IMG/VR virus record: IMGVR_UViG_3300021197_001489
Location: 252,013-316,012 of that record
Direction: 5' to 3' (one strand)
DNA: 64,000 nucleotides
Under the pieces are notes generated by a model. That model did not search any database. It was not told the DNA's origin and saw nothing but the letters and a program-made list of their open reading frames with translations. Each line of letters starts with the position of its first letter. Positions within the stretch are counted from its first letter, which is position 1. Below, piece by piece: positions 1-64,000 of the stretch. Both the position numbers and the translations under genes were made by a program.

Positions 1-2
1 CA

Positions 3-290
3 ATCCCGCTTTTACAGGATCAAAGACTGCTTAACCTAGACTTTAAAATTATTGACTTTTACAAATTAAACAAGTACATTGGCTTTTCTAAAGTAACAGT
101 AGTTACTAACTCAGTTAAGCCAGGGGCCTGGCTATGTAGTAAATCCATCTACGACGACTACATGATGCTTTATCATAGTCAAGAAGAAATGGAAAGAGAA
201 TATCAGGCCTATCGAAGTATCATGATATCACACGACGAGATATCAGTTCCAGAATGGAAATTAATGGTTGACTTTTTGGATAAAAAGTAG
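3..290 (+). CDS. Partial CDS (3' end of a hypothetical protein running in from the left edge)
   Basis: Frame 3 is open from base 3 to TAG at 288-290 (IPLLQDQRLL...VDFLDKK*); not in the ORF track because its start lies outside the window. Confidence 0.6.
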   Translation: MPLLQDQRLLNLDFKIIDFYKLNKYIGFSKVTVVTNSVKPGAWLCSKSIYDDYMMLYHSQEEMEREYQAYRSIMISHDEISVPEWKLMVDFLDKK

Positions 291-336
291 TATTATAGTA
301 GTATGATTTGTTTTTATAACAACCCTCAGGTGGACC

Positions 337-1728
337 ATGATCAAATTCAACAAAGATGCGTTCAAAGCCGACGGCAGCGTAGTTGCAGCAGCAAAGTACA
401 ATGGATTACAGGTGGCCAGTGATTGGATCCGCGATCTTGAAGATGACAACAGTAGATTACACAAAGAAGGTGTAATTGAAAAAGCTCTCATAGCGGCCAG
501 ACTAGGTAGTTCTAGTGCTGAATGTTTTCTCTACAATTGTTATCTTGCATACAATCCCTATTTTACCTATAATGTAAAGCAGGTTCCGGAAACGGAAGGC
601 CTAGAGCATAGAGAAAATCCTTGGGTACAGTTTTGGGGATTGTGTGAAAGTTTGCGCACACGCACACTGACAGGACATAAAGCCCGCGACACTATTAAAA
701 TTATCAGCGAACGCTTTGACAGTGAGCAGTGGAACATGCTGGCACGTCGTGTGCTTATTAAAGATTTACGCTGTGGCATCACTGCAAAAACACTTAACAA
801 AATATTGGGCAACAGCGAATGGAAGATTCCTGTATTTGAAGTACAGCTAGCGACAGACAGCAAAGGTCATCCTAAGAAGATGACTGGCTTGTGCAGGCTT
901 GAGCCCAAGTTGGATGGCGTACGAACTATTGCTGTTGGATATCGCAATGGCACTGTGATGCTGTACAGTCGCAACGGTAAAGAGTTCTCTAACTTCCCTC
1001 ATATTGCGGAGCAAGTGAGAGCATTGGTGCAAAAACACAACTTACGCTATGACTTGGTGCTGGATGGCGAAATTGTTGGCGACAGTTTCCAACAGTTGAT
1101 GAAACATGCACACAGAAAAGATCATGTAGAAAACACTGCGGATTATCATGTTTTTGACATTATGCGCCTTCAAGAGTTAAAAGAAGGACATTGCAATCGC
1201 AATCAACACAATCGTTTGCAAGCACTTGAAGCACTAGTTTCAATGAGCGGCTTACCAAACATACATCTAACAGATGGCTTTACTGTTGATCTTTCTGATG
1301 ATAATGGCCATAAAACAATGACAGAGTATGCTGAAAAATGTGTCGCTGAAGGTTATGAAGGCATTATGATTAAACGCCTGGACGCTCCGTATGAATGTAA
1401 ACGTAGCACATTCTGGATGAAATGGAAACCAGTTATAACAGTAGACTTGGAGGTAATAGATATTGAAGAAGGCACAGGAAGAAACGAAGGGCGTCTTGGT
1501 GCGTTGGTATGCGAAGGTATTGATGATGGTCGTACTATACGGGTTAATGTTGGAAGCGGTTTGTCTGACAGTGATCGTGATAGTTATTGGGCTCGGCGCA
1601 ATGATCTAAAAGGCTACATTGTAGAAATCAAAGCAGATGCTGTTACACAAAATCAAGACGGCACATACAGTTTGCGTTTCCCACGATTTGAAAGATTCAG
1701 AGGCTTTGAACCTGGCGAGAAACTGTAA
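337..1728 (+). CDS. lig: ATP-dependent DNA ligase
   Basis: Motif I EPKLDGVR, LDGEI, EGIMIK, WMKWK and C-terminal OB-domain LRFPRF; RBS AGGTGGA upstream. Confidence 0.95.
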   Translation: MIKFNKDAFKADGSVVAAAKYNGLQVASDWIRDLEDDNSRLHKEGVIEKALIAARLGSSSAECFLYNCYLAYNPYFTYNVKQVPETEGLEHRENPWVQFWGLCESLRTRTLTGHKARDTIKIISERFDSEQWNMLARRVLIKDLRCGITAKTLNKILGNSEWKIPVFEVQLATDSKGHPKKMTGLCRLEPKLDGVRTIAVGYRNGTVMLYSRNGKEFSNFPHIAEQVRALVQKHNLRYDLVLDGEIVGDSFQQLMKHAHRKDHVENTADYHVFDIMRLQELKEGHCNRNQHNRLQALEALVSMSGLPNIHLTDGFTVDLSDDNGHKTMTEYAEKCVAEGYEGIMIKRLDAPYECKRSTFWMKWKPVITVDLEVIDIEEGTGRNEGRLGALVCEGIDDGRTIRVNVGSGLSDSDRDSYWARRNDLKGYIVEIKADAVTQNQDGTYSLRFPRFERFRGFEPGEKL

Positions 1729-1961
1729 TGCATAAAATTTGGTTCGACGTATACGATCGAAATCAATGGTACAACATTATTCGTGAATGCAAAAAATGGT
1801 TTGGCAAAGAATGGCGCGGGCAACGCGGCGTTCGGCGTAAATTGGATATGTTTCATACATTTCATCGTCCTGTTCGCATCTGGTTTTTAGTACCAGATCC
1901 GGCGTTTAAAACCTGGGTAGACTTAAAATATACGCAGTCGGACCAGAAGCAAAATAAGTAA
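1728..1961 (+). CDS. Hypothetical protein
   Basis: 77-aa ORF coupled to the ligase stop (TAATG). Confidence 0.7.
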   Translation: MHKIWFDVYDRNQWYNIIRECKKWFGKEWRGQRGVRRKLDMFHTFHRPVRIWFLVPDPAFKTWVDLKYTQSDQKQNK

Positions 1962-1968
1962 ATACATT

Positions 1969-4215
1969 ATGTTCTTAGCTTTATTAATATTAATTGTAGC
2001 ACTTAGCCTTTCAGGCATTGCTGCCTATTATAGTATAATTGGTTTGGCTGCAATCTTTGCGGCAGCAGTCATTCCAATTATAATTATGGGCGGCATACTG
2101 GAGATTGCTAAACTAACAGTGACAGTGTGGTTGCATCAACATTGGAACCGTGCAAAGTTTTTAATGAAAGCATACTTGGTGTCTGCTGTGGCTGTGCTGA
2201 TGTTTATCACATCAATGGGAATCTTTGGGTTTCTCAGTAAAAGTCATATCGAACAAACTAGTGCAGGTACAGAACAAATTGTACAAGCAGAAGTAATTGA
2301 AAATAAGATTTTAAGAGCGCAAGCAAAGCAACAGCGTTGGACTGATGAAATCGCAAGACTGCAAGCCGGTGAGACTAGTGGCAGAGTTGATGCTTTAATT
2401 GCACGTGAGCGCGAGCGTATCAAGGATGCAAGAGCAAGTCTGGCACCGCAGATTGATGCAGAAAATGCAAAGGTTCCTGGACTTAGAACACAAGCAGAAA
2501 AAGAAGTAGCGCAGCAGAACAAACGTTTGTCAGATGCACAGAGTCGCAGTGCTGAGGCTATAAAAGTTGCACAAGCAGAACTTGATAGACTGGACGCAGA
2601 TGTAAAAGCATACACCAGACAAGGGCAAGCAAAAACAGGCGCATTTGGCGGCACAACAGACATGGTTGCCAAAGGCAATGAATTACGCAAACAACAGCGA
2701 CGCCAACGTGGTAAGCTACAAGGTGATATTGACAAAGCAAAAAGTGCAGAAGTTAGTGTTGCTAGTGCAGTACAACGTGAAATAACAAAGATTAACAATC
2801 GGCTTGCAGATCAAATAAAAGAAGTAGAAGCTCGTATTGCAGATATACGCAAAACTGTAGAGCCTACCATTGCAAGTGCAAATGAAAATATTGCAAAGTA
2901 TACTACACAAGCAGGCAGTTCAAACAAGGACATTGATGTACGCATTGATGAACTAGAGAATCAAATAGATGCATTACAGCCAACTATAGATACACTGCGT
3001 GAAGATAAGTTTGTGTATGAAAAACAATATAGACAGTTTGAAGCTGAAGTAGGACCGATTAAATACATTGCTGAACTTGTGTACGGTGCCGACCCTGATC
3101 AAAACTTGCTAGAAGAAGCAGTACGTTGGGTTATTATTTTAATTGTTGCAGTTTTTGATCCACTAGCAATCATGATGCTACTTGCTGCTACTGAAACGTT
3201 TGGCTGGCGCCGCAAAGACAAGGAGAGTATTGTTGATAACACGAAAACTGAGAGCGTATTGCCGCCTGCGCCGGTTGAGGAAGCACCGTCAGGCGACCAG
3301 CAAACAGAAGAATCACCAGATGCAGCAACTGACCAATCTGGACCAGAGATTGAAGAAACTGGAGAAGCAGATAGCGCAGATAATCAGAACTCTGCGAGGG
3401 TAAAAGTACATGTCGAGCATATTGTATTACCTGCTGCAGAAGATACACCCTCTGAATCAATTATAAAAGTTCCAGACGAGCCACTCTTTCCAGAACACGG
3501 AACGCCTGAAGCAAAAGCCTTTAGCGATGATATTGTTGCAGCCGCAATGGCCAAACAGTTTGGTACCAAGGCTGACGAAACAAAGAAGATTGAAGAAGAA
3601 GTTCAGGATCAAATAATCCTTGAATTTATGCAGCCAGCAGAGGAGCTAGACAATGCCAGCGCGGATTCAGAAGTCACTACAGCAGAGCAAGAAGAGATCA
3701 CAGACCTGGGAGAACCCGGACAAACAGAACCCACAGTTGAGGAAGAAACAATTACAGATACTGAGCTTTTTGCTTGGAAAGACGAAGATGAAGGCGATCC
3801 AGAAAAAAGAGCAAAGCGAATTTGGAAACGACTGAATCCTCAAAGCACACTTAAAGAAGAAGAATACAAATTTTCTCACAAAGTAATTCCTGAAGTTCCG
3901 TGGACTCAGTATATGCGAGCAGACGATTCCGACCTAGACCAGTACACCCGTGCTGACTTTGGAACAAGGTTCCCTACACGTCCGATCAAAGGTGATACGT
4001 TTGTCAGGGTTGATTTTTTGCCAAGTAAACTTTACAAATGGAACGGCAAAAAATGGATTGAAATTGACAAAGAAAACACTGATGCATTTACCTATAACGA
4101 AGAATATATAGCACACCTCATTGAGAAACTTGGTTCTGGTGAATATGACCCTGATCTTTTAAATGATGCAGAACGAGCCCAAATCGAACAACAACTTAAA
4201 AACCAGGAGCTGTAA
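1969..4215 (+). CDS. Membrane-anchored coiled-coil protein with acidic linker
   Basis: Three N-terminal hydrophobic helices, long heptad region, a further TM ([21 protein letters not shown]), acidic linker and compact C-terminal domain; late motif GTAAATA just before ATG. Confidence 0.85.
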
Positions 4216-5423
4216 TGAGTGATGATCTCAGCAATCAATACGAAAATTGCAATTTTTGTAATAAAAGCAAGAACGACGTCAAAAAGCTCATTGTTGGGGA
4301 CAATGTAGCTATTTGTAACGAATGTGTGGATTTATGCGGAGAACTGCTTATTCAGCTAACCAACTCTACAATAAATCCTAAAGAAGACAACGACATAAAC
4401 CCTAGCGAACTCAAGGATTTTCTAGACAAATACGTGGTAGGCCAAGAAAATGCAAAAATTACACTTTCAGTGGCCGTAGCAAATCATTACAAAAGAATCA
4501 ACAACACCAATCCAGACATTGAACTTGACAAAGCTAACGTGTTATTGTTAGGACCAACTGGCTGTGGTAAAACACTGTTGGCAAAAACTGTAGCACGTTA
4601 TCTTGATGTGCCATTCACTGTTGCTGATGCGACATCAATCACGGAAGCAGGATATGTTGGTGACGATGTTGAAACATTGATTTCACGATTGTTAGGCAGC
4701 GCCAATGGTGATGTTGAACGCTGTGAAAAAGGAATTATCTTTCTCGATGAGGTAGATAAAATTGCTCGCAAAAGTGAAAATACTTCAATTACTCGTGATG
4801 TAAGTGGAGAAGGTGTACAACAAGCATTGCTTAAAATGGTTGAAGGTACTGTGTGTCGTGTACCGGTTGCTGGTGCAAATCGCAAGAATCCACAATCAGA
4901 AATGATTGAAGTTGATACCAAAAATATATTGTTTATTGCAGGCGGTGCATTTGTCGGTATCAATGATGTTATCAAACGCAGAGCAGAAGGATCAGGCATT
5001 GGATTTGGTGTTGATGTAAAAACAAATAAAGCTGCTGATCTCAAAGATCTTGAACCTGATGATCTAGTCAAGTATGGCATGATTCCTGAATTTGTAGGAC
5101 GCTTCCCAACATGGGTAGGCTTAACTGAATTAACAGTAGACCAGTTGATTTTTGTGTTAACTGAGATTCGCAATAGTTTAGTAGCACAGTACACCTATTT
5201 GTTTAAGACAGACGGTGTTGCACTGACGTTTAGTGATGCGGCACTGCAAGAAATTGCAAGTACTGCAAGCAAACGGAAAACTGGTGCAAGAAGTTTACAA
5301 GCAGAGCTTGAGCGTATACTGATGCCGCATATGTTTAGCCTAAAAGAATATGCAAAAAGCAAGATAACTGAAGTCAAAATCACCCCCGAACTAGTAAAAA
5401 CTCCACAAAAATTAGCTGCCTAA
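4215..5423 (+). CDS. clpX: ATP-dependent Clp protease ATP-binding subunit ClpX
   Basis: C4 zinc finger (CNFC...CNEC), Walker A GPTGCGKT, Walker [26 protein letters not shown] loop (GIGFG), TGARSL. Confidence 0.97.
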
Positions 5424-5436
5424 ATAAAGAAAAAGG

Positions 5437-5470
5437 TTGACCTTTCTGTTTAATCTGTTATAATGTATAT
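5437..5470 (+). promoter_or_regulatory. Sigma70-like early promoter, ACAGTTAG family
   Basis: TTGACC-N16-TATAAT with TG extension, followed by GTATATAACAGTTAG. Confidence 0.8.
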
Positions 5471-5481
5471 AACAGTTAGGA

Positions 5482-5694
5482 ATGAGTCATATGATGCCAG
5501 TACATTTTATAGGTGTAGCACAAGATCAGTTTGTTAGCGCAGTTCGCGTATTTGGCGAGCCTGATTTTGTACACAAATGGCATGATTATCGCAGTCATGG
5601 AGACATAGACTGGGACAGTGATACAGTTGTTCTAGGCGACAAAGGTCGCACAACCCCTTGCAAATGGAGCTGGCAAGATCATGAACTATACTAA
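5482..5694 (+). CDS. Small hypothetical protein
   Basis: 70-aa ORF directly after the early promoter. Confidence 0.75.
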   Translation: MSHMMPVHFIGVAQDQFVSAVRVFGEPDFVHKWHDYRSHGDIDWDSDTVVLGDKGRTTPCKWSWQDHELY

Positions 5695-8008
5695 AATTAC
5701 ACTTGGACTAATGGCATGTACAGCACTGAGTGCTTGTGGCGGCGGCTCAGGTGGCGGTGGGCCAGTAGTTGGTGGCCCACCTAGTAGTCAATATTATACA
5801 ACACCTGTAGCGCAAGGCACAGTTGATCCGTTGGCAGGTGCTGCTGAAAATGCAGCATTTGTTGGCGACACATTTATCACTGATTTAGATGGTGATGGAG
5901 CTACTGACGACATTGTAATGGCAGGCAGACAAACACAGCCTGTATCAGCAGCAAATATTCGTGATAGCAGACTGAGCGTACACTCGTTTGAGAATGGACA
6001 ATTGGTTGATAAAACTGCACAGTGGTTTTCAGGAACTGACAATGTAATAATGGGCACAGAGCCTGACGTGCAATTTAGAGATTTCTTTAAGACAGGCAAA
6101 CAGGATATGTTTGTATCGCACAGCACTGATATGCAACACTACGGTCCAGCTACATTTTTCCGCAACAATGGCAGCAACTTTACAAAAGTATCAATCCCTA
6201 CAGTAGGTATTTGGTCACATGGCAGTGATGTTGGCGATCTCAACAACGACAGCTATGATGACATTATCATGCTGGACTATGGACCAAACTCAACTATTGC
6301 ACTGAACAATACTGTAGATGGATTTACAACATATGTTGATCCACGTGGTCGTAACGGCCATTTTAAAAGTGGAGGATCAGGTGTTGCCATTGGTAATTTT
6401 ATGAATGATGGCGGCAACAATGAAATTATTGTAAGTGACGGTGCGTGTCCATTGCAGTATCTCAATGTTGTTGGATGCGACAATGCAAATAGAACCAAAA
6501 TGTTCAGTGTGGATTTTACTGGCGGTACGTTAACATACACATTTATTAAAGATCTACCATCAGGCGCAAATGCAGCAAACGTCGATCACCATGTGAGAGT
6601 TGTTAATCATGATTACAACGAAGATGGCAATGCTGATGTGATTGTGTTCTCTCGGACAAGTAGCTCTTGGAGTACAGAACTTAGCGAGATACAGTTTTTG
6701 CAAAATGACGGTAGCGGTAACTTCACTGACACTACAGCAGATACACTGATTGGATATAAAACTGATACAGCTAGTACTTACAAGCCAAAATTCTTTGATA
6801 TCAATGGCGATGGAAAAACTGATATACTGGTAAGTGGTACAGAGTTCGAAGGTAATGGTGGCGGATATAACAGTCATCAGTTTTTGCTAAAAACAGCCGA
6901 TAACAAATATATTGCTGCTCATCAAAATATTCTAAAAAACTTTATGAACGATGTTGAAAGCATTGCAACGGGCAACGTCAGTGGCTCAAGTGTTAACATC
7001 TTTCAAGGTGATGATGGTAACCAGTATCTTGTAACATGGGCTAGCACGTCTAGTGTGAGTAGTGACACAAAACTTACACTGTTTATGAGTCGTCTTGATG
7101 ATAGTGCAACCACTATCAGTGCTGGAACTGCGGTAACTATGTTGCAAAATGCTTGGCCGTACCTAAGTGATGCACAAGCAACACAGGCACTGCTCGATAC
7201 TAGCACAAGTTTTGCTGGTGGCAATATCATTGATATGAACCGTGCGTATCAGCCAATTGGTAACTTGGCAATGGGAGGCTTGGACTTAACTGGCTCAATC
7301 ACAGGCTTTGATATTGGCAACATTACAGGAATGGCAACTGACAGCCTTGGACGCGGTTACGGTATAGATCTTGCCCAGGCAAACATTGTGAACACAGGCA
7401 CTGCTATGTACAACAGTATTGACACAGTGCGCAACGCCTACACTGACGGCGAAGTACACTTTGGTGCAGACAGCGACACACAGCAATGGACAGTGGGCAA
7501 CAGCTATTATAAAAATGGTAACGTAGATGTTAGCATGCACATGACACAGTTGAACAGCAACCCTTGGATTGGTTTTAGCGGTGTATGGGGCGATGTTAAA
7601 AACGCCAGCATCATTGACAATGTTGTTACCTACAAGCAGGACAATGTCACACTAAAAGGCAGTGTAATGCATGTGAGTACAAACTTTACGCCAGGACTGA
7701 TCACAGATGTATCCAAGCAAACAGGTGCATGGGCTGAAGCCAGTTACAGTGACGGCGGGTTCCGTGCAGATGTTGGTGTACATCCTGTTATGTTGTCAGG
7801 GTCGGTAACGGCAAACGTTCCAACCAGCATTGACAATACAGGGACAACACACTATACAAACTACAAGTTTGCTTTGCCTAGTAACATTAATGGTTACATT
7901 CGCAGCCAATACAGCACTCCACTTAAACTAGGCAAGTTGAATGTAGCAGCCGCAGTTAGTCAAACAGGGCAGCAAACTACTAGTGTTGAATATTTCTTTA
8001 AATGGTAA
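5681..8008 (+). CDS. Lipoprotein with FG-GAP/VCBS-like repeats and probable C-terminal beta-barrel
   Basis: Lipobox-like ALSA-C followed by GGGSGGGG; repeated DLDGDG, DLNNDSYDD, DYNEDGNADV, DINGDGKTDI motifs; amphipathic C-terminal strands ending in EYFFKW. Confidence 0.75.
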   Translation: MNYTKITLGLMACTALSACGGGSGGGGPVVGGPPSSQYYTTPVAQGTVDPLAGAAENAAFVGDTFITDLDGDGATDDIVMAGRQTQPVSAANIRDSRLSVHSFENGQLVDKTAQWFSGTDNVIMGTEPDVQFRDFFKTGKQDMFVSHSTDMQHYGPATFFRNNGSNFTKVSIPTVGIWSHGSDVGDLNNDSYDDIIMLDYGPNSTIALNNTVDGFTTYVDPRGRNGHFKSGGSGVAIGNFMNDGGNNEIIVSDGACPLQYLNVVGCDNANRTKMFSVDFTGGTLTYTFIKDLPSGANAANVDHHVRVVNHDYNEDGNADVIVFSRTSSSWSTELSEIQFLQNDGSGNFTDTTADTLIGYKTDTASTYKPKFFDINGDGKTDILVSGTEFEGNGGGYNSHQFLLKTADNKYIAAHQNILKNFMNDVESIATGNVSGSSVNIFQGDDGNQYLVTWASTSSVSSDTKLTLFMSRLDDSATTISAGTAVTMLQNAWPYLSDAQATQALLDTSTSFAGGNIIDMNRAYQPIGNLAMGGLDLTGSITGFDIGNITGMATDSLGRGYGIDLAQANIVNTGTAMYNSIDTVRNAYTDGEVHFGADSDTQQWTVGNSYYKNGNVDVSMHMTQLNSNPWIGFSGVWGDVKNASIIDNVVTYKQDNVTLKGSVMHVSTNFTPGLITDVSKQTGAWAEASYSDGGFRADVGVHPVMLSGSVTANVPTSIDNTGTTHYTNYKFALPSNINGYIRSQYSTPLKLGKLNVAAAVSQTGQQTTSVEYFFKW

Positions 8009-8016
8009 AAAGAAAG

Positions 8017-8047
8017 TTGACAAAGGGGTAGTTTTCCTGTATAAATA
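8017..8047 (+). promoter_or_regulatory. Overlapping sigma70-like and late promoters for hsp20
   Basis: TTGACA-N17-TATAAA; the -10 region also reads TATAAATA (T4 late consensus). Confidence 0.75.
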
Positions 8048-8050
8048 ATA

Positions 8051-8100
8051 TTGTAAGTTGCTTAACAGGACTTACAATTTAAATCTTGCTTTTAAAGGAG
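8051..8100 (+). promoter_or_regulatory. Structured 5' leader with ROSE-like RBS hairpin
   Basis: TTGTAAGT/ACTTACAA stem (8051-8077), then CTTGCT-TTTAA-AGGAG (8085-8100) pairing over the SD. Confidence 0.55.
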
Positions 8101-8107
8101 AAACAAA

Positions 8108-8581
8108 ATGACAAGACTAACCTCACTAGACCTCACACCATTTTATCGTAACGCAGTTGGATTTGATTCACTGTTTGATCGTATGACTGCCAACATTGAT
8201 ATGGCTGCATCAAGTGGTGGGCAAAACTATCCACCCTATGATATCATTCGTACCGGTGACGAAACCTACAGAATTCAAATTGCTGTTGCAGGTTTCCAAC
8301 TAGCTGATATCAAGATCGAACTAGAAAATGGCACATTGAATATTACAGGGCACCAATACAAGCCAGACGTTTCAAAAGAAGACGGCGGGCAGCTTGCTAA
8401 CAATGAAGAGTATCTGCACAGAGGAATTTCAAACAGAAACTTCCATCGATCATTTAATTTAGCAGACTACGTCGAAGTTAAAGGTGCGACCATTAAGGAT
8501 GGGATACTCAAAATTGAACTTGAAAGAGTTATTCCTGAGGTAATGAAACCTAAAACCATTGAAATTAAGCACGAATCCTAA
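8108..8581 (+). CDS. hsp20: Small heat-shock protein (Hsp20/IbpA family)
   Basis: YPPYDI, IAVAGF, YLHRGISNRNFHRSFNLA, GILKIEL, PEVMKPKTI. Confidence 0.95.
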   Translation: MTRLTSLDLTPFYRNAVGFDSLFDRMTANIDMAASSGGQNYPPYDIIRTGDETYRIQIAVAGFQLADIKIELENGTLNITGHQYKPDVSKEDGGQLANNEEYLHRGISNRNFHRSFNLADYVEVKGATIKDGILKIELERVIPEVMKPKTIEIKHES

Positions 8582-8589
8582 AACTTCAG

Positions 8590-8631
8590 ATAAGTACAAG
8601 TATGCAGAGGGTAATCCTCTGCGTACAGTAC
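8590..8631 (+). promoter_or_regulatory. Late-type promoter (ATAAGTA) and 11-bp leader hairpin for clpS
   Basis: ATAAGTA at 8590-8596; GTATGCAGAGG-GTAAT-CCTCTGCGTAC stem-loop at 8600-8626 without a U-tract. Confidence 0.55.
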
Positions 8632-8643
8632 AGAGAGAAAACA

Positions 8644-8949
8644 ATGAGCGAAGCAGAAACAAAAACTAAAGTTAGCATCAATGAGCAACTCAAAGAGCCT
8701 AGTTTGTTTAAACTTATCTACGTCAACGACAACGAAACTGCTATGGAGTTTGTGGTTGAATCATTGGTAGAGATATTTGATTATGCACCTACAACCGCTG
8801 AAAATTTGACTATTCGTGTACACGAAGAAGGTTCAGCTACAGTAGCAGTGTTGCCATTTGAGATGGCCGAACAAAAAGGTATTGAAGTTACAGTAAGTGC
8901 TAGAGGCGCAGGCTACCCACTTCAGGTCAAACTAGAACCAGAAGTTTAG
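8644..8949 (+). CDS. clpS: Clp protease adaptor ClpS
   Basis: KLIYVNDNETAMEFVV, VHEEGSATV, AEQK, YPLQVKLEP; start placed at ATG 8644. Confidence 0.9.
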   Translation: MSEAETKTKVSINEQLKEPSLFKLIYVNDNETAMEFVVESLVEIFDYAPTTAENLTIRVHEEGSATVAVLPFEMAEQKGIEVTVSARGAGYPLQVKLEPEV

Positions 8950-9734
8950 TCGATTACAATACGTTTTGGATAATAAACATGCTTGCACCAATCGGTGCCA
9001 GCTCTTCCCCTGGCATTGTTTGTATATCGTATGCCATTTATAATTGTATCAACATCACTGTGATAATGTCCAAACACCCAAGTATGTACTTTGTGTTCGT
9101 GATCTTCTTCTAAACACCTGGTAAGAAAACTATTACCAGTACAATTTAAACTGTGCGAACCTTCCAATGCTACATCATGTCTAACTAAATTTACATCAGG
9201 AACAAAATGAGATACCAGAACGATATGCTTAATATCAACATGAGTCTGTAACTTTTCGACTGTTTTACACAGAAATCCAGCATCACTCATGGCCATTGCT
9301 TCGATGTTTTGTCCAGCAAACATATCAATGCCATAGCGTTCTTCAAACCAACGTTTGCTATCAGCATAAGAAAGGTCATTATCAAAGTCGAAGTTGGTCC
9401 AACCGTTGGTACCAACAAATGCCACACCATCGATTATCAGTGTGTTATCTTGCAACCAAATAACATCCGGAATGTTTTCTATTTCTTTGTGTAGTGTTTT
9501 ATAACTGTCAGCAAGGTCATGCATTGTCCAACGGTGTTCGTCATTGCCGTCAACATACATTACAACTTTGTAATGATTGGTAAGCTCTTCCAGCACTGGG
9601 CATAAGTCTGCACGTTCTCTGCTGATATCACCAGCAACAACAGCATACAAACTGGTGGCTTTGCCTTCCCAGCTAAACGGTTCATCCCATGTATCAACAT
9701 GTAGATCAGAAATTAAATCGAAGGTTATGTTCAT
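8946..9734 (-). CDS. Calcineurin-like metallophosphoesterase
   Basis: ISDLH, VAGDI, DGNDEH, SHFVP, FGHYH metal-binding motifs. Confidence 0.88.
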   Translation of the reverse strand: MNITFDLISDLHVDTWDEPFSWEGKATSLYAVVAGDISRERADLCPVLEELTNHYKVVMYVDGNDEHRWTMHDLADSYKTLHKEIENIPDVIWLQDNTLIIDGVAFVGTNGWTNFDFDNDLSYADSKRWFEERYGIDMFAGQNIEAMAMSDAGFLCKTVEKLQTHVDIKHIVLVSHFVPDVNLVRHDVALEGSHSLNCTGNSFLTRCLEEDHEHKVHTWVFGHYHSDVDTIINGIRYTNNARGRAGTDWCKHVYYPKRIVID

Positions 9735-9763
9735 ATCATAACTACTTACACAAGGAGACAAGC

Positions 9764-10111
9764 ATGCATATTATTCTTGGCGAAGAAGCCGCTGCACCAA
9801 TGAGAAGCAAGTATACAGTGTTACCACTTGATGATATGAAGGTGGGCGATGCACCTGTATTAACTGCTTATTGCATAGTAGAAAATCTTCCAGTAACTGA
9901 ACTAGAACAACTAGAGCACACAGTAAATTTACACAACAAGTTGGTTGAAAATTACAAAAAACCAGACTTTGGTTTTTGTGAGCAAGCACTGGATCATCTT
10001 AAAGGCAAATGGGGCAAGCAACTTGACAGTTTCTATGATGTTCTAAGCGATCGCATTGGCAAATACAAAGACACAGATTTGTCAAATTGGGATCCAGTAC
10101 TTTACAAATAG
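9764..10111 (+). CDS. Hypothetical protein resembling the helical C-terminal domain of class III adenylate cyclases
   Basis: RBS AAGGAG; H..L..NY...F..C.QAL..L.GKW...LDSFY....RI...WD pattern; the family call is recalled, not searched. Confidence 0.55.
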   Translation: MHIILGEEAAAPMRSKYTVLPLDDMKVGDAPVLTAYCIVENLPVTELEQLEHTVNLHNKLVENYKKPDFGFCEQALDHLKGKWGKQLDSFYDVLSDRIGKYKDTDLSNWDPVLYK

Positions 10112-10120
10112 GAGAATAAC

Positions 10121-10396
10121 ATGTGGGAAATGATTGAACGTATGGCCAGTGATAGACTGTGGATATACACAGCATTAGCGGGCTCAGTATTTGGTGCTGC
10201 ATTTGTAGCATATCTCAGTACCACACGAGTTGGGCTTTGGGCGTATGCAAAGTTTGACCTTGTAATAGATTATCTTGTACAACGTTGGGGATGGACCTGG
10301 TTGCAACAACCAGATGATGCCTGGCGTAAGCGTTATCCTCGTATAACTGCTAAAATCGACGAACTCGAACAGCGTATCAAACAGTTAGAAAAATAA
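10121..10396 (+). CDS. Small membrane protein with C-terminal coiled coil
   Basis: RBS AGGAG; one TM helix; IDELEQRIKQLEK tail. Confidence 0.8.
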   Translation: MWEMIERMASDRLWIYTALAGSVFGAAFVAYLSTTRVGLWAYAKFDLVIDYLVQRWGWTWLQQPDDAWRKRYPRITAKIDELEQRIKQLEK

Positions 10397-10479
10397 TTGT
10401 TTTGGGGCTATAGAGATAAGTAAAGCGAGAATAAAAACTGCTCTTTACTTCTCAATTGTTAACAATAAGGAAAAAATTA

Positions 10480-11319
10480 ATGAAGAAAATTTTAATGGCT
10501 GCCACTGTGGCGGCTCTAATGTCTACCTCTGCACTTGCAGAAATTACTATTGGGGGTGACATGGAATGGTCATTCCAAGACTCAAACGGTACATCAAGTA
10601 GTGCAGTTGATGGCGATATCAACATCAAGCCAAGTATCACTACTGAAGCAGGATTAACAATTGGTGCTGATTTCAATATCAATCAAGACGGCAACGATGA
10701 TGGAGGCAACAGCCTAACTATCTCGGGCGGCTTTGGTAAAGTTGATCTTGGTGACGTTAACTCTGCCACTGATGCAATTGACGACGTAACAGATTGGGGC
10801 AAGGTGCTTACTAACGGTTCGCCAAGTACAGACCATGCAGCAATTCTTTCACTGTCACCATTTGCCGGTGCAAAGATCCACGTTTCGGGTGCTGCTGACA
10901 GCAACTATGGCACAACAGCAGGCGCAGGTTATGCCTATGCCGGTACATATGATATTGGTTCAATTGCAACAGTCGGTTATGGCAAGTTGGAAAACAACAA
11001 CGACTCAAGTGAAACAGTCATGAACGTCAAAGGTTCAATGGGTCCAATTGGCCTTGGCTACGAGAAGCACACTGCTACAACAGCAGCTAAAGTAGACACT
11101 GATACAACATCAATGTCAGCTGCGTTCACAATGGGTGCAACAACAGTTGCACTTGAGTTGATGAATACAGAAAGTGCTGGTACAAAATCAAGTGACGAAA
11201 CTACATATGGTGTTCACCACACAGTTGCACCTGGTTTAGTTGCTTTTGCTGAGTACACTGACGATGATAAAACAGCGTCCGAAGAAACAACAGCAATTGG
11301 TATTGCAATGACATTCTAA
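10480..11319 (+). CDS. Outer-membrane porin (alphaproteobacterial type)
   Basis: Signal peptide MKKILMAATVAALMSTSALA, alternating beta-strands, GFGKVDLGD, terminal AIGIAMTF; own terminator. Confidence 0.88.
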   Translation: MKKILMAATVAALMSTSALAEITIGGDMEWSFQDSNGTSSSAVDGDINIKPSITTEAGLTIGADFNINQDGNDDGGNSLTISGGFGKVDLGDVNSATDAIDDVTDWGKVLTNGSPSTDHAAILSLSPFAGAKIHVSGAADSNYGTTAGAGYAYAGTYDIGSIATVGYGKLENNNDSSETVMNVKGSMGPIGLGYEKHTATTAAKVDTDTTSMSAAFTMGATTVALELMNTESAGTKSSDETTYGVHHTVAPGLVAFAEYTDDDKTASEETTAIGIAMTF

Positions 11320-11343
11320 TTTAGAATAAACTAAACTTTAAAT

Positions 11344-11368
11344 GGGCAGTTACGACTGCCTATTTTTT
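11344..11368 (+). terminator. Rho-independent terminator after porin
   Basis: GGGCAGT-TACG-ACTGCCT followed by ATTTTTT. Confidence 0.85.
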
Positions 11369-11440
11369 ATGGCCATTATATATACACAGTTATCGCAACA
11401 CAGCAAGTTAAATATTTGATTGAATTAGGAGATTAAGTAT

Positions 11441-11671
11441 TTGGTATGGGTTTTAGTTGTGGTTAATTTGTTATCCACAGGTCCAAGTTGGGAGCTCAAA
11501 GGCGTTTTTGAAACCAGCGAGGCATGTCAAGTTTTGCTTGAAAAAATTAAAAAAGATAACGCAGGCGTTAATGGCGAAGACTACCACAACGGTGAGTTTG
11601 CAGTGAACACCACTGCGTTCTGTATACAAACAGACAAAGTGGACAAGGAAGACGTTCCGGACGCAAAATAA
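11441..11671 (+). CDS. Small signal-anchored two-cysteine protein
   Basis: TTG start after AGGAG; hydrophobic N-terminus, FETSEAC and TAFC. Confidence 0.65.
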   Translation: MVWVLVVVNLLSTGPSWELKGVFETSEACQVLLEKIKKDNAGVNGEDYHNGEFAVNTTAFCIQTDKVDKEDVPDAK

Positions 11672-11788
11672 ATTTTACAAAAAAACCATAATACTTACAC
11701 TATGCAGTTAACTTATTAAACAATACTGATTAAATAATTTTGTCCAGGAGCTAGATGATGCCTGTACCTGGCACGGGCGGAGAAAAAA

Positions 11789-12265
11789 ATGATTGCCGAA
11801 GGTTTGGCCGCTATATCACTTGTAAAAGCAAGTGTGGATTTTATCAAGAGCAACATTGATACTGCTAAGGATATCGGTGAGATTGCCGGAGCCGTTGACG
11901 GACTATTCAAGGGACGCGACGAAGTTCAACATGCCCGAAATAAAGCAGGTAAACCGGGCATTGGCGATCAATTTGGTATTAAAAGTGTTGCTCAGGAAGT
12001 CATTGATGCCAAAGTTGCTGAAGAACAACTAGCAGAAATGGCCAGGCTGATTGACATTAGATTTGGTCACGGAACATGGCATGGCATCCTTGCGGAACGT
12101 GCGAAGCGTATACAAGAAGCAAAAGAAGCACGACTTGCAGCCAGACGCAAAGCACAGCGTGAATACAAGGAAATGATGGAACTAGTACAATCAATAATAA
12201 TTTGTATTGTCATTGGTATTGCAGTAATGGCGATTGGCTATGCTGCTTGGCAAGTGTATTCATGA
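11789..12265 (+). CDS. Hypothetical protein with C-terminal TM helix
   Basis: 158-aa ORF with GGAG RBS; helical N-terminus, C-terminal hydrophobic segment. Confidence 0.8.
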   Translation: MIAEGLAAISLVKASVDFIKSNIDTAKDIGEIAGAVDGLFKGRDEVQHARNKAGKPGIGDQFGIKSVAQEVIDAKVAEEQLAEMARLIDIRFGHGTWHGILAERAKRIQEAKEARLAARRKAQREYKEMMELVQSIIICIVIGIAVMAIGYAAWQVYS

Positions 12266-12441
12266 TACACGCATTCATGCTGGTGGTGTTACTTAATGGT
12301 GCCCAGCTACGTTCTGAACCAATGTACTTTATAGACATCGACAGATGCTTGTACTTTGCTGAACGTCTACAAAAGCAAAAAAACTTCTCTGCATATTGCA
12401 AACCAGCTTACGTCCAGCAAGGGCCTACAGTATACCGCTAA
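12262..12441 (+). CDS. Small signal-anchored two-cysteine protein
   Basis: ATGA overlap with upstream stop; MIHAFMLVVLL, FIDIDRC, SAYC. Confidence 0.7.
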   Translation: MIHAFMLVVLLNGAQLRSEPMYFIDIDRCLYFAERLQKQKNFSAYCKPAYVQQGPTVYR

Positions 12442-12473
12442 TAAATACAGTAGGATACTAATAGGAGTACATC

Positions 12474-12953
12474 ATGGCGGAAATAGAGTATGGCGGAATC
12501 AAAGTAGGCGGCAGTAAGCTACTACTGGTATTACCACTTATTGGCACACTTGGCGGCGGCTTGTGGGCAGGCTTTGAATTCTACAAAGACTACACCAACA
12601 TGAAAGAGATCATTGCAAACATTGACACTGATCAAATTGCTAGCCAGCAAAAACTAATTGATCAACAGCTCAGTGATGCGATAGACTATTCACGTGATAT
12701 CAAGAATGGCCTACGTGAAGACATTGTAAGACTTGAACGTATTGTTGACAAAGTAGAAGATGATATGAACAAGTTGGAAGACAAGACACGCACCTATGTT
12801 GACGATGCCGAAAAACGCTTTGATACCAAACGTGATGCACTGTTGAATCAATATGTTGCACAAAAGGACATCTTGATTGACAAGGTCGAGCAACTTAAAA
12901 AGTACATGGATAACAAACTTCAGAGAGCTCTTGACAACCCACTTGCAAAATAA
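12474..12953 (+). CDS. Membrane-anchored coiled-coil protein
   Basis: Late motif ATAAATA and AGGAG RBS upstream; N-terminal TM, heptad-rich remainder. Confidence 0.85.
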   Translation: MAEIEYGGIKVGGSKLLLVLPLIGTLGGGLWAGFEFYKDYTNMKEIIANIDTDQIASQQKLIDQQLSDAIDYSRDIKNGLREDIVRLERIVDKVEDDMNKLEDKTRTYVDDAEKRFDTKRDALLNQYVAQKDILIDKVEQLKKYMDNKLQRALDNPLAK

Positions 12954-12993
12954 AAAAATGTGTAAATACAATTACAAACTGGAGAAGAATGTT

Positions 12994-13551
12994 GTGTTAA
13001 GAATACTATTTGCACTATTATTAACGATGACTGCTGGAACTGCCGTTGCACAAACCACAAGCACGGTTAATACAGACAGTAAAAGTAACAGCACAGTAAA
13101 CACTGAGGCTGATACAAAAACTATTGTGATTTCACCTCCGGGTAGTGCTATATCGCCTAACGTGAGTGCATCAAGCAGTGACTTGTGTACAGTAGGAGTT
13201 GCTGGTGCAGTACAAACACAGATATTGGGTATAAGTTCAGGCGAAACTGTACGAGATCCAAACTGTGAAAGATTAAAGTTATCTAAAACACTTTATGATA
13301 TGGGTATGAAAGTTGCCGCAGTGAGTGTACTTTGTCAAGATGCTAGAGTGCATGATGCTATGAAGATGGCAGGTACACCATGTCCGTATTTAGGTGCAAT
13401 TGGACAGGCCGCACAAGACGAGTGGGACGCCAATCCTCATAACATCCCAGAACCTGTAGTATTGGAGACCAAACAAGATGTTCAAAAAAGAAACGGTGCT
13501 ATCGCTGCTGGCGGCATTAGTATTGGTTTGTTGCTTCTCCTCTTACTCTAA
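12994..13551 (+). CDS. Exported four-cysteine protein with C-terminal membrane anchor
   Basis: GTG start after GGAG and late motif GTAAATA (12962); signal peptide ending AVA-Q; C-terminal AAGGISIGLLLLLLL. Confidence 0.75.
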   Translation: MLRILFALLLTMTAGTAVAQTTSTVNTDSKSNSTVNTEADTKTIVISPPGSAISPNVSASSSDLCTVGVAGAVQTQILGISSGETVRDPNCERLKLSKTLYDMGMKVAAVSVLCQDARVHDAMKMAGTPCPYLGAIGQAAQDEWDANPHNIPEPVVLETKQDVQKRNGAIAAGGISIGLLLLLLL

Positions 13552-15190
13552 CGCCCAGCAATATACCAGTAATAACCTATTACAAAATAATGGCATGGGT
13601 TACAATCACAACTATTTGAGGGCCGAAAACTGGTCAGGTACTTACGGTATAGGCTATTGGGGCGGAAGCACTGCTTCAGGTGGTAACAATCCAAGTATTC
13701 CAAACAGGATGCCAAACAATTCAGGTTTTAATTGGGGAGGTGCAGACAGTACTATTAGTGCAACCATTGCACTTAACACTGCATTACAATTAAGTGGTAT
13801 ACAAGTAGAAGGATTTGAATATGAATGGCGTGTTAAAAACTATAACACAACGTCAAGAACACAAACACAAGTCGATCCCTTTGAAATAACAGTAGATGTT
13901 AAAAAAGCAGATGGATCAATCTTTACATCCTATAATTATCAATATGGTCGAACTGGCTGGCAAGTTTTTTCTGGATCAGAATCATTTGGTGTGCCTCACT
14001 TGCCTGTGTCTTTCTTTGGCGATGTTGTAATATCAGCACAAGCCCAAGATATTGAAAACTATGCAGGACATTACGGTCCTGAATTCAACGTTAGCGCAAG
14101 TTCATTTAAAATGACCTATAGTCTTGATCCTTGTTACAGTAATCCTCTACATTCGGCTACATGCCCTGGTTATGCAACTGCATTTTACAATCAACAATGC
14201 ACTGCTAATCCATTGTACGATTCAGGTTGTACGGGCTATGCTGCCGCTTATTTGACGCAACAATGTACCAGTAATCCGTTGTACAGCACCAGTTGTACAG
14301 GATACACAACAGCATATTACAATCAACAGTGTGCTTTAGATGCACTCTATGATAAAGGTTGCAAAGGATATCAGGCCGCATACACAACACAACAATGTTC
14401 GTTAGATCCATCATACGATCCAAGCTGTACAGGATACGCAACTGCAATTGGAAATCAACAGTGTATTGCAGATCCTACATCAGATCCAAGTTGTCCGGAC
14501 TACTATGTAGAAATGTGTAAAGCAGATGCACTATATGACCAAGGTTGTTCAGGATATTCTACTGCTTACTTTGATCAACAGTGCAGTTTAGATGGACAAT
14601 ATGATCAGAGCTGTCCAGGATATATAGATCTTTCCGGTAATGATGGCGATGTTGCAGTGCTTGATCCTGTTGTTGATGATGTAGTAAATGTAGAAGTGCC
14701 AGTGTTTGTTGTTCCGGAACCAGTTGTTGTGGTTGAGGACACAGCGGTAGAAGAAGAAACAGTAGTAGAAGTTGAGATTGTGGAAGTTGTGATTGACGAT
14801 ACACCACAGGAAATAGTCAGTGACCAAGCCGACTTGATCGAAGAAGAAGTTGTAATGATTGAAAGCGTAAAGAAAATTGATAAAGTTGAAGCAAAAGCAA
14901 AAAAGATAAAAGAAATACGTCAGGAGATTATCGAATCACTTGCAGATAAGATGAGTACTGCGGCCTCGTTTGGAATACAAACTAAAATACAAAGTAGAAT
15001 AATAAAGGTACTAAATTTTGTACAGGATTTTGATGGGTACGGAAACAATGTTATACCTGATGGTCAATTTGAAGAAGAAGTAAATCTCAAGGGCGGCAGG
15101 AATGTGGATCATCAGTTTGCAAGATGGTTTTTAAACGATCCGAACTATGAACGTTTAGAAGCAATGCAATATGAGTTAAAAGGTTACTAA
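13478..15190 (+). CDS. Exported protein with eight cysteine-rich 22-aa repeats
   Basis: Signal peptide, beta-rich N-domain, C-x9-C-x-GY repeats, Val/Glu-rich linker, helical C-terminus. Confidence 0.85.
   Translation: MFKKETVLSLLAALVLVCCFSSYSNAQQYTSNNLLQNNGMGYNHNYLRAENWSGTYGIGYWGGSTASGGNNPSIPNRMPNNSGFNWGGADSTISATIALNTALQLSGIQVEGFEYEWRVKNYNTTSRTQTQVDPFEITVDVKKADGSIFTSYNYQYGRTGWQVFSGSESFGVPHLPVSFFGDVVISAQAQDIENYAGHYGPEFNVSASSFKMTYSLDPCYSNPLHSATCPGYATAFYNQQCTANPLYDSGCTGYAAAYLTQQCTSNPLYSTSCTGYTTAYYNQQCALDALYDKGCKGYQAAYTTQQCSLDPSYDPSCTGYATAIGNQQCIADPTSDPSCPDYYVEMCKADALYDQGCSGYSTAYFDQQCSLDGQYDQSCPGYIDLSGNDGDVAVLDPVVDDVVNVEVPVFVVPEPVVVVEDTAVEEETVVEVEIVEVVIDDTPQEIVSDQADLIEEEVVMIESVKKIDKVEAKAKKIKEIRQEIIESLADKMSTAASFGIQTKIQSRIIKVLNFVQDFDGYGNNVIPDGQFEEEVNLKGGRNVDHQFARWFLNDPNYERLEAMQYELKGY
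14132..14623 (+). repeat. Degenerate 66-nt (22-aa) tandem repeat, 8 units, 16 Cys
   Basis: Units CYSNPLHSATCPGYATAFYNQQ, CTANPLYDSGCTGYAAAYLTQQ ... CSLDGQYDQSCPGY; one unit shortened to 18 aa and the last truncated. Confidence 0.95.
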
Positions 15191-15191
15191 A

Positions 15192-15350
15192 ATGTTCTAT
15201 GTTATAATAATTACAGTTGGAATTCTTTCATACAACTTTGACAATCTATATTTCAAAGACATAGAAACTTGTCGTTATCATAAGGCAAAGTTGGAACAGT
15301 CATTGCTGTTTTATAAGAGAGATACCAAAGTCGAATGTAAACTCAAATGA
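15192..15350 (+). CDS. Small signal-anchored two-cysteine protein (52 aa, not in ORF track)
   Basis: MFYVIIITVGILSYNFDNLYFKDIETCRYHK...KVECKLK*; fills the gap between neighbours exactly. Confidence 0.7.
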   Translation: MFYVIIITVGILSYNFDNLYFKDIETCRYHKAKLEQSLLFYKRDTKVECKLK

Positions 15351-15541
15351 TTGTGTTGGTGATCATATGCTTGTTGGTAGTTTTGCTTGCAACTCTGATA
15401 GGAGGTGTTTATATCTATGAGGATATAGACTGGTACACAGAACCACCGAGAACAGAGATAGAAATTAAAGCACAAGATATTAAAGCAAGAATAGCATGGA
15501 TAAAATTGGATATGGCGGCATTTTTACAAAATACTAGCTAA
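15347..15541 (+). CDS. Small membrane protein
   Basis: ATGA overlap; N-terminal TM helix. Confidence 0.7.
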   Translation: MIVLVIICLLVVLLATLIGGVYIYEDIDWYTEPPRTEIEIKAQDIKARIAWIKLDMAAFLQNTS

Positions 15542-15548
15542 TAAATAG

Positions 15549-16142
15549 ATGATGGAACCATCACAAGAATACTACGACGCAGTTGCCAAAGGCACACACT
15601 TTCAAGAAACTGAAAGTGCTTGGGCAGGTGCTGACAGTAAAAACTATATTGAACAAGTTAAATGCCTTGCAAAGCATCATAAAGCAAAAACACTGCTCGA
15701 CTACGGTTGCGGCAAAGGTGAACAGTACACACTTAAAGCTCCGCCTTTTGACGAGCGTACTGGTTTTAAAAGCTACTACCTATTTGATCCATGTGTGCAA
15801 CGCTACAGCAAACCGCCTCGCAGTAACAGAAAATTTGACGCAATTATCTGTTTACAAGTTATAAGACACATACCCAATAAAGATATTCAATGGCTTAAAG
15901 AGTACTTTGAACGTGCTGCCAAGAAGTTTGTGCTTATTGGCGAGTATGATCCTACCTTTAAACAAAAGCCAAAAAAAGTAACCAATGCTGATTCAGAAAG
16001 TAGAACAATTGACTTTTACCAAGAAGCGTTTGCAGACTGGAACAGTTCAGCAGAACTGTACTTTCATTGGCGAAAACACCAATGTGAAGTGACCAGAAGA
16101 GACAACAATAAGATTATAAATATCACTAACATGGAGAGCTAG
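15549..16142 (+). CDS. Class I SAM-dependent methyltransferase
   Basis: LLDYGCGKG motif I, YYLFDP, FDAIICLQVIRHIP. Confidence 0.85.
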   Translation: MMEPSQEYYDAVAKGTHFQETESAWAGADSKNYIEQVKCLAKHHKAKTLLDYGCGKGEQYTLKAPPFDERTGFKSYYLFDPCVQRYSKPPRSNRKFDAIICLQVIRHIPNKDIQWLKEYFERAAKKFVLIGEYDPTFKQKPKKVTNADSESRTIDFYQEAFADWNSSAELYFHWRKHQCEVTRRDNNKIINITNMES

Positions 16143-16143
16143 A

Positions 16144-16476
16144 ATGGGCGAAGAAGAAATTAAACAAGCAGGGTTTCACCCAGCAGACACCAACGGTGAT
16201 GGAAACGTTACCAATGATGAACATGAAATGTACATGGAATTCAAACGTAAAGAACTTGAAGATCAAGATGCAATGCGCGATGCACAGCGTAAGATGGCAT
16301 GGTTTAGTTTAGCAGGTATGCTCCTATATCCAGCTATTGTGCTAATTGCGGTGCTAGCCGGCATTGACCAAGCAGCAAAAATACTAGGCGATATGGCAGC
16401 CGTTTACTTTGTTTCAGTAGCAGCTATTGTTGCAGCATTCTTTGGTGCGCAAGCATATAACAAACCTAAGAAATAG
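16144..16476 (+). CDS. EF-hand-containing two-TM membrane protein
   Basis: Canonical 12-residue loop DTNGDGNVTNDE, two hydrophobic helices, basic C-terminus (NKPKK). Confidence 0.75.
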   Translation: MGEEEIKQAGFHPADTNGDGNVTNDEHEMYMEFKRKELEDQDAMRDAQRKMAWFSLAGMLLYPAIVLIAVLAGIDQAAKILGDMAAVYFVSVAAIVAAFFGAQAYNKPKK

Positions 16477-17030
16477 TGTACCCCCATCCATACTACTGCT
16501 GGCCAGACTATCCTGGCGTTGAAAACTTTTACTTTGTAAACATTCCAAAAAATTGCAGTACCACAGTGCGCAACTGGGCAGCATGGATTGGAACACGTAA
16601 TGGCAAACTAACCAAGCCTTTTCGTTTTACCATTCTGCGTGATCCGTATGGTAGACTCAAGAGTACATTTGCATATGGACTGAGTCAGCGATACAGTTAC
16701 TTGGAAACGGTTGAAAGCATTGGCAACAAACTGTTAGGAGCCAGCGAGCTTTCTGGAGACTTGCTGACACATTTTATACCGCAGCATGTGTTTCTTGAAC
16801 ATGCGCCAGTTAAACCAGAACATTATTATCACAGTGGGCAGATGCGTGAATTGCGTCAAGAACTAAGCAACCGCAGCGGAATCGATCTTATATGGATACA
16901 TGAGAATCGCAGCAGGTACAGTGCTGAGTTCACTGAGCAGTACAACAACTGGTTTGTAAAAAATCAAACCTGGATCGATGATTACCTTGGCCGAGATGTC
17001 GAATTATATGCTCAACACATTGTCTCTTAG
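16476..17030 (+). CDS. Sulfotransferase family protein (Sulfotransfer_2-like)
   Basis: FVNIPKNCSTT (5'-PSB-like), FTILRDPYGRLKS (3'-PB-like), HFIPQ. Confidence 0.75.
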   Translation: MYPHPYYCWPDYPGVENFYFVNIPKNCSTTVRNWAAWIGTRNGKLTKPFRFTILRDPYGRLKSTFAYGLSQRYSYLETVESIGNKLLGASELSGDLLTHFIPQHVFLEHAPVKPEHYYHSGQMRELRQELSNRSGIDLIWIHENRSRYSAEFTEQYNNWFVKNQTWIDDYLGRDVELYAQHIVS

Positions 17031-18062
17031 CTCTTGGGTTATTGAATCAAAAAATTCATCACTAAAAAACAGCGTTTTGTTTTTGCTGGCTATAGTTTTA
17101 CAGCTATTCCAAATTGATTCCTGTTGATTATCAGGTAAGTTATTGATACGATCCATCTCTTTTATGACCATGAGCATGCGCTTGTCGCAGTCTGATTCTG
17201 TATCATAACTTTCGTCAATAAAGGGTGAGAATGTTTCGAATCCGTAACTGCGCAAATATTTCAGTGTTCCAGCACCATTCAGTATCATAAAAGGATGCCC
17301 GCATGCAATTGGGCGTAGTGTTTTTTCTGTAAGGTGGATGCGACCATCGTATACAGTTTCTAACACAATGCTGCAATTTGTTTTTGCAAAGTCTTCGCAG
17401 TTATATTCAGCACTGCTATTGCTGTTAACAACGGCGTCAGGATCAATACTGCCCAGTTGCTTTCTGTCAACAAACCTAAGCAGTTTTAAAAAATGTTGTC
17501 GGTATTGTCTTGTGCCAGTTGTGCCTCTGGCATACACTAACCAATTAGCCTCTTTGTCTTCTTGCGGTAGTTCAAGACGTTGGTCATACTGAGCATATCT
17601 ATACCAGTCTCGAGCAATTGCTGCATGACTCCACCAATAAGCACATGCAAATAGTCCACTGTCTTCATAGCGTTCTACTTGAGGGCTAGCCAGTTCACTG
17701 TGTAATAATATCCATTTTTCTGTGAAGTTTTGTGGGTGCTGCCATCTTAGATTTAGGTTCTCATAGTTAGATTTTTTAATATCATCGATTTGTGTTGGAA
17801 TAAAGTTACCACTAGCTACAAGTGCGTTGAGGATCTTTTGATCATCACTGTACATGTCAAAATCCAATGGCTCTTGATCGTGACAAATTAGCACAGGAAA
17901 AGCAGCGTATTTTTTACGATATATATCTTCGTTCATTCGATCTACATTGCTTACTAGATTGGCAATATCTTTTTGTCCCCAGGGATAGAAGTATTTGATT
18001 AAAAATTTATTTTCTACCACCTGGGCGACAAAATTGTATAAATTACTAGTAGGAACAGACAT
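17004..18062 (-). CDS. Glycosyltransferase-like protein
   Basis: C-terminal IVLET...LTEKTLRPI..GHPF...G.L.YLRSYGFETF...DESYD block resembling GT10-type TEK motifs; start placed at MSVPTS. Confidence 0.55.
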   Translation of the reverse strand: MSVPTSNLYNFVAQVVENKFLIKYFYPWGQKDIANLVSNVDRMNEDIYRKKYAAFPVLICHDQEPLDFDMYSDDQKILNALVASGNFIPTQIDDIKKSNYENLNLRWQHPQNFTEKWILLHSELASPQVERYEDSGLFACAYWWSHAAIARDWYRYAQYDQRLELPQEDKEANWLVYARGTTGTRQYRQHFLKLLRFVDRKQLGSIDPDAVVNSNSSAEYNCEDFAKTNCSIVLETVYDGRIHLTEKTLRPIACGHPFMILNGAGTLKYLRSYGFETFSPFIDESYDTESDCDKRMLMVIKEMDRINNLPDNQQESIWNSCKTIASKNKTLFFSDEFFDSITQELRDNVLSI

Positions 18063-18078
18063 CTTAGAAAGGTACCTT

Positions 18079-19314
18079 ATGAGAATTGGATTTATTGGGC
18101 TTGGCAAGCTCGGACTTGATTGCGCCGAAGTAATGGCAGAAAAGTATACAGTACATGGCTACGATATTTACCCGCGTACTTCGGACAGTGTAAAAGTTTG
18201 TAGCACTCCCAAAAAGATGATTGACAACAGTGATTGGATTTTTATTGCTGTTCAAACGCCACACACAGAAGGTTATGATGGTAGTGTTCCTAGCTCGCAC
18301 ATGGAACCCAAAGACTTTGGACATGATGCTGTTAAAGATGCTATTAACATGGTAAACGAACTGGCTATCGAACCAAAAAAGATTGTGCTTATTTCAACAG
18401 TGCTTCCTGGAACTACACGACGTGAGTTTTATCCCTTGCTAAACAGTGAGCATCAATTTTTATACAATCCATACTTGATTGCAATGGGCAGTGTAAAGTG
18501 GGACTTTGCTAACCCTGAAATGGTTATGATAGGTACCGAAACAGGTGATCCTACAGAGATGGAAGATCTAATCAATCTGTATCGCCCACTGATGAAAAAC
18601 AATCCACGTTATGTTACAGGTACCTGGGACGAATGCGAAAGTATAAAGATATTTTACAACACATTTATCAGTGCTAAAGTAGGGCTTGTAAACATGATAC
18701 AAGACTTTGCACTAAAGATAGGCAACATAAACGTTGACGTTGTTACAGACGCTCTAGCACAGAGTACAATGCGTATTATGGGTCCGAAGTACATGACAGC
18801 AGGCATGGGAGACTCAGGCGCATGCCATCCACGAGATAACATTGCACTGCGTTGGCTTGCAAAAGAATACGATATCGGTTACGATATGTTTGATACTATT
18901 ATGGGTGCTAGAGAAGTACAAGCAAAGAATCTAGCAGACTTTTTGGTAGAACACGCCGACGGCAAGCCTATTGTGATACACGGGAAAGCATACAAACCTG
19001 ATGTGCCTTTTTGTATCGGAAGTTATAGCACACTGATTGGTTTCTACATTGAAGAGCAAGGATTGCCGGTAAAGTATGTAGATCCAATTGCAGACAATCC
19101 AAAAGACGTAGTTGATAGCATTGACGAAGCATCAATGATATTGTATGCACACAATAGATATATCACATACGGTTATACTGGACAGTATACCAAGGATGAT
19201 ACTTTCTACTGTGACATTCCACCAGGTTCTGTTGTTGTTGATCCATGGAGAAACCTGCCTAAACACAGTAACAGTTACGAAGTAATACATTATGGCAACA
19301 CCAGACCACAATAA
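18079..19314 (+). CDS. UDP-glucose/GDP-mannose dehydrogenase family protein (divergent)
   Basis: GFIGLGKLG Rossmann motif, IAVQTP, STVLPGTT, ESIKIFYNTF, catalytic Cys in GACHPRD, GKAYKPD. Confidence 0.9.
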   Translation: MRIGFIGLGKLGLDCAEVMAEKYTVHGYDIYPRTSDSVKVCSTPKKMIDNSDWIFIAVQTPHTEGYDGSVPSSHMEPKDFGHDAVKDAINMVNELAIEPKKIVLISTVLPGTTRREFYPLLNSEHQFLYNPYLIAMGSVKWDFANPEMVMIGTETGDPTEMEDLINLYRPLMKNNPRYVTGTWDECESIKIFYNTFISAKVGLVNMIQDFALKIGNINVDVVTDALAQSTMRIMGPKYMTAGMGDSGACHPRDNIALRWLAKEYDIGYDMFDTIMGAREVQAKNLADFLVEHADGKPIVIHGKAYKPDVPFCIGSYSTLIGFYIEEQGLPVKYVDPIADNPKDVVDSIDEASMILYAHNRYITYGYTGQYTKDDTFYCDIPPGSVVVDPWRNLPKHSNSYEVIHYGNTRPQ

Positions 19315-19816
19315 AACATGGTGGCAAGGACACAGTGCTCCAGTATGGCAAGGAGCATTTGAAGACCTGCCATACAAAAACGAACCGTTCAATGATCCTG
19401 TAAGTTTAGCAGAATGGCGCAAGCTAGGGTACACACAAACAAAGTTCACCGGCGATATGTATGACATGCGCAATTCTGCACCCGGATGGATGAATGCAAT
19501 TCGCAAAGTATTGCCTTGGAAACATTTTTCATGGAGTGTTTACAGAATGGATCCAGGGTGTTGCTTGCCAACACACGGCGATACATATGCACGTTTCTGT
19601 AAGTTATACAACATCACAGACATGTACACAGTTCACAGAGCAATATTTTTTATGAAAGATTGGGAAAGCGGACACGTCTTTGAAATAGATGGTGTACCGC
19701 AAACACAATGGCGTGCCGGAGACTACTATGTGTGGCGAAATGATACTGAGCATCTAGCAGCCAACGTTGGCAAAACACCTAGATACAGTCTACAGATTAC
19801 TGGAGTTATCGAGTGA
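19292..19816 (+). CDS. 2OG-Fe(II)/cupin-fold oxygenase-like protein
   Basis: LPTHGD (HxD) ... HLAAN and PRYSLQITG. Confidence 0.7.
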   Translation: MATPDHNKTWWQGHSAPVWQGAFEDLPYKNEPFNDPVSLAEWRKLGYTQTKFTGDMYDMRNSAPGWMNAIRKVLPWKHFSWSVYRMDPGCCLPTHGDTYARFCKLYNITDMYTVHRAIFFMKDWESGHVFEIDGVPQTQWRAGDYYVWRNDTEHLAANVGKTPRYSLQITGVIE

Positions 19817-20733
19817 AAATCCACAGTTACAATGAATGGGATCAACTTAGGGAAACCTATGTTGGCATAGCCAACCATGCCAATTGGCCAAGTGATGATC
19901 CAGTGTTCGCCAACGAAAGTGAAAAAACACTGTGGAAAGAAACGCCAGTACCAAGTGGTGCTGTGCCGCAGTGGATCATTGACGAAGCCAATGAAGACCT
20001 AGACAGTTTAGCAGCAATATTAGTTAAGCAAGGTGTTAAAGTCAATCGCCCAACTGATATAAACTTCCAAATGATGGGCGGCATGTACAACTACTGCCCA
20101 CGTGATAGACTATTAATTGCCGGTGACAGAATACTTGATCCGCCAATGATGTATCCGTGTAGAAACATGGAAGTGCTTTGTTACAAAGAAATGACTGAAG
20201 GCAATACAGTTATTGAAATGCCGCGTGATCAAGGCTTAACGCTGGATGCAGCAAACATCTGCAGACTTGGAGATACTTGGTTATATCTTGAAAGCGAAAG
20301 TGGCAATAGAGCAGCATACGAATGGCTGTGCGAAAAGTTTCCAAGTATTAACATCGAACTGGTAAACTTTTATGCAGGAGTACACATTGACAGTACCATT
20401 GTGCCACTGCGTGAAGGATTGCTGCTTGCAAACAGGCCTCGTGTAAAATCAAAACGTTACTTGCCAAAAGTTCTCAAAGATTGGAAAATCATCTATGTTG
20501 ATGACATGGTGCCGCAAAGTTTTCATGAATATCCATATGCCAGTAAATGGATTGGATTGAACATGTTGGCTGTGAATAGCAACACCGTAATAATGGACCC
20601 GGCCCAGACTGACCTTATAAATACTCTGGAGAAGCATAAGTTTAACATTATAACGCACACACTGCGACACAGCAGAACACTGGGCGGCGGACATCACTGT
20701 GTAACACTAGATACCTGGAGAGAAAATGCTTGA
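19813..20733 (+). CDS. Amidinotransferase (glycine/inosamine-phosphate amidinotransferase family)
   Basis: SYNEWDQL, CPRD, DAANI, HIDST, C-terminal TLGGGHHCVTLD with catalytic Cys. Confidence 0.9.
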   Translation: MKIHSYNEWDQLRETYVGIANHANWPSDDPVFANESEKTLWKETPVPSGAVPQWIIDEANEDLDSLAAILVKQGVKVNRPTDINFQMMGGMYNYCPRDRLLIAGDRILDPPMMYPCRNMEVLCYKEMTEGNTVIEMPRDQGLTLDAANICRLGDTWLYLESESGNRAAYEWLCEKFPSINIELVNFYAGVHIDSTIVPLREGLLLANRPRVKSKRYLPKVLKDWKIIYVDDMVPQSFHEYPYASKWIGLNMLAVNSNTVIMDPAQTDLINTLEKHKFNIITHTLRHSRTLGGGHHCVTLDTWRENA

Positions 20734-21976
20734 CGCTAATATATTAAATCAACTTGTCCAAGATGAAATTAAGAAAAATGTCAATGAACAAATAAACACT
20801 GCACTTAGCTCTTCAGAATGGTTACAAGATCTTGAGTCACGAATCGTTGCGCATGTACAGGATCGAATCACTGCTCGTTTTGCCAACATCAGTACTATTC
20901 CAGACCTTGTAAGCACAGTAAGTTCAAGTGTTGAAAAAATGTTCAAAGATGGGCTTGTGCCTAGCCTTGATAACTTGGTGGATAACACACTGCTTGAACA
21001 GGCAGTTGATCAAGCAGTTGAAAATCTAGTAAGAGACACTGTTGAAAATTTAATGTTCAATGAATCATGGATGGTAAAGATTCAAACGCAAATCTCTCGC
21101 GAAATGAGTGATCGTATTTCAAAGACACTCAAACAAGTGAATATCAAAGATGTACTACGTGAAGTAGTAATTGAAAATGCAGGAACACTCACAGCAGATC
21201 TCAACAGAGAACTCACTGTTGAAGATGGATTAGTTATTGTCAAGCGTCATCTTAATGCTGAAAGTGCTAGCTTTGAAGAAGGTATTGTGGTTAAAGGTCC
21301 TGCAAGTTTTACAAAAAGTGTAACAGTAGATGGTGATCTTGCTATCAAAGGACGTATCAATACCAACAACAGAAGTTTTATCGAACTTGCTGAAGTTATT
21401 GAAACAAATGCTTACAACAAACTCAAAGAAGAGTTTCTTGAACTTGCAAGCGATTCAATTATTGATCGAGTTCAAAAAGGTATCGATGTCAAGGCAATAA
21501 ACATTCTTGGTAAACCATTGGTTGACGATGGAGAACTTAGCAGTGGTATTGTTAACAGTAATCTTACCACTGTTGGTACATTAAGTAGTTTACAGGTTGG
21601 TACTTATTTAAGTGCTAATAATCATAGAGTAGGTATCAATACCACCACACCAACCAGTGCGCTAAGTGTTTGGGACAACGAAGTCAGCATTGAAATAGGC
21701 AAACACAGTCAAAATTCAGCACAAATTGGCACAGCAAAAGCACACAGTCTTAGTTTACTAACTAATAATCAACAACAATTAACCATTAACGCAGATGGGC
21801 TAACTTGGGTAAAAGAACTACAGGTTGGGCGTAACAAGATTGCAACAGCTGGTTTAACCCCAGGGCATTCTGGAGCAAAAGGTGATATTGTATTCAATAG
21901 CAACTACAAACAAGGCGAGCCATTTGCCTGGGCATGCTTGGGTGCATATCGCTGGGCGGAGCTAAAGTCAGCCTAA
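20726..21976 (+). CDS. Hypothetical protein, possibly virion fibre-like
   Basis: Helical N-half; beta-rich C-half with RVGINTTTP motif and GDIVFNS...W.C end. Confidence 0.7.
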   Translation: MLDANILNQLVQDEIKKNVNEQINTALSSSEWLQDLESRIVAHVQDRITARFANISTIPDLVSTVSSSVEKMFKDGLVPSLDNLVDNTLLEQAVDQAVENLVRDTVENLMFNESWMVKIQTQISREMSDRISKTLKQVNIKDVLREVVIENAGTLTADLNRELTVEDGLVIVKRHLNAESASFEEGIVVKGPASFTKSVTVDGDLAIKGRINTNNRSFIELAEVIETNAYNKLKEEFLELASDSIIDRVQKGIDVKAINILGKPLVDDGELSSGIVNSNLTTVGTLSSLQVGTYLSANNHRVGINTTTPTSALSVWDNEVSIEIGKHSQNSAQIGTAKAHSLSLLTNNQQQLTINADGLTWVKELQVGRNKIATAGLTPGHSGAKGDIVFNSNYKQGEPFAWACLGAYRWAELKSA

Positions 21977-22524
21977 TGGAAGTTTCTTGGGTACTAAGTG
22001 CTGATTACAGTGATCCAATTGTAAAGCCAGAAACACTCAAAGAGATTGGGTCAACTTGGGGTAGCTGGAAAACCTGGCGCGGGTACAGCACCGACAATGT
22101 GTTGTGTTTCGATGACACAAAGGCACAGGATCTAATTAAACGTGCGTTTCACAGTGTGTGTAACTTTTACATTCCTGAAAAAAGCTACATAACACTTAAC
22201 CGTCCAAGTGGTGTCAAAGTGTTTGATGGTGATTTTCCGGCTGAATTTGAAAATCAAGAAGACGTTATTGCTATGCATCTAGTAAGCCAAAGCGAGTTGG
22301 TACTGCTGTTGGGCTTTGATCTACAAGAAATCACCGATACCGATACTGTTTCAAAACATCTAAAGAAAAACTACGAAGCCGCAGTTCGTGCTGTGATCAA
22401 AAACCACCCTAATACACAGTGGGTATTTGTTGATCATCCTGGCGAAATGGATAAAAGTTTTGAAGAAATAGAAAATATCACTTGCGATACCTATGAAAAT
22501 GTGTTACAATTACTAGGTAACTAA
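21976..22524 (+). CDS. Hypothetical protein
   Basis: TAATG coupling with the upstream gene; 182 aa. Confidence 0.75.
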   Translation: MEVSWVLSADYSDPIVKPETLKEIGSTWGSWKTWRGYSTDNVLCFDDTKAQDLIKRAFHSVCNFYIPEKSYITLNRPSGVKVFDGDFPAEFENQEDVIAMHLVSQSELVLLLGFDLQEITDTDTVSKHLKKNYEAAVRAVIKNHPNTQWVFVDHPGEMDKSFEEIENITCDTYENVLQLLGN

Positions 22525-22542
22525 GACACCTAGGAGAATTAC

Positions 22543-23565
22543 ATGGCTGCTCGCGTAGGCTTTTGCTGCAAGTATCTGCATCCAGATCAGACACAAAAGA
22601 AAAAAGTCCTAATGGAGATCCAGCAACAGCGTACAGAAAAATGTACCACTGTTGCGTGGCTTAAACGGCAGACTCGTGAAGTTGCTGAACAGCGTTTGTA
22701 TGACATCATGCAACACAACATGCAAAGCGCGGCCAACTTGGTTGAGTATGTAGGACGCCTTGAGCCAGGATTGCGAATGGTGCGACTGGGCAGCAATCAA
22801 TTGCCCATGTACACACAGCCAGACTTCAGTTACTTTTGGCAACAACCTGATATCAAAGTTGAATTGGCAAAAGGTTACGCACAAGTAGGCAAACTTGCAC
22901 GACAGTGGGATGTGCGCCTAAGTTTTCACCCTGGACAGTTTTGCGTATTAGCCAGTGACAGTGAAGATATCGTAAATAGAAGCATAGAGGAGTTTGAATA
23001 TCATGTTGACATGGTCAGATGGATGGGCTTCGGCCGTAAATTCCAAGACTTCAAGTGTAATGTCCACATCAGCGGTCGCCAGGGTCCAGCCGGTATCCAA
23101 CGAGTCCTCCCAAGACTATCTCCAGAAGCGCGAAACTGCATTACTATTGAGAATGACGAGATGTCGCACGGTCTCGACGCATCGCTTGAGCTCAGCAAAG
23201 ACGTCGCCCTCGTTCTTGATATACACCACCACTGGGTCCGTACCGGTGAATACATCGAGGCCACCGACGATAGAGTTCTTCGCGTAATTGATAGCTGGCG
23301 CGGTATACGCCCAGCATTGCATTACTCAGTATCACGTGAAGACATACTGGTTGATCACGATCCTAATGTGCGTCCAGATATGGAAAGTTTACTCGCAGCA
23401 GGCTTCAAGAAACAAAAACTTAGAGCGCACAGTGACTTCTACTGGAATCATGCAGTCAACGAATGGGCTGCAACATTTGCCAAAGATTTTGACATACAAT
23501 GTGAGAGCAAGTGCAAGAATCTTGCCAGTCATGCATTCCACAATAACTATATTAAAGGAGACTAA
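22543..23565 (+). CDS. uvsE: UV damage endonuclease
   Basis: RVGFCC, VRLGS, RLSFHPGQF, NVHISG, ITIENDE, LVLDIHHHW, HYSVS, AHSDF, ESKCKNLA. Confidence 0.93.
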   Translation: MAARVGFCCKYLHPDQTQKKKVLMEIQQQRTEKCTTVAWLKRQTREVAEQRLYDIMQHNMQSAANLVEYVGRLEPGLRMVRLGSNQLPMYTQPDFSYFWQQPDIKVELAKGYAQVGKLARQWDVRLSFHPGQFCVLASDSEDIVNRSIEEFEYHVDMVRWMGFGRKFQDFKCNVHISGRQGPAGIQRVLPRLSPEARNCITIENDEMSHGLDASLELSKDVALVLDIHHHWVRTGEYIEATDDRVLRVIDSWRGIRPALHYSVSREDILVDHDPNVRPDMESLLAAGFKKQKLRAHSDFYWNHAVNEWAATFAKDFDIQCESKCKNLASHAFHNNYIKGD

Positions 23566-23566
23566 A

Positions 23567-23758
23567 ATGCGTCAATCAACTGAACATGTGTTTCACAACA
23601 AGTTTACCAGAATTTCAGACCTCATGCATCGCTATCGTGCAGAAGGTGTAAAAGACGGAGGCAGACCAGCAGCAGAGTACCGTGGTGCTCGCAGGAATAC
23701 AGCACGGTTAAGTTATAGAATTGCCAAAAAAGCTGTTAAAGCTGAATATCAAGAATAA
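23567..23758 (+). CDS. Small basic hypothetical protein
   Basis: AAGGAG RBS, ATG at 23567, 63 aa. Confidence 0.7.
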   Translation: MRQSTEHVFHNKFTRISDLMHRYRAEGVKDGGRPAAEYRGARRNTARLSYRIAKKAVKAEYQE

Positions 23759-23960
23759 ACTGATCACTGGGTTTTGTGTTATCATATTCGATGCACTTCA
23801 CCCGCATTAGGCCGTTGCTTAAACCTTTCCACGAACCATCTGTGGTTAGATTAGCGGCGGCTTTTTCACATTTTTGCAACGTATTAAATGTCAAAAACTC
23901 TGGATGCGGTATCCAAACTCCTGGTGCTGCCAATACAAACACCACTAGTGCGTACATCAC
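23736..23960 (-). CDS. Small signal-anchored two-cysteine protein
   Basis: MYALVVFVLAA, FNTLQKC, RVKC. Confidence 0.65.
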   Translation of the reverse strand: MMYALVVFVLAAPGVWIPHPEFLTFNTLQKCEKAAANLTTDGSWKGLSNGLMRVKCIEYDNTKPSDQFILDIQL

Positions 23961-23963
23961 GTG

Positions 23964-24449
23964 TTAGATATTATCTTTGTTTGCAACAATACTTCCGTTG
24001 CCAAACAAATCAACTGCTTTCCAGCTTAGATAAATCTTGTATCCAGGAACCTTTGGATCAGCATCTCGCATTCCTTCTAAGAAAACTTTGTCTGACGCAA
24101 CTTTTGCAGTCTTTACTAGATCGCTATCTTGGGCATCGCCTTTATTCCAACGGTACTGCCTTATAGTTTTGTATAGTAGGTCGTGTATTATAGCTGCTCT
24201 AGCAACGTCAAATGGTGCAATTAACCACCACATCATCCTTGGCACACTTGCTAAGTCAGTAACGAATCCTGATGGCACTGTAATAGTTTCAGTTTTGTTG
24301 TTTTCTCTTTTAACTTTGACACCTACACCCTTGAGTGCATCAATTTCATCTACTGTAAGTGCAGATGTTGTATAAGATAGATCTCTGCCAAGTGTCCACT
24401 TTCTAGGTGGATTAAACTCAGCCATAATTTTATTATTAAATTGTCCCAT
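23964..24449 (-). CDS. DUF1353-like protein
   Basis: ITVPSGFVTDLASVP, AAIIHDLLY, DKVFLEGM. Confidence 0.85.
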   Translation of the reverse strand: MGQFNNKIMAEFNPPRKWTLGRDLSYTTSALTVDEIDALKGVGVKVKRENNKTETITVPSGFVTDLASVPRMMWWLIAPFDVARAAIIHDLLYKTIRQYRWNKGDAQDSDLVKTAKVASDKVFLEGMRDADPKVPGYKIYLSWKAVDLFGNGSIVANKDNI

Positions 24450-24467
24450 GTATAGCTCCTTGTGGTG

Positions 24468-24475
24468 TATTTATA
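24468..24475 (-). promoter_or_regulatory. T4-type late promoter TATAAATA
   Basis: Exact TATAAATA on the minus strand ahead of AAGGAG and the DUF1353 start. Confidence 0.75.
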
Positions 24476-24574
24476 AACCAAAATAGCTATTTCGGTAAAG
24501 CCATTTATAGACTTTTGGTAAAACGATGCTATACTTAAATAGTAAGTAAAACACTTTACCAATTGGAGGCAAAT

Positions 24575-24859
24575 ATGGTAGGGACTTTTATGTTGCTGTT
24601 TAATCTAACAGTAAGCGGACCAAGCGGTGCCGCAGGCGATGAGATCATAAATGTGTACAGCAAAAGATTTGATACACAGATCAAATGCGAACAGTTTTTA
24701 GATGATTATGAATGGCTGATTCGCAGCAAAGGCGTTAGTGCATTTCAAGACATGCTGAAAAAAGGTTACAGTGTAAAACTAAACAGTGTAACCTGTGATA
24801 CACCAGCGGAAGCAGCAAGTGTGTCTAAAGCAATTACTCAAAACATGGGTCGTGGATAA
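24575..24859 (+). CDS. Small signal-anchored two-cysteine protein
   Basis: GGAGG RBS; MVGTFMLLFNL, FDTQIKC, SVTC. Confidence 0.75.
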   Translation: MVGTFMLLFNLTVSGPSGAAGDEIINVYSKRFDTQIKCEQFLDDYEWLIRSKGVSAFQDMLKKGYSVKLNSVTCDTPAEAASVSKAITQNMGRG

Positions 24860-25659
24860 TGAAACGTTTACTACAAACTGTTGCAATGATGTCTTGTTTA
24901 AGCTCGCCAGTTGCAGCTGAGCAGTGGGACGGAACTTGGCCGCCCCCAGAAGTGATTCGCACTGAAGATCTGATTCTTGGCGGACTGCTTATGAACTTTC
25001 TTGATCAGTTCAACGAAGAGAAAAAGTTTGAAAAACAGCGCAGGCAACCAATATACACTGCACCTGATGCAAACAATCTCAATACCAGTGGTATGAACAC
25101 AGCATACAACAGCTACAAACAGCAAGCAAATGCTGGCGATGAACAGATAAAAGGATTGCTTTCTGGTTATCCGCACCGTGCATACAGAGTAAGCATGCGA
25201 AATGCTACCTACAACATGCAGAACCGTGACATGATTGTGAATGTAAACTTTGTTGTAAGTTGGAACCCTAGCTTTTTAGCCGAACTAAACCACACACTGT
25301 TGCAAACTGGCACCAATACTGCTAGTCCAACACACTGGGCATTTGTTAACACTTCGCACAGTCAAGACAGAACGGGCAAGAAATATCGGTTCGATCAAAC
25401 ACGCGGTGACTTGTTGATTAATACACTGTATCGGGCAGGCCCTCAAATACAGGTGCTAGCAGGCGGAAGAAGTCTGGGTTGCTGGGATATTCCTGAGCTT
25501 AGTGGACGTTCAAACAGTGCCACAGGTATGGTACAAACGACCCGTAACGGAGTAACATTTAAGACTTGGATGGAGTTACAGAGCAGTATCAGTTTTGCAG
25601 TGCAAACGCCACCTGATAATGTTCAATTGAGAGTTGTGAACCAGAACTTATGCCTCTAG
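24859..25659 (+). CDS. Exported hypothetical protein
   Basis: Signal peptide MKRLLQTVAMMSCLSSPVAA; TAATG coupling. Confidence 0.8.
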   Translation: MKRLLQTVAMMSCLSSPVAAEQWDGTWPPPEVIRTEDLILGGLLMNFLDQFNEEKKFEKQRRQPIYTAPDANNLNTSGMNTAYNSYKQQANAGDEQIKGLLSGYPHRAYRVSMRNATYNMQNRDMIVNVNFVVSWNPSFLAELNHTLLQTGTNTASPTHWAFVNTSHSQDRTGKKYRFDQTRGDLLINTLYRAGPQIQVLAGGRSLGCWDIPELSGRSNSATGMVQTTRNGVTFKTWMELQSSISFAVQTPPDNVQLRVVNQNLCL

Positions 25660-27191
25660 GTTCTGCGTTCACGGCCTAAGGCCTTGCTATCAAGGTCTCC
25701 ACCACGAGGCTGAGCTTTGACATCACTTGTTTGTGTGCCGGGCTCAGCCTTTTTCACTGGCTGATTATCAGGAATGTCTGTACTAATATCGGCAATCTCT
25801 GTTTCTTCATCAGTTGCGCCATTTTTAAGAACTTTGAATACCAAGTTGCCTTTGCCTTGCGTACTCATATAACTCTTAGCAGCACTCATTAACACACCAC
25901 TGACAGTTTTGCTTGGATACACACACTGGAATGGTTTTACATTAATAGTATCTTCGGTGTTTGTGCTAAGTGTGTACATCTGTACCAATGCACTGTGATT
26001 CAGTATATCACTGGCTGCTTCACTGAAGTTGGTATCGTCATTTACTATATCGCATATAGGATATGCAATTGCACTTAGCATATGTTCAATTGGAATAATT
26101 CTAGTCATGTCACGTGCTTTGCGTCCATTGTATAGTTCTTGAAGTTTGTCACTTTTAAGCACACTCATTACGTCATCATCTGGACCTAGGCCTTTTAGTT
26201 CTTTGACTTGCGTTTTTTCATCAGGGGTAATAAATCCAAATGCAATACCAAGATTCAATGGTCCATCAGTGTGACCACCATTTTTGATTATTTCCATTAT
26301 GCTAATCGCTTCTTGATATTTTTCTACTAGACGTTTGCCTTCTGGAGCCTCGCGTAAATCTTGCACACTTTTAAGCAAGTTGATAACACTGGCCATTGCT
26401 CCTGCTTGAGCTTTTGAAGATATTTTTATTTGCTTCCCATCTGGATTGATTAGCAAACTGTCAAACAATCCATCTGTGGTACCGGCATTGAAACTGATAA
26501 CACAACTACTATAGCCTGATCCACTGAAGAAAATATCTTCAGCTTCAGCAGCATTGCCGTCTGTGTTCTTGCCCAGGATCAATGCCATTGGCTGAAGCAT
26601 TTCACAAAAGTAATTTGAAAATGCTTCTGGATTCATATTGCCTCTTGGGATCTCCATTGGAAAGTCATTGGCCATAAAGTAATCTGTAGCAGCAACTTCG
26701 TCTGAATCTTCGCCAAACTTGGCAACAATCTGTTTGCGTATACTGTCTGGTGTTTGACTTTGTAAATCTGTGAGTATTTCAGTTGGCTTGTAACCCGAGT
26801 TTTCTTTGACAGCAGCTTTGCTTTGGTACTTGAAGCCACCAGGTAAATCGTTAGGGAATCTGTTTAGTGATCTGTTTGGATTAATCTTTTGAAACCATCT
26901 ACCAACTACAAAGTCCTTGCCTGCTGCGTCTACAAAACGTGCCAGTCCAAATGCTTTGTTTGAACCTTGACTGTTTGCCCATTGTATCTCTGTGTCAGAA
27001 ATCCCCAACTGTGCAGTCAAATCCAGCAGTGCAGCGTTCATTGCGTCTGCGTCCTCATAACCGTCTTTTTCTGGAAAAAAGTCTAAACTTTGAAAGGTTA
27101 ATACGTCACCTTCAGGATTAGCAAATTTTTCGCCCGGTTTACGGTTCGCTAGACCCACTCCTTCAGCAATGATTTCTACATATTCTCTCAT
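25656..27191 (-). CDS. Hypothetical protein with possible PD-(D/E)xK-like motif
   Basis: 511 aa; GAGG RBS and ATAAGTA motif upstream; GLFDSLLINPDGKQIKISSK segment. Confidence 0.75.
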   Translation of the reverse strand: MREYVEIIAEGVGLANRKPGEKFANPEGDVLTFQSLDFFPEKDGYEDADAMNAALLDLTAQLGISDTEIQWANSQGSNKAFGLARFVDAAGKDFVVGRWFQKINPNRSLNRFPNDLPGGFKYQSKAAVKENSGYKPTEILTDLQSQTPDSIRKQIVAKFGEDSDEVAATDYFMANDFPMEIPRGNMNPEAFSNYFCEMLQPMALILGKNTDGNAAEAEDIFFSGSGYSSCVISFNAGTTDGLFDSLLINPDGKQIKISSKAQAGAMASVINLLKSVQDLREAPEGKRLVEKYQEAISIMEIIKNGGHTDGPLNLGIAFGFITPDEKTQVKELKGLGPDDDVMSVLKSDKLQELYNGRKARDMTRIIPIEHMLSAIAYPICDIVNDDTNFSEAASDILNHSALVQMYTLSTNTEDTINVKPFQCVYPSKTVSGVLMSAAKSYMSTQGKGNLVFKVLKNGATDEETEIADISTDIPDNQPVKKAEPGTQTSDVKAQPRGGDLDSKALGRERRT

Positions 27192-27261
27192 GGATACCTC
27201 AATTTTCTTAGTGTCGTATTACTTATCAAAAAACTCGTTATAATGCATAGATCTCCGACTC

Positions 27262-27296
27262 TAAATAATATACTGGCCGAGCAGTTATAGGTCAGT
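27262..27296 (+). promoter_or_regulatory. Late promoter TAAATA plus leader hairpin
   Basis: TAAATA 27262-27267; ACTGGCC/GGTCAGT stem 27272-27296; AGGAGG RBS follows. Confidence 0.6.
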
Positions 27297-27317
27297 TTAA
27301 CAAAAGGAGGTTTCCAA

Positions 27318-27551
27318 ATGGATATCTTAAAATCAATCCAAGGATGGGCAAGTGCTCTAACAGAAGTGGCAGTATCGTTACTTGCTTTAGGCATTACACT
27401 TGAAGTCTTAGTAGGCGGAAAGAATGTACCATTCTGGCCAGACATTACAATTATAGGTAATGTAACTGACATCATCACAGCATTGTCAGCCCAGGGACTA
27501 GTAGGTCTAGTTGCTGTTTGGGTACTATATTCAATTTACAACAAAAAGTAA
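27318..27551 (+). CDS. Small two-TM membrane protein
   Basis: Strong AGGAGG RBS; two hydrophobic helices. Confidence 0.85.
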   Translation: MDILKSIQGWASALTEVAVSLLALGITLEVLVGGKNVPFWPDITIIGNVTDIITALSAQGLVGLVAVWVLYSIYNKK

Positions 27552-27574
27552 TCTATTATAGCTACTCTCTTAAG

Positions 27575-27623
27575 GAGTAGTGAGACCTATTCTTGCGGAT
27601 CCGGTTTCACTACTCTTTTTTTT
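27575..27623 (+). terminator. Rho-independent terminator between convergent units
   Basis: GAGTAGTGAGACC/GGTTTCACTACTC 13-bp stem followed by T8. Confidence 0.8.
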
Positions 27624-27624
27624 A

Positions 27625-27795
27625 TTAACGGCAACTGAATCCGTTTACTTCTGCAGTTAAACGCTTCTCAAGTTCTGCTACTGTGTAACTTGCTTCACGG
27701 TACTTTAGTGGCTGTCCCATCGGGACGCCGGCCCACGAGCCAGTTTTTGCATTTGTAAAGTTCATTTTAAAAATATTCTTAAGCAGTTTAGTCAT
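27625..27795 (-). CDS. Small protein (56 aa, not in ORF track)
   Basis: GGAG RBS; MTKLLKNIFKMNFTNAKTGSWAGVPMGQPLKYREA...FSCR*. Confidence 0.7.
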   Translation of the reverse strand: MTKLLKNIFKMNFTNAKTGSWAGVPMGQPLKYREASYTVAELEKRLTAEVNGFSCR

Positions 27796-27847
27796 TGTTT
27801 TTCTCCATGATAATTTTTTGCAATCTGCTGATTGTTTTCGGATTCAT
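27788..27847 (-). CDS. 19-aa micropeptide
   Basis: GGAG RBS; MNPKTISRLQKIIMEKNND*; overlaps the upstream stop and the downstream start. Confidence 0.45.
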   Translation of the reverse strand: MNPKTISRLQKIIMEKNND

Positions 27848-28017
27848 TTTGTATCTCCCATCATTAAATTTCTTGCTTCTTGGTAATAACCCATTTGTGC
27901 TAGTGCGCTTGCAGCTCTTGCTCTGCCTATACTTTCAGTTATTTCCATACATTTTTCCAGTGTGTTTTCTACTGCATCACAAAATGTGCAGTATGTTTGT
28001 GTTAATACATGTGCCAT
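27844..28017 (-). CDS. Small protein (57 aa), DUF1127-like by inference
   Basis: MAHVLTQTYCTFC...ESIGRARAASALAQMGYYQEARNLMM; TAATG coupling. Confidence 0.7.
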   Translation of the reverse strand: MAHVLTQTYCTFCDAVENTLEKCMEITESIGRARAASALAQMGYYQEARNLMMGDTK

Positions 28018-28193
28018 TAATAATTAATTCCTTTAATTGGTGTTTTGCCTGTTGACATTAGGTGTTGGTATGCCCATTCCCAGTCAGCGCCATATTCTGT
28101 TTTTGCCCAGCATAACATTTGCTGGTCATATTGTTGTCTATTGCGTGATCCAAAAACCACACGTAGACTTGCAAATAACTTTTCAGTCATCAT
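28017..28193 (-). CDS. Small protein (58 aa, not in ORF track)
   Basis: AAGGAG RBS; MMTEKLFASLRVVFGSR...WAKTEYGADWEWAYQHL...*. Confidence 0.75.
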   Translation of the reverse strand: MMTEKLFASLRVVFGSRNRQQYDQQMLCWAKTEYGADWEWAYQHLMSTGKTPIKGINY

Positions 28194-28195
28194 CT

Positions 28196-28350
28196 TTCTC
28201 CTTGATGTAATTTTTGCTTGAGGAAAGCAATACCGCGGTCTTTTCCGCCGTCAGTAGTCTTTGCTACCGTCATCTGCTTTTAAGGCGCGAGCCGCCCTAG
28301 TCTTTCCCAGTGCCACTCATTTTTTCGGAGCTGAGGTCGCTCTTTTAATA
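28196..28350 (-). ncRNA. Candidate structured cis-regulatory leader RNA
   Basis: Non-coding ~155 nt between late motif TAAATA (28355-28360) and the RBS; three hairpins with G-NAAAGA-C loops plus a TTGCTT/AAGCAA hairpin. Confidence 0.55.
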
Positions 28351-28397
28351 AACTTATTTATCGAATAGTACAGCGATGCTTACGTTTTTTCGCGGTT

Positions 28398-28416
28398 CTG
28401 CGTTAAAATAACGCAG
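28398..28416. other. Inverted repeat between divergent promoters
   Basis: CTGCGTT-AAAAT-AACGCAG. Confidence 0.5.
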
Positions 28417-28444
28417 GTTTTTGCAACCAAAAGGCATTTTCTGG

Positions 28445-28496
28445 TTGACCTTTGATCTATATGTGTTATACTGTATGTACAGTTAGAAACAAGGAG
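28445..28496 (+). promoter_or_regulatory. Early promoter-RBS cassette copy 1
   Basis: TTGACC-N16-TATACT; TGTTATACTGTATGTACAGTTAGAAACAAGGAG at 28464-28496. Confidence 0.88.
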
Positions 28497-28502
28497 AAGC
28501 AA

Positions 28503-28751
28503 ATGATTAATTATATTGGTGCAAAAAACGGCGGTATTGAAATGTCAGACAGCAACAGTGTTGTTGGATTTTCTGATACTGCACAAGGCATTGCAAATAT
28601 CATTTGCAAATACGGCTTGGATCGCAATGTGTATGGTAGTTCAACCATGGACTTTGCTGACGAAGAAGGCTTTGATCACTATGATGGCGCAAAGAATCTA
28701 TGGGATCAAGCAGTTGATATCTATAACTGGAACGTAAACAAAGTAGCATAA
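28503..28751 (+). CDS. Early hypothetical protein
   Basis: ATG after the cassette RBS; 82 aa. Confidence 0.8.
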   Translation: MINYIGAKNGGIEMSDSNSVVGFSDTAQGIANIICKYGLDRNVYGSSTMDFADEEGFDHYDGAKNLWDQAVDIYNWNVNKVA

Positions 28752-28760
28752 GGAGTCGAT

Positions 28761-28853
28761 ATGTTTGTTGAATATATGGTTACCATGATTGGCGGTTCAG
28801 CATTGATTTGTTCGCTTGATTATTTCACCGGAGCATTTGGAGTGATAGTATGA
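28761..28853 (+). CDS. 30-aa hydrophobic peptide
   Basis: AAGGAG RBS; MFVEYMVTMIGGSALICSLDYFTGAFGVIV*. Confidence 0.6.
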   Translation: MFVEYMVTMIGGSALICSLDYFTGAFGVIV

Positions 28854-29026
28854 ATGAAATTCTAAAAGATATCGAAACACTTTCTGTAATCAAAGAAGCA
28901 GTCCAACTAGGTGCTGACAAGGAACAGATTATCAAAGTGTTGGAAAGCAGTATCCGCTGTAAAGAATTTGAAATTGCAAATTTTGAACATCAGCTAGAGA
29001 TGGAGTTTGAAAATGGGTCGCACTAG
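28850..29026 (+). CDS. Small helical protein (58 aa)
   Basis: ATGA overlap; MNEILKDIETLSVIKEAV...*. Confidence 0.7.
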   Translation: MNEILKDIETLSVIKEAVQLGADKEQIIKVLESSIRCKEFEIANFEHQLEMEFENGSH

Positions 29027-29231
29027 ACAGGAATGCATTGAGCAGTTGGAAGAACTGGAAACCTGGATGGATGAAATGTTTTCGCAGGTTGAGCGCAAAG
29101 TTGAATGGTCAATGAGTGACTACATGAACAGTGAAGATGCAAAGTCACTGTGTTCTCCGTTTTACTCAGGATTGAATCACTTGGGCATGAAGATTACTGA
29201 ACTACGCCAGCAAGTGCAAGTAAATGGATAG
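29013..29231 (+). CDS. Hypothetical protein
   Basis: GGAG RBS, contiguous in the early operon. Confidence 0.7.
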   Translation: MGRTRQECIEQLEELETWMDEMFSQVERKVEWSMSDYMNSEDAKSLCSPFYSGLNHLGMKITELRQQVQVNG

Positions 29232-29451
29232 TGTGCTAAAATGGGTTGCCACTAGTATACTGTGTGTAGGCAGTTACATTGTGAGTGCGCATCCCGAAGC
29301 ATACCCACTGGGTCCACTTGTGTTGTTCACTGGTGGACTTGTGTGGCTTGTGGTTAGTGTAATGTGGCGTGAACGTGCGCTTATTATCACCAATGGTGTT
29401 ATGTGCAGCATTACTGTATTTGGATTGGCCAAATACTACGGTTACATTTAA
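29224..29451 (+). CDS. Small three-TM membrane protein
   Basis: Three hydrophobic helices, YPLGP turn. Confidence 0.75.
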   Translation: MDSVLKWVATSILCVGSYIVSAHPEAYPLGPLVLFTGGLVWLVVSVMWRERALIITNGVMCSITVFGLAKYYGYI

Positions 29452-29461
29452 CCAAAAACAA

Positions 29462-29490
29462 TTGACGAGCTCTTCGATGTACTGTAAACT
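29462..29490 (+). promoter_or_regulatory. Sigma70-like promoter
   Basis: TTGACG-N17-TAAACT. Confidence 0.6.
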
Positions 29491-29496
29491 GTATAC

Positions 29497-29604
29497 ATTG
29501 TTCGAAATAGGCTTTCTAGTAGATCGGACATTGAGTCGCTGTCAATTCCCAAAGACACCTCAAGGAGGGCATGCTGCGGGAGTGTGCCTTCCTTCTTTGG
29601 GAAT
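29497..29604 (+). ncRNA. Candidate small RNA or structured leader with a 24-bp hairpin
   Basis: ATTCCCAAAG/CTTTGGGAAT (10 bp) plus AAGGAGGGCATGCT/AGTGTGCCTTCCTT (14 bp with G-U pairs), 7-nt bulge and GCGGG loop at 29545-29604. Confidence 0.5.
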
Positions 29605-29630
29605 AAGTATTTAAAATAAAGGAATAGTAA

Positions 29631-29969
29631 ATGGAATATACATTGTTTGAAACCATAGCAATCACTGGATTGGTGTTTACTTTGTACCTTCTGTACAAAT
29701 GGTATCGCCATGCAGTACAACGTAACAAACATGCCGAAGCAGCCTTCAAAGAATTTGTTGAGCGCATTGTGCTTTGTAAAGTTGAGCATGAAGACGGTGT
29801 ATTTTATCTTTACAATGGCTTGAACAACGAATTTGTTACACAAGGTAAAACCAGTGCAGAAATTGAAAAGTTTATTAACAGCCACGACAACAAGTTTTTT
29901 ATGAACTGGGGTTTTGATGAAGAAATTGTTGAACAAGTTAAACGCATGGAAGCAGAATTTATTAAATGA
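29631..29969 (+). CDS. Hypothetical membrane-anchored protein
   Basis: AAGGA RBS; N-terminal TM. Confidence 0.8.
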   Translation: MEYTLFETIAITGLVFTLYLLYKWYRHAVQRNKHAEAAFKEFVERIVLCKVEHEDGVFYLYNGLNNEFVTQGKTSAEIEKFINSHDNKFFMNWGFDEEIVEQVKRMEAEFIK

Positions 29970-30649
29970 TATTGTGTGTTGGTGATAGTTTTACCTATGG
30001 AAATGAGCTAGACGATCGCAATGACGCTTGGCCAAGTGTGCTTGATTCTATAACAGATTGTGCAGTTGTTCGTGTTGCCCGTCCAGGTGCAACCAATAGC
30101 TGGATTGCCAATAAAGTTGTGCAAAAAAGCATAGCATTAAAACCAGAAACAGTTATTGTTGCCTGGTCTAGCTCTGACCGATACGAGTTTTTTCTCAAAG
30201 AAGGTCATGAAAGTGAATGCTTCAACATAAATGACGGTAACAATATACCTTTTATTAAACAGTTATACTCAGAATATCACAATAGGACTGGCAAGTTTAT
30301 TGAATGGATTTTCCAAGCAATACTTGTACAAAACTTTTTAGAAAATTGTGGGATAAAATACCTGTTTGTAAATGCATTTGCAATTGATGATATAATCGAG
30401 CAGAACAAAGGTAATCCTTATTTCAAAGAAATATTTTCCTATTTAAACACAGAACATTTTGTTGGCTGGCCCAATGAAAATTTTATCACCTGGACCGCTG
30501 GTTTGCCATTGGGTCCAAAAGGTCATTTTCTAGAACAAGGACACCGAGTGGTTGCAGAAAAACTGCATTACCATCTTGGAGATATGCTAAAAGGAGAACA
30601 ATATGCAAAGAGAAAGTCACTGGCAATACATGAAGCGTCGGATGCGTGA
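29966..30649 (+). CDS. SGNH/GDSL-like hydrolase
   Basis: Block I VGDSFTYG, ARPGATN, C-terminal GHFLEQGH. Confidence 0.75.
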   Translation: MILCVGDSFTYGNELDDRNDAWPSVLDSITDCAVVRVARPGATNSWIANKVVQKSIALKPETVIVAWSSSDRYEFFLKEGHESECFNINDGNNIPFIKQLYSEYHNRTGKFIEWIFQAILVQNFLENCGIKYLFVNAFAIDDIIEQNKGNPYFKEIFSYLNTEHFVGWPNENFITWTAGLPLGPKGHFLEQGHRVVAEKLHYHLGDMLKGEQYAKRKSLAIHEASDA

Positions 30650-30797
30650 AGACACTGATAAACAGGGAATCTGTCCTGTAATGTCTCCGTGGGAAGCAGC
30701 AAGACGTATTCGCGCAATGGACCAACGTATTATAGAATTGGAGAATGCAGTTGCAGAGCTATGCGGAAGACAGCCTGAAAACAACAATAAAGACTGA
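30603..30797 (+). CDS. Small coiled-coil protein
   Basis: AGGAG RBS inside the upstream gene; RIIELENAVAEL. Confidence 0.7.
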   Translation: MQRESHWQYMKRRMREDTDKQGICPVMSPWEAARRIRAMDQRIIELENAVAELCGRQPENNNKD

Positions 30798-30816
30798 TTT
30801 AGCATTTCAGTTAACT

Positions 30817-30927
30817 ATGATATTGGCAAGTTGTATGATTGTGTTTACAACCACTAGTCTGGGTATGATTATTGGCGGCGGCAGCTGTCTTTATGCATTC
30901 CTTGCTTTTATTTTTGCGCCAAGATGA
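30817..30927 (+). CDS. Small hydrophobic peptide
   Basis: Fills the gap; hydrophobic; start uncertain. Confidence 0.4.
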   Translation: MILASCMIVFTTTSLGMIIGGGSCLYAFLAFIFAPR

Positions 30928-31100
30928 TGAACGATTTAAAACCCTATGATTATGTAGTTGTTTCAGTGACTGCGTGGATGATAATGAACCATGTAAAAGT
31001 CATACTGATGTACGGACAAAATGGCTTGTTGACTGGCGCAGTAGGTATTTGGTTGTTTTGGACTATATTTAATTTGTATTCTAATTGGAGGGCGCGATAG
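30924..31100 (+). CDS. Small two-TM protein (58 aa, not in ORF track)
   Basis: ATGA overlap; MMNDLKPYDYVVVSVTAW...FNLYSNWRAR*. Confidence 0.65.
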   Translation: MMNDLKPYDYVVVSVTAWMIMNHVKVILMYGQNGLLTGAVGIWLFWTIFNLYSNWRAR

Positions 31101-31537
31101 TGTTTGATTTATTTAAAAAAAGCAAACCAGCAGGCTTGTACTTTGCCTACGGTGCTAACATGTGCAAACGCAGTATGAGGCACCGTTGCCCAAATGCTAA
31201 ACCAGTAAAAGCATTTTATTTGATTGGTTGGCGCTTGATGTTTAGCAACCATGCTACCATTGTTCCTGCAGCTCATAGCGCAGTGCCTGGATGTTTGTGG
31301 AGCATTACAGAAGACTGTGAAAAATCACTGGATGGTTTTGAGGGCTTTCCAGGGTATTATAGCAAAATTTGGTTGACACAACACGGTGAATCATTTATGG
31401 TATATGAAATGAACCCGCCACTGAATCCCAAGTATACACCAGATAACAGTTATGTTAATCTATTACAAGAAGGCTACAACGACTGGGATCTTGATCCACA
31501 GTACCTGGATGACGCATTATACTATGAGCTCGGATAA
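31100..31537 (+). CDS. Gamma-glutamylcyclotransferase (GGCT/AIG2-like) protein
   Basis: YFAYGANM, WRLMF, GCLW, LDGFEGFP, Y...LQEGY. Confidence 0.85.
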   Translation: MFDLFKKSKPAGLYFAYGANMCKRSMRHRCPNAKPVKAFYLIGWRLMFSNHATIVPAAHSAVPGCLWSITEDCEKSLDGFEGFPGYYSKIWLTQHGESFMVYEMNPPLNPKYTPDNSYVNLLQEGYNDWDLDPQYLDDALYYELG

Positions 31538-31775
31538 CACACTGTACAGTGAGTACATGAATCTTATTAAAACTGGAGAAGGTTTTTCGCATGCTATTGC
31601 CATTGAACGCAACAGCGGCGAAGTTGATTCGGTGATTTTGTGGTGCAAAACAAACTTTGAAGACACTTGGCGTTGGCAAATTTGTCGCAGTAGTTCGCCA
31701 AGGCAACCTGGGCACTACACATTTTTCTTTAATAATAATTCAGATTACATGGCTTTTGTGTTAAAATATGGTTGA
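31524..31775 (+). CDS. Hypothetical protein
   Basis: 83 aa; WC...F...WRW and F.FNNNSDYMAFVLKYG pattern. Confidence 0.75.
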   Translation: MSSDNTLYSEYMNLIKTGEGFSHAIAIERNSGEVDSVILWCKTNFEDTWRWQICRSSSPRQPGHYTFFFNNNSDYMAFVLKYG

Positions 31776-31823
31776 CCTTTTTGTAAATATCGGTTATACT
31801 ATATATAACAGTTAGAAAAAAGG
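31772..31823 (+). promoter_or_regulatory. Early promoter, ACAGTTAG family
   Basis: TTGACC-N17-TATACT then ATATATAACAGTTAGAAAAAAGGAG. Confidence 0.85.
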
Positions 31824-31831
31824 AGAATGAT

Positions 31832-32038
31832 ATGGGAATGAGCTCATATGTTATGGATTGCGAAGAACAATTTATTGAAGCAGTAAGTGTTCGAATTGGG
31901 GACTGCGAACAGATTGAAGAACTTTATGAAGCACTAGTTAAAGATCGCTGCTTTCTTTATCTTAAGCATATGTGCGGTGCCGAACGCCAAGAATTAATTA
32001 GTGAACTTTGGGAAGAGTTTTGGTCTCGCTATGTCTAA
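31832..32038 (+). CDS. Small acidic early protein
   Basis: Directly after the promoter and RBS. Confidence 0.8.
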   Translation: MGMSSYVMDCEEQFIEAVSVRIGDCEQIEELYEALVKDRCFLYLKHMCGAERQELISELWEEFWSRYV

Positions 32039-32204
32039 GCACACCAAATATAAACATCCAGGAGGAGATAGTCCAGTGCAGTATGAAGCAAATTCACCAT
32101 TGATGCAGGAAATGAAAAAACCGCCATTAAAATTTGTCAAAAATCAAAGTTATGGACTGAAAGCAATTAAGCGTAACACGCAGATTAGAAATCAATCACG
32201 CTAA
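32031..32204 (+). CDS. Small basic hypothetical protein
   Basis: Overlaps upstream stop; 57 aa. Confidence 0.6.
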   Translation: MSKHTKYKHPGGDSPVQYEANSPLMQEMKKPPLKFVKNQSYGLKAIKRNTQIRNQSR

Positions 32205-32939
32205 GTTAAACACTGTGTCTGGGTTGCTGTTTGCTAGTATTTCTCTAGTACGTTCTGTTTTAAGTCCAGTCATCTGTAGCACTGCTCTTGGATGACTGCT
32301 TGCATTTGCTGTACAGTGTGGCACATTACTCCAATCAAACACATGCACTTCGCCCGCACGCCATTTATCATATATGCAATTGCCATACATATAAAAATGT
32401 CCTGGCTTCCAATCATCTAGCATAATAGTGATACGCACTATACGCTCTGGGTCTTCTGGACAACGATCCCACAGTTTGTCAATGTGCATGTTAAACATCT
32501 GACCAGTCATCTGTATGTGTGCTTGCCACTTGACTAAACTAACACCATCACTGGTTAGCTGAAAGTAGTCCATCATTTTGTAAAGAGTTGGATAGTCTGA
32601 CCAGTCTGCAAAACTATTTTTATTGGTAAGCATTATGCCTTTTGGATCACCGCCTGCTTGTGCAATGTCGTACTCTTCTTGGGACAGCATGTCAGGATCT
32701 TTTTGCTTTTGAGCAAAATGTTTGCGAGTTGCCCAGTTTACAGGATGTGTTGCTTGTACAAGTCTATCACGTTCCTCACGCCAGTCTCCTTCAAATCTGC
32801 CAATTACGTTAAACCAATCGCCTGGACGATCCTCTACAGTGTCATCAAAATGATATTCACTGTGCCTAACAGTCCAATCCCAGCTGCTAGGATATAAATC
32901 TGGATTGTCTAGTTTTGTATTTTTATTCCAGTCTCTCAT
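32196..32939 (-). CDS. 2OG-Fe(II)/cupin-fold oxygenase-like protein
   Basis: FNMHID (HxD), LDDWKPGH, WRAGE, PHCTAN, PRAVLQMTG. Confidence 0.7.
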   Translation of the reverse strand: MRDWNKNTKLDNPDLYPSSWDWTVRHSEYHFDDTVEDRPGDWFNVIGRFEGDWREERDRLVQATHPVNWATRKHFAQKQKDPDMLSQEEYDIAQAGGDPKGIMLTNKNSFADWSDYPTLYKMMDYFQLTSDGVSLVKWQAHIQMTGQMFNMHIDKLWDRCPEDPERIVRITIMLDDWKPGHFYMYGNCIYDKWRAGEVHVFDWSNVPHCTANASSHPRAVLQMTGLKTERTREILANSNPDTVFNLA

Positions 32940-33313
32940 TATATGTCTCCTGCTGCTCGCAATACGTCTCGCATGTCTGTTGCACTGATATTGTGTACTG
33001 TTTCTCCTAAGTTGTGTTTGGTAAAACTATAGCCAACATCACGTCCGTAACTGATATCAACGATGTTAGGTGCTTTCCATACAATATAATGTTCAGTGTA
33101 ATTGTATCCTGCTGCTTGCAAACCGTCTCTTATGCCGTGCCATACCTGCTCGTAATCAAATGGATTATCATTATCAATAGGCATTTCTCGGACCATTATT
33201 AGTACCTGTCCAGTTTTTTCTAATGCCTTAGCAAACAGTGCGGTGTGTCCATCATGCCATGGTTGAAACCTGCCAAGCATCTGTGTTGTGGGTTTGTTCC
33301 AATCAAACATCAC
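32939..33313 (-). CDS. HIGH-superfamily nucleotidyltransferase (cytidylyltransferase/ATP-sulfurylase-like)
   Basis: GRFQPWHDGH and C-terminal NISATDMR. Confidence 0.8.
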   Translation of the reverse strand: MMFDWNKPTTQMLGRFQPWHDGHTALFAKALEKTGQVLIMVREMPIDNDNPFDYEQVWHGIRDGLQAAGYNYTEHYIVWKAPNIVDISYGRDVGYSFTKHNLGETVHNISATDMRDVLRAAGDI

Positions 33314-33498
33314 ATTGACTCAATGTGCTTGATTGTATCGATGCGTATAGTAACTTGCCTGTGCAAATCATCTACAATTGCGTGAACGTCTTTATCTTTA
33401 CCGGGGCCTGCTTTAATTAATGCAGACTTTTGCTCAGTAATAAGTGCTAGTATTTCTTTTCTAAGTGCTTCAATTGCAACCTCTTGCCACATTTCCAT
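33310..33498 (-). CDS. Small helical protein
   Basis: 62 aa, coupled on both sides. Confidence 0.7.
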   Translation of the reverse strand: MEMWQEVAIEALRKEILALITEQKSALIKAGPGKDKDVHAIVDDLHRQVTIRIDTIKHIESM

Positions 33499-33941
33499 TA
33501 TAGTCTCTCCGTAGGTTTGTTTTGTTGTTTAAGCATGTAATTGGTGACAACCTTTGAAAGTTCTGTGTGCGTATCTTTAAACCAGGATGATACGTGATAG
33601 TCGTAATAGTCTGGTTTTACAAATATGACATTTGTATCTTCGTATTGACTTTTTTTGATAGTATCCATCCACACTGTATAGTCAGCGTTAAACCAATCCC
33701 TAGCGAGCTGTGTGGGACAAACAAAATCTGCAACTGCAATTTTTCCTGCCATTACTACGCCATCTGCTAGATGACACATTCGCAAAGTTTGACGTAATCT
33801 TCCTTTTATACTGAAGTCCCAGTCATCGTATTGTGTTCGAACAGTATCTGCATTAAGCCATACGCCGCCTATCAGCTCGGCAAAAGGCTTAGCCAGTGTG
33901 CTTTTGCCGCTGCCCGGTAATCCACATATCAATATTTTCAT
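33498..33941 (-). CDS. Adenylylsulfate (APS) kinase-like P-loop kinase
   Basis: ILICGLPGSGKSTLA, LNADTVR, FS..GR.RQ, VADFVCP. Confidence 0.8.
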   Translation of the reverse strand: MKILICGLPGSGKSTLAKPFAELIGGVWLNADTVRTQYDDWDFSIKGRLRQTLRMCHLADGVVMAGKIAVADFVCPTQLARDWFNADYTVWMDTIKKSQYEDTNVIFVKPDYYDYHVSSWFKDTHTELSKVVTNYMLKQQNKPTERL

Positions 33942-33959
33942 ATTCAGGCATATCCTTTG

Positions 33960-34637
33960 TTAGAATTTAGTATCTTTTTCAACATGCGGCTTACTTCCAT
34001 CAATCATTGTACCTATGTCGTTTCTACGTCTGTCAAGCCAACTGTTTTCTACATAGTGTACATACTTTGCATTTGGATCTTTGTTTAGTATGTAATGCAG
34101 TTTTTCATTGCTGTAGTCAACTGGAATATCAAGTACACTATCTAAACTTTTTACATATTGATGTCTAAACATGTAAAGCAATTCAACACTTAGAAAAGTG
34201 TGCTTGTATTCCATTAAGTCATCAATCTTATTTAAGTAGTTGTGTAAACTTTCTACACCTCTTTTACGCAGTTGATTTTGTGCAGTAATGTTTTGGTCTC
34301 TGCCAATAATACCAACTTGTAAGTTGCCTTTTTCATTTAACCTGCGCAATACTTCTGCATAGTCAGGATACTTTGTTTGCCTTACGCCATTACTATGATC
34401 TTTATCAACATAAGGACCACTAACACTTAGCACATAGTTTTCATGCTCTGTCCAGTCATAGGCGTCAATGTGTTCAGGCGTGTTCCAAATATCTTTGTAT
34501 GGAGCATTATCATGGTTTACCCAGTACTCACGCAACAGTTGATCCCAGCCATGCACATTGCTGTGCATGGATAAGACTTTGCTGAACACATGGTTACCAG
34601 TGCCTTGTGGGCCACTTATAACTAGTATGTTTGCCAT
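33960..34637 (-). CDS. Sulfotransferase-like P-loop protein
   Basis: ILVISGPQGTGNHVFSKVL N-terminal loop, IIGRD motif. Confidence 0.5.
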   Translation of the reverse strand: MANILVISGPQGTGNHVFSKVLSMHSNVHGWDQLLREYWVNHDNAPYKDIWNTPEHIDAYDWTEHENYVLSVSGPYVDKDHSNGVRQTKYPDYAEVLRRLNEKGNLQVGIIGRDQNITAQNQLRKRGVESLHNYLNKIDDLMEYKHTFLSVELLYMFRHQYVKSLDSVLDIPVDYSNEKLHYILNKDPNAKYVHYVENSWLDRRRNDIGTMIDGSKPHVEKDTKF

Positions 34638-35695
34638 TATTTTACCAACTCTGGCTTGAAGATTGATTTAAGACCAAATGCTTCTGTGTTGAACTTTACC
34701 AGTGTTTGCAGTGCATCAGCAGTTACAAACTTCATCAGTGTGTTTACTTGTGCATTGCCTGCATCACCTAGCATCCACTCATAGTTGCCAACTTTCTTTT
34801 GAATCTTCTTGATTGACTCAGGATTGGTTGACACCTTTTCAAGTGCTGCCACAAGTTTTGCTCTATTAGGATTGCCTTTGTTTACCCACAATGCTTTTTG
34901 TAATCCATCTCGGAAACTTTTTACCAGCTTGTATGCATCTGCTAGATCGCCTTTTGGGTCTGCTTTGTACAGGGCAGAAAATTGTGTTTCCATTTGAATG
35001 CCTGGATAGTTTGGATCATCTGCGTGGGTACCGTCTGGCTGTAGAATGCCATGATGGAACCATAAACGTGCTTCACCTTTGTCAATTACTGGCTGTACAT
35101 GCTTTTTGAATGAAGCAGGATTTTCACGAGTGCCATTGAGTTCGCCACGCTTGAATGCAAGACGTCTTTCGTTGCCCTTCATTCCTTTAATCCAGTTTAC
35201 CTTTTCGTTGAAGCAACCAACGTATGCTTCTGTGCTAGGTAAATTACCACACTTTAGCAGTGTCATTGCGATACCTTCAGGAACTTTACCGCCGCCTCCT
35301 GAGAAACTTGTTCTGTCAGCATTGGGATTATGATCGCCATGTACTGCTGTAATAATGTTAAGGTTCATTAGTCCAACTGAATCATAGTCAGCATAGTTGT
35401 AATCCACTGCTTCTTGTAAGAAACTTACACCGTTGCCGCCGTTGGATACCATAATAGTTTTGTCATCAAAACGCAGTTCATTGTGGAACTTGTTAAAGCC
35501 TGGAATATCCCTTGCACCACGGATGTGCTTGAGAATAATTTTTTCATCCAAGTATTTTTCCATCTCAGTGGCCACAATCTGTGCCCACTGACTTGTACCG
35601 CCGCCTGGCTTCTGTGGTACAATCATTGTGTAATCAGCAACTGCTGATGTTGTAAAACCTAGCATCAGTGCTAGTGATAATAAAAGTTTACGCAT
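34637..35695 (-). CDS. tctC: Tripartite tricarboxylate transporter substrate-binding protein (TctC/Bug-like)
   Basis: Signal peptide, MIVPQKPGGGTSQWAQ, adjacent to tctA. Confidence 0.8.
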   Translation of the reverse strand: MRKLLLSLALMLGFTTSAVADYTMIVPQKPGGGTSQWAQIVATEMEKYLDEKIILKHIRGARDIPGFNKFHNELRFDDKTIMVSNGGNGVSFLQEAVDYNYADYDSVGLMNLNIITAVHGDHNPNADRTSFSGGGGKVPEGIAMTLLKCGNLPSTEAYVGCFNEKVNWIKGMKGNERRLAFKRGELNGTRENPASFKKHVQPVIDKGEARLWFHHGILQPDGTHADDPNYPGIQMETQFSALYKADPKGDLADAYKLVKSFRDGLQKALWVNKGNPNRAKLVAALEKVSTNPESIKKIQKKVGNYEWMLGDAGNAQVNTLMKFVTADALQTLVKFNTEAFGLKSIFKPELVK

Positions 35696-37127
35696 AATCT
35701 ATTCTTCCTTTTCTCATAATGCTGTATACAAATATTCCAATAATACACACAATTAGTGACATGAATATTGGACGTGTGATTAATGTTTCCACAGTGTAAA
35801 GTCCTGTGATCTGAAATGTTAATCCTTCAACTTTTTCTGCCAGTATGTAACCGATTAACATAGCAGGTCTGCTAAACTTGTAGTGTCGCATTGTAAATCC
35901 TATTACAGAAAATACTGCTAACATTGCAAGGTCTTCCCAACCGCCTGTGTACTGCATTGAAGTAAAAATAATCAATCCTAGTAGCACAGGAAAATAATAT
36001 TTGTATGGAACTGCGGCCAGTTTACTAATTGGCTTGATTAAAACCATACAAATCAGTGCAACTACAACTGTGGCACCTAAAAAGCCAAATGTCATACTTG
36101 CAAATAATTCTGTGTCTTCTGCAATATCTGGCGTGCCCAGTTCGATGCCCAAGTACATAAACAGGCTCATCAATATAGCTGCAAACTTTGCACCTGGTAT
36201 GCCAAATATAACTGTGGTAATCATTGATGTTGCCTTTTGTGCATTGTTAGCACCCTCAGGTCCTATCACACCCTTGATGTTGCCATTGCCAAACTTTTCT
36301 TTGGGATTACTGGCAACTGCTTGTCCATACGCCATCCAGTCTGCCATTTGCCCACCTAGTCCAGGCAACAAGCCAATGAACGCACCTATAAAGCCACCGC
36401 GCAAAGCAAGCCATCTGTTCTCCCAACTTGCTTTCATGCCTGCCCATAGCTCACCATCGCGTATTTCACTGTCAGCAGTGCTGTGCTTTAAAAACAGCCC
36501 TCGTGTTAGTTCAGGAACAGCAAACAGTCCTGCGGCAACTGCCATTATCTGTATACCATCTTCTAAGTAGAACCAATATTGTGCGCCGAATCTGGCTGCA
36601 TTATTATCTGGGTTGACACCTACCATGCCTACAAAGATTCCAAAAGCAATAGCAAGGATGGTGCGGAACCAAAACTGGTTGGTTAAAAATCCCACAGTGA
36701 CAAATGCCATTAAAACAAAAGCCCACAGTTCAGGCACACCCAGTATATAGATTAAATTGGTATACCATGGCAACAATAAAAATACCAAACACCCCCAAAG
36801 CAAACCGTTTACAGTTGATGTTGTTACTGCGGCACTGATAGCATAGCCTGCTCTGCCACGTTGGGCTAGTGGAAAGCCATCAACCATGGTAGCGGCTGCA
36901 CTGTTAGCACCGGGTATGCCTAGCAGTATTGCAGTGAAACTGTCACCTGTTGTGCTTGCAGCAACTACTGCCATAAGGAATATTACTCCCATATATGGCT
37001 CGTGTGCAAAGTAGCTAATAAATCCAAACAGTGCAACCAAACCTGTTGTTGCCCCTGCACTGGGAATAATGCCTATAATTAGGCCATAAAATACTCCGCC
37101 GAGCAGATATGTAATCATCTCGATCAT
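35688..37127 (-). CDS. tctA: Tripartite tricarboxylate transporter permease TctA
   Basis: GIPGANSAAATMVDGFPLAQRGRAG, GLLPGLG, GPEGANNA, GIPG, FSRPAMLIG; about 12 TM segments. Confidence 0.93.
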   Translation of the reverse strand: MIEMITYLLGGVFYGLIIGIIPSAGATTGLVALFGFISYFAHEPYMGVIFLMAVVAASTTGDSFTAILLGIPGANSAAATMVDGFPLAQRGRAGYAISAAVTTSTVNGLLWGCLVFLLLPWYTNLIYILGVPELWAFVLMAFVTVGFLTNQFWFRTILAIAFGIFVGMVGVNPDNNAARFGAQYWFYLEDGIQIMAVAAGLFAVPELTRGLFLKHSTADSEIRDGELWAGMKASWENRWLALRGGFIGAFIGLLPGLGGQMADWMAYGQAVASNPKEKFGNGNIKGVIGPEGANNAQKATSMITTVIFGIPGAKFAAILMSLFMYLGIELGTPDIAEDTELFASMTFGFLGATVVVALICMVLIKPISKLAAVPYKYYFPVLLGLIIFTSMQYTGGWEDLAMLAVFSVIGFTMRHYKFSRPAMLIGYILAEKVEGLTFQITGLYTVETLITRPIFMSLIVCIIGIFVYSIMRKGRIDYA

Positions 37128-37174
37128 ACCGAATCCACCGCCAAAAAGCAGTGCCTTTAAAAAGTTAGGGGGTA

Positions 37175-37213
37175 TTACAAGCGAACTCTTTTACATTCAG
37201 GCGTTGCTTGTAA
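37175..37213 (-). promoter_or_regulatory. Intergenic hairpin ahead of tctA
   Basis: TTACAAGC/GCTTGTAA 8-bp stem extended by AAC/GTT in the only ~95-nt gap of the operon. Confidence 0.45.
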
Positions 37214-37223
37214 GTGTATGCTT

Positions 37224-37904
37224 TTACTTAGTACGCCAAACAAAGTACAGTCGATTTTTATGACTGTCAGTTCTAATATCCAGTATGTCGACGCCAAGTT
37301 GATCGGCACAGTTTACAATAAAGTTAGCGTCCCAAGGATAAAAACTAATCCATGTTGACTCATCTCTATCATGTGGCAAACCTGGATTAGCACGGAAAAA
37401 TATTACTGCGCCTGGATTGCATAAACTTACTGCATGTTCAAGTTCAGCAAATATTTTTGAAGTTGATCCAAAGTTGATTGAACCCAATGCCATCATTGCG
37501 TCATACTTTTCACCTGGATGGTAGTCTAACAACTTAACACAAATATCAGCTGAATCGTTATATGGATCAATGCCAATGAGATTGTGTATTTTTCCTTTAA
37601 ACTCGTGATATCCGCAACCAATGTCTAGCACCTTACGTGGCCTTAGTTGGTTTACTTCGTCAATCAATGCAGGTCCTGAATATTTAAATCTTTTAATATG
37701 TCCTTGCCATACATTGCGAAAGTAATTGTCCAAGACTAGATCATCAATCTTGTCTACTAATTCACCAATGTTGGTATAACTTACGTCTTCAACGTCTACA
37801 TTGAATGTACCACGAATTGCTTGCCGTAGCGTTTCTGGCTTGCGCAGTAGCTTGGGTGAAACATGTATCATGTTTTCCAGTTTATTGAGTATTTTGTGAT
37901 TCAT
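37224..37904 (-). CDS. Class I SAM-dependent methyltransferase
   Basis: VLDIGCG, IGIDP, YDAMMALGS. Confidence 0.85.
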   Translation of the reverse strand: MNHKILNKLENMIHVSPKLLRKPETLRQAIRGTFNVDVEDVSYTNIGELVDKIDDLVLDNYFRNVWQGHIKRFKYSGPALIDEVNQLRPRKVLDIGCGYHEFKGKIHNLIGIDPYNDSADICVKLLDYHPGEKYDAMMALGSINFGSTSKIFAELEHAVSLCNPGAVIFFRANPGLPHDRDESTWISFYPWDANFIVNCADQLGVDILDIRTDSHKNRLYFVWRTK

Positions 37905-38769
37905 TTTTTAGTTTCCATTGTTTGTAAAAATAGTCTGCATATATTTTGTTTGCTGCTTGGTTATGATGATAACCGTCACGATTGCAGTAGAGATCTTTGT
38001 AAAGCTCGTATTCGTGTAAAAAATTACCTGGCATATCTGGATGAGGCTCCACGCCTTTGATAAATTCTGCATATGTTGGACAACCTTCGAATCGCAGATT
38101 ATTGTAAGAACTTTCTACGGTGTACTTCAATCTATTCTGATCAACAACGGCTACGTGGTCTGCATAATACTGTGGAGGATATGGCAGTTTATATATTCCC
38201 AATTTATTCAAGTCTTTTCTCCAGTTTGTCAACGCTTCGCCTGATTGTGCTTCATATGCATCTGTTAAACGGTGTGTTGCAAAATATAGAATCTTTTGAT
38301 TATCTTCTACAGGGTATTGAATAAAATCTTCGCCGTGCAATTTACGATGAAGAAAAACTGACATACGTTCTGCGGTAAACACAGTATACATAACAAAAGT
38401 ATTTTTTACATCAAATAAAGTACAAGCTCTTTCTGCTACCAGCTTTATGGTATCATTGGCGGCGCTATTCATACCCAGATTAATTGTGGGAATATCAAAA
38501 TGTTCTGCCAATTGGCTACACCAACTGTGTTCTATCGGCCCGCCAACGTTGACAACAACACTATCTCCTATGCAGATGTTTACAGGCTTGCCAAGAAATT
38601 GTGTATATTCTGGTCCTCTAAAACCCCAACTGTTAAACTGATATTCAAAGTCAGGATACGCATGCCACTCTTCTCTTGTGCGGTTGCACCCATCTGGGTT
38701 ATCCATACTAAATGTTTTAGCTGTAAGGTTGGCCTTACCAACAAAATATTGAAAATCATCAATCAACAT
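37882..38769 (-). CDS. SGNH-like protein
   Basis: FNSWGFRG, CIGDS, INLG, C-terminal DGYHHN. Confidence 0.6.
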   Translation of the reverse strand: MLIDDFQYFVGKANLTAKTFSMDNPDGCNRTREEWHAYPDFEYQFNSWGFRGPEYTQFLGKPVNICIGDSVVVNVGGPIEHSWCSQLAEHFDIPTINLGMNSAANDTIKLVAERACTLFDVKNTFVMYTVFTAERMSVFLHRKLHGEDFIQYPVEDNQKILYFATHRLTDAYEAQSGEALTNWRKDLNKLGIYKLPYPPQYYADHVAVVDQNRLKYTVESSYNNLRFEGCPTYAEFIKGVEPHPDMPGNFLHEYELYKDLYCNRDGYHHNQAANKIYADYFYKQWKLKNESQNTQ

Positions 38770-39337
38770 CAGGTCTGTGTGTTCCTACAAAAATATCATT
38801 ATGCTTGTGATGTTGTTTCCATTGTACACTATTCTTCTGTGCAAAGTCAAGTATCAATTTGTTCTGTTCTTGAATACGGTAAGACATTAAATAATCACTT
38901 TCGTACCAGTCATAGTTTGGATATGTAATATCAAAACCGCCTGCTTGCTTCCACCAAAGGAAACTTGGCCAGTCTGGTCTGTAAATCAATTGTATCCAAG
39001 CAAGTGGATAGGCATCTTGTATTTGTTCAAAGTAGTAGGGCCACTCATGACTCATTAACAGTTTGCATCCACTATTTTCAGTGTAGGGAGCATCTAAGTT
39101 GCTGCGATTTAGACTGCAATCAAACTCCATGCCGGTGCCATAATATGCTTCAGTGTGTCCTATTTTGGAATGGTGTTGGTATGCGCGATGTGCTGCACGG
39201 TCAGTGCAGTTGTAGTTGTTAGAGCTTTTGATTTCTTTAGCAATACCACTCCAGCGACTGCCCGGCACGCCTGTAAAAAAGATGTACTCCGGTAATGTCA
39301 TTTTGGTATAAGTATCCTGTCTATATTTCGAGGACAA
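38759..39337 (-). CDS. Sulfotransferase-like P-loop protein
   Basis: IFFTGVPGSRWSG N-terminal loop, KSH-like MSHEW, LIYRP. Confidence 0.5.
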   Translation of the reverse strand: MSSKYRQDTYTKMTLPEYIFFTGVPGSRWSGIAKEIKSSNNYNCTDRAAHRAYQHHSKIGHTEAYYGTGMEFDCSLNRSNLDAPYTENSGCKLLMSHEWPYYFEQIQDAYPLAWIQLIYRPDWPSFLWWKQAGGFDITYPNYDWYESDYLMSYRIQEQNKLILDFAQKNSVQWKQHHKHNDIFVGTHRPDVD

Positions 39338-39930
39338 ACTGCAACCACTTTGTAATTGTATTCAGTTTCTAATAGTGTAATCGCAATGTCTTGATTGCGA
39401 AAACCAGGTTGTGCTTCGCATACTATTAATGGTTTATACGTTCGAATAGTTTTATCTGCACCTTTGATTATGTCGTATTCGAATCCATCAGTATCTATTT
39501 TAATATAATCTACATCATTGATATTAAAATCATCCAATGGGTATGTTTTTTCATTATAATCTGGATTACCGAAGAAGCTGTCGGTTCGTGGGTATTCACA
39601 TATGGTATTGCCCACACAACATCTAAAGTAAGTTACCTTGTCTTTTCTGATATTACGTGGAAATAGTTTACGAACCCTAGGATCAAATCCATACACATGC
39701 CCAAAGTGTTCTTGCAAATACCGTGTGTATTCTCCGTCTCTACAACCAATATCTACTGCATTTCTAAAATGTTTTATATAAGGTTGACTCAATAACCATG
39801 TTAGTTTGCAGTGGTGATTGGGAAACTCCTGTATACCATCTGGGCTATGAAAGAAGTCTCTTGCATACCATTCGCTTTCAAAAATGTAAGACTCTGGCAT
39901 AAATGTAGTAGGCTCAATTGGATAGTGCAT
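39298..39930 (-). CDS. FkbM-family methyltransferase
   Basis: AVDIGCRDG, YGFDP, YIKIDTDGFEYDIIKGA, KPLIVCE. Confidence 0.88.
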   Translation of the reverse strand: MHYPIEPTTFMPESYIFESEWYARDFFHSPDGIQEFPNHHCKLTWLLSQPYIKHFRNAVDIGCRDGEYTRYLQEHFGHVYGFDPRVRKLFPRNIRKDKVTYFRCCVGNTICEYPRTDSFFGNPDYNEKTYPLDDFNINDVDYIKIDTDGFEYDIIKGADKTIRTYKPLIVCEAQPGFRNQDIAITLLETEYNYKVVAVCPRNIDRILIPK

Positions 39931-39991
39931 GATATTATTAATTATCTATGCATTTTTCAGCGGAAAAATAAAGCCAAATGGCATTATTCGG

Positions 39992-40043
39992 TTGACCATT
40001 AGGATATATGTGTTATACTGTATGTACAGTTAGAAACAAGGAG
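39992..40043 (+). promoter_or_regulatory. Early promoter-RBS cassette copy 2
   Basis: TTGACC-N16-TATACT; identical 33-mer at 40011-40043. Confidence 0.88.
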
Positions 40044-40049
40044 TAGAAC

Positions 40050-40274
40050 ATGTCAAAGATGGCTTCAAATGCAAAGTTCAAGCAGTTTGTTACAAACCTT
40101 AGTGTTGAAGATCAGCACACTGTGATCGAGCGTCAGAGTCGTTTGCTTCCTGCATTTATCATGCAAGAAGTTGCCAGTACTAACAATCCAAAAGTTATTC
40201 GCAAGTTGGAGAGCCGCCTGAAGCAGGTTCGCTTGATGATGAGTTCATTGATTGCAAATGGGAGTGTAGTATAA
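40050..40274 (+). CDS. Early hypothetical protein
   Basis: Follows cassette RBS. Confidence 0.8.
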   Translation: MSKMASNAKFKQFVTNLSVEDQHTVIERQSRLLPAFIMQEVASTNNPKVIRKLESRLKQVRLMMSSLIANGSVV

Positions 40275-40441
40275 TGGTTAAGTTTAGAATCGTTACTAAG
40301 TTTAAAAATGGTCAGTTGGCTGAAACTGTTCGCGGCACTGAAGAGGGCATGCAAAACGCAGTTGAGGCAATTAGAGCAGACGATCAAGTTGAGGGCGTTA
40401 ATGTGTTTGAAGAAGTTTGTATTATACGAGATTTTGTATAA
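40274..40441 (+). CDS. Small protein (55 aa, not in ORF track)
   Basis: GGAG RBS, TAATG coupling on both ends; MVKFRIVTKF...IIRDFV*. Confidence 0.75.
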   Translation: MVKFRIVTKFKNGQLAETVRGTEEGMQNAVEAIRADDQVEGVNVFEEVCIIRDFV

Positions 40442-40737
40442 TGGAAAAAGGCAACATAGTTTGGCTTGAAGGCAAAAGCCGCCACGGCAAGAACCGTATT
40501 GACCAGCATGGCAATCCTTGGACTGTTAATGCAAAAGGCAAGTTTAGTGGCAATGACGCAGTGCGTATGCGCAGTGAACGTGAAACATTCAACATCGGGC
40601 AAGGTCGTAAAATACACGACGAACGCTGGGTGTTCTTGAAAGACGATCCTAACTTTTGGGTCAAATGTGATGCAGACGCCATGGAGCGTTTGTGCGATGC
40701 TAACATTCCTACAGATTGGTTGACAAAAGATGTTTAG
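40441..40737 (+). CDS. Hypothetical protein
   Basis: MEKGNIVWLEGKSRHGKNRI...; coupled start. Confidence 0.8.
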   Translation: MEKGNIVWLEGKSRHGKNRIDQHGNPWTVNAKGKFSGNDAVRMRSERETFNIGQGRKIHDERWVFLKDDPNFWVKCDADAMERLCDANIPTDWLTKDV

Positions 40738-40864
40738 AAAAATATTGGATTGGTATGAAAGACACGATGGTTTGGAAATACTGGTAATGGCATTTTGTAT
40801 GAGTGTATTTGCATTGGTTATATATACATTCCTTGCAGAAGTAGTTTCGAGGATAGTAGGATGA
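40730..40864 (+). CDS. Small membrane peptide (44 aa)
   Basis: MFRKILDWYERHDGLEILVMAFCMSVFALVIYTFLAEV...*. Confidence 0.6.
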   Translation: MFRKILDWYERHDGLEILVMAFCMSVFALVIYTFLAEVVSRIVG

Positions 40865-41349
40865 TAAAAGAAGCGTTATTGGGAATCACTGTTGCGTTTA
40901 CTTCACCAGCAGAACATACCTGCCTTGCTAAAAATATCTATTTTGAAGCTCGCAATCAAAGTATTTCTGGCATGATTGCTGTTAGCCATGTTGTGCTCAA
41001 CAGGGTAAAGCATGAGCGTTTTCCTAACACAATCTGCGAAGTTGTAAAGCAAGGTGTTATGAGTCGTTGGTGGAAGAAAACAATGAATCGAGATGTGCCT
41101 GTGAAAAACATGTGCCAGTTTAGTTGGTTCTGCGATGGACTCAGTGATGCACCAAAAGAACGTGCTGCATGGGAACGTGCGTGGGAAGTTGCACAAGATG
41201 CACATAGTTTGCACTTTATGGATGTTGACCTCAGTGACAACAGCATGTGGTATCATGCTAAAAGTGTTAAGCCACAATGGCGCAGTGATTTTGATTATGT
41301 GGGGCAAATCGACGACCACTTGTTCTATCGGCAGAAAACGGTCAAATAA
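40861..41349 (+). CDS. SleB-like cell wall hydrolase (Hydrolase_2)
   Basis: CLAKNIYFEARNQ, VVLNRV, FPNTICEVV, CQFSWFCDG, YHA..VKPQW, IDDHLFY. Confidence 0.92.
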   Translation: MIKEALLGITVAFTSPAEHTCLAKNIYFEARNQSISGMIAVSHVVLNRVKHERFPNTICEVVKQGVMSRWWKKTMNRDVPVKNMCQFSWFCDGLSDAPKERAAWERAWEVAQDAHSLHFMDVDLSDNSMWYHAKSVKPQWRSDFDYVGQIDDHLFYRQKTVK

Positions 41350-41352
41350 AGG

Positions 41353-41380
41353 TTGACATTGTGTGCGCTTCTGCTACAAT
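41353..41380 (+). promoter_or_regulatory. Sigma70-like early promoter
   Basis: TTGACA-N16-TACAAT. Confidence 0.75.
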
Positions 41381-41437
41381 GTGTGCATGTTGTTGGAAAG
41401 AGTTCAGCAACAAAACAAAAAACGGAGAATGTTTAAT

Positions 41438-41713
41438 ATGACTACAAGTAACGTAACTACCAAGCAGGACAAGGTCCTCACTGCACTTATGGCTGGCGAG
41501 CAGCTTACTGGCAAGCAAATTTCAGCACGTTTTGGTGTTGGCAATGCCCGTGCAACTGTATCAGCTCTACGCATGAAAGGCTTTGCCATTTATGCTAACG
41601 AGTCAACAGATACAAAAGGTCGCGTAAAGATCAAGTATCGTATTGGTCGCCCAAGCCGCGCTGTTGTTGCTGCTGGTTATAAGGCACTTGCTGCTGCTTC
41701 ACGTGCAGCCTAA
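41438..41713 (+). CDS. Small basic helix-turn-helix DNA-binding protein
   Basis: LTGKQISARFGVGNARATVSALRMKG; GGAG RBS; own promoter and terminator. Confidence 0.8.
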   Translation: MTTSNVTTKQDKVLTALMAGEQLTGKQISARFGVGNARATVSALRMKGFAIYANESTDTKGRVKIKYRIGRPSRAVVAAGYKALAAASRAA

Positions 41714-41734
41714 TCTACTTTAGACTGCATTTGG

Positions 41735-41763
41735 GAAAGCCACCTTCGGGTGGCTTTCTTTTT
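41735..41763 (+). terminator. Rho-independent terminator with UUCG loop
   Basis: GAAAGCCACC-TTCG-GGTGGCTTTC-TTTTT. Confidence 0.93.
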
Positions 41764-41775
41764 ATAAGTAGTAGT

Positions 41776-43662
41776 ATGAAGAACGTATATCTGGCACAAA
41801 TGAGCTTGGAATTGCCAGGATCGAACTATTATTATTTTCCATACAGTATTGGAGTGGTTTGGGCATACGCAACTACACAACCTGATATAAATGAAAACTA
41901 TCAATTGTGTAATATTTTTAGCGTAAAAGAGCCAATCGACCGTTTAATGGAAAAAATTGTTGATCCAGGAATACTTGGACTTTCAAGTTATACATGGAAC
42001 ACCATGTACAACGAGGAACTTGCACGACGTGTCAAAGAAAAGTATCCTGAATGCACAGTGATAATTGGTGGGCCAAATACGCCTAACAACAGCGAAGGGT
42101 ATTTTGAAACCCGCCCTTATGTAGATTTTATAACACATCAAGAAGGCGAGGGGTCATTTACTGGATTACTTCGGCATCTTGTGGGCAAGCAGGAACTGAT
42201 GGAAATTGCTGGGATCAGCATCAATAACAACGGCAAAACTGTAATGACCGGGCCAAGTCAACGTGTGGCTCTCGACGATGTACCATCCCCATATCTCATG
42301 GGCCTGTTTGACAACATCAAAACTGAACACCCGAACTTGATATTTAATGGTGTGCTCGAGACCAATAGAGGATGTCCGTTTATGTGTACATTCTGTGACT
42401 GGGGCGGCACAACATTTTCAAAACTAAAACGTTTTGGCATGCAACGCATAGCTGACGAAATTGACTGGATGGGTCGCAACAAGATTGAAATGGTTGTAAA
42501 CAGTGATGCCAACTTTGGTATACTCAAAGAACGCGATGTACTCATTGCAGATATGTTGATTGAGACCAAACAAAAGTACGGCTTTCCTGTACTGTTTGAT
42601 ACAAACTGGAGCAAGAACGCAACAACACAACTAGTCGACATTGCTGTCAAACTTATGGAAGCGCAGATGATGAGACGCTTTACCATGGCATTGCAAAGCA
42701 CTAACCAAGACGTCTTAAAGAATATTAAACGTGTAAATCTCAAAGAAGAAGCAATGACTCGTGTTGCAGAAACTGCCTTTAGCAATGGCATGAGCGTTAA
42801 CACCGAATTAATTATTGGCCTGCCTGGTGAAACATGGGAGTCATGGACTTCTGGTTTGTGTCATCTATTAAGTAGGGATATTATTGTTGAAGCGTATCCT
42901 GTGACTATATTGATGAACAGTGAAATGGGCCAGGATGACTATATTGACAAACATGGTATCACATCAACAACACTAAAAAGTTTTTTCTCTAAGTATGTTG
43001 ATGAATGGCAAATCATGCTTACTGGAACAAACACATTGCCCGAAGCACAGATGAAAAAATTATGGTTATGGACTTGGCTTACATCAATGATGGATGCAAA
43101 TGGATATACACAGGTTGTATCGCGCTATCTCAACAAACGTCACGGCGTGCCATTTGAAAAGTTCTACGAGCGGCTGCTGGACTATGGACTTGAAACACCC
43201 GATAGTGCGTTTCATCCTTGGTTGCACAAGTGGCAAGACTATGCTGAACAACTGGAGTTCAACATGTTTCTAGCCGGACTAACTTATTCACCTGTGATGC
43301 AAGACCTTGGACTGCACAAACGACAGCAAACCTATCAGGACATTTACGCTGTAGCACAGGAATTTGCTCCGCAAGATACACTGTTGCAGGATGTTATGAT
43401 AGCGCAAGAGAGGCAACAAACCATATTCAATCACGAAGAAACAACCAAAATTACACTGAACGCCAATGTGTTTGAATACTCGTTGGGCAAAGAAGAATTA
43501 GATATTGCGCCAACAAGCTATGTATTCCACAGGGCATATCCGCCAAAAGGCACAAATCCTAGCTGGGTTGAGTGGTATAACAGTACTAGAAAAAACAAAA
43601 AGTGGCAGGCTAGGGTAGAAAAAATCACAAAAAAAGCAACTCTTTTTCACGAAAACGGTTGA
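41776..43662 (+). CDS. B12-binding-domain radical SAM protein
   Basis: N-terminal PYSIG, LSSYTWN, IIGGP, EGE; ETNRGCPFMCTFCDW; DANFG; ELIIGLPGET. Confidence 0.9.
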   Translation: MKNVYLAQMSLELPGSNYYYFPYSIGVVWAYATTQPDINENYQLCNIFSVKEPIDRLMEKIVDPGILGLSSYTWNTMYNEELARRVKEKYPECTVIIGGPNTPNNSEGYFETRPYVDFITHQEGEGSFTGLLRHLVGKQELMEIAGISINNNGKTVMTGPSQRVALDDVPSPYLMGLFDNIKTEHPNLIFNGVLETNRGCPFMCTFCDWGGTTFSKLKRFGMQRIADEIDWMGRNKIEMVVNSDANFGILKERDVLIADMLIETKQKYGFPVLFDTNWSKNATTQLVDIAVKLMEAQMMRRFTMALQSTNQDVLKNIKRVNLKEEAMTRVAETAFSNGMSVNTELIIGLPGETWESWTSGLCHLLSRDIIVEAYPVTILMNSEMGQDDYIDKHGITSTTLKSFFSKYVDEWQIMLTGTNTLPEAQMKKLWLWTWLTSMMDANGYTQVVSRYLNKRHGVPFEKFYERLLDYGLETPDSAFHPWLHKWQDYAEQLEFNMFLAGLTYSPVMQDLGLHKRQQTYQDIYAVAQEFAPQDTLLQDVMIAQERQQTIFNHEETTKITLNANVFEYSLGKEELDIAPTSYVFHRAYPPKGTNPSWVEWYNSTRKNKKWQARVEKITKKATLFHENG

Positions 43663-43710
43663 CATAAGCTATAAACCTGTTATACTGTATGTACAGTTAG
43701 AAACAAGGAG
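43659..43710 (+). promoter_or_regulatory. Early promoter-RBS cassette copy 3
   Basis: TTGACA-N16-TATACT; identical 33-mer at 43678-43710. Confidence 0.88.
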
Positions 43711-44091
43711 ATGCTTATGCCACAGATTTTTACAGTTTATCAGATCGTTATTGACAAAGACCTTAGTGATCTTATCAACAAAGAAGGTCACGGTTGTCAT
43801 GTAAAGAGCCTGGCTCGCATGCAAGCAATGCTGGAAGGCGATGTGCGTCTTGGTGTAATGCATGATTGTTACACAAAGGTAGCAGAAGTTGTTGCTGATG
43901 ATTTGGAGCATGTGTTTGAAGTTGGTAACATTGGTCCTGAGGACCGTATTACACGCCTTGAAAAGATGACCAGCATCAGCGTTGGAGACATTATTGCAGA
44001 TGCAGATGGCGTCTGTAGTGTAGTTAACAATGTTGGATTTACTCCACTTGCACCGTCATTCCACAAAATGGTATTGAAGGAGGCAGCATAA
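43711..44091 (+). CDS. Early hypothetical protein
   Basis: Follows cassette; DLEHVFEVGN, SISVGDII motif; ATG at 43717 is an alternative start. Confidence 0.8.
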   Translation: MLMPQIFTVYQIVIDKDLSDLINKEGHGCHVKSLARMQAMLEGDVRLGVMHDCYTKVAEVVADDLEHVFEVGNIGPEDRITRLEKMTSISVGDIIADADGVCSVVNNVGFTPLAPSFHKMVLKEAA

Positions 44092-44252
44092 TGTATGAAG
44101 TATTTCTATGTGGAGTAGGCACTATTCCTAATCGCAAGTTTCGCACTGTAGAAGATGCAGTTAAGCATGCGAAAAAACTTAACAGAGACGCGCAAATCTT
44201 TAAAGTGCGCGAGGCTTTTACTCCTGTCAAATGGGTTTTCGCGAGGCGCTAA
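44091..44252 (+). CDS. Small basic protein (53 aa, not in ORF track)
   Basis: AAGGAGG RBS, TAATG coupling; MYEVFLCGVG...VFARR*. Confidence 0.75.
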   Translation: MYEVFLCGVGTIPNRKFRTVEDAVKHAKKLNRDAQIFKVREAFTPVKWVFARR

Positions 44253-44443
44253 TGGGACATCCAGCAGAAAGCATCAACACCAAGGACCACTGGGCAGTTG
44301 GCTTTGAGTGGCCAGTTGTTGGGAGCAAGGGCGATTTATACACAGTTGAAATGACACATTATGGTTTTGAGTGTGATTGTCCTGCATACAGAAAGTGCAA
44401 GCATATCAAAAGCATTGAGGAGAGGTTTAATGACCAAGACTGA
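44252..44443 (+). CDS. SWIM-type zinc-finger protein
   Basis: GSKGDLYTV, CDCPAYRKCKHI (CxC-CxH). Confidence 0.8.
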   Translation: MGHPAESINTKDHWAVGFEWPVVGSKGDLYTVEMTHYGFECDCPAYRKCKHIKSIEERFNDQD

Positions 44444-45074
44444 TCCGGTGGCGTTTAGCGCAGAAGATATTTGGGGTGCGGCTGCACATGCAACTCGCGT
44501 CAACGAGGGCTATTTGAAAGAAGATGAATACAACTGGAACACTGCTCGGTTAACCAAACATGCAAACAGAGATGTTGCCAAGAAAGCACTGGCTGAAAGC
44601 ACTATCACAGAGGCTGATCGCAAGGAGGGCATGGAGGCACGGCACTTCTTGCACAGCCGACTAACAATGAAGGCGCTGTCCAAGCGACTCACAGATTTTG
44701 AAGCAGGACTTGCCAAAGCAGTGGCATTAGACGAGTTTATTGTGCCGCAAGACAGAATGATGATTGGCATTGTTAACAGTCAAATAGTCAGCTATCATCG
44801 CCAGCTTCAAGAAGAATCAATGACCAAGGATGCAGTGTGGGGATATGTAGCAGAAGTTGGCCTGCGTGTTGACTTAAAAGTGACACCGACTGCACGTTTT
44901 TGGATTGACAGATACGACACTTTCCGTTATAATAGTATTACAAAAGACGGATATAAAGCCAGCTTCTACTACAGAGAAAGACTTGAAGTAGGCAATACAG
45001 TGGAAGTTCGCGGCACTGTTAAGAAACATGCGGACAATACAACATATCTTAATCGCGTAAAGATTGAAGGGTAG
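44430..45074 (+). CDS. Hypothetical protein with C-terminal OB-fold-like domain
   Basis: C-terminal VEVRGTVKKH...TYLNRVKI. Confidence 0.75.
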   Translation: MTKTDPVAFSAEDIWGAAAHATRVNEGYLKEDEYNWNTARLTKHANRDVAKKALAESTITEADRKEGMEARHFLHSRLTMKALSKRLTDFEAGLAKAVALDEFIVPQDRMMIGIVNSQIVSYHRQLQEESMTKDAVWGYVAEVGLRVDLKVTPTARFWIDRYDTFRYNSITKDGYKASFYYRERLEVGNTVEVRGTVKKHADNTTYLNRVKIEG

Positions 45075-45080
45075 AATAAA

Positions 45081-45461
45081 ATGGAAAAGAAGTTTACAGT
45101 TGCAGGTACTGCTACACAGCATGGTATTACCAAAGTGCGTTTTGCAAACGACTATGTAAGTCGTTACAAGATCCTAATCAAGAATGGCTGTGACCCAATT
45201 AACCTTGTTGAGTTGCCGGAGCCAATGACCAAAATGGAGGCTCTCAAGTATATGGACAGCCTCAAGTGGGACGGTGACGATGGCTATGCAGTTAGTGCAA
45301 AGCTCTATGAGAAGATGAAGGAAATCAAAAAAGGCGAGTACAAGAAAGAAATTTCTATTGCTGAGATCCGTTCACGCAAGGTGGATGTGACTCCTGCGGA
45401 TATTCTTGAGCAGACTGGCTTTGTTGATGTTGATTGCAGTGAGCTTGAGTTAGAGGACTAA
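45081..45461 (+). CDS. Hypothetical protein
   Basis: KVRFAND..SR.KIL.KNG...INLVELP.PMTK.EA block. Confidence 0.8.
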   Translation: MEKKFTVAGTATQHGITKVRFANDYVSRYKILIKNGCDPINLVELPEPMTKMEALKYMDSLKWDGDDGYAVSAKLYEKMKEIKKGEYKKEISIAEIRSRKVDVTPADILEQTGFVDVDCSELELED

Positions 45462-45463
45462 GC

Positions 45464-45793
45464 ATGGCACAGGCACTGAGTTTTTGTAAAGGTTGCATGA
45501 CTGATGCTGCGTGGGCACCAGGCGGACTTTGTCCAACCTGTATGTTGCGCGAGCAAATAGAAAAAAGTCAGCAGCCGCAAACTGCAGGATACACTTATAA
45601 CCCAGACGTTGAACCTCCAATGAATTTACTTGGGCAGTTTCTTGGTATGATTGCTGGTTGGGGACTAACAGTTGGGTTATTTATATGGGTATTTAAAGAT
45701 GACACATACTGGAACTGTGTACTGGACGCTTTGATGCTGCCATTTTGGGCTCTGTTCTATTTGGCTTCTTTTATACTTCATATATTCACGTAA
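45464..45793 (+). CDS. Zinc-ribbon membrane protein
   Basis: CKGC...CPTC then two TM helices. Confidence 0.75.
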   Translation: MAQALSFCKGCMTDAAWAPGGLCPTCMLREQIEKSQQPQTAGYTYNPDVEPPMNLLGQFLGMIAGWGLTVGLFIWVFKDDTYWNCVLDALMLPFWALFYLASFILHIFT

Positions 45794-45799
45794 ACTACA

Positions 45800-46114
45800 G
45801 TGTCATATGACGTGCAACTAAATATTCTTGATATGTTCAATAGCAAAGAAGAACTTGACGATCTCTTTGGAAATGACGAAGGCGTAGCGGCAATGGTAAT
45901 TGCCCTGTGTGCTACAATGTATGACAATGGGATTAGAGTAATACACATTGGAGGACTCATGCGTATGCTGGGTGTGCCCAATAAGGATGCTCAAAAACAT
46001 GATCACGAATGTTTTGAGTTAGGTGATAACTTCTATGAACAAATTGAAGAAATGGGCTTTGAACGAATCGATGAACATGCACTGCATCTCAATGTCAATC
46101 AAACTGTGCATTAA
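45800..46114 (+). CDS. Hypothetical protein
   Basis: 104-aa ORF, contiguous in the operon. Confidence 0.75.
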   Translation: MSYDVQLNILDMFNSKEELDDLFGNDEGVAAMVIALCATMYDNGIRVIHIGGLMRMLGVPNKDAQKHDHECFELGDNFYEQIEEMGFERIDEHALHLNVNQTVH

Positions 46115-46136
46115 TTTTAAAACTTAGGAGAATACA

Positions 46137-46313
46137 ATGTCATCTCATGATACACTCGTAGAACAAATGGAAGCATACTTGGCTGAAAATGCCAAGTTCA
46201 CTGATAAAAAAGTTAAAGCAGCGGCTACTCGTGCCAGAGGTGCTTTGCAGGCAATTGGCAAAGCTGTCAAAGAGCGCCGCAAAGAAATTATCGAAGAGAA
46301 GAATGCTCTCTAA
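46137..46313 (+). CDS. Histone H1-like (Hc1-family) small basic protein (58 aa, not in ORF track)
   Basis: AGGAG RBS; KKVKAAATRARGALQAIGKAVKERRKEI. Confidence 0.75.
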   Translation: MSSHDTLVEQMEAYLAENAKFTDKKVKAAATRARGALQAIGKAVKERRKEIIEEKNAL

Positions 46314-46343
46314 AACCTAACTATCAATTTACAAGGAACAGTC

Positions 46344-46700
46344 ATGGATAACGATTATATTACGTTAATTGATCATACTGCGTTAGGTGAGGACGATTTA
46401 ACACCCTATAGTATAAATGTTCCTTGTAACTTGATCGATGAGGACAATATTTTTTCAATGAATCACGAAGTAAGTGGAAAAATGGTCATAAATGGCAAAG
46501 ATGCCGACATTGAAATTAATGGTGTTAGCATCACTGAAACACTGAGTGGTATCCAAGAAAGACTGGCTATCCTGCAACCCAACCCAGAACTAGAAAAAGA
46601 ATTTTTAGAGCTGGCCAAAATTAGAAAACAATATACCAAACTTGAAAAAACATTGCTTGAAAAGAAAGCAGTGTGGGACGCTCTCGGAAGGGATGATTAA
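46344..46700 (+). CDS. Hypothetical protein
   Basis: AAGGA RBS; [15 protein letters not shown] and coiled-coil end. Confidence 0.75.
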
Positions 46701-47020
46701 TGACATATGTAGTCACTGAGGCCTGCATTAAGTGCAAGCATCAAGACTGTGTCGAAGTATGCCCTGTAGATTGTTTCTATGAAGGCCCAAACTTTCTCAC
46801 AATTGACCCTGATGAGTGTATTGACTGTGCAGTTTGTGTGCCAGAATGTCCTGTTGATGCAATTGTACCTGATTCAGAATCTGACCAATTTTGGCTTGAT
46901 CTTAATGCTGAACTGGCTATACTGTGGAAAGACAACAACATCACTGAAGTTGGCGAAGTTCCTGCAGATGCAGCCGAATGGAAAGACGTCAAGCTAAAAT
47001 TGCACCTGCTAGAACGATAA
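46700..47020 (+). CDS. fdxA: 7Fe-type ferredoxin
   Basis: [50 protein letters not shown]. Confidence 0.95.
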
Positions 47021-47025
47021 TTTGG

Positions 47026-47062
47026 TTGACTTTGTCGCACACTATGTTATACTGTATACAGT
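47026..47062 (+). promoter_or_regulatory. Early promoter with perfect palindrome
   Basis: TTGACT-N16-TATACT; ACTGTATACAGT palindrome at 47051-47062. Confidence 0.8.
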
Positions 47063-47086
47063 GAAATTAGACGGAGCAGCTATCAA

Positions 47087-47470
47087 ATGACTATGCATTT
47101 AGTGAGAGGCATGTCCAGCCTCAAAACACAAGGTCATAAACACACAGGTTTGACACAGCGAGACAGAGACGCCAAAGTCGCACATGATAAATGGTTGCGC
47201 GAGCGTGGATTGCATCCTACACAACTCAAAGCAAAACTTCCGCATAATGCAAAAGGCAAACGCTTAGGTGTAGGTACGATGCCTGACTATAGCTCAAGGC
47301 AAGAAACTGTGCCCACTAGTGATCGTATTATGGCTACTGCAACCAAGAAGCATGAGAATACATATACAGGTAACGAGATTGCAGGCATTGGATTGTTACA
47401 CAAAAGTAATCTTGTTCCTGTGCGCAAGGACAGTAACGACGCAAAAGAAATTGCTAGAATGAGGAGATAA
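47087..47470 (+). CDS. Basic hypothetical protein
   Basis: MHLVRGM start, YTG..IAGI..LHKSNLVPV...AKEIARMRR end. Confidence 0.85.
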   Translation: MTMHLVRGMSSLKTQGHKHTGLTQRDRDAKVAHDKWLRERGLHPTQLKAKLPHNAKGKRLGVGTMPDYSSRQETVPTSDRIMATATKKHENTYTGNEIAGIGLLHKSNLVPVRKDSNDAKEIARMRR

Positions 47471-47472
47471 CA

Positions 47473-47646
47473 GTGGCACTTGGCAGCGTTGGACAGAATC
47501 TATTACACGCTCTGCAATGGGAAATATATGACTTTAGGGTAGCAGACGCTAAGGAGCAATGGGATCTAGACCAAGATGAAGCAGCGGCTGTTGAAAAGTG
47601 GATGGTTAATCGTATCGAACAACTTAGGAAACAGAGGGACGAATGA
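47473..47646 (+). CDS. Small protein (57 aa)
   Basis: GAGGAG RBS, GTG start. Confidence 0.65.
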   Translation: MALGSVGQNLLHALQWEIYDFRVADAKEQWDLDQDEAAAVEKWMVNRIEQLRKQRDE

Positions 47647-47810
47647 AACATTTGGTGGTTGATACTGTAAACAAAGTAACACAAACAACTCGTTTATATA
47701 CCTATGACATTGACGAGCCGCAACAGGTCACACAGTTGCTGGAAAAACACAACAACAATAATGAATTTGTTGCTGCTTACAAGGTGATTGAGCATGAAGC
47801 GAGTGTATAG
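47643..47810 (+). CDS. Small protein (55 aa)
   Basis: ATGA overlap; GAGG RBS. Confidence 0.65.
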   Translation: MKHLVVDTVNKVTQTTRLYTYDIDEPQQVTQLLEKHNNNNEFVAAYKVIEHEASV

Positions 47811-48099
47811 TGTAACCATTAATGGTGCTAACGATTGTGTGTGTATGACTGAGTCAGAAGCATCATTTGTTACTTTGAAGTTTGCTGAAAAATTAAAAAT
47901 GTATGACATGACTGCACGTCACGGAATGAAGCCTGAACACTTGCACAAATTACAACGCTATGAAGATGCATTGTTGCCTCATAACTGTGTGCGAGTTGGC
48001 GCAAAGCCTATCTACACCAAGGGCATTGGTCCAGGACAATTTGGCGGCTCTGCACAAGTGATGTGGGAATTTCAAGACCTAATGGAGATGAAAATATGA
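47794..48099 (+). CDS. Hypothetical protein
   Basis: Contiguous in the operon. Confidence 0.7.
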   Translation: MKRVYSVTINGANDCVCMTESEASFVTLKFAEKLKMYDMTARHGMKPEHLHKLQRYEDALLPHNCVRVGAKPIYTKGIGPGQFGGSAQVMWEFQDLMEMKI

Positions 48100-48374
48100 C
48101 TAAGTATACACAACAAATTGAGCAAGACGGCGTAAAGGCTGCATTGATCAATGGAATTATTGAAGTTGCATTTACCAAAGCAGATGGTAGTTTGCGCAAA
48201 ATGAATGCTACACTGTTAGAAAGTGTAGTTCCTAAAGCAAACAAGGAGGACCCTCTAAGCACCAAAGCAGTGCGCAAAGTCTCACCAGAAGTTTGCGTAA
48301 TTTGGGATGTTGATGCCAACTGTTGGAAAAGTTTCCGCTGGGATCGACTGAAAACTGTAGAGGAGAAAACTTGA
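48096..48374 (+). CDS. WYL_2/DUF2693-like small SH3-fold protein
   Basis: VAFTKADGSLRKMNATL and WDVDANCWKSFRWD. Confidence 0.75.
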   Translation: MTKYTQQIEQDGVKAALINGIIEVAFTKADGSLRKMNATLLESVVPKANKEDPLSTKAVRKVSPEVCVIWDVDANCWKSFRWDRLKTVEEKT

Positions 48375-48589
48375 GTAAAGAAGGACTTGTTACTTTTGAA
48401 GGTAAGGTAACTGAATTGCTACGTGGTGGTATGTTTCGCGTAATTATCGAAGGTAATGGCCACGAACTTATAGCACAATTAAACGGTCGAATGCGCATGC
48501 ACAAAATCAAAGTGCTGTCTGGCGATACTGTGGAATTAGAAGTATCGCCATATGATCTTTCTAAAGGCCGTATTACCCGGCGTCGGTAA
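48371..48589 (+). CDS. infA: Translation initiation factor IF-1
   Basis: TTG start after AGGAG; EGKVTELL..GMFRV, GRMRMHKIKVLSGDTV.LEVSPYDLSKGRI. Confidence 0.93.
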   Translation: MSKEGLVTFEGKVTELLRGGMFRVIIEGNGHELIAQLNGRMRMHKIKVLSGDTVELEVSPYDLSKGRITRRR

Positions 48590-48619
48590 ATATTCCTGTA
48601 ACAACAACAAGGAACTCCT

Positions 48620-49078
48620 GTGCTATCAAAATTAGATTTCAAACAAATAGTAAACATTCTTGGCGACGATCCAGTTCGACCACACCTCAATGGCAAATTT
48701 CGCTGCACCAAGGGTCGCGAAGTGTACGCACTCTATGAAGATCAATTTGCTGAACAAGCACCAGTTCTTCACAAAGGGCCACTGGCAGTAATTTGTGTAG
48801 CCTACACCAACGAAGTTCCAATCACTGAACAGGAACTTGAACAGTACAGTGATCCTAACGGAAACATTGCAGTGTTTTACACAGTGTGGAGTTACAACCG
48901 CGGCGCAGGACGACAGATTGTTCTGGATGTTGCAAGTTATTTGAAACGTGAGCGCAGCGTAACACGCTGGGTGACTCTTAGCCCACTTACAGAAATGGCA
49001 GAACGTTTCCATTTACGCAACGGCGCCACACTGCTCGCACGTGGAGCGGAGTGCCAAAACTTTGAATACATGGTATGA
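48620..49078 (+). CDS. GNAT-fold-like protein
   Basis: IAVFYTVWSY..GAG..I and VTLSP, reminiscent of the malonyl-CoA decarboxylase/GNAT fold; family call tentative. Confidence 0.55.
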   Translation: MLSKLDFKQIVNILGDDPVRPHLNGKFRCTKGREVYALYEDQFAEQAPVLHKGPLAVICVAYTNEVPITEQELEQYSDPNGNIAVFYTVWSYNRGAGRQIVLDVASYLKRERSVTRWVTLSPLTEMAERFHLRNGATLLARGAECQNFEYMV

Positions 49079-49785
49079 TTCTTCCAATTACAGAAGTTGA
49101 ACACTACACTGATCAACTGTTTCGTATCAAGCTAGAAAGACCGCAATCGTATAGATTTAATGCAGGTGAGTTTACCATGATTGGGCTGTCTAAAGGCGAT
49201 ATTAGTCGCGCATACAGCTTCACTAGCGGCCCTGGCGATGATTACCTAGAGTTTTACAGCATCAAAGTACTTAATGGCCCGCTTACAGGACGTTTACAGC
49301 ATGTGAAACCTGGCGATACGTTAGAAGTTGGAGACAAACCCACAGGAAGTCTTACACTTGCAAATATTGAACTTGGCGGCAATTTATGGTTGTTAGCAAC
49401 AGGCACAGGCATTGCGCCTTTTATCAGCATCCTGCGTGACCCTGCAACATATGATTGTTTTGACAGCGTAACAGTAGTTTGGAGTGTGCGCACAGAACCA
49501 GAGCTGGATGCGTATCAAGACTTTATTAACGAAATGCCTGTGCGTTTTATACCTGTGATTACACAGGCAGGCAATACGTGGAGAGGTCTAGACACCCGCA
49601 TAACAAACTTGCTAGATTGGAAATGCATATTAGTAGACCGTGATCCTGCTCTAAACAAAGTGATGATTTGTGGCAGTCTTGACTTCAACAATGATGTAAA
49701 AACACGTCTGACTGATTGGGGTTGGAGCGAAGGGAATCGCAAAAGTGCAGGCACATTTGTGGTTGAACGTGCATTTGTTGGATAA
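49075..49785 (+). CDS. fpr: Ferredoxin-NADP+ reductase (bacterial Fpr type)
   Basis: FNAGEFTMIGL, RAYSF, GPLTGRL, LATGTGIAPF, MICGS, E.AFV end. Confidence 0.92.
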   Translation: MILPITEVEHYTDQLFRIKLERPQSYRFNAGEFTMIGLSKGDISRAYSFTSGPGDDYLEFYSIKVLNGPLTGRLQHVKPGDTLEVGDKPTGSLTLANIELGGNLWLLATGTGIAPFISILRDPATYDCFDSVTVVWSVRTEPELDAYQDFINEMPVRFIPVITQAGNTWRGLDTRITNLLDWKCILVDRDPALNKVMICGSLDFNNDVKTRLTDWGWSEGNRKSAGTFVVERAFVG

Positions 49786-49792
49786 GTACAAT

Positions 49793-50347
49793 ATGCAAGA
49801 AGATATCAGAAACCTTATACAATTAACCGAAGCCAAAGAAGAAAAACTTGCGGCTGATCCGTTACCATATAGCAGTGGTGATCTAGAACCTGTACTGTCA
49901 AAAGACAACGTCGATTATCACTACAATGTGCTAACCAAAGGCTATGTAAATCGCTACAACAAAGGCGAAGGTGATCCGAAGTTTAATTATGGTGGAGCAA
50001 AACTGCACAATCTTTTCTGGACACAACTACAACCACCTAAAGGATCAAACCGTCCTAAAGGGACGATTAAAGAGTTCATCGACAAGCATCATGAAGACTA
50101 TGACAATTTCAAAAAAGAAATGCTTGCTGCGGCTATGAGCATACAAGGTTCGGGTTGGGTATATCTTGCCAAAAACGGCAGTATAAAAACTACACCCAAT
50201 CAGTCATACAAAACTGATATACTGTTGCCAATTGATATGTGGGAACACAGTTTTATGGATTATATTCCAGCAAAAGATGCTAAGAAAAAATACATTGAAA
50301 ACATGATGAAGATTGTTAACTGGGATGTTATTAACGGGAGACTATGA
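49793..50347 (+). CDS. sod: Fe/Mn superoxide dismutase with short N-terminal extension
   Basis: LPY..DLEP, YHY....GY, LHNLFW, QGSGWVYL, DMWEH; ATAAGTA motif at 49782. Confidence 0.9.
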   Translation: MQEDIRNLIQLTEAKEEKLAADPLPYSSGDLEPVLSKDNVDYHYNVLTKGYVNRYNKGEGDPKFNYGGAKLHNLFWTQLQPPKGSNRPKGTIKEFIDKHHEDYDNFKKEMLAAAMSIQGSGWVYLAKNGSIKTTPNQSYKTDILLPIDMWEHSFMDYIPAKDAKKKYIENMMKIVNWDVINGRL

Positions 50348-50514
50348 TGATTAAAAAATTTATTACAAGCAGACTTGACGAGCGCACTAGTTGGGACGGC
50401 GCGGCACTTATTGCAATTGGTGTAATTATACTGATTGCAGGACCGTTTGCCAAACTTGCAGCTTATGCAGCTATAGCTTATGGAGCATGGACAATATGGA
50501 AAAAAGAACAGTAA
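50344..50514 (+). CDS. Small two-TM protein (56 aa, not in ORF track)
   Basis: GGAG RBS; RLDERTSWDGAALIAIGVIILIAGP...IWKKEQ*. Confidence 0.75.
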   Translation: MMIKKFITSRLDERTSWDGAALIAIGVIILIAGPFAKLAAYAAIAYGAWTIWKKEQ

Positions 50515-50999
50515 AACTTGCACTGGTTGCAATCTTATGTTTTGGTCTTGGAATACTGGCAACCTGGATTGGTTGCTCAATTTGGGACAAACACAGCCAC
50601 AGGATAACTTGGGAGTACCCAATTACCAAAATTAATGGAGAAACTCCTCCGGGCAAAATGCAGCCATTGGTAAACACTGAAACCATGCTTGATACAACAC
50701 AAAGCGACGGTATGCGTTTGGTAGTGATGAAAGGCACACGACTTGCAGGAACTAGAGTTGCAATACATGTGCATCAATACGGTGGTCACACCTGTGTACT
50801 CGAAGGAACCATAACTGATTTTGTTGAAGGTAAACCAAACGGCGTTTATCCAGCAGGCACCTGTTATTATATGCCAGCAAATACTCCAATGAGTGCTGCC
50901 AATCTTGGAACAGAAGATGCATTATTAATTGATACATTTGTTCTTCCGTTTGATGTTCCAACGATTACAATAATGGAGCCAGGGTATGACACAGAATAA
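50496..50999 (+). CDS. Membrane-anchored cupin protein
   Basis: N-terminal TM; HVHQYGG..CVLEG, YPAG.CYYMP, MSAAN. Confidence 0.8.
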   Translation: MEKRTVKLALVAILCFGLGILATWIGCSIWDKHSHRITWEYPITKINGETPPGKMQPLVNTETMLDTTQSDGMRLVVMKGTRLAGTRVAIHVHQYGGHTCVLEGTITDFVEGKPNGVYPAGTCYYMPANTPMSAANLGTEDALLIDTFVLPFDVPTITIMEPGYDTE

Positions 51000-51144
51000 A
51001 CCGGCAATGGCTCCTAAAGAGCCAGGGCAAAAACCCAAGAATAAATGGGACTACAGTAAAGAATACAGCGAGCGTGACTGGATGCGAACTGTAGGCTACG
51101 GAACGCCAGATGGAAAGTATTTCAAAGATGATAACGATCACTGA
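50986..51144 (+). CDS. Small protein (52 aa)
   Basis: GGAG RBS; bridges the cupin and iscA genes. Confidence 0.55.
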   Translation: MTQNKPAMAPKEPGQKPKNKWDYSKEYSERDWMRTVGYGTPDGKYFKDDNDH

Positions 51145-51433
51145 AGAAGCAAAACAGTATTTGGATAAAGTACGCAACGACGACTACGTTACACTTGGTG
51201 TAAAGGGTGGTGGCTGTTCAGGCTTTACCTATGTGTGGGACTTTAAAAACAACTGGCCAGATGTAAACTGGAGTGAGCCATACGCAGATGCACTGGTGTT
51301 AGACCCAATGGCAGAAATGTTTGTAGCAGGTTGTACCATAGACTACAAAAATGAACTAGGTGGTAGTTATCTTACAGTAATCAACCCAAATGCAACTGCA
51401 ACCTGTGGCTGCGGGGAGAGCTTTGCTGCTTAA
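51128..51433 (+). CDS. iscA: Fe-S cluster assembly A-type carrier (IscA/HesB)
   Basis: ITITEEA, GVKGGGCSGFTY, IDY, NPNATATCGCGESF. Confidence 0.93.
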   Translation: MITITEEAKQYLDKVRNDDYVTLGVKGGGCSGFTYVWDFKNNWPDVNWSEPYADALVLDPMAEMFVAGCTIDYKNELGGSYLTVINPNATATCGCGESFAA

Positions 51434-51436
51434 TCC

Positions 51437-51443
51437 ATAAATA
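51437..51443 (+). promoter_or_regulatory. Late promoter ATAAATA at the start of the structural cluster
   Basis: ATAAATA 24 nt before ATG 51467; the same motif occurs at 12441, 15541, 52390 and 61177. Confidence 0.7.
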
Positions 51444-51466
51444 CACAAGTATTAAAGGATTGATAG

Positions 51467-51928
51467 ATGGCACAACAAATAATCGACTTAGGAACTTCGG
51501 CAAACGCAGGCGACGGTGATAATCTTCGCAGTGCAATGGATAAAACCAACGATAACTTCACTGAAGTTTACACTGCTGGTCCAGTTGGTTCAAACATTTC
51601 AATCACAAACAACTCAATTTCAAGCACCAACACAAATGGCAACATTACACTAGCCACAGATGGCACTGGTGTTATTCAAGTTGCTAACGATATTGTACCT
51701 GATGTTAACAACACACGCTGGATTGGTAGTGCTAATGTACGTCCATTAGGAGCATACATCGGAACTGCTGGAGTAATAAGTTCAGGACCATTGACTCTTC
51801 CTACATTTGCAGACAATACCGCAAGAGATGCTGCAATTACGCAACCAGCCGCGGGTATGATAATCTTTAATACAACAGGCACAAAGTTCCAAGGATACAC
51901 AGGCAGTGCTTGGGTTGACTTAAACTAG
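51467..51928 (+). CDS. Baseplate/fibre-attachment structural protein
   Basis: gp9/gp10-like N-terminus IDLGTSANAGDGDNLRSAMDKTNDNFTEVY; AAGMIIFN...FQGY..AW. Confidence 0.75.
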   Translation: MAQQIIDLGTSANAGDGDNLRSAMDKTNDNFTEVYTAGPVGSNISITNNSISSTNTNGNITLATDGTGVIQVANDIVPDVNNTRWIGSANVRPLGAYIGTAGVISSGPLTLPTFADNTARDAAITQPAAGMIIFNTTGTKFQGYTGSAWVDLN

Positions 51929-51941
51929 TAAAGGATAAGCA

Positions 51942-52370
51942 ATGGGATTCATAAAAGATACAGACGGTATTGCCAGATCACGTAAAGCAGATAAAGACAT
52001 TACCTATAGATATGCCGATGCAGATGTAAACACATTTTTAGGTGGCGGTACTGCAGGTAGTATTGTTACAGCTGGAGGAATCACTGGTGGCATACAAACC
52101 ATAAGTGGTCCAGGTGCAATCAACCTCACAACATTATACACTGAACTTACAACAACTGGTGCAGATGCATTCTCACTTGCAAATGGTGCCGCAGGGCAGA
52201 TTAAAATAATCACCTTGCTTGTAGACGGCGGTAACGCAACAATCACTCCAACTACATTTTCAAACGGCACATCAATCACAATGGACGCCGCAAATGATTC
52301 AGTTACAATGATCTATGGTACCAACGGTTGGCAGATAATTGCCGCACAAGCAATAACTGTTAATGCATAA
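51942..52370 (+). CDS. Putative virion structural protein
   Basis: G/T/A-rich beta domain shared with the C-terminus of 58454..59362. Confidence 0.75.
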   Translation: MGFIKDTDGIARSRKADKDITYRYADADVNTFLGGGTAGSIVTAGGITGGIQTISGPGAINLTTLYTELTTTGADAFSLANGAAGQIKIITLLVDGGNATITPTTFSNGTSITMDAANDSVTMIYGTNGWQIIAAQAITVNA

Positions 52371-52423
52371 ACTTTAGTTTACAATTGCCATAAATACTCA
52401 TAACAGCAAGTTAGAGGTTCAGT

Positions 52424-54574
52424 ATGGCAAGACAAGTAATTAATGTAGGCGCAACCGCAAATGACGGCACCGGAGACGGTCTCCGTACTGCCTATATCAA
52501 GTGTAACGATAACTTTCAAGAACTGTATCAAACCTCAACAACTCCTATACAGATTGTCAACGGCACTTCAAACGTAGCAGTTACTGAAAATGCCAATGTC
52601 ACGGTATCAATTGCTGGCAGTGCCAATGTTGTAAACTTTGCTGGCAGCATAACAGAATTTACCGGTAATGCTTCTATCAGTGGCGACCTGTCTATTGGTA
52701 ACAGTGTAACTGTTACACAGGACGTTACAATAAGTGATCAACTTATTATTGTAGGCACCCTGGGCAGCAATATGATTCCTGACGGTAACGGCACTAGAGA
52801 CTTAGGGTCAAATGCAGCAAAATGGAAGGACCTATATCTAAGCGGTACCAGTACCGTCCTTGGAAATATAACGTCATCAGCAAACATAGCTGGTGCTAAT
52901 ATTATTGCATCACAAGATGTTATAATTGCCGGGCAACATGTCACAACTGGAAATGTAACAGCTGGGAACATAATCACTGCTGGTGTTGTCACTGCAACAG
53001 GTAATGTCACCGGTGGAAACTTGGTTACAGGCGGTTCTGTAGCAGCAACTGGAGATATTAGCGGCGCAGCTATTACAGCAACAGGCAACTTTAGTGCATT
53101 AAATATTACTGCAACAGGCAGTGCAAACATAACTGCTGGCGGCTTTTTTGTAGGTGATGGTGGATTTTTATCCAACGTCACTGCCGCGTCAAACGTTGCA
53201 GTAACTCAAATTGCCAACGGAACATCAGTTGTAGGCATAAGTTCATCAGGTGGTAACGTTGAACTTACATCAGGTGGTGTATTAACATTCCAATCAAACG
53301 GCACAAACTTAGACGTACTTCGACCACTCACAGTAACTGGTAACGTAACTGCTACTGGAAACACAAGCGGCGGTAACTTAATTACAGCTGGTAGAGTTGT
53401 TAGTACAGGAAACATAGTATCAAGTGGTAATATCAGTGCTGTAAACTTCTTAGGTAACGGTAGTTTCTTAACGGGCGTTGCATCAACTGCTATAACAAAC
53501 GGCACATCAAATGTCACAGTTGCAAGTGGCGCTGCTACAACAGTTGGAGTTGCTGGCACTACTAGGCTTACTGTAAGTGCAACTGGCGCCGCTGTAGCAG
53601 GACTAATAACTGCAACTGGCAATATTACTGCTACAGGTAATGTAGCAGGCGGAAACGTAGTAACTGGTGGTTTAATAACTGCAACAGGCAATATCACTGC
53701 TACAGGTAATGTAGCAGGTGGAAACCTAGTAACTGGTGGTGCAGTAATTGCTACCGGGGCAGTAACTGGTGCAACACTTGCCGGTGACGGATCAGCATTA
53801 ACTGCACTAAATGGAACCAATATAGCAAGTGGTACAGTTGCAGCCGCTAGAGTGGCAACACTCAACCAAAATACAACTGGTAGTGCAGCCACACTCACAA
53901 CCGCAAGAGCAATTGCACTAACAGGTGACGTAACTGGTACTGCCGACTTTGATGGTAGTGCAGGCATTAGTATTGCGGCTACTATTGCAGCTAACTCAGT
54001 TGCACTTGGCACAGACACAACAGGTAATTATGTTGCTACAGGTGCAGTTAGCGGTGTTGGTCTTAGTGGTAGTTCAAGTAGTGAAGGTGGTACATTTACT
54101 GTAACATCAAATGCTACAAATCTTAACACAGCCTCAACTATTGTTGCAAGAGATGCCTCAGGTAACTTTGTTGCTGGCACAATAACTGCACTTGCAACTT
54201 CAGCACAATATGCTGACATTGCAGAGATGTATAGCAGTGATCACCCACACGAACCCGGCACAGTGCTAGAGTTTGGCGGTGCAGCAGAAGTAACCCGTAG
54301 CAGTCAAGACGCTTCGCCAAGAGTAGCAGGAGTAGTGAGTACCAAGCCAGCACACTTGATGAACAACGAACAAGATGGTGTTGCAGTTGCATTGGTAGGG
54401 CGCGTACCAACACATGTTGTTGGTCCTGTGCGCAAAGGTGACATGATGGTTGCCACAGCAAATGGCAGAGCAAGAGCCGAGGCTAATCCAGCAATGGGAA
54501 CTGTGATTGGCAAAGCACTGGAAAATTTTGATGATGCTCAAGGGACAATTGAAGTAGTAGTAGGAAGGTTCTAA
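52424..54574 (+). CDS. Tail fibre protein
   Basis: gp9/gp10-like N-terminus, TATGN[IV] repeats, C-terminal YADIAE...PGTV...G..VAL.GRVP...G.VIGKALE chaperone-like domain. Confidence 0.85.
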   Translation: MARQVINVGATANDGTGDGLRTAYIKCNDNFQELYQTSTTPIQIVNGTSNVAVTENANVTVSIAGSANVVNFAGSITEFTGNASISGDLSIGNSVTVTQDVTISDQLIIVGTLGSNMIPDGNGTRDLGSNAAKWKDLYLSGTSTVLGNITSSANIAGANIIASQDVIIAGQHVTTGNVTAGNIITAGVVTATGNVTGGNLVTGGSVAATGDISGAAITATGNFSALNITATGSANITAGGFFVGDGGFLSNVTAASNVAVTQIANGTSVVGISSSGGNVELTSGGVLTFQSNGTNLDVLRPLTVTGNVTATGNTSGGNLITAGRVVSTGNIVSSGNISAVNFLGNGSFLTGVASTAITNGTSNVTVASGAATTVGVAGTTRLTVSATGAAVAGLITATGNITATGNVAGGNVVTGGLITATGNITATGNVAGGNLVTGGAVIATGAVTGATLAGDGSALTALNGTNIASGTVAAARVATLNQNTTGSAATLTTARAIALTGDVTGTADFDGSAGISIAATIAANSVALGTDTTGNYVATGAVSGVGLSGSSSSEGGTFTVTSNATNLNTASTIVARDASGNFVAGTITALATSAQYADIAEMYSSDHPHEPGTVLEFGGAAEVTRSSQDASPRVAGVVSTKPAHLMNNEQDGVAVALVGRVPTHVVGPVRKGDMMVATANGRARAEANPAMGTVIGKALENFDDAQGTIEVVVGRF
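53604..53740 (+). repeat. Two-copy 69-nt (23-aa) tandem repeat in the tail fibre
   Basis: LITATGNITATGNVAGGNVVTGG / LITATGNITATGNVAGGNLVTGG, units starting at 53604 and 53673. Confidence 0.9.
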
Positions 54575-57500
54575 ATGGCACAACCAGTTTGGGTAACACC
54601 TGCAGGAGACCTCGGAACTATTGCCGAAAGTTTGTTCTTCCAAGTACCAATTGAAGCAACTGACTCAGATGGCTCAACAGTAAAGTACAGTTTGATAGCT
54701 GGCAAACTTCCTGAAGGTATTCAAGTAACAGAAAACGGTAGCATTGAAGGTGTACCGCTGGCATATGCTAGAGTCAAGGGTGTACCAACTGAAGTTTCTG
54801 AAAACGTAACATCAACATTTGCAGTCCGAGCTACTAGTACAGTTGATAGTCAAATTAACGACAGAACATTTGAGTTAACTGTTACTGGTCAAGATATTCC
54901 AACATTTACTACACCAGCTGGGTCGCTAGGCACATTTTTTGACAGTGATATAATTAATATTACAATTGGGTTTACTGATCAAGATCCTAACGATACTGTG
55001 GTAATCACAGTTGACAACGGAGAATTACCACCCGGATTAACTATCAATCCTACAACTGGTGTGATATCAGGATATATAGTGCCAGTAAGCAATTTGCCTG
55101 ATGATGCTACTTCAGGATTTGATGCTAGTGAATGGGATTTGTATCCGTTTGATTTTTCTACTCGCAGTATAAACAAAACCTATGAATTTACACTGAGCAT
55201 TACAGATGGTAAAGATCAAAATTTAAGAACGTTTTCAATGTATGTGGGCAGTCGCGACAGTTTAACCGCAGACACCACAGACTTTACAGCAGACAGTGAA
55301 GTGTTGACAGCAGATCTGTCGCCACAGCGTACTCCACTTATTACAAATTTCCCAGCAGCGGATCCACCATATGCAGCAGGATTTATTGGCCTGTTTAGAC
55401 ATGACAATTTCTTTGCATACCAAATTCTAGGATTGGATCTTGATGGAGACGCATTTGAATTTGAAATTGCATTAGGAGATTCAAGTGACATTCCCCCTGG
55501 ATTGGTATTTGATAGATTCACAGGTTGGCTAACTGGCTTCTTCCCAGATCAAGGTGCAACAGAAAAAGACTACAGTTTTGCTATCACCATTTACAAAAAA
55601 GACAACAACGCAGTTGTAAGCGAACCTTATAACTATACGATGTCGGTTATAGGCAGTATTGAAAGTTCAGTTACTTGGCTGACCGGCACATTGATTCCAG
55701 ACAGAGATGTGAATGATCCAATATACAGTCTTGGCACAATAGACAACGGCGAAACCAGCATGCTGGCTGTTAAAGCAACCAATCCAAGTGGGCGTTTTTT
55801 ACAATTTAAACTAAAAGCTGGCAGCTATCCAAGCACACCAGGGCAGTACAACTTGCTACCACAAGGGTTGCAACTTTTGGCTAGCGGTGAAATTGCCGGA
55901 CGTGTAAGTTTTAATACCTTTGCAATTGATGGAGGAACAACCACATTTGACAAAAATACCACAACAAGGCTTGAGAACGCTGAAACCACATTTGATAAAG
56001 CCTTTGACTTCACTGTGGTTGCATATAGCAGTGATGGCCTGGTCAGTGTAAGCAGAAAGTTCCGTATCACAGTTGACAGAGCATACAACTCACCATATAA
56101 TGGATTATATATCAAAGCCATGCCGGATCAAGCAGATAGAAATTTTGTAAACAGCCTTTTACAAGACACAGATATCATTCCTCCTAGTCGTGTATATCGT
56201 CCTGATGATCCCTATTTTGGTGTGGCTAAAGATGTGGTATACAATCATGCATACAGTTTAGACACTGCTACACTTGACGAATACTTACTTGCATTAAGCA
56301 AAAACCATTTTCGCAAAAAGATTATTCTTGGACCTATTAAAACAGCACAAGCACTCAATCCCGACGGGTCTGTTGAATACGAAGTTGTTTACAGCGACAT
56401 TGTTGACACAGGAGTGAATAGTTTAGGACAAAGTCCAGCACAAAGTATCACACTTCCTTATCCTGCAACAGTGTACAGCGAAACAGCCACTGAAGCACGA
56501 CAATTGTTTGAAGACAACTTCACCAACGGCAACGTTGCAGATGCAAATGTAACTGCACTGGATCAAATGAGTGTTGCTTACTTGGAAGAGTCAAGAGACC
56601 TAAACATGTTGGCAAACATTGCAAGTCAGATGGCAAAAGATTGGATAGCTGATGGACAACCTGGAGACCCTGCTCCAATATGGACTGGCGATAAGTATAT
56701 TCCAAATCCCAAAGTAAACGATGTGTTCAACTGGACTCCCAGTAACCAATGTCCTGTAAACATGGAAGAGCCGCTTAGATATGACAAATTTAAAACACAG
56801 TTAGCAGCTCTAACAGCCAATGACATAATATGGTGTGATTACACAGTTGAAGTGGATGATAAAGCTGATCCTGAAGGTAAGAAGAAGAAAACTGTTCGCA
56901 GTATTGCTCCTTTTGGATGGCTAATCGAATACGGTGATACTGCGTACATTGTGATGCGTGGTACACAAAATGAATATGATGGCAAGATCGACACCATGGC
57001 AGCCAAAGTTATCAATCCAATTGCTGGATTTGGCAAAGGCAAAACACACAACGGATTTACTATTGCTTACAAAGGGCTTGGTCCAAAAGGCGAAGAGCGT
57101 CCTGCAGATGTCCCAGGTATCAGTTTGTTTGATGCACTAAACAACACCACTAAAACAAAAATCAAAATTGGCGGACACAGCCTTGGCAGTGCAATCAGCA
57201 CACTTATAACCAATTATGCACAAACTTTTAACAAGTTTGACCGCATTGAAGGATATGTAAGCGCATCACCAACAGTGGGCAATCAAAAATACGCCGACTA
57301 TTTCAATGCTCTTCAAGACAAAGACGGCAACATGCTGGGCAACACTTTCTACAGACTCACAAACAAAAATGATATTGTGCCAATGATACCTGGATCATGG
57401 TTACAATATATAGCAGTAGCACAAGAAGTGTTATTTGATGCTCCTTACACTGATCCTGATAACCTTGTAAAAACTGCAAAAAATCATCAGATTTGTTGTT

Positions 57501-58441
57501 GCTATGCGTATGCACTTAAACATCCACTGGATGTATTCAATCCTAGCAATGAAGATTCATCATGCAAGTTCCCTGTTGGACCGGCAAGTCCGGATTATTT
57601 CTCACTGGAACAACATCTTGACAGTTTGATATTGTATTACGGTTCGTGGGTAGATAACCCTGATGGCACAGTTTCCACCACTTTCACTACTGTATACCCA
57701 AACAGTTTGATCAATATGAGAGATCAAGTGATTGATGTAGTAGGACAACAAAGTACAGTACTTCCGCTGTGGATGACCACAAAGCAAACAGACGGCAGAG
57801 TGTTAGGATTTACCAAGGCATGGGTAATTTGCTATGCACAACCTGGTGAAAGTGACCGAATCAGTTACAACATACGCACACAGTTTGGCGAAATATTAAA
57901 CAGAGTAGACTTCATCAGTGATAGATATATCCTGGACAATCAACTAACTGCCGCTTGGGTACCAAACGAAGACTCAACAGACGGCGGCAACTGGAATCCA
58001 AGTCCACCACTTAGCACAACGTTTGATGTCGACTTTTACGTTGACTGGACTGCAATATCAACTGCTATACTTGGAATTGCTGTTGGCCTCACCAATAATT
58101 TAAGTCCAGTTGCAAATGCTGTTACGAGTGGATTTGCCAACGGCGACTTCAACGAAAGTGGTGTTATTACTGCCGCAGATGCACTTGATGCGGCCAAATT
58201 CGGAGCTGATACGTTAGAAGATGGTACTGCAAAAACACGCATCCAAACTATTTTTGAGCCAGCACTAAGACTTGCACGGACTAACGACCCAACAACGTAT
58301 AATGAATATTTTGTTGGTGCAGGAAACACAACCACATTTGATGGCAACAGTTTGAGGTTTACTAGCCCTGTGGATGTTTACGGCAAGACGGACAAGTATG
58401 ATAAATACCTCGTATTCCCCAAGACGAATATTTTAGGATAA
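54575..58441 (+). CDS. Baseplate wedge-like structural protein with inserted class-3 lipase domain
   Basis: Ig/cadherin-like W.TPAG.LG repeats with GxLPxGL; internal IVMRGT, HNGF, GGHSLG, NxNDIVP, NH; wedge-like C-terminus. Confidence 0.8.
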   Translation: MAQPVWVTPAGDLGTIAESLFFQVPIEATDSDGSTVKYSLIAGKLPEGIQVTENGSIEGVPLAYARVKGVPTEVSENVTSTFAVRATSTVDSQINDRTFELTVTGQDIPTFTTPAGSLGTFFDSDIINITIGFTDQDPNDTVVITVDNGELPPGLTINPTTGVISGYIVPVSNLPDDATSGFDASEWDLYPFDFSTRSINKTYEFTLSITDGKDQNLRTFSMYVGSRDSLTADTTDFTADSEVLTADLSPQRTPLITNFPAADPPYAAGFIGLFRHDNFFAYQILGLDLDGDAFEFEIALGDSSDIPPGLVFDRFTGWLTGFFPDQGATEKDYSFAITIYKKDNNAVVSEPYNYTMSVIGSIESSVTWLTGTLIPDRDVNDPIYSLGTIDNGETSMLAVKATNPSGRFLQFKLKAGSYPSTPGQYNLLPQGLQLLASGEIAGRVSFNTFAIDGGTTTFDKNTTTRLENAETTFDKAFDFTVVAYSSDGLVSVSRKFRITVDRAYNSPYNGLYIKAMPDQADRNFVNSLLQDTDIIPPSRVYRPDDPYFGVAKDVVYNHAYSLDTATLDEYLLALSKNHFRKKIILGPIKTAQALNPDGSVEYEVVYSDIVDTGVNSLGQSPAQSITLPYPATVYSETATEARQLFEDNFTNGNVADANVTALDQMSVAYLEESRDLNMLANIASQMAKDWIADGQPGDPAPIWTGDKYIPNPKVNDVFNWTPSNQCPVNMEEPLRYDKFKTQLAALTANDIIWCDYTVEVDDKADPEGKKKKTVRSIAPFGWLIEYGDTAYIVMRGTQNEYDGKIDTMAAKVINPIAGFGKGKTHNGFTIAYKGLGPKGEERPADVPGISLFDALNNTTKTKIKIGGHSLGSAISTLITNYAQTFNKFDRIEGYVSASPTVGNQKYADYFNALQDKDGNMLGNTFYRLTNKNDIVPMIPGSWLQYIAVAQEVLFDAPYTDPDNLVKTAKNHQICCCYAYALKHPLDVFNPSNEDSSCKFPVGPASPDYFSLEQHLDSLILYYGSWVDNPDGTVSTTFTTVYPNSLINMRDQVIDVVGQQSTVLPLWMTTKQTDGRVLGFTKAWVICYAQPGESDRISYNIRTQFGEILNRVDFISDRYILDNQLTAAWVPNEDSTDGGNWNPSPPLSTTFDVDFYVDWTAISTAILGIAVGLTNNLSPVANAVTSGFANGDFNESGVITAADALDAAKFGADTLEDGTAKTRIQTIFEPALRLARTNDPTTYNEYFVGAGNTTTFDGNSLRFTSPVDVYGKTDKYDKYLVFPKTNILG

Positions 58442-58453
58442 AAAGAGAGAAAC

Positions 58454-59362
58454 ATGGCAAGCAACATCAACCCCAACAATATCGATACCACCTACCCTAT
58501 TGCTGGGCAGGATAACGACAGCCAGGGCTTTCGTGATAACTTTACAAACGTCAAAACAAACTTTGAATATGCAGAGACTGAAATTGATGATTTGCAAGCA
58601 AAAGGTATCTTCAAAAGTGCGCTGACCGGCACAACATTAGACAACGACATGGCAGGCGGACTAATCAAAAACGCAAAAACACAAGGTTTTCGCGGGACAC
58701 GCATTGCACTTGGTGCAGTAACTGGTTCAACAGCAATTGATTATAGTGCAGGACAGTGGTATACTGTTACTACATCTGGATCAATTACACTGGCATTTAG
58801 TAATATTCCAGCAAGCGGCAACGCAAGTTGGTTTAATGTTCGAATCAATGTTGCCAACATTGCACACACTGTTACACTTCCAGCCACAGTTGGAGCAAGT
58901 GGTTCTGCACAGAGTGTAGCCGGCATCCAAGGCATCAGTTCAAATGTAATTACATTTAACGAAACTGGCACCTATGAGTTTGAATTCCACACAGATGACG
59001 GTGGAACAACAATTTACCTAAGTGAACTAACACGCCCACGCAACAGACTGATGAATCCAATACAGCTTGCAGGCAGTGAAGATTTAGCCGCATCTGGTGC
59101 AGCCAGTTTAGCAAAGACTACCAGTTACTTTACAACAGGCGGTGCAGAAACAAGCACACTAGCCGCAGGTGTTGAAGGACAAGTTAAAGTCCTTGCTATG
59201 CTAGGCGATGGCGGTGATATGGTAACCACAGTGACTAATGCAGGATGGAAAGCATCAGGCACAGGTATTATTACATTCAGCGACATTGGCGAAGCAGTAA
59301 CACTTATGTATATCAATAGCAAATGGTTTTGCATTGGTAACAACGGCGCTGCGTTTGGATAA
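58454..59362 (+). CDS. Putative baseplate/virion structural protein
   Basis: MASNINPNNIDTTYPIAGQDNDSQGFRDNF N-terminus; beta-rich domains; lies in the structural cluster. Confidence 0.8.
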   Translation: MASNINPNNIDTTYPIAGQDNDSQGFRDNFTNVKTNFEYAETEIDDLQAKGIFKSALTGTTLDNDMAGGLIKNAKTQGFRGTRIALGAVTGSTAIDYSAGQWYTVTTSGSITLAFSNIPASGNASWFNVRINVANIAHTVTLPATVGASGSAQSVAGIQGISSNVITFNETGTYEFEFHTDDGGTTIYLSELTRPRNRLMNPIQLAGSEDLAASGAASLAKTTSYFTTGGAETSTLAAGVEGQVKVLAMLGDGGDMVTTVTNAGWKASGTGIITFSDIGEAVTLMYINSKWFCIGNNGAAFG

Positions 59363-59377
59363 CGGTAAATTAAATTA

Positions 59378-59425
59378 TTGACATACTGACTCCTCTACGC
59401 TATAATTAGTAAAGTGTAGAGGAGT
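59378..59425 (+). promoter_or_regulatory. Sigma70 promoter nested in an RBS-sequestering hairpin
   Basis: TTGACA-N17-TATAAT; ACTCCTCTACGC (59389-59400) pairs with GTGTAGAGGAGT (59414-59425). Confidence 0.75.
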
Positions 59426-59429
59426 TTTT

Positions 59430-59840
59430 ATGACACAAGTAGATTTAAATCGTTACAAAGAATTTGTTCAAACAGTAACAAGCGAACAAAGCAATGATAC
59501 AATAGCAATGCATCTGGCAATGACTGAACTAGAAGCAGTTAGTGGTGTTAACATGGCACTGTTGTTGACTGGTGCAGTTGGACTTAGTGCTGAAGGTGGC
59601 GAGTTTATGGAAATTGTAAAGAAGTGCATCTTTCAAGGCAAACCCATGGATGAAGATACGCAGTTCCATGCAAAACGTGAATTGGGAGACATCATGTGGT
59701 ACTGGATTAACAGTTGCCGCGCACTCAACATTGATCCCAATGATGTTATTGAAGAAAATGTACGCAAATTAGAAAAACGCTATCCCGGCGGAAGTTTTGA
59801 TGTGCATTACTCAGAGAACAGACAAGCAGGCGATCTCTAG
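59430..59840 (+). CDS. mazG: MazG-like nucleotide pyrophosphohydrolase
   Basis: GLSAEGGEFMEIVKK, ELGDIMWY, NVRKLEKRYPGG.F. Confidence 0.9.
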   Translation: MTQVDLNRYKEFVQTVTSEQSNDTIAMHLAMTELEAVSGVNMALLLTGAVGLSAEGGEFMEIVKKCIFQGKPMDEDTQFHAKRELGDIMWYWINSCRALNIDPNDVIEENVRKLEKRYPGGSFDVHYSENRQAGDL

Positions 59841-60064
59841 TGGAACATCCGTTAATTGGTAACATTGACGAGCTGTCCGAAAGTGACATCATTGACAAAA
59901 TTACTGAACTTAACAAAAAGTATTACGCAAGTATGAGACTGGGCAACTCCCACTTAACCAATCAAGTAGGAATGGCACTTGAAACATACCGCAACAAACT
60001 GTCGGAAAAGCAGCGTAAGCGCAGTGCCGGCGACGATTTTGAGGATAAAATAAACATATCATGA
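59840..60064 (+). CDS. Small helical hypothetical protein
   Basis: GTG start overlapping the mazG stop. Confidence 0.75.
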   Translation: MEHPLIGNIDELSESDIIDKITELNKKYYASMRLGNSHLTNQVGMALETYRNKLSEKQRKRSAGDDFEDKINIS

Positions 60065-60705
60065 GCTATGTACGGTTAGGGTTCAACCCACAATTTTATG
60101 CAGCAGTTCACACACCCGACGGTATTATTATGAACAGCTATCATGTAGACATGCAAATGGTAACTGTAAGCAATAACAGTTATGATCAAAACATTGCATT
60201 AGCTCGGGTAAAGTATATCATATTTGAACAATTCTGTAACAGCATTTTCATTGACCAAACAGAAACAGACGCAATTGCTGCATACGAAGCAGCAGGGATG
60301 CAGTGCGTTGGCTTTCCTACCGAACCGGTTGATCAAATTGTAGGTCTTGCGTTATACTTAAAGTTAAATGCAGTTATTGAAGATGTAATACAAATATCAG
60401 ATTTGAACTTGCACAGTGACGCCGGCGGCGGTATCACATATCTGCATCACGATGACGAAGAGATAGGACCGTTTGACGACGAAGGGTGGTGGCACGGCAG
60501 TCATCCAACCTGTGCTATTGGAAAACAAAAAGGCAAAGTGGTAACACTAAATGATACAACTTGGAAAAATGTTGATCTAGAATGGGACGACGAAGACGAT
60601 GATGAACCAGAAGTAGAAGTTGAAATCATTGTTGACGGACATATATTTCCAGAAGAATCAGTTACAGAAAATGTTGTAGAATTCAAACCCAATGATAAAA
60701 AATAA
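60061..60705 (+). CDS. Hypothetical protein with acidic tail
   Basis: 214 aa, contiguous in the operon. Confidence 0.8.
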   Translation: MSYVRLGFNPQFYAAVHTPDGIIMNSYHVDMQMVTVSNNSYDQNIALARVKYIIFEQFCNSIFIDQTETDAIAAYEAAGMQCVGFPTEPVDQIVGLALYLKLNAVIEDVIQISDLNLHSDAGGGITYLHHDDEEIGPFDDEGWWHGSHPTCAIGKQKGKVVTLNDTTWKNVDLEWDDEDDDEPEVEVEIIVDGHIFPEESVTENVVEFKPNDKK

Positions 60706-61180
60706 GTTTGGCGAACAAGTATATAATATAGAAGATGTAGTGGATCTCATAATGAGCGATCAAAACATCTCTGGTATCACTGTGGATCAAACAGTAACAA
60801 CACCTGTTGGTGTTGATGTAGAGTTTTGCACACAAACTGTTGAAGATATCAATGTACAAGAATACGACAAGCGCAATCAACAAAACTGGTTGATGCCTGA
60901 TGAATACAAACAGTTAGACATTGCAGCACACATTATTGATTGCTGCAAGACTGATGCTGAACTACAACGTGCAGCACAAGAATTGTTGTTGTTCCAAGAA
61001 CGTGACTTGTTTAACTTGTTACGGTATCTCAAGTATCTAGTAGACACAATGAAATCCAATAGCATCATTTGGGGTGTTGGTCGAGGATCCAGTGTGGCCA
61101 GTTATGTGTTATACTTGCTAGGGGTACACAGAGTTAACAGCATGTACTATGATTTAGACCCCACCGAATTCCTTAGATAA
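60692..61180 (+). CDS. dnaE: Stand-alone fragment of DNA polymerase III alpha
   Basis: R...EL..F...L...L.Y...LVD......WGVGRGSSVASYVLYLLGVHRVN...YDL...EFLR*, matching the DnaE GRGS region. Confidence 0.8.
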   Translation: MIKNKFGEQVYNIEDVVDLIMSDQNISGITVDQTVTTPVGVDVEFCTQTVEDINVQEYDKRNQQNWLMPDEYKQLDIAAHIIDCCKTDAELQRAAQELLLFQERDLFNLLRYLKYLVDTMKSNSIIWGVGRGSSVASYVLYLLGVHRVNSMYYDLDPTEFLR

Positions 61181-61211
61181 ATATAAAGTACGCATAGAAT
61201 AGGAGTGTTAC

Positions 61212-61679
61212 ATGGCACCAAAACGCACATATCGAACATCGCAAGGCAAGGCGGTTGACCTCGGCGCATTGTTGTTGCAAAATGAAAATGTCAGAGCAGT
61301 TGGCAATATGGGCGTAAATGCCCGCGGTGACAGAATTGACAACAAAGGCAAAGTTGTTGATAGCAAAGTACAGCAGACCAAACGTCAGTACAACAAACAG
61401 ATCGGGCCAGTTGACGAGGTTCCACCAACAAGCCGCCGGGCAGTTGAAGATGTTATGCCAGCGCCAGTTGACAATAGTGCTTCTAAAAAACCAAAGGCCA
61501 AGAAGCCTAAAGTTTCTAAAGCAACGCCAGTTGTAGATGAATCTGTAATTGGTGTGTCGCCGCCATTACCTGCTGGCGGACTTGCTGATGCTATTGCACG
61601 AGCCAGAACTGTTAAACAAGAACAAGCAAAAACCCCAAGACAACTTGCACAAGAAAAAGCTGGAGTGAGAAAAATATAA
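61212..61679 (+). CDS. Basic late hypothetical protein
   Basis: ATAAATA (61177) and AGGAG upstream; AVGNMGVNARGD motif. Confidence 0.8.
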   Translation: MAPKRTYRTSQGKAVDLGALLLQNENVRAVGNMGVNARGDRIDNKGKVVDSKVQQTKRQYNKQIGPVDEVPPTSRRAVEDVMPAPVDNSASKKPKAKKPKVSKATPVVDESVIGVSPPLPAGGLADAIARARTVKQEQAKTPRQLAQEKAGVRKI

Positions 61680-62101
61680 TGGCCAATACACAAAACATTA
61701 ATGCAGTCAAAATCAGTCGTAACGGATTTAAACCTCTACACAGTGATGTCATTGTGGAAGACATGATATTCGGCGAGCGTAGTTTACAAAGCGGTATTAT
61801 TCTGCTCAACGATGATGGACAAGGTCATGGCATTCGTCCACGCTGGGGCAAAGTGTATGCAGTTGGTCCAGAGCAAACTGATGTTGTTCCTGGGCAGTAT
61901 GTAATGGTTGCACATGGACGCTGGAGTCGCGGATACAAGATTCAAGACGATGATGGTGAAACTGTAATCCGCAAAGTTGATCCCAAAGATATGCTCATGG
62001 TCAGTGACGAAGACCCAGGCAATGACGATACACTTAGCGATGCAGTCAGCATTGGCACAAACAGCATGCCAGAATCGAGCAAATTCTACAAAGGCGAATA
62101 G
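61679..62101 (+). CDS. groES: Co-chaperonin GroES
   Basis: FKPLHSDVIV, mobile loop SGIILL, GKVYAVGP, V.PGQYVMV. Confidence 0.88.
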   Translation: MANTQNINAVKISRNGFKPLHSDVIVEDMIFGERSLQSGIILLNDDGQGHGIRPRWGKVYAVGPEQTDVVPGQYVMVAHGRWSRGYKIQDDDGETVIRKVDPKDMLMVSDEDPGNDDTLSDAVSIGTNSMPESSKFYKGE

Positions 62102-62110
62102 CCTTTCTCA

Positions 62111-62139
62111 TTGACATCTCACTGTACATCTGTTATACT
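62111..62139 (+). promoter_or_regulatory. Sigma70-like promoter
   Basis: TTGACA-N17-TATACT with TG extension. Confidence 0.8.
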
Positions 62140-62161
62140 CTAAACAATGATAGGAGTAGTT

Positions 62162-62278
62162 ATGACAGACATATTATTAATAGGATTAGTGGTAGTGTAT
62201 CTTGTGCTAACAGGCATGCAGATGTACAACCTTAGAGAACTGCGTCAAACAATTGAAAAATATATTACAAGAGATTAA
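62162..62278 (+). CDS. 38-aa membrane peptide
   Basis: AGGAG RBS; MTDILLIGLVVVYLVLTGMQ...*. Confidence 0.65.
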   Translation: MTDILLIGLVVVYLVLTGMQMYNLRELRQTIEKYITRD

Positions 62279-62324
62279 ACACTACTTGGCATGGTACAAA
62301 CAACTACGCAAGCAGTACGGAGTC

Positions 62325-62354
62325 TTGACATCCTTAGGGGCTTTCCTATATAAT
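62325..62354 (+). promoter_or_regulatory. Sigma70-like promoter for the clamp loader
   Basis: TTGACA-N18-TATAAT. Confidence 0.7.
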
Positions 62355-62386
62355 GCCAAGCACTACAACTTAGATGGAAGTTACAA

Positions 62387-63304
62387 ATGAAACAATTGTG
62401 GACTGAAAAGTATCGCCCTAAAGACATTGACGGCTATGTGTTTCGCGACAATGAACAAAAGTCACAGGTAAAAAGTTGGATTGATTCAGGTGCTATTCCG
62501 CACTTGTTGTTTAGTGGTGCGCCTGGTGTTGGCAAAACAACACTGGCAAAGATCTTGATCAATCAGTTGGAAATTGACAGCTATGATGTGTTAGAAATTA
62601 ACGCATCAAGAGAAAATTCCATTGACACTATTCGTGACAAGATCACAGGCTTTGTGCAAACCATGCCATTTGGTGATTTCAAGGTTGTACTACTGGATGA
62701 GGCTGATTATATCTCACCAAACGGACAAGCAGCATTGCGTGGTGTGATGGAAACGTATCATGCAAGTGCTAGGTTTATACTGACTTGCAACTATCCCAAC
62801 AGAGTAATTCCTGCACTGCATTCACGTTGCCAAGGCTTCCACATTGAACGTGTTGACCTAACAGAGTTTACTGCAAGAGTTGCAACTGTGTTGGTAGAAG
62901 AAGGTGTTGAATTTGATCTTGACACACTGGACACTTATGTAAGAAGCACATATCCAGATTTGCGTAAATGCTTAAATCTGTGTCAAATGAATTCGCAGGA
63001 TAGTAAACTGGCCAAGCCCAAGGGTGATGAAGGTGCAAGTGCAGACTGGCGCATCAGTGCAGTTGAACTGTTTAAAGCAGGCAAAATCATTGAAGCAAGG
63101 AAGTTAATGTGCAGCACAGTGCGTCCAGAAGAAATGGAAGATGTGTTTCGCTGGATGTATGACAACTTGGAACTGTTTTCGGACTCACAAGAAGGACAAG
63201 ACAGTGCTATTGTGATTATTAAAAATGGCTTGGTCAATCACAGTTTTGTGGCAGATCCTGAGATCAATCTAAGTGCAACAATGGTAGAACTAGCGCAGAT
63301 TTAG
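62387..63304 (+). CDS. Sliding-clamp loader subunit (RFC-small/T4 gp44-like)
   Basis: WTEKYRP, GAPGVGKTT, LEINAS, LLDEAD, FILTCNY, SRC motif. Confidence 0.93.
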   Translation: MKQLWTEKYRPKDIDGYVFRDNEQKSQVKSWIDSGAIPHLLFSGAPGVGKTTLAKILINQLEIDSYDVLEINASRENSIDTIRDKITGFVQTMPFGDFKVVLLDEADYISPNGQAALRGVMETYHASARFILTCNYPNRVIPALHSRCQGFHIERVDLTEFTARVATVLVEEGVEFDLDTLDTYVRSTYPDLRKCLNLCQMNSQDSKLAKPKGDEGASADWRISAVELFKAGKIIEARKLMCSTVRPEEMEDVFRWMYDNLELFSDSQEGQDSAIVIIKNGLVNHSFVADPEINLSATMVELAQI

Positions 63305-63305
63305 G

Positions 63306-63334
63306 TTGACAACTGCTCTTGTATATGTTATAAT
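63306..63334 (+). promoter_or_regulatory. Sigma70-like promoter
   Basis: TTGACA-N17-TATAAT with TG extension. Confidence 0.82.
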
Positions 63335-63362
63335 AAAGCATAATAAGAAAACAGGAGCATAA

Positions 63363-63950
63363 ATGAAATATCAAAAAACAATACTCACAGATGTCGATGG
63401 CGTACTATTAGACTGGGAGTGGGCCTTTAACGTCTGGATGCAAGAACACGGATTCGAACTTACTGATGGTTATCAGTATGAATACGATATGTCTCTACGC
63501 TATGGTATTAGCAAGGAGCAAGTTCGCAAACTGATACGCACCTTTAATGAAAGTGCTGCGATAGGCTTCCTCCCGGTCTTGCGTGATGCCATGTACTGGG
63601 TCAAAAGACTGCACGAGCAACATGGTTTTACATTTCACTGTATTACCAGTCTCAGCCTTGACCAAAATGCAGGCAAACTGCGTGAAATGAATCTTCAAAA
63701 AATGTTTGGTAAAACTGCTTTTTCTAAAGTTCTGTGCTTGGACACAGGCGCAGACAAGCATGATGCACTTCGTGAGTACAATAACTCAGGATGTTGGTGG
63801 ATTGAAGACAAACCAGAAAACGCGGATGTTGGACTTGAGTATGGATTGAAGCCATTACTTATGGAACACGGTCACAACATGATGGCTGATGTTCACTATC
63901 CCATTGTAAAGAATTGGGAAGATATCTACAGACTTGTAACAAAACTTTAA
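63363..63950 (+). CDS. HAD-superfamily 5'(3')-deoxyribonucleotidase-like protein
   Basis: ILTDVDGVL, CITS, GADK, WIEDK. Confidence 0.88.
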   Translation: MKYQKTILTDVDGVLLDWEWAFNVWMQEHGFELTDGYQYEYDMSLRYGISKEQVRKLIRTFNESAAIGFLPVLRDAMYWVKRLHEQHGFTFHCITSLSLDQNAGKLREMNLQKMFGKTAFSKVLCLDTGADKHDALREYNNSGCWWIEDKPENADVGLEYGLKPLLMEHGHNMMADVHYPIVKNWEDIYRLVTKL

Positions 63951-64000
63951 TATTCTATCTAACGCTCTTTTGTAAATAATAGTCTAATGTGAGCGACGGG

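What the first reader, a model, noticed from the sequence alone, without database searches (positions are those of the whole stretch)
15549..20733. Sugar-tailoring island ending in an amidinotransferase
Seen: SAM methyltransferase, sulfotransferase, GT-like protein, nucleotide-sugar dehydrogenase, HxD...H oxygenase and an amidinotransferase with intact Cys-His-Asp, the last three overlapping in one operon. The dehydrogenase has NPYLIAMG and GACHPRD in place of NPEFLREG and GGSCFPKD, suggesting another substrate. Known: StrB1-type enzymes amidinate aminocyclitols using arginine. Inference: a route to an amidinated, methylated or sulfated glycan for virion, host surface or DNA modification; I do not recognise this combination as a described phage pathway.
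Basis: partly seen in the sequence, partly recalled or inferred. Interest (0 to 1): 0.7.

Follow-up and report, generated by a model that had tools for sequence, protein, structure and literature searches.

The report
Phage sugar-tailoring module with amidinotransferase
A marine jumbo phage carries a conserved gene block that joins a streptomycin-type amidinotransferase to a glycosyltransferase, a sugar-dehydrogenase-like enzyme and an oxygenase. It most likely decorates a sugar chain with an arginine-derived amidino group, a modification not yet described for phages and not shown here by chemistry.

Summary
In detail: all six enzyme calls were verified. The 306-aa protein is a full-length StrB1 homologue (E 1.8e-56, about 42% identity) with the Cys-His-Asp residues invariant in relatives.

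The island's boundaries are wrong. In 31 related loci the conserved unit is a GT-B glycosyltransferase (minus strand), then dehydrogenase, 2OG oxygenase, amidinotransferase, a fibre-like protein, a 182-aa protein and UvdE. The methyltransferase, the 110-aa membrane protein and the sulfotransferase are strain-specific additions.

A glycan role is supported only by comparative evidence:
- Amidinotransferases sit among glycosyltransferases in three unrelated phage groups.
- This genome holds three amidinotransferase paralogues.
- One paralogue follows two paralogues of the same glycosyltransferase, near a sugar 4,6-dehydratase-like enzyme, a sugar aminotransferase and a carbamoyltransferase.
- Another paralogue of that glycosyltransferase lies beside the major capsid gene.

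DNA modification is disfavoured, because no hydroxymethylase, TGT or QueC was found.

The acceptor, the product and the target (virion protein or host envelope) remain inferred. The enzymes are new members of known families in an undescribed but abundant marine phage module. Interest is moderate to high.

The parts
15549..16142 (+). SAM-dependent methyltransferase (197 aa). A strain-specific accessory gene, not part of the conserved module.
   Evidence: Pfam Methyltransf_23 E 3.6e-9 and PHROG 24759 E 1.4e-14. No homologue in any of the related loci.
16144..16476 (+). 110-aa protein with an EF-hand-like loop (DTNGDGNVTNDE) and a hydrophobic C-terminal half. Accessory.
   Evidence: Sequence. Pfam EF-hand_5 only E 0.1. 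Absent from related loci.
16476..17030 (+). Short (184 aa) Sulfotransfer_2-like protein. Accessory, shared only with the closest relative, L006.
   Evidence: Direct Pfam hit only E 0.081. 11 of 19 homologues hit PF03567, best 1.6e-16. K25, S28, R55, P57, R60 and S63 are conserved. Best PDB profile hits are heparan sulfate 2-O-sulfotransferases. Synteny.
17004..18062 (-). GT-B fold glycosyltransferase (352 aa from M16), GT10 (fucosyltransferase)-like. Transcribed divergently from the dehydrogenase with 16 bp between the start codons. The most constant partner of the amidinotransferase.
   Evidence: AlphaFold model pLDDT 89.2. VIA Z 10.9 to T4 beta-glucosyltransferase and 10.3 to H. pylori alpha1,3-fucosyltransferase; all 50 top matches are GT-B enzymes. 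Atlas lead to Glyco_transf_10, and the fold also occurs fused to sugar epimerase/dehydratase domains. Present in 26 of 28 assessable loci. At least three paralogues in the genome.
18079..19314 (+). UDP-glucose/GDP-mannose-dehydrogenase-family enzyme (411 aa from M29) of a phage-specific subfamily. It keeps the catalytic Cys, Lys, Asn and Asp but has lost both Glu of NPEFLREG.
   Evidence: Pfam PF00984 E 1.2e-14 and PF03721 E 2e-12. PHROG 9148 E 9e-83. Below the NCBIfam cut-off, 128.6 against 189.8. Alignment to UGDH 4a7p. NPYLIA(M/Q)G and GxCHPRDN are invariant in 12 members, including Bellamy and HTVC008M.
19292..19816 (+). Small (174 aa) Fe(II)/2-oxoglutarate-dependent oxygenase of no named family.
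   Evidence: Model pLDDT 88.7. Foldseek matches to P4H, AusE/FtmOx1-type, Asp/Asn-hydroxylase and PhyH folds. H95, D97, H154 and R164 invariant. Immediately upstream of the amidinotransferase in 28 of 31 loci, and also in cyanophage S-SCSM2R.
19813..20733 (+). StrB1-type (pentein-fold) amidinotransferase, 306 aa. About 40 residues shorter than StrB1 through two loop deletions.
   Evidence: PDB 1bwd E 1.8e-56, full length, about 42% identity counted from the printed alignment. Weaker two-segment matches to HsvA, SxtG and AGAT. Catalytic residues invariant. 6616 metagenomic homologues.
20726..21976 (+). 416-aa protein of a viral-only family, possibly a fibre-like virion protein. Start overlaps the amidinotransferase stop by 8 bp. 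A candidate acceptor, by inference only.
   Evidence: No Pfam, PHROG or phage-isolate match. Atlas feature leads to phage tail-fibre-like PTL_trimer (0.89) and T4 gp9/10. Present in about two thirds of loci.
21976..22524 (+). 182-aa protein (ORF from 21934). Weak leads to the MptE-like/DUF115 fold, so possibly a second transferase.
   Evidence: NCBIfam BFO_1060 glycosyltransferase E 7.4e-4, C-terminal part only. Atlas: MptE-like 0.89 with 172 shared features; a relative's model has TM 0.68 to a viral MptE-like cluster. Weak similarity (E 1e-4) to a 195-aa ORF near the capsid gene that itself has a weak MptE-like hit.
22543..23565 (+). UvdE UV-damage endonuclease. A constant downstream neighbour, with no evident functional link.
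   Evidence: Pfam UvdE E 1e-37 and PHROG 8420 E 1.6e-75. Synteny.

Best explanation
The conserved block 17004-22524 is a phage glycan-building and glycan-tailoring module.

**Proposed roles.**
- The StrB1-type enzyme takes the amidino group of L-arginine onto its active-site cysteine and passes it to a free amine on a sugar or sugar-like acceptor. This would turn the amine into a guanidino group.
- The UGDH-family enzyme and the small 2OG oxygenase prepare or further modify that sugar.
- The divergently transcribed GT10-like GT-B enzyme, perhaps with the 182-aa MptE-like protein, transfers it to the final acceptor.
- The most likely acceptor is a virion protein such as the co-transcribed fibre-like 416-aa protein. 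The alternative is a host envelope glycan.
- The amine is probably supplied by sugar aminotransferases encoded elsewhere in the genome.

**Shown.** Enzyme families, catalytic residues, gene linkage and recurrence.

**Inferred.** Arginine as donor (by homology), a sugar as acceptor (by context), the order of steps and the target.
For: 1. Full-length homology to StrB1 with all catalytic residues, invariant in relatives.

2. The block GT(-)|DH|OX|AT keeps its order in 31 loci from 4-350 kb contigs while the outer flanks differ.
   - The GT is present in 26 of 28 assessable loci.
   - The oxygenase is adjacent to the amidinotransferase in 28 of 31.
   - The dehydrogenase is present in 25 of 30.

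3. Amidinotransferases recur in glycan contexts outside this lineage.
   - Cyanophage S-SCSM2R has an OX+AT pair among five glycosyltransferases and a short DegT-like protein.
   - It has a second AT + 2OG oxygenase beside KdsA/KdsB and a GT.
   - In Campylobacter phage CP220 the AT sits with two GT-A genes and a PAP2 phosphatase.

4. The same genome has a second cluster:
   - a 4,6-dehydratase-like SDR;
   - a PseC/LegC/ArnB-like sugar aminotransferase;
   - a GFO/IDH/MocA oxidoreductase;
   - two paralogues of the GT, followed by an AT paralogue that keeps His, Asp and Cys;
   - a NodU-type carbamoyltransferase.

5. A further GT paralogue (hhalign probability 98%, E 7.7e-14) and a weakly p196-like, MptE-like ORF lie just after the major capsid gene.

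6. The same Glu-less dehydrogenase subfamily sits in sugar clusters of phages Bellamy and HTVC008M, with GTs, a carbamoyltransferase, a NadE-like enzyme and a methyltransferase.

7. The genes DH to p196 overlap or abut, so they read as one operon.

8. Marine metatranscriptome assemblies hold DH-OX-AT sequences of close relatives.
Against: - There is no chemical or proteomic evidence. Acceptor and product are unknown.
- No aminotransferase lies in the module itself. The short DegT-like gene is about 230 kb upstream on the linear record, or about 80 kb away if the ends join.
- The dehydrogenase is missing in 5 loci and the oxygenase in 2, so neither is obligatory for the amidinotransferase.
- Most of the 31 loci come from one phage lineage and several are near-duplicates, so part of the synteny may be inheritance rather than function.
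- The fibre-like identity of the 416-aa protein and the MptE-like identity of the 182-aa protein rest on leads below firm thresholds.
- N-amidino sugars in glycans have, to my knowledge, no precedent outside aminoglycoside-type metabolites.
- The metatranscriptome coverage follows sequence conservation, and DNA carry-over cannot be excluded.
- The OX-AT complex prediction gave no answer.
Confidence: 0.55

Rival explanations
1. Small-molecule metabolism. The amidinotransferase acts as an auxiliary metabolic gene on a free amine (glycine, lysine, ornithine, a polyamine or an aminocyclitol). It would make a guanidino metabolite, or shift arginine/ornithine pools, during infection. The oxygenase and dehydrogenase would process that metabolite, and the GT would be an unrelated neighbour.
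For: - All characterised relatives (StrB1, AGAT, HsvA, SxtG) act on small molecules.
- The other two paralogues resemble AGAT more than StrB1.
- A relative carries an AdoMet decarboxylase gene about 4 kb downstream.
- 2OG oxygenases often act on guanidino compounds (my own knowledge).
- The dehydrogenase and the oxygenase are each dispensable in some loci.
Against: - The link to a GT-B gene is near-constant: 26 of 28 loci.
- Amidinotransferases are embedded among glycosyltransferases in three unrelated phage groups and in the genome's own second cluster.
- No transporter, kinase or other small-molecule pathway gene is conserved beside it.
Confidence: 0.22
2. DNA hypermodification. The GT-B enzyme glycosylates a modified base in phage DNA, as the T4 glucosyltransferases do, and the other enzymes tailor the attached sugar to block host nucleases.
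For: - The best structural match of the GT is T4 beta-glucosyltransferase (Z 10.9), and T4 alpha-glucosyltransferase also matches (Z 8.8).
- The block is always next to the DNA-repair gene UvdE.
- Diverse DNA glycans made by viral GTs are reported (Pyle et al. 2024, as cited in PMC12619734).
Against: - No ThyA-family hydroxymethylase, TGT/DpdA or QueC in the 91%-complete genome.
- The fucosyltransferase match is nearly as good (Z 10.3), so the fold match does not discriminate.
- GT paralogues sit beside the capsid gene and beside sugar-nucleotide enzymes, not replication genes.
Confidence: 0.08
3. No pathway. The genes are independent accessory genes that stay together only because this phage lineage inherited them in that order.
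For: - Most loci belong to one lineage and several are duplicates.
- Relative L044 interleaves unrelated genes (FolE, NAD-dependent formate dehydrogenase) in the block.
- Promoter and terminator scans show nothing above chance.
Against: - Overlapping start and stop codons run from the dehydrogenase to the 182-aa gene.
- The block is kept while its flanks vary.
- AT+oxygenase and AT+GT pairings recur independently in distant phages and in paralogous form within this genome.
Confidence: 0.15

Closest known systems
StrB1, L-arginine:inosamine-phosphate amidinotransferase of Streptomyces griseus (PDB 1bwd)
   Same: Homologous over the whole length (E 1.8e-56, about 42% identity). Same catalytic Cys, His and Asp residues. 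Therefore presumably the same ping-pong chemistry with arginine as donor.
   Different: - About 40 residues shorter, through two loop deletions.
- No inositol dehydrogenase, inosamine kinase or aminocyclitol pathway beside it.
- Lies in a phage glycosyltransferase context, so the acceptor is probably different.
- No Pfam PF02274 hit.
2OG oxygenase + 'inosamine amidinotransferase' pair (ORF308-309) of Synechococcus phage S-SCSM2R
   Same: Same two genes, in the same order and overlapping, at 30% and 36% identity, set among glycosyltransferases.
   Different: - A T4-like cyanophage with no dehydrogenase or GT10-like gene adjacent.
- The publication interprets it as an 'antibiotic synthesis gene' without experiment (PMC12801897).
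- That paper detected the phage's other AT-like protein (ORF266) in virion preparations.
Sugar-tailoring clusters of marine T4-like phages Bellamy (genes 222-228) and HTVC008M (gp159-164)
   Same: They carry the same Glu-less dehydrogenase subfamily (46-55% identity, NPYLIA(M/Q)G invariant) together with glycosyltransferases and a methyltransferase.
   Different: They carry a carbamoyltransferase and a NadE-like enzyme instead of an amidinotransferase. The nitrogen-containing decoration would therefore be carbamoyl or amide rather than amidino.
Virion glycosylation in mycobacteriophages (Freeman et al. 2023, cited in PMC12619734)
   Same: Phage-encoded glycosyltransferases placed near structural genes modify capsid and tail proteins. 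Here a GT paralogue lies next to the major capsid gene and the module is co-transcribed with a fibre-like protein.
   Different: Unrelated GT families and hosts. No amidination is known there. Virion glycosylation is not shown here.
T4 alpha- and beta-glucosyltransferases (DNA glucosylation)
   Same: GT-B fold, and the best structural Z-score.
   Different: 6-7% identity. The genome lacks a hydroxymethylase to make the acceptor base.

Membership tests
Amidinotransferase family (StrB1/AGAT, pentein fold) | Full-length sequence homology to a solved member | tested here: met
   1bwd E 1.8e-56, residues 5-304 against 6-340. HsvA, SxtG and AGAT at E 1e-23 to 1e-30.
Amidinotransferase family (StrB1/AGAT, pentein fold) | Catalytic Cys-His-Asp plus the substrate-binding Asp residues | tested here: met
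   C296, H191, D98, D145 and D193 align to StrB1 C332, H227, D108, D179 and D229. Invariant in 20 relatives.
Amidinotransferase family (StrB1/AGAT, pentein fold) | Match to the Pfam model PF02274 | tested here: not met
   No Pfam family even at E 10. One 65%-identical homologue carries a precomputed PF02274 hit.
Amidinotransferase family (StrB1/AGAT, pentein fold) | Transfer of the amidino group from L-arginine to an amine | not testable with these tools
   Needs an enzyme assay.
Streptidine-type aminocyclitol pathway | Linked inositol dehydrogenase, StsC-type aminotransferase and inosamine kinase/phosphatase | tested here: not met
   None in the conserved block. A DegT-family aminotransferase and a GFO/IDH/MocA oxidoreductase exist only in a distant cluster.
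UDP-glucose/GDP-mannose 6-dehydrogenase family | NAD-binding and central domains, with catalytic Cys, Lys, Asn and Asp | tested here: met
   PF03721 and PF00984. The alignment to 4a7p shows C in GACHPRD, K and N in IKIFYN, and D in PRD. Invariant in the subfamily.
UDP-glucose/GDP-mannose 6-dehydrogenase family | The two Glu of NPEFLREG. By my recollection, the first is the base for thioester hydrolysis in human UGDH. | tested here: not met
   NPYLIAMG here; Tyr and Met/Gln are invariant in 12 members. The score is also below the NCBIfam subfamily cut-off, 128.6 against 189.8.
Fe(II)/2-oxoglutarate oxygenases | Double-stranded beta-helix fold with an HxD...H iron triad and a basic residue for the 2OG carboxylate | tested here: met
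   Model and Foldseek matches. H95, D97, H154 and R164 invariant. No named subfamily: Asp_Arg_Hydrox only E 0.005, below cut-off.
GT10 fucosyltransferase-like GT-B glycosyltransferases | GT-B fold | tested here: met
   Z 10.9-8.2 to 50 GT-B structures, including 2nzw/2nzy fucosyltransferase at Z 10.0-10.3.
GT10 fucosyltransferase-like GT-B glycosyltransferases | Match to Pfam PF00852, and the alpha1,3-fucosyltransferase E...TEK motif | tested here: inconclusive
   No Pfam hit at E 10. The Atlas lead to PF00852 scores only 0.81-0.82. An invariant E235-T236...H243-x-T245-E246-K247 resembles the motif as I recall it; this was not tested by alignment to a true GT10.
Sulfotransfer_2 (the 184-aa accessory gene) | Pfam match and PAPS-binding motifs | tested here: inconclusive
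   The protein itself scores E 0.081. 11 of 19 homologues match, best 1.6e-16. The motif residues are invariant.
Phage DNA glycosylation systems | An enzyme that makes the acceptor base (ThyA-type hydroxymethylase), or a deazaguanine insertion system | tested here: not met
   PF00303, PF01702 and PF06508 were not found in the 91%-complete genome, while the control genomes were found.

The most novel reading that the evidence does not exclude
Marine jumbo phages, and independently some cyanophages and Campylobacter phages, make guanidino (N-amidino) sugars. They would use arginine-dependent StrB1/AGAT-type amidinotransferases and attach the sugars to their own virion proteins through an expanded family of GT10-like transferases. 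This would be a new, positively charged glycan decoration affecting adsorption or evasion of host or grazer recognition.
Probability: 0.3. Interest if true: 0.8.

Novelty: new variant of a known kind. Interest (0 to 1): 0.6.

Why it matters
If the module works as proposed, it adds a new chemical group to the known ways in which phages decorate glycans: an arginine-derived amidino group, giving a permanently charged guanidino sugar.

It would also do so in a lineage that is abundant in the sea.
- The search found 6616 homologues of the enzyme.
- Near-identical DNA occurs in at least 17 marine or seawater metagenome runs from at least 10 studies.

It would give a function to 'glycine/inosamine amidinotransferase' genes that are now annotated as antibiotic or creatine genes in phage genomes and viral gene catalogues.

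It also points to a Glu-less branch of the UGDH family and a small 2OG oxygenase whose reactions are unknown.

Finally, it gives a concrete, testable case of possible virion glycosylation outside the mycobacteriophages.

Tried and rejected
- **Nucleotide similarity.** Megablast of 15000-24000 against phage isolates found no match.
- **Isolate homologues.** The GT and the 416-aa protein have no tblastn match in phage isolates.
- **PDB profile of the GT family.** No hit, so the fold had to come from a model.
- **OX-AT complex prediction.** 'No answer', score 0.00. It counts neither for nor against.
- **Promoter and terminator scans.** Counts equal to shuffles. The T4 late-promoter octamer TATAAATA gave 5 matches against 3.5 expected.
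- **Nonulosonic or Kdo-type sugar route.** This was prompted by the MptE-like lead for the 182-aa protein. No NeuB or CMP-transferase was found in the genome, so any such sugar would have to come from the host.
- **Deazaguanine (amidino-deazaguanine) idea.** This was prompted by the Campylobacter phage homologues and by a FolE gene in the genome.
  - No TGT or QueC was found here.
  - In CP220 the amidinotransferase sits with radical-SAM and GT-A genes, and nothing beside it is annotated as a queuosine-pathway gene.
- **Photosynthetic cyanophage.** The genome has no psbA. Its capsid is closest to Sinorhizobium, Vibrio and Pseudomonas jumbo phages.
- **Bacterial homologues.** The genome-collection scan returned mostly short MAG contigs carrying the same phage block, so no clear cellular context was gained.
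- **Literature.** Searches for amidinotransferase with phage, jumbo phage or scyllo-inosamine found no functional study.

Full report
**What the window is.** The window is the last 64 kb of a 316,012-bp single-contig virus record that is 91% complete.
- It encodes a T4-type major capsid protein. The nearest isolates are jumbo phages of Sinorhizobium, Vibrio, Pseudomonas (PA5oct), Xanthomonas and Erwinia, at 67-72% identity.
- It has no psbA.
- Near-identical DNA is present in at least 17 marine or seawater metagenome runs from at least 10 studies.
- It is therefore an uncultured marine jumbo myovirus of unknown host.

**Check of the observation.** The finding's coordinates run exactly from the start of the 197-aa ORF to the stop of the 306-aa ORF. 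Each call was tested.

- **Methyltransferase.** The 197-aa protein is a SAM methyltransferase: Methyltransf_23 E 3.6e-9 and a PHROG methyltransferase E 1.4e-14.

- **Sulfotransferase.** The 184-aa protein has only a faint direct Sulfotransfer_2 hit (E 0.081).
  - An exhaustive search found 22 relatives. 11 of 19 aligned members match Sulfotransfer_2, best 1.6e-16.
  - K25, S28, R55, P57, R60 and S63 are invariant or nearly so. I read these positions as the two PAPS-binding motifs.
  - The best PDB profile hits are heparan-sulfate sulfotransferases.
  - The call is right by transitive homology.

- **Glycosyltransferase.** The minus-strand protein (352 aa from M16) has no Pfam, PHROG, NCBIfam or PDB sequence match.
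  - A model at pLDDT 89 is a GT-B fold. The top 50 solved matches are all glycosyltransferases, led by T4 beta-glucosyltransferase (Z 10.9) and H. pylori alpha1,3-fucosyltransferase (Z 10.3).
  - The Atlas shows the same fold fused to sugar epimerase/dehydratase or methyltransferase domains in other phages, with a weak lead to GT10.

- **Dehydrogenase.** The dehydrogenase (411 aa from M29) has the N-terminal and central domains of the UDP-glucose/GDP-mannose dehydrogenase family.
  - It aligns to solved UGDHs with the catalytic Cys, Lys, Asn and Asp in place.
  - NPYLIAMG stands where they have NPEFLREG.

- **Oxygenase.** The 174-aa protein is a double-stranded beta-helix 2OG oxygenase with H95, D97, H154 and R164 invariant.

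- **Amidinotransferase.** The 306-aa protein matches StrB1 (1bwd) at E 1.8e-56 over its whole length, about 42% identity counted from the printed alignment.
  - D98, D145, H191, D193 and C296 lie at the StrB1 catalytic positions and are invariant in 20 relatives.

**The real extent of the unit.** I collected 31 loci that encode a 57-80% identical amidinotransferase: three by exact-protein look-up, 22 from IMG/VR and six from MAG contigs. Several are near-duplicates. I mapped the window's proteins onto them.

- The recurrent order is GT (minus strand), dehydrogenase, oxygenase, amidinotransferase, 416-aa protein, 182-aa protein, UvdE.
- The GT is present in 26 of 28 assessable loci.
- The oxygenase directly precedes the amidinotransferase in 28 of 31.
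- The dehydrogenase is present in 25 of 30.
- The 416-aa protein is present in about two thirds of loci, and the 182-aa protein in about half.
- The methyltransferase and the 110-aa protein are never found. The sulfotransferase occurs only in the closest relative.
- Genes outside the block differ between contigs: a CHASE2 cyclase, ClpS/HSP20 or a hydrolase upstream.
- GT and dehydrogenase start codons are 16 bp apart and divergent. From the dehydrogenase to the 182-aa gene every junction overlaps or abuts.
- The conserved unit is therefore 17004-22524. The three left-hand genes are strain-specific additions.

**Evidence that the amidinotransferase works on a glycan.**

1. The pairing recurs outside this lineage.
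   - Cyanophage S-SCSM2R has a homologous oxygenase + amidinotransferase pair among five glycosyltransferases, a radical-SAM protein and a short DegT-like protein.
   - The same phage has a second, AGAT-like amidinotransferase followed by a 2OG oxygenase, next to KdsA, KdsB and a GT.
   - In Campylobacter phage CP220 the amidinotransferase lies with radical-SAM proteins, two GT-A proteins and a PAP2 phosphatase.

2. This genome has three amidinotransferase paralogues.
   - One sits in a second sugar cluster with the following genes:
     - a 4,6-dehydratase-like SDR;
     - a PseC/LegC/ArnB-like sugar aminotransferase;
     - a GFO/IDH/MocA oxidoreductase;
     - two paralogues of the same GT, followed by the amidinotransferase paralogue;
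     - a NodU-type carbamoyltransferase.
   - That cluster supplies what the window's block lacks: an enzyme that puts a free amine on a sugar.

3. In relative L044 a short DegT-like gene lies between the oxygenase and the amidinotransferase. That contig also interleaves unrelated genes, so this point is weak.

4. The same Glu-less dehydrogenase subfamily sits in sugar clusters of phages Bellamy and HTVC008M. The motifs NPYLIA(M/Q)G and GxCHPRDN are invariant. Its neighbours there are GTs, a methyltransferase, a carbamoyltransferase and a NadE-like enzyme.

5. Relatives often carry one or two further AGAT-like copies just after UvdE.

**Target.**
- A further paralogue of the GT lies immediately after the major capsid gene (hhalign probability 98%, E 7.7e-14). 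Two genes on, there is an ORF weakly similar to the 182-aa protein, with a weak MptE-like hit.
- The 416-aa protein that is translationally coupled to the amidinotransferase has feature-level leads to tail-fibre-like proteins.
- The 182-aa protein has leads to the MptE-like fold, which by my recollection includes ulosonic-acid transferases.
- The S-SCSM2R paper detected that phage's AGAT-like protein and a 2OG oxygenase in purified virion preparations (PMC12801897).
- Together these make virion-protein glycosylation the most attractive target, but none of them is proof. A host envelope glycan is equally compatible with the enzymes.

**DNA as target.** The best fold match of the GT is a DNA glucosyltransferase, and UvdE is a constant neighbour.
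- However, the genome has no ThyA-type hydroxymethylase, TGT/DpdA or QueC, while the control genomes were detected.
- The fucosyltransferase match is nearly as good.
- I rate this rival low.

**Proposed mechanism.** Steps resting on homology or context are marked as inferred.
- Arginine amidinates C296 and ornithine leaves. The amidino group then passes to an amine on a sugar or nucleotide sugar (inferred from StrB1 homology and context).
- The two loop deletions relative to StrB1 may open the pocket for a bulkier acceptor (inference).
- The dehydrogenase oxidises a primary alcohol of a nucleotide sugar.
  - It lacks the Glu that, by my recollection, hydrolyses the thioester in human UGDH.
  - It may therefore stop at the aldehyde, which an aminotransferase could convert into the amine. 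Alternatively it may hand the acyl group to another nucleophile.
  - This is speculation that a stoichiometry assay can settle.
- The oxygenase hydroxylates the substrate at an unknown position.
- The GT10-like enzyme transfers the finished sugar.
- The dehydrogenase and the oxygenase are each absent in some loci, so they are tailoring steps rather than prerequisites.

**Expression.** Two marine metatranscriptome assemblies contain contigs 90-97% identical to the dehydrogenase, oxygenase and amidinotransferase. They contain almost none for the GT, the 416-aa gene or the 182-aa gene. This fits transcription in the sea. However, the pattern also follows sequence conservation, and DNA carry-over cannot be excluded.

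**Comparison with what is known, and novelty.**
- The enzymes are members or divergent members of known families. Phage sugar clusters and virion glycosylation are known in kind.
- No paper describing a phage amidinotransferase pathway was found. The only treatments are annotations as 'antibiotic synthesis' or amino-acid-metabolism genes.
- I class the block as a new variant of a known kind. It is a widespread, conserved phage glycan module whose distinctive step, amidination, has to my knowledge no described counterpart in phage or bacterial surface glycans.
- Confidence in the general reading is about 0.55. The specific product and target are open.

Noticed in passing
G000 genome 83449-84474 (L035:13450-14475) and 232028-233077 minus strand (L037:6029-7078): Two further amidinotransferase paralogues in the same phage, AGAT-like and keeping His, Asp and Cys. 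One lies in a sugar cluster, the other beside DnaB-like helicase and Pol III alpha genes. Relatives carry one or two such copies right after UvdE; L017 has two in tandem.
   Followed up: partly
G000 genome 144770-147260 (L047:4771-7260): Directly after the major capsid gene lie a 354-aa paralogue of the module's GT (hhalign probability 98%) and, two genes on, a 195-aa ORF with weak MptE-like and p196-like similarity. This hints at capsid glycosylation.
   Followed up: partly
window 16144-16476: A 110-aa protein with a canonical-looking EF-hand calcium loop (DTNGDGNVTNDE) followed by a hydrophobic, probably membrane-spanning C-terminal half. No family match above threshold.
   Followed up: no
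window 18062-18079: The GT and dehydrogenase genes are divergent with only 16 bp between start codons (3-30 bp in relatives). Their promoters must therefore lie inside each other's coding sequence, or the genes are read from distant promoters.
   Followed up: no
L044:9294-19812: A 61-kb contig binned as a Legionellales MAG is a relative of this phage (Bmp 78% and a 2OG oxygenase 84% identical). Next to the block it carries FolE, an NAD-dependent formate dehydrogenase (666 bits, above cut-off), a 1073-aa subtilase and a cytochrome b gene. It is either a mis-binned phage with unusual metabolic genes or a chimeric contig.
   Followed up: partly
G000 genome 32.6-38.2 kb (L036:4682-10184): A third sugar-related cluster: GT1-family GT, GalE (above the NCBIfam cut-off), a short (about 200 aa) DegT-like protein, GTP cyclohydrolase I, a PnrA/Bmp-type binding protein and a DIOX_N-type 2OG oxygenase. 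The short DegT-like protein is 41% identical to the 'AHBA synthase' of S-SCSM2R that lies near that phage's amidinotransferase.
   Followed up: partly
L016:6952-9477: In one relative the dehydrogenase ORF aligns only to residue 277 and is followed by about 1.4 kb before the oxygenase. This may be an insertion or a disrupted gene.
   Followed up: no
window 337-8008, 35688-37127, 41731-43662: The window also encodes an ATP-dependent DNA ligase, ClpX, an FG-GAP repeat protein, a TctA tricarboxylate-transporter subunit and a B12-binding radical-SAM protein.
   Followed up: no

What the first reader, a model, noticed from the sequence alone, without database searches (positions are those of the whole stretch)
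32939..34637. Possible minimal phage PAPS (activated sulfate) pathway feeding several sulfotransferases
Seen: a 124-aa HIGH nucleotidyltransferase (RFQPWHDGH ... NISATDMR), an APS-kinase-like protein and an adjacent sulfotransferase-like ORF; two more sulfotransferase-type ORFs at 16476 and 38759. Known: Sat-type ATP sulfurylase has the HIGH fold (QxRNPxHxxH, ISGT) and with APS kinase makes PAPS, the sulfotransferase donor. Inference: the usual 'cytidylyltransferase' label may hide a stripped-down ATP sulfurylase, giving the phage its own sulfation system.
Basis: partly seen in the sequence, partly recalled or inferred. Interest (0 to 1): 0.68.

Follow-up and report, generated by a model that had tools for sequence, protein, structure and literature searches.

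The report
Phage kinase–nucleotidyltransferase pair, candidate PAPS maker
A 316-kb marine phage carries a tightly linked APS-kinase-like gene and a tiny nucleotidyltransferase gene next to sulfotransferase-like genes; the same pair is common in SAR11 bacteria and marine phages and is a plausible, still unproven, new way to make the sulfate donor PAPS.

Summary
The 124-aa protein is a HIGH-motif nucleotidyltransferase (NT). The 147-aa protein is a short member of the APS-kinase family. The 225-aa neighbour has a sulfotransferase-type fold, and ORF 16476 carries Sulfotransfer_2 motifs. ORF 38759 could not be confirmed as a sulfotransferase.

By sequence and fold, the NT's closest relatives are NadM-type NMN adenylyltransferases, not Sat. 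It fails Sat's Pfam cut-off.

Comparative data still tie the NT to APS-kinase chemistry and to sulfation:
- The kinase lies within 700 bp of the NT in 77 of 86 viral loci and is adjacent or fused in most of 80 bacterial loci.
- One variant fuses the NT to a full canonical CysC.
- None of 18 carrier genomes has Sat, and 14 of them also lack CysD.
- Two bacterial fusions sit 1–3 kb from Sulfotransfer_3 genes.
- In Pelagibacteraceae, Sulfotransfer_1 genes go with the pair (7/8 against 3/16).

Against the idea:
- SAR11 has AprA, an alternative APS source, and some carriers also have a separate CysC.
- Many phage copies lie among replication genes.
- Phage Sano has no sulfotransferase hit.

Verdict: a real, widespread, uncharacterised module. 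A minimal PAPS synthase is the best reading, at about 0.45. Biochemistry is needed.

The parts
32939..33313 (-). 124-aa HIGH-motif nucleotidyltransferase (NT). Family motifs are GRxQPWHxGH, NP, PNI, YGRDVGY and ISATxIR.
   Evidence: Pfam CTP_transf_like, 22.4 bits. NCBIfam best hits are NMNAT models, all far below their cut-offs. A family profile hits archaeal NMNAT 1f9a at E 1.2e-7. AF2 model pLDDT 81, with residues 87-100 disordered. Fold hits are NadM, PPAT, NMNAT and, at Z 6.8, ATP sulfurylase. The family has 2181 relatives.
33310..33498 (-). 62-aa ORF between the kinase and the NT, function unknown. Its ends overlap both neighbours.
   Evidence: No family hit. Only one homologue among 86 viral loci, in L103. 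In 22 of 86 viral loci a different ORF of about 70 aa with hydrophobic stretches sits immediately upstream of the NT.
33498..33941 (-). 147-aa short kinase of the APS-kinase family.
   Evidence: Pfam APS_kinase E 4.6e-7, N-terminal 90 model positions only. A family profile hits solved APS kinases at 2.4e-11 and weaker; in that alignment the kinase has Arg, Phe, Arg and F-V-C-P where the APS kinase has Arg, Phe, Arg and F-V-S-P, and N-A-D where it has D-G-D. phrog_10255 is a kinase-NT fusion family.
33960..34637 (-). 225-aa protein with a sulfotransferase-type fold and an invariant GPQG(T/S)GNH loop. It is a candidate acceptor-modifying transferase.
   Evidence: No sequence-family hit. In the VIA-align search the four best matches are all sulfotransferases, Z 9.4-9.6. 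The language-model search also points to sulfotransferase clusters. Homologues occur in 3 of 85 other viral loci that carry the pair.
16476..17030 (+). 184-aa ORF with Sulfotransfer_2-type 5'-PSB and 3'-PB motifs.
   Evidence: Translation. PF03567 hit at E 0.026, below the cut-off.
1..290 (+). 3' part of a second Sulfotransfer_2-like ORF (182 aa). It starts 258 bases before the window.
   Evidence: PF03567 E 7.2e-5, 20.4 bits against a cut-off of 22. The translation shows RCGHTS and VRNPYDRLLSA.
34637..35695 (-). 352-aa protein with an N-terminal hydrophobic stretch that looks like a signal peptide (read from the sequence, not run through a predictor). Possibly a TctC/Bug-like binding protein. 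Context gene in the same tightly packed gene run.
   Evidence: Only a faint PDB hit to BugD, E 0.17. No Pfam hit.
35688..37127 (-). TctA-family transporter membrane subunit. Context gene in the same gene run.
   Evidence: Pfam TctA E 2.7e-91. The 7 matches among 50,697 phage records include a Salmonella genome contig and unannotated fragments, and none is an annotated phage genome.
37224..39930 (-).
   Evidence: The 192-aa ORF is unconfirmed as a sulfotransferase.
32196..32939 (-). 247-aa ORF directly downstream of the NT, function unknown.
   Evidence: No hits in Pfam, NCBIfam, PHROGs, PDB or the phage records. Not similar to the HalD-like gene that follows the NT in SAR11.

Best explanation
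The kinase (33498-33941) and the NT (32939-33313) form one conserved two-step module. The module makes a 3'-phosphorylated, nucleotide-activated small anion, most likely PAPS.

Proposed steps:
1. The NT transfers AMP from ATP to sulfate and so makes APS. This step is inferred.
2. The APS-kinase-family enzyme phosphorylates the 3'-OH of APS to give PAPS. The family assignment is shown; the substrate is inferred.
3. The phage's sulfotransferase-fold proteins (33960-34637, 16476-17030, and the ORF at the window's start) use PAPS to sulfate a glycan or another acceptor. These genes lie in a glycan-modification island that also holds methyltransferases, a UDP-glucose dehydrogenase and a TctA transporter.

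Tight coupling or fusion of the two enzymes would fit the unfavourable equilibrium of the sulfurylase step.
For: **The two genes work as one unit.**
- phrog_10255 is a fusion of kinase and NT. It occurs in Xylella phage Sano, Stenotrophomonas phage DLP_6 and others.
- The kinase lies within 700 bp of the NT in 77 of 86 viral loci.
- A kinase is found in 66 of 80 bacterial loci, mostly directly upstream or fused. It is fused in all 12 non-SAR11 Alphaproteobacteria.
- Many representatives of about 260 aa are fusions.

**The kinase belongs to the APS-kinase family.**

**A reverse-order fusion exists.** P0445 joins the NT to a complete canonical CysC domain (PF01583 E 5.7e-63, all 152 model positions). 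It was found on 4 contigs from different samples. This is the architecture of Sat-CysC enzymes, with the NT in Sat's place.

**Carrier genomes lack the known sulfurylases.**
- The phage has no Sat or CysD-like gene.
- None of 18 carrier genomes has Sat, and 14 of them also lack CysD.
- In the Sphingomicrobium MAG, the fusion is the only APS-kinase-family gene found. It lies 1 kb from a TPR-Sulfotransfer_3 gene (E 8e-46).
- A second fusion lies 3 kb from a Sulfotransfer_3 gene.

**Sulfotransferases occur with the pair.**
- In Pelagibacteraceae, Sulfotransfer_1 is present at E<=1e-10 in 7 of 8 carriers against 3 of 16 non-carriers (Fisher p 0.0023). Two of those three non-carriers instead have open reading frames of about 615 aa that end in a full APS-kinase domain, a length that suggests CysN-CysC fusions.
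- Four of 6 phage records with the pair have Sulfotransfer_2-like hits, and two of these pass the cut-off.
- In the window itself the pair directly follows a sulfotransferase-fold gene.

**ATP sulfurylase is a structural neighbour of the NT.** 1v47 scores Z 6.8 and gives the longest alignment, 105 residues. Eight of 28 family members give weak PF01747 hits.
Against: - The NT's nearest relatives are NMNATs.
- It fails the PF01747 cut-off. In an alignment made from memory of the Sat motif QxRNPxHxxH, the NT has Phe or Trp where Sat has the Arg.
- It is very small, and its model shows only three strands, with the conserved YGRDVGY loop disordered.
- SAR11 carriers have AprA (7 of 8). AprA could supply APS from sulfite without any sulfurylase.
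- Two SAR11 isolates also carry a separate canonical CysC, so the pair's kinase would be redundant there if it only makes PAPS.
- About 20 viral loci place the pair among replication genes.
- Phage Sano and a 342-kb phage record show no sulfotransferase hit.
- In SAR11 isolate HIMB1495 the pair sits among genes whose Pfam families suggest methylamine and one-carbon metabolism, not glycan genes.
- Ten of the 12 non-SAR11 fusions have no sulfotransferase within 5 kb.
- The SAR11 association is not corrected for phylogeny.
- No activity was measured.
Confidence: 0.45

Rival explanations
1. Only the kinase belongs to sulfur activation. It turns APS made by the host (through AprBA, CysDN or Sat) into PAPS for the phage's sulfotransferases. 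The NT carries out another adenylyl or cytidylyl transfer that is merely co-regulated or acts on a different substrate.
For: The kinase's family assignment is solid. SAR11 has AprA, an APS source. The NT looks like an NMNAT, not like Sat.
Against: Fusion in both domain orders and near-universal adjacency across phages and two bacterial groups argue for one pathway. In the Sphingomicrobium and Acetobacteraceae genomes none of Sat, CysD or a true AprA was found.
Confidence: 0.2
2. The module makes a PAPS-like donor that carries a group other than sulfate. It would be a 3'-phospho-nucleoside 5'-diphospho-X, analogous to the 3'-phospho-CDP-amidate made with the APS-kinase homologue Cj1415 in Campylobacter. 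The sulfotransferase-fold proteins would then transfer that group.
For: The Campylobacter enzymes Cj1415-Cj1418 together make CDP-phosphoramidate 3'-phosphate (PMC11800397, read). That Cj1415 is an APS-kinase homologue and performs the 3'-phosphorylation comes from my own knowledge and the title of that paper's reference 14. The 225-aa protein's PSB-like loop has Gln where sulfotransferases have the catalytic Lys or Arg. Methyltransferases flank the locus, as they do in the methyl-phosphoramidate cluster.
Against: No counterparts of the glutamine kinase or the amidohydrolase of that pathway were seen. That pathway's transferase, Cj1416, is not of the HIGH type as far as I recall (from memory). 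ORF 16476 and the bacterial neighbours are ordinary PAPS-type sulfotransferases.
Confidence: 0.15
3. The module is a NadR-like NAD salvage pair. The kinase phosphorylates nicotinamide riboside and the NT, acting as an NMNAT, makes NAD, for example to counter NAD-depleting host defences.
For: The NT's best sequence and fold matches are NadM and NadR NMNATs. JGI names some members NMNAT. Many phage copies lie among replication genes.
Against: The kinase matches APS kinases through their substrate-binding segment at E about 1e-11, while the NadR-type kinase family AAA_28 scores only 1.4e-3. The NT-canonical CysC fusion makes no sense for NAD synthesis. The NT lacks about 45 residues relative to the 168-residue M. 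jannaschii NMNAT, and after its position 79 only the ISAT helix realigns.
Confidence: 0.08
4. The module carries out the last two steps of CoA synthesis, PPAT followed by dephospho-CoA kinase. That route also pairs a HIGH-type transferase with a 3'-kinase.
For: PPAT structures top the Foldseek list. The chemical logic is the same: adenylyl transfer followed by 3'-phosphorylation.
Against: Identity to PPAT is only 13-19% over 78 residues. The kinase's match to dephospho-CoA kinase is negligible, E 0.098. The canonical CysC fusion argues against it.
Confidence: 0.03

Closest known systems
Bifunctional PAPS synthases (Sat-CysC of bacteria such as Aquifex; APS kinase-ATP sulfurylase PAPSS of animals)
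   Same: A nucleotidyltransferase of the HIGH superfamily is coupled or fused to an APS-kinase-family domain. Both domain orders occur. The module is associated with sulfotransferases.
   Different: The transferase has 124 aa instead of about 350-400. It has no PUA-like domain, fails PF01747, and is closer to NMNAT. The usual partner kinase is a shortened form that matches only the first 90 of 152 model positions.
NadM-type and archaeal NMN adenylyltransferases (PDB 1f9a, 1ej2, 2qjt)
   Same: It shares the GRFQPFHxGH-type motif and the first strand-helix-strand-helix-strand unit, with 28-31% identity over 80 residues, and the ISxT-type helix.
   Different: It lacks about 45 residues relative to the 168-residue 1f9a, and the segment after position 79 does not align apart from the ISAT helix. 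It has its own invariant YGRDVGY and PNI motifs. Its scores are far below the NMNAT family cut-offs. Its obligatory partner is an APS-kinase-like protein.
Cj1415 cytidine diphosphoramidate kinase pathway of Campylobacter jejuni
   Same: An APS-kinase homologue 3'-phosphorylates a nucleoside diphospho-compound that serves as a group donor for capsule modification. Methyltransferases lie nearby (PMC11800397; own knowledge).
   Different: That pathway needs four enzymes, and its transferase is not of the HIGH type as far as I recall (from memory). None of the other three enzymes was seen here.
NadR (NMNAT plus ribosylnicotinamide kinase)
   Same: A HIGH-type transferase is fused to a P-loop kinase. 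NadR appears among the fold neighbours at Z 6.3-6.4.
   Different: The kinase family differs: APS_kinase at 4.6e-7 against AAA_28 at 1.4e-3. The usual domain order is reversed.

Membership tests
HIGH-signature nucleotidyltransferases (Pfam CTP_transf_like, PF01467) | HxGH motif at the end of the first strand | tested here: met
   The sequence has H20-D-G-H23, which is invariant or nearly so in 37 and in 28 aligned relatives. Pfam score 22.4 bits against a cut-off of 21.
HIGH-signature nucleotidyltransferases (Pfam CTP_transf_like, PF01467) | C-terminal ISxT-type motif at a helix start | tested here: met
   I-S-A-T-x-x-R at residues 109-115 is conserved across the family. It aligns with SGTEIR of NMNAT.
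HIGH-signature nucleotidyltransferases (Pfam CTP_transf_like, PF01467) | Five-stranded parallel Rossmann-like sheet | tested here: inconclusive
   The AF2 model shows three strands. Residues 87-100 have pLDDT below 50.
Sat-type ATP sulfurylase (PF01747) | Family profile score above the curated cut-off | tested here: not met
   11.5 bits against 24.3, E 0.19, covering residues 17-40 only. Eight of 28 relatives give weak hits, the best at E 1.3e-3. No Sat appears among the profile's PDB hits at E<=1.
Sat-type ATP sulfurylase (PF01747) | QxRNPxHxxH with the sulfate-binding Arg, and the GRDHAG loop | tested here: inconclusive
   The Q-P-x-H-x-x-H part is present, but it is the same in NMNATs. The position of Sat's Arg holds Phe or Trp. 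An invariant Y-G-R-D-V-G-Y could correspond to the GRD loop, but it is disordered in the model. The Sat motifs are quoted from memory.
Sat-type ATP sulfurylase (PF01747) | Fold similarity to solved ATP sulfurylases | tested here: met
   1v47 at Z 6.8 with 105 residues aligned; 1x6v at 6.1; 4maf at 5.8; 1r6x at 5.7. These lie within about 1.5-2.6 Z of the best hit, NadM at 8.3. This shows the shared superfamily fold, not the function.
Sat-type ATP sulfurylase (PF01747) | Sulfate-dependent ATP-PPi chemistry (APS formation) | not testable with these tools
   This needs an enzyme assay.
NadM / archaeal NMNAT | Family cut-offs and coverage of the full length, including the second half of the enzyme | tested here: not met
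   25-28 bits against cut-offs of 127-397. Only residues 11-79 align. The protein has 124 aa against 168 for 1f9a.
APS kinase (PF01583 / CysC) | P-loop and a profile score above the cut-off | tested here: met
   GLPGSGKST is present. 30.4 bits against 21.1. The family profile hits 2yvu at 2.4e-11 and more than 20 other APS kinases.
APS kinase (PF01583 / CysC) | Substrate-site residues (D-G-D, Arg, Phe, Arg, Asn, I-S-P) | tested here: inconclusive
   In the HMM alignment to 2yvu, the Arg, Phe and Arg positions and F-V-C-P (against F-V-S-P) match, but D-G-D is N-A-D. The roles of these residues are quoted from memory of published APS kinase structures.
APS kinase (PF01583 / CysC) | Full-length match, including the C-terminal lid region, and the equivalog score | tested here: not met
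   Only model positions 5-90 of 152 match. TIGR00455 scores 24 bits against 138.7.
PAPS-dependent sulfotransferases (225-aa ORF) | Sulfotransferase fold | tested here: met
   The four top-ranked matches among 48,161 chains are sulfotransferases, Z 9.4-9.6 with 159-163 residues aligned. P-loop kinases and GTPases follow at Z up to 8.8. The model's pLDDT is only 71.
PAPS-dependent sulfotransferases (225-aa ORF) | 5'-PSB loop with a catalytic Lys or Arg, and a family profile hit | tested here: not met
   The loop is G-P-Q-G-T-G-N-H, with Gln at the Lys/Arg position. No Sulfotransfer family hit was found in 20 members.
Sulfotransfer_2 (PF03567), ORF 16476-17030 | 5'-PSB (PKxxSTT) and 3'-PB (RDPxxRxxS) motifs | tested here: met
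   IPKNCSTT and RDPYGRLKS are in the translation.
Sulfotransfer_2 (PF03567), ORF 16476-17030 | Profile score above the cut-off | tested here: not met
   11.9 bits against 22, E 0.026.

The most novel reading that the evidence does not exclude
The 124-aa NT family would be a third, minimal class of sulfate adenylyltransferase, alongside Sat and CysDN.

Together with its short APS-kinase partner it would form a PAPS synthase of about 270 aa. The pair is present in about 70% of the Pelagibacteraceae genomes sampled, in other Alphaproteobacteria that lack assimilatory sulfate reduction, and in at least 593 viral contigs.

SAR11 is regarded as unable to activate sulfate. On this reading it would sulfate its surface using seawater sulfate, and its phages would carry their own copy. 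The same enzyme, running in reverse, could be the Sat partner that these AprBA-bearing genomes lack.
Probability: 0.35. Interest if true: 0.85.

Novelty: new variant of a known kind. Interest (0 to 1): 0.65.

Why it matters
**If the reading is correct.** It adds a new, very small enzyme class for the first step of sulfate activation. It also places that class in the most abundant bacteria of the ocean and in their viruses. This bears on two things:
- how SAR11, which has neither Sat nor CysDN, supplies its sulfotransferases and handles the APS made by AprBA;
- why large marine phages carry sulfation genes, for which plausible reasons are modification of the cell surface or of the virion.

**If it is wrong.** The module is still a very common two-gene unit of unknown chemistry. 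It was found in 107 of 151 sampled Pelagibacteraceae genomes and in at least 593 viral contigs. Databases currently label its parts 'kinase', 'adenylylsulfate kinase', 'NMNAT' or 'hypothetical'.

**Testability.** A direct test is cheap: two small soluble proteins and a 35S-sulfate assay.

Tried and rejected
- **Nucleotide search.** Megablast of window 32000-40000 against 50,697 phage records found nothing.
- **Protein searches against phage records.** The 225-aa and 247-aa ORFs gave no match by tblastn.
- **225-aa ORF by sequence.**
  - Pfam, NCBIfam and PHROGs gave no usable family hit; the only one, NCBIfam HAD_type_II at E 0.037, is far below its cut-off.
  - A family profile against PDB gave nothing credible.
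  - A Pfam scan of 20 members gave only weak HAD_2 noise.
  - Foldseek gave no hit at E<=0.001. Only the exhaustive aligner ranked sulfotransferases first.
- **192-aa ORF (38759).** It shows no similarity to the 225-aa family or to ORF 16476, so I do not count it as a sulfotransferase.
- **A conserved oxygenase next to the NT.** The 247-aa ORF is not similar to the HalD-like gene that follows the NT in SAR11. I dropped this idea.
- **Conserved neighbours.** No neighbour family is shared by more than 22 of 86 viral loci, and none is shared among the 12 non-SAR11 bacterial loci.
- **Binding of kinase and NT.** The complex prediction returned 'no answer' (score 0.01). This is no evidence either way.
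- **Scan with the broad alignment.** The search for related loci with alignment A4 failed because it had no conserved stretch. I repeated the scan with A5.
- **Paper on Cj1415.** PMC5938747 is not held.
- **Literature.** Searches on phages or SAR11 together with APS kinase found nothing on this pair.
- **Tools and codes not used.** I used no sequencing-read tools and no alternative genetic code.


Full report
**Setting**

The window is bases 252013-316012 of a 316-kb IMG/VR virus record that CheckV estimates as 91% complete. It encodes a phage-type DNA ligase and a tail-fibre-like protein.

The finding lies in a tightly packed run of minus-strand genes from 39930 down to 32196, with overlapping stops and starts. 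In order, the run holds:
- an FkbM methyltransferase;
- a 192-aa ORF of unknown function;
- an ORF with weak SGNH-like matches;
- a methyltransferase-like ORF;
- a TctA transporter subunit (Pfam E 2.7e-91);
- a 352-aa protein with an N-terminal hydrophobic stretch that looks like a signal peptide;
- the 225-aa ORF;
- the 147-aa kinase;
- a 62-aa ORF;
- the 124-aa NT;
- a 247-aa ORF of unknown function.

**Checking the observation**

*NT.* The NT carries the quoted motifs and just passes Pfam CTP_transf_like (22.4 bits against a cut-off of 21).

*Kinase.* The kinase passes Pfam APS_kinase (30.4 bits against 21.1), but only through model position 90 of 152. A profile of its relatives hits more than twenty solved APS kinases, from 2yvu at E 2.4e-11 downwards. 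The alignments run through the segment that binds the substrate. There the Arg, Phe, Arg and F-V-(C/S)-P positions match, while D-G-D reads N-A-D.

*225-aa ORF.* This ORF has no sequence-family match. Its AlphaFold model (pLDDT 71) ranks four sulfotransferases first among 48,161 chains, at Z 9.4-9.6 with about 160 residues aligned. P-loop kinases and GTPases follow closely. Its invariant loop G-P-Q-G-T/S-G-N-H has Gln where sulfotransferases have Lys or Arg.

*Other sulfotransferase candidates.*
- ORF 16476-17030 shows clear Sulfotransfer_2 motifs but scores below the cut-off.
- A second ORF of this kind straddles the window's left edge.
- ORF 38759 could not be tied to any sulfotransferase.

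**What the NT resembles**

By sequence it is nearest to NadM-type and archaeal NMNATs:
- NCBIfam hits at E about 1e-6, all far below their cut-offs;
- a family profile against PDB 1f9a at E 1.2e-7, over residues 11-79 only.

The AlphaFold model has pLDDT 81. It shows three strands plus the ISAT helix, and the conserved YGRDVGY loop is disordered.
- Foldseek gives PPAT, NadM, HldC and NadR, with no ATP sulfurylase in the top 50.
- The exhaustive aligner gives NadM at Z 8.3 and 7.7, M. jannaschii NMNAT at 7.4, CCT at 6.8 and T. thermophilus ATP sulfurylase at 6.8. The sulfurylase alignment is the longest, at 105 residues. PPAT follows at 6.6 and human PAPSS1 at 6.1.

A per-member Pfam scan of 28 diverse relatives gave CTP_transf_like in 27, FAD_syn in 12 and ATP-sulfurylase in 8. 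The best ATP-sulfurylase E-value was 1.3e-3, and the window's NT scored 0.19.

So the protein belongs to the HIGH superfamily and is closest to NMNAT. It is not a member of the Sat family as that family is defined. It lacks about 45 residues relative to the 168-residue M. jannaschii NMNAT (1f9a), and beyond position 79 only the ISAT helix realigns. It also has family-specific invariant residues: Arg42, Asn50, Pro82-Asn83, and Tyr89-Gly-Arg91-x-Val-Gly-Tyr95.

**The pair is one unit**

- PHROG family 10255 ('kinase', 230 aa) matches the kinase with its first half and the NT with its second half.
- Such fusions occur in Xylella phages Sano and Salvo, in Stenotrophomonas phages including the 168-kb DLP_6, and in others.
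- The exhaustive protein search found 2181 NT relatives. Many of them are fusions of about 260 aa.
- In 86 viral loci, the kinase lies within 700 bp of the NT in 77.
- In 80 bacterial loci, a kinase is present in 66, mostly directly upstream or fused. It is fused in all 12 non-SAR11 Alphaproteobacteria.
- P0445 (311 aa, on four contigs from different samples) has the reverse order. Here the NT is followed by a complete canonical CysC, with PF01583 at E 5.7e-63 over all 152 model positions and the classic motifs visible in the sequence.

**Distribution**

The pair is not mainly a phage invention. A scan of one genome per species gave at least 493 hits. Most are in Pelagibacteraceae, including the isolates HIMB1495 and HIMB1587. 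There are also 12 Alphaproteobacteria outside SAR11, mostly metagenome-assembled genomes.

Among 151 Pelagibacteraceae genomes at least 85% complete, 107 have the NT. IMG/VR holds at least 593 viral contigs with it. The window's NT is 55-72% identical to the viral copies and 43-47% identical to the SAR11 copies.

**Links to sulfur activation and sulfation**

1. The phage has no Sat and no convincing CysD or CysH.
2. Among 18 carrier genomes, none has Sat and only 4 have CysD. The same 4 are the only ones with strong PAPS_reduct hits.
3. In the Sphingomicrobium MAG, the fusion is the only APS-kinase-family gene found. It lies 1 kb from a TPR-Sulfotransfer_3 gene (E 8e-46). In the Rhodospirillaceae genome a Sulfotransfer_3 gene lies 3 kb away. 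That makes 2 sulfotransferases among 97 neighbouring genes.
4. All 8 SAR11 carriers tested have Sulfotransfer_1 genes, 7 of them at E<=1e-10.
   - Of 16 non-carriers in the same family, 3 do.
   - Two of those three have open reading frames of about 615 aa ending in a full APS-kinase domain. The length suggests CysN-CysC fusions, but I did not test for a CysN domain.
   - Fisher p is 0.0023. It is not corrected for phylogeny.
5. Of 6 phage records with the pair, 4 have Sulfotransfer_2-like hits, and 2 of these pass the cut-off (DLP_6 and a 155-kb contig). Sano and a 342-kb record have none.

**Points against the sulfurylase reading**

- SAR11 carriers have a true AprA (7 of 8; E about 1e-298). 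APS can therefore arise from sulfite without a sulfurylase.
- HIMB1495 and HIMB1587 also hold a separate canonical CysC.
- In HIMB1495 the pair sits among a Rieske oxygenase, a homocysteine S-methyltransferase-family gene, two FAD oxidoreductase plus aminomethyltransferase fusions, a creatinase/prolidase-family peptidase, an enoyl-CoA hydratase and a HalD-like oxygenase. I read these as methylamine and one-carbon metabolism genes, not glycan genes.
- In about 20 viral loci the neighbours are DnaB-like, RecA-like, primase and clamp-loader genes. Epimerase and CMP-sugar synthetase neighbours occur in about 15 loci each.
- No neighbour family is universal.

**Interpretation**

*What is shown:* the gene pair is real, conserved and functionally coupled. 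The kinase belongs to the APS-kinase family. The NT belongs to the HIGH superfamily.

*What is inferred:*
- The NT makes the kinase's substrate.
- That substrate is most simply APS, because the only partner of known specificity is a canonical CysC, because carrier genomes lack the known sulfurylases, and because sulfotransferases occur in the same genomes or nearby.

I put this reading at about 0.45. The rivals are:
- only the kinase acts on host APS (0.2);
- the module makes a PAPS-like donor with another group, as in the Cj1415 pathway (0.15; PMC11800397);
- the module is a NadR-like NAD salvage pair (0.08);
- the module carries out CoA-type chemistry (0.03).

**Novelty**

I found no paper describing this pair. 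Database names are 'kinase', 'adenylylsulfate kinase', 'NMNAT' or 'hypothetical'. I rate it a new variant of a known kind, a PAPS-synthase-like module with an unprecedented small transferase, pending biochemistry.

**Limits**

- Many of the bacterial genomes are MAGs or single-cell assemblies, so an absence in them is not proof.
- The roles I give to individual APS kinase, Sat and NMNAT residues, and the Sat motifs, are quoted from memory of the literature. They were not tested here.
- The complex prediction gave no verdict.

Noticed in passing
window 34637-37127 (-): The phage encodes a TctA-family transporter subunit (E 2.7e-91) followed by a 352-aa protein that has an N-terminal hydrophobic stretch and a faint BugD/TctC-like hit. 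The 7 TctA matches among 50,697 phage records include a Salmonella genome contig and unannotated fragments, and none is an annotated phage genome. The two genes share the tightly packed gene run with the sulfation-type genes, so the transporter might import the acceptor or the anion. That is pure speculation.
   Followed up: partly
G000:C1:251754-252302 = window 1-290 plus 258 bases upstream (+); L009:1372-1920: A second Sulfotransfer_2-like ORF (182 aa; RCGHTS, VRNPYDRLLSA). PF03567 scores 20.4 bits, just under the cut-off of 22.
   Followed up: partly
Pelagibacteraceae genomes G001, G002, G013, G014, G016, G017, G018: These SAR11 genomes have a full AprA (E about 1e-298) but no Sat-type ATP sulfurylase and no CysD. 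The enzyme that would normally turn APS into sulfate plus ATP appears to be missing. The NT is a candidate for that role too.
   Followed up: partly
22 of 86 viral loci, e.g. L144:4219-4437, L112:9799-10008: An ORF of about 70 aa with two hydrophobic stretches sits immediately upstream of the NT in these loci, which would place it between the kinase and the NT. The window has an unrelated 62-aa ORF in the slot between kinase and NT.
   Followed up: partly
proteins P0371, P0390, P0404 (representative library): NT domains appear joined to partial chorismate synthase, to the C-terminal domain of 3-dehydroquinate synthase, or to a ubiquitin-hydrolase fragment. These may be chimeric gene calls or misassemblies. 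Two of the three partners are shikimate-pathway enzymes, which is odd.
   Followed up: no
protein P0456 (395 aa): A membrane domain, DUF4118, precedes a kinase-NT fusion in what looks like a high-GC bacterial protein. This suggests a membrane-anchored form of the module.
   Followed up: no
L032:10388-11239 and 22 other SAR11 loci: A 283-aa HalD/WelO5-like 2OG-Fe(II) oxygenase or halogenase-type gene directly follows the NT in 23 SAR11 loci. An enoyl-CoA hydratase-sized gene follows in 48.
   Followed up: partly
viral loci, cluster represented by L174:3829-4701: A 290-aa protein family without a Pfam match occurs in 29 copies across 9 pair-bearing viral loci, so it is multi-copy within each locus.
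   Followed up: no
window 17995-19314, 15549-16142, 22543-23565, 337-1728 (+): Other auxiliary genes in the window: a UDP-glucose/GDP-mannose dehydrogenase, a further methyltransferase, a UvdE UV endonuclease and an ATP-dependent DNA ligase.
   Followed up: no
KU682439.2:38391-38822 (Stenotrophomonas phage DLP_6): This cultured phage carries both the kinase-NT fusion (AAY80_227, annotated hypothetical) and a Sulfotransfer_2 gene above the Pfam cut-off (E 8.8e-10). It would be a convenient laboratory system for testing the pathway.
   Followed up: partly

Follow-up and report, generated by a model that had tools for sequence, protein, structure and literature searches.

A complete class-3 lipase, its activity predicted from sequence and modelled fold, is set into one beta-hairpin of a 1288-aa protein of Ig-like repeats encoded by a widespread, uncultured marine T4-like jumbo phage. 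Our preferred reading, to which we give about an even chance, is that of a late, virion-displayed lipase/esterase carrier that would act on the host envelope, its enzyme being a captured and swappable cassette. The data establish the insert, its fold, the conservation of the triad residues, the mobility of the cassette and the setting among fibre genes and late-type motifs, and from them we infer catalytic activity, virion incorporation, substrate and a role in entry; display on the virion is probable given the fibre-like neighbours, the late-promoter-like motifs and the hypervariability of the cassette.

The window analysed is a stretch of 64,000 nt from IMG/VR record IMGVR_UViG_3300021197_001489, and the carrier gene occupies 306.6-310.5 kb of that 316 kb record. 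The features discussed below are, in window positions:

51436-51443 and 58400-58407: further T4-late-promoter-like motifs
51467..51928, + strand: short fibre-like gene, 153 aa, gp9/10-type N-terminal motif (PHROG baseplate wedge tail fiber connector, E=1e-10)
52389..52396, + strand: T4-late-promoter-like motif CATAAATA, 28 nt ahead of the ATG at 52424
52424..54574, + strand: upstream fibre-like gene, 716 aa, gp9/10-type N-terminal motif (PHROG matches)
54575..58441, + strand: whole gene, Ig-repeat scaffold with lipase cassette, 1288 aa (open frame, >1500 homologues)
54575..56089, + strand: about five tandem Ig/cadherin-like (He_PIG) domains, aa 1 to ~505 (Pfam He_PIG; model of the insert-less homologue P0039)
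56090..56476, + strand: alpha+beta host domain, first part, aa ~506-634, ending in the hairpin strand ITLPYPATV (strand 627-635 of the P0039 model)
56477..57673, + strand: inserted cassette, aa 635-1033, not present in insert-less homologues
57179..57181, + strand: codon of Ser869, predicted nucleophile in GHSLG, invariant in 37/37 carriers, equivalent to Ser144 of Rhizomucor lipase
57371..57373, + strand: codon of Asp933 (NKND), invariant in 37/37 carriers, equivalent to Asp203 of Rhizomucor lipase
57485..57487, + strand: codon of His971 (KNHQ), candidate triad histidine, the only invariant His after Asp933
57674..58033, + strand: host domain, second part, aa 1034-1153, opening with the returning hairpin strand STTFTTVYPNSL (alignment to insert-less homologues)
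58034..58321, + strand: second variable site, aa 1154-1249, occupied here by 96 aa that include an EF-hand/dockerin-like loop DFNESGVITAAD (length variation)
58322..58441, + strand: conserved C-terminal 39 aa (...KYLVFPKTNILG) and stop codon, kept in nearly all homologues
58454..59362, + strand: downstream 302-aa gene, a conserved neighbour, syntenic in all relatives

Boundaries and reality of the insert

The reading frame is open throughout from 54575 to 58441, as the first-pass annotation had claimed, and the motif positions that it gave were exact: TVY at aa 632 (nt 56468) and aa 1039 (nt 57689), YIVMRGT at 791, HNGF at 825, GGHSLG at 866 with the Ser869 codon at 57179, NKNDIVPMIP at 930 and KNHQ at 969. 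It had also placed an insert of some 400 aa between the two TVY tripeptides; the insert is real, but its boundaries lie at about aa 635 and 1033 (nt 56477-57673) and the TVY pair is no meaningful repeat. Their codons agree at 7 of 9 nt without a more extended repeat in the DNA, and the upstream TVY is not conserved among the carriers (TVQ, TIY, TI-); a target-site duplication or recombination scar was rejected on these grounds.

The insert, about 400 aa long, is missing from most of the more than 1500 metagenomic homologues. Those of ~800 aa align to residues 1 to ~635, ~1034-1153 and 1249-1288 of our query without the intervening portion, query residues 1034-1153 corresponding to their residues 638-756. 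Among 80 scaffold loci sampled from IMG/VR, the insertion site holds 0-6 aa in 76 and 374-404 aa in the remaining four, all of which are lipases. The proposed restriction of the insert to certain lineages is borne out; since 76 of the 80 sampled family members do without it, the lipase is dispensable. In the modelled insert-less homologue, the site is the two-residue turn of a beta-hairpin, whose place the insert takes. The cassette consists of an N-linker (635-661), a complete class-3 lipase unit (662-1012) and a C-linker (1013-1033).

The source is a metagenome-assembled virus record, and an insert of this kind could in principle stem from a chimeric assembly or from two genes fused by a frameshift; we regard this as having a negligible probability, because independent Logan contigs from three studies cross both junctions (X2 records 10/11, X7 26/31, X18 2/3), over 30 independent clusters of homologues (JGI, ENA, Logan) have the same architecture, and the GC content is 0.41 in insert and scaffold alike.

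Lipase fold and catalytic residues

The Pfam Lipase_3 family (PF01764) matches aa 791-940 (E=3e-16, 60 bits against a cut-off of 22), and a six-frame scan of the phage's own genome returned the match with 65 bits. Lipase_3 and He_PIG are the sole Pfam matches of the protein, and esterase/lipase is its sole PHROG match. Over aa 640-1029 the AF2 model of the query (numbered as aa minus 499) has a pLDDT of 73-98 per 10-residue block, with one block at 68. GHSLG at 867-871 is modelled as a strand-turn-helix elbow (model strand 363-369, helix 371-384) and aligns with the GHSLG of Rhizomucor lipase, against which the family profile scores E=1.7e-23. The class-3 lipase fold that had been proposed from the letters is well supported, with VIA Z-scores of 22-24 to plant PLA1, FaeA and RML, nearly whole chains of 2yij, 1uza, 4tgl and 6xok being covered, and a Foldseek E of about 1e-10. 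Feruloyl esterase A is the best single-sequence PDB match (Z 22.8), and plant phospholipase A1 is the longest and best structural match, including its N-terminal helical extension (279 aligned residues, Z 24). The fold is thus that of a class-3 alpha/beta hydrolase with GHSLG, and not the SGNH fold with a GDS(L) block I serine.

Ser869, Asp933 and His971 do not vary among the 37 carriers compared, which are 38-99% identical to the query overall; the full Lipase_3 motif order that had been reported is upheld, the histidine of KNHQ being the one that the first-pass annotation had itself picked. His971 is conserved at 90% or more when the stand-alone relatives are counted in, and the query model puts it in the loop between the last core strand and a following helix. 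The sequence alignments with lipases of solved structure end short of this residue. Two other histidines were rejected as triad members: His983 and His1014 are each replaced in some carriers, and the alignment with whole lipase chains does not extend to His1014.

Structural matches to the lipase-like domains of EDS1/PAD4 (Z 15-17) raise the thought of a catalytically dead binding module, a pseudoenzyme serving adhesion only. We consider this very improbable, given that the GHSLG elbow and the Ser, Asp and His show no substitution in 37/37 carriers and hardly any in the stand-alone relatives.

The carrier and its genomic setting

The first-pass annotation had named the carrier a baseplate wedge protein with wedge-like flanks, and in this it was mistaken. 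The carrier has no profile match in Pfam or PHROG to the wedge families gp6, gp7, gp8, gp10, gp11, gp25 and gp53, its scaffold matches no characterised structural protein in the same collections, and He_PIG is the sole Pfam match of the insert-less homologue. Residues 1 to ~505 of the latter are modelled as all-beta, with cadherins and SraP as top matches (Foldseek PDB, VIA), and the top structural matches of the C-part are 2H phosphoesterases (VIA Z 9.4-10.9 over whole chains). No baseplate protein figured in the top 50 of Foldseek PDB or VIA-wide, a search in which, at a model pTM of 0.52, a weak match could escape. The real baseplate module, with genes for a gp5-like hub, a gp25-like and a gp6-like protein (phrog_10646, E=2e-279), is found at ~117-126 kb of the record, about 185 kb away. 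Judged by profiles and models, the carrier is not a wedge protein and is composed of five Ig/cadherin-like repeats and a 2H-phosphoesterase-like domain.

A motif scan of this host domain found no HxT/Sx, the catalytic HxT/S motifs of 2H phosphoesterases; its conserved His560 and His580 occur in HAYS and HFRK contexts. The domain is poorly modelled in the query model, and a protein-atlas features search with it gave nothing informative. The second variable site spans 0-258 aa across homologues, its cassettes have no Pfam match, and an allele with 37 nt instead of 301 nt is present in runs X18 and X6.

The ATG of the carrier gene abuts the stop codon of the upstream fibre-like gene, and the gene order around it is syntenic in relatives of 300+ kb. 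PHROG matches of the 52424 gene are to minor tail protein and tail fiber protein, with baseplate wedge subunit at the N-terminus only, and the 51467 gene has a weak Pfam T4_gp9_10_N match. The product of the downstream gene has no family match in Pfam or PHROG; its N-terminus is probably fibre-like. Searches for psbA (as a cyanophage test) and for tRNAs gave nothing informative.

Of the nine ATAAATA sites on the plus strand, seven fall in the 61 nt ahead of an ORF start, such windows making up ~4% of the sequence. Relaxed NATAAATAC motifs precede the genes at 51467, 52424 and 58454, and the strict TATAAATA motif showed no enrichment. From its position, the motif at 52389..52396 probably drives the 52424 and 54575 genes together. 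A perfect sigma-70 consensus at 56073-56101 was considered as an internal promoter for a shorter product and set aside, as it is not conserved in relatives.

Origin and exchange of the cassette

Stand-alone phage lipases of 335-437 aa align to residues 662-1012 of the query. The inserted lipases, at least three types of them, form one clade whose sisters are these stand-alone proteins, which points to a single capture of a whole gene. On the scaffold tree, the insert has nonetheless been gained or lost at least eight times, and scaffold and cassette have parted company at the strain level. The scaffolds of P0010 and P0019 are 98.6% identical and their inserts only 47.7%, the reverse holds for P0019 and P0020 (82 and 91%, respectively), and P0025 combines the scaffold of P0110 with the cassette of P0010, the breakpoints being near query residues 585 and 1125. 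These comparisons indicate that the cassette is gained, lost and exchanged via recombination in its flanks.

In viral contigs of 12-59 kb, the stand-alone relatives are found near exonuclease, epimerase and QueE genes and not near tail genes; the gene contexts of others, on very short contigs, were uninformative, as was a search for relatives of the insert in cultured phages. The 'S8 peptidase' proteins of Sinorhizobium phage Phosso and Agrobacterium phage Atu_ph07 were rejected as a shared enzyme-display scaffold, only the Ig repeats matching. The carrier gene is present in a single copy in the source phage's own genome. An apparent pair of paralogous lipase carriers in a single 539 kb genome was likewise discarded, since the contig holds two full copies of the syntenic region and is probably two related genomes joined.

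Function of the carrier and alternative explanations

As we picture it, a stalk of about five Ig-like domains would lead to a small alpha+beta domain, into one hairpin turn of which a whole stand-alone phage class-3 lipase (Ser869-Asp933-His971) would have been captured once. The lipase would then have diversified into at least three types, which homologous recombination in the conserved flanks has since moved between scaffolds, replaced or deleted. Expressed late, the carrier would be displayed on the virion, and would most likely hydrolyse an ester-linked constituent of the host envelope as the phage adsorbs or penetrates, with a local loosening or remodelling of the host surface as the result. 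Candidate substrates, which are a guess, could be an outer-membrane glycerolipid, in a PLA1-like reaction, or lipid/acyl substituents of surface polymers.

It is also conceivable, although we think it unlikely, that the gene encodes a late protein that is not part of the virion, a LysB-like lysis-accessory or membrane-remodelling lipase that is made in the cell and acts on host membranes from inside or on release, the Ig repeats binding the envelope. The stand-alone relatives among replication and metabolic genes would fit such a role, as would the distance of the carrier gene from the core structural module and its position next to genes for MazG and DNA polymerase; lysis genes too are driven by late promoters, and phage lipases are documented in lysis cassettes (PMC12173070, PMC6116114). 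However, the carrier gene sits between fibre-like genes and abuts one, no holin or endolysin occurs among the neighbours scanned (Pfam, PHROG), and the protein has neither a signal peptide, as read from the sequence, nor a TM segment with which to reach the periplasm. An Ig stalk of ~500 aa and strain-level cassette swapping are moreover typical of exposed host-recognition proteins.

Equally doubtful in our view is a virion-displayed esterase of carbohydrates or polymers, rather than a lipase, which would strip capsule, LPS or particle polymers of acyl or feruloyl-type esters and so modify or destroy a receptor. The single-sequence match to feruloyl esterase A speaks for it, Ig-like stalks fit polymer binding, and known tailspike esterases deacetylate LPS or capsule (PMC5380687). 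Yet the longest and best structural match is the plant phospholipase A1, the class-3 family consists mostly of acylglycerol and phospholipid hydrolases, and known phage deacetylases have the SGNH fold.

Within the preferred reading of a virion-displayed lipase/esterase, a more specific version is tentative and on the improbable side: a contractile-tailed phage whose particle bears a working phospholipase A1-type enzyme that opens or thins the host outer membrane at the contact site, as a plug-in cassette switched on, off or exchanged in marine phage populations, either to suit the envelope of the host or to release virions caught on membrane-vesicle decoys. If true, phages would have an equivalent of the T6SS Tle effectors and of the PLA2 in the parvovirus capsid. 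To our knowledge, tailed-phage particles carry hardly any enzymes other than glycanases, peptidoglycan hydrolases and SGNH deacetylases. Lipases of the virion, those of Cellulophaga viruses among them, are so far predictions that have never been validated (PMC5380687). Were the present lipase active and part of the particle, contractile phages would have lipid hydrolysis among their means of entry, and a tractable, self-contained domain would be at hand for tests on Gram-negative envelopes. That near-identical marine jumbo-phage genomes from many ocean studies have the same scaffold either without an insert or with any of at least three types of lipase amounts to a natural experiment, and the hairpin site is a case of natural whole-gene domain grafting, useful for understanding and engineering display scaffolds.

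Comparison with known systems

With the class-3 lipases (plant DAD1-like phospholipase A1 2yij, 7x0c and 7x0d, Aspergillus feruloyl esterase A, and the Rhizomucor and Thermomyces lipases) the insert shares the alpha/beta-hydrolase fold and the GHSLG elbow at 15-23% identity. Its Ser869 and Asp933 align with the triad Ser and Asp of Rhizomucor lipase, and its N-terminal helical extension resembles that of plant PLA1, whereas its histidine-bearing segment, NHQICCC, is not aligned by sequence with the fungal enzymes. Those lipases are free-standing or secreted, while the phage lipase is nested in a hairpin of another protein.

The parallel that the first-pass annotation drew with T6SS lipase effectors (Tle) is fair at the domain level, since Lipase_3-bearing effectors of the Tle2/TseL type exist and share a GxSxG lipase and, by inference here, the link to a contractile machine; the E. 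cloacae effector 9cys is nevertheless a more distant structural match (Z 12, against 22-24 for the class-3 lipases). Such effectors target membrane phospholipid of the attacked cell, which is conceivable for the phage lipase too. They are secreted, however, whereas the phage enzyme would be delivered by display on the particle, and the carrier's neighbours scanned include no VgrG, PAAR, Hcp or immunity gene (Pfam, PHROG).

In domain layout, and not by sequence relationship, the carrier recalls T4 Hoc and other Ig-domain decoration proteins, which are similarly dispensable and variable and have an Ig-like string followed by a distinct C-terminal domain, a possible particle anchor; the carrier is much larger and bears an enzyme.

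Fibre and tailspike esterases of the SGNH/GDSL type, of which we take phi11 Tal and the Vi-phage deacetylases to be examples, also place an ester-cleaving module on a host-interaction protein. They differ in fold from the class-3 insert and are terminal modules, in contrast to a lipase nested in a loop of a carrier that is no recognised fibre or spike. A parallel to the hypervariable, swappable enzyme domain is offered by the tail-fibre GDSL-lipase metagenomic islands of cryoconite phages (PMC7468147); there, as in the lipase cassette, strain-level replacement brings in variants that are ~46-48% identical in genomes that are otherwise near-identical.

A complete class-3 lipase domain within an Ig-repeat protein

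The carrier gene (54575-58441, plus strand) is a single open frame of 1288 aa, and the motifs from which the first-pass annotation had proposed a class-3 lipase all lie where it placed them, including the codon of the nucleophile Ser869 at 57179. Searching 5.8 billion proteins gave more than 1500 homologues, a set skewed to the query type, on contigs of up to ~340 kb. By BLASTP mapping the typical homologue, of ~800 aa, aligns with residues 1-~635, ~1034-1153 and 1249-1288 of the query, so that it is precisely the lipase stretch that is missing in most of them. The less biased frequency comes from an IMG/VR sample searched with an insert-less query, where the site holds 0-6 residues in 76 of 80 loci and 374-404 residues, all lipase, in the other four. 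In the AF2 model of an insert-less homologue (P0039; model pLDDT 77) the site is a two-residue hairpin turn, SD in ITLPYPVTI-SD-QSITTV, in place of which the query has aa 635-1033. The paired TVY tripeptides that had been taken as the boundaries are coincidental, the first not being conserved in carriers; as a repeat the pair was also rejected (DNA match of only 7/9 nt, no longer repeat). Insert and scaffold have the same base composition. An assembly chimera is effectively excluded, since both junctions, for which spanning reads had been asked, are crossed by Logan contigs from three independent studies and the same architecture is common to more than 30 independent homologue clusters.

The Pfam Lipase_3 profile hits aa 791-940 with 60 bits (cut-off 22; E=3e-16). 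In an AF2 model covering aa 500-1160, residues 640-1029 form one confident globule, with pLDDT of 73-98 per 10-residue block and a single block at 68. The lipase identity is borne out by this model, by the Pfam match and by structural comparison with VIA-align, with which Foldseek (PDB, Swiss-Prot) agrees.

Structural matches of the insert (VIA-align)
Plant phospholipase A1 (2yij, 7x0c, 7x0d): Z 23-24, essentially whole chain, 276-279 aligned residues, N-terminal helices included
Feruloyl esterase A: Z 22-23, essentially whole chain
Rhizomucor lipase: Z 22.7, essentially whole chain
Thermomyces lipase: Z 21.8, essentially whole chain

The domain passes the Pfam threshold and has the nucleophile elbow, the Asp and the fold of a class-3 lipase. 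When 1.84 billion representatives were searched with the insert alone, its closest relatives outside the family were stand-alone Lipase_3 proteins, most of which have ~280-440 aa and an identity of 29-45%. A BLASTP check of some, at 29-35% identity, mapped them to residues 662-1012; the cassette therefore amounts to an entire lipase gene flanked by linkers of ~27 and ~21 residues. No relatives of the insert were detectable in 50,697 cultured-phage genomes.

In the family profile Ser869 and Asp933 align with the triad residues Ser144 and Asp203 of Rhizomucor lipase. These two and His971 are the same in all 37 carriers compared, whose overall identity to the query ranges from 38 to 99%. In the AF2 model His971 lies in a loop that links the last core strand to a helix, the canonical place of the catalytic His, and on conservation and topology it is the candidate triad histidine; His983 and His1014 were rejected, neither being invariant among carriers. 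Catalytic residues kept intact under conservation point to a working hydrolase, and a pseudoenzyme is effectively excluded.

A CCC run (aa 974-976) directly follows the candidate catalytic His, further cysteines occur at aa 726, 754 and 997, and at least 90% of relatives retain Cys726 and Cys974. Secreted fungal class-3 lipases have disulfides; by analogy the insert cysteines may reflect disulfides, which would fit an extracellular working environment.

The carrier protein

The initial reading of the carrier as a baseplate wedge protein had to be abandoned, since neither Pfam nor PHROGs gives a wedge-family match for it and the wedge genes lie ~185 kb away, in the baseplate module of the same record:

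~117-126 kb of the record, gp5-like hub-lysozyme
~117-126 kb of the record, gp25-like wedge subunit
~117-126 kb of the record, gp6-like wedge subunit (phrog_10646, E=2e-279)

Adjoining the gp6-like gene is that of a giant virion structural protein (phrog_10938, E=4.5e-246; minus strand, over 2100 aa in the stretch covered, G000:C1:108000-117400, L170 1-9400).

Pfam places He_PIG Ig domains near the carrier N-terminus, and the model has about five tandem Ig/cadherin-like domains, with cadherins and the SraP adhesin as best matches. This Ig stalk is followed by an alpha+beta domain, which the insert splits, and by a conserved C-terminal tail.

56090-56476 and 57674-58033, plus strand, host domain with 2H-phosphoesterase-like fold (aa 506-800 of P0039)

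The host domain matches the 2H phosphoesterases CPDase, Usb1, LigT and AKAP18 over whole chains (Z 9.4-10.9; scaffold model pTM 0.52, the domain being poorly modelled in the query model). Both HxT/S motifs are absent, and the domain is apparently a structural re-use of the fold.

A second insertion hot-spot, similar in behaviour to the lipase cassette, occupies aa 1154-1249 (58034-58321) and measures 0, ~8, 35, 90, 160 or 258 aa in homologues, with no Pfam match. In the query it has 96 aa, including an EF-hand/dockerin-like loop, DFNESGVITAAD. In two of the sequencing runs examined, X18 and X6, an allele in which 37 nt replace 301 nt (58020 joined to 58322) co-occurs; X18 consists of metatranscriptome assemblies, in which presence is no proof of transcription.

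A perfect sigma-70 consensus, TTGACA-17-TATAAT, at 56073-56101, inside the coding region and ~370 nt 5' of the insert, is not conserved in relatives and so probably due to chance; a second, at 59378-59406, is intergenic and directly precedes MazG.

Cassette exchange and origin

On a tree of scaffold-only columns, with sampling skewed as in the homologue set, lipase presence changes at least eight times, six of these changes being forced by well-supported branches. Pairs of homologues document gain or loss as well as replacement.

Scaffold and insert compared between homologues
P0019 vs P0039: scaffold 98.8% identical, insert present vs absent
P0010 vs P0019: scaffold 98.6% identical, inserts 47.7% identical
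P0019 vs P0020: scaffold 82% identical, inserts 91% identical

A further homologue, P0025, combines a P0110-type scaffold (100% identical outside) with a P0010-type segment from residue ~585 to ~1125 of the query, and the breakpoints therefore lie within the conserved flanks. A tree built from the lipase columns groups all inserted lipases in one clade, with stand-alone lipases as sisters, the sole apparent exception (P0128) being a 5'-truncated carrier. The simplest history, judged from these sequences, would have a lipase captured once and diverging into at least three types, which homologous recombination then exchanged or deleted.

The ENA contig ctg49515_10x_l (539,231 bp) holds two full syntenic copies of the region ~324 kb apart (L088, L089), which differ in lipase type (P0010 and P0030); the contig is probably a join of two related ~320 kb genomes and not a 539 kb phage.

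Genomic setting

The window is the final 64 kb of a 316,012-bp IMG/VR record with an estimated completeness of 91%. The source genome has a Gp23 major capsid protein of the T4 type (E=5e-98), and seawater and marine metagenomes from at least nine studies contain near-identical sequence, which marks the source as a T4-like marine jumbo phage, widespread and uncultured. No psbA was found in the source genome.

Genes 51467 and 52424 begin with the gp9/10-type motif MAxQxIxxGxxANxGxGDxLR...NFxExY and match tail-fibre, minor-tail and wedge-connector PHROGs, and the 302-aa gene at 58454 is a conserved neighbour of the carrier. In relatives of 300+ kb the order is fibre, 142-aa gene, fibre, Ig-scaffold, 302-aa gene, MazG, whether the lipase is present or absent. 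NATAAATAC, a one-off version of the T4 late promoter TATAAATA, precedes the ATGs at 51467, 52424 and 58454 by 24, 28 and 47 nt, respectively. Windows upstream of ORFs make up ~4% of the sequence, yet seven of nine plus-strand ATAAATA sites lie there, within 61 nt of ORF starts:

8040, 12440, 15540, 51436, 52389, 58400 and 61176, plus strand, NATAAATA(C) motifs 2-61 nt upstream of ORF starts

The motif, which precedes hsp20 and fibre-like genes, is from its placement probably the T4-type late promoter of this phage. The ATG of the lipase gene directly follows the stop of gene 52424, so that co-transcription with this fibre gene is likely.

Auxiliary and replication genes border the fibre cluster on both sides. 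One flank (41731-51433) has genes for a B12-binding radical SAM protein, an FAD/NAD oxidoreductase, an Fe/Mn superoxide dismutase, a cupin and a protein with an IscA/HesB-like C-terminal CGCGESF motif; the other (59430-63304) has MazG, a DNA-polymerase fragment and a clamp loader. Elsewhere in the window are an ATP-dependent DNA ligase at 337 and Hsp20 at 8108. Close relatives have a Peptidase_S8 (subtilisin-like) gene, absent from the window, just after the first fibre-like gene of the same cluster (L088 6245-7438, L089 5330-7096).

Possible function

The long Ig stalk, the fibre neighbours, the motifs of late type, the strain-level swapping and the fact that the carrier has no signal peptide are all as expected of an exposed host-interaction protein. 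Given also the intact catalytic residues, we favour a virion-displayed lipase/esterase that would act on the host envelope, a reading to which we give an even chance. It has two main rivals. The enzyme could be a late lipase outside the virion, released at lysis, as the non-tail gene context of the stand-alone relatives suggests, or it could be a virion esterase for non-lipid esters, in line with feruloyl esterase being among the best structural matches.

Stand-alone lipases of 351-438 aa (L010-L018, on IMG/VR contigs of 9-59 kb) always follow a phrog_1392 protein of 554-670 aa; the conserved pair is a two-gene plus-strand island surrounded by minus-strand exonuclease, epimerase and QueE genes.

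The likeness to T6SS lipase effectors, raised in the first-pass annotation, would hold for the mode of action and not for membership: the insert would work like the Tle systems, yet the carrier gene is without VgrG, PAAR or immunity linkage and the structural match to the effector 9cys reaches a Z of only 12. The SGNH esterases of tail fibres differ in fold from the class-3 lipase described here. Full-text literature searches turned up no account of PF01764 in any structural or fibre-cluster protein of a phage. For Cellulophaga and Pseudomonas phages there are predictions of virion lipases, without validation (PMC5380687), and cryoconite phages offer a close parallel to the cassette swapping in their tail-fibre GDSL-lipase islands (PMC7468147).
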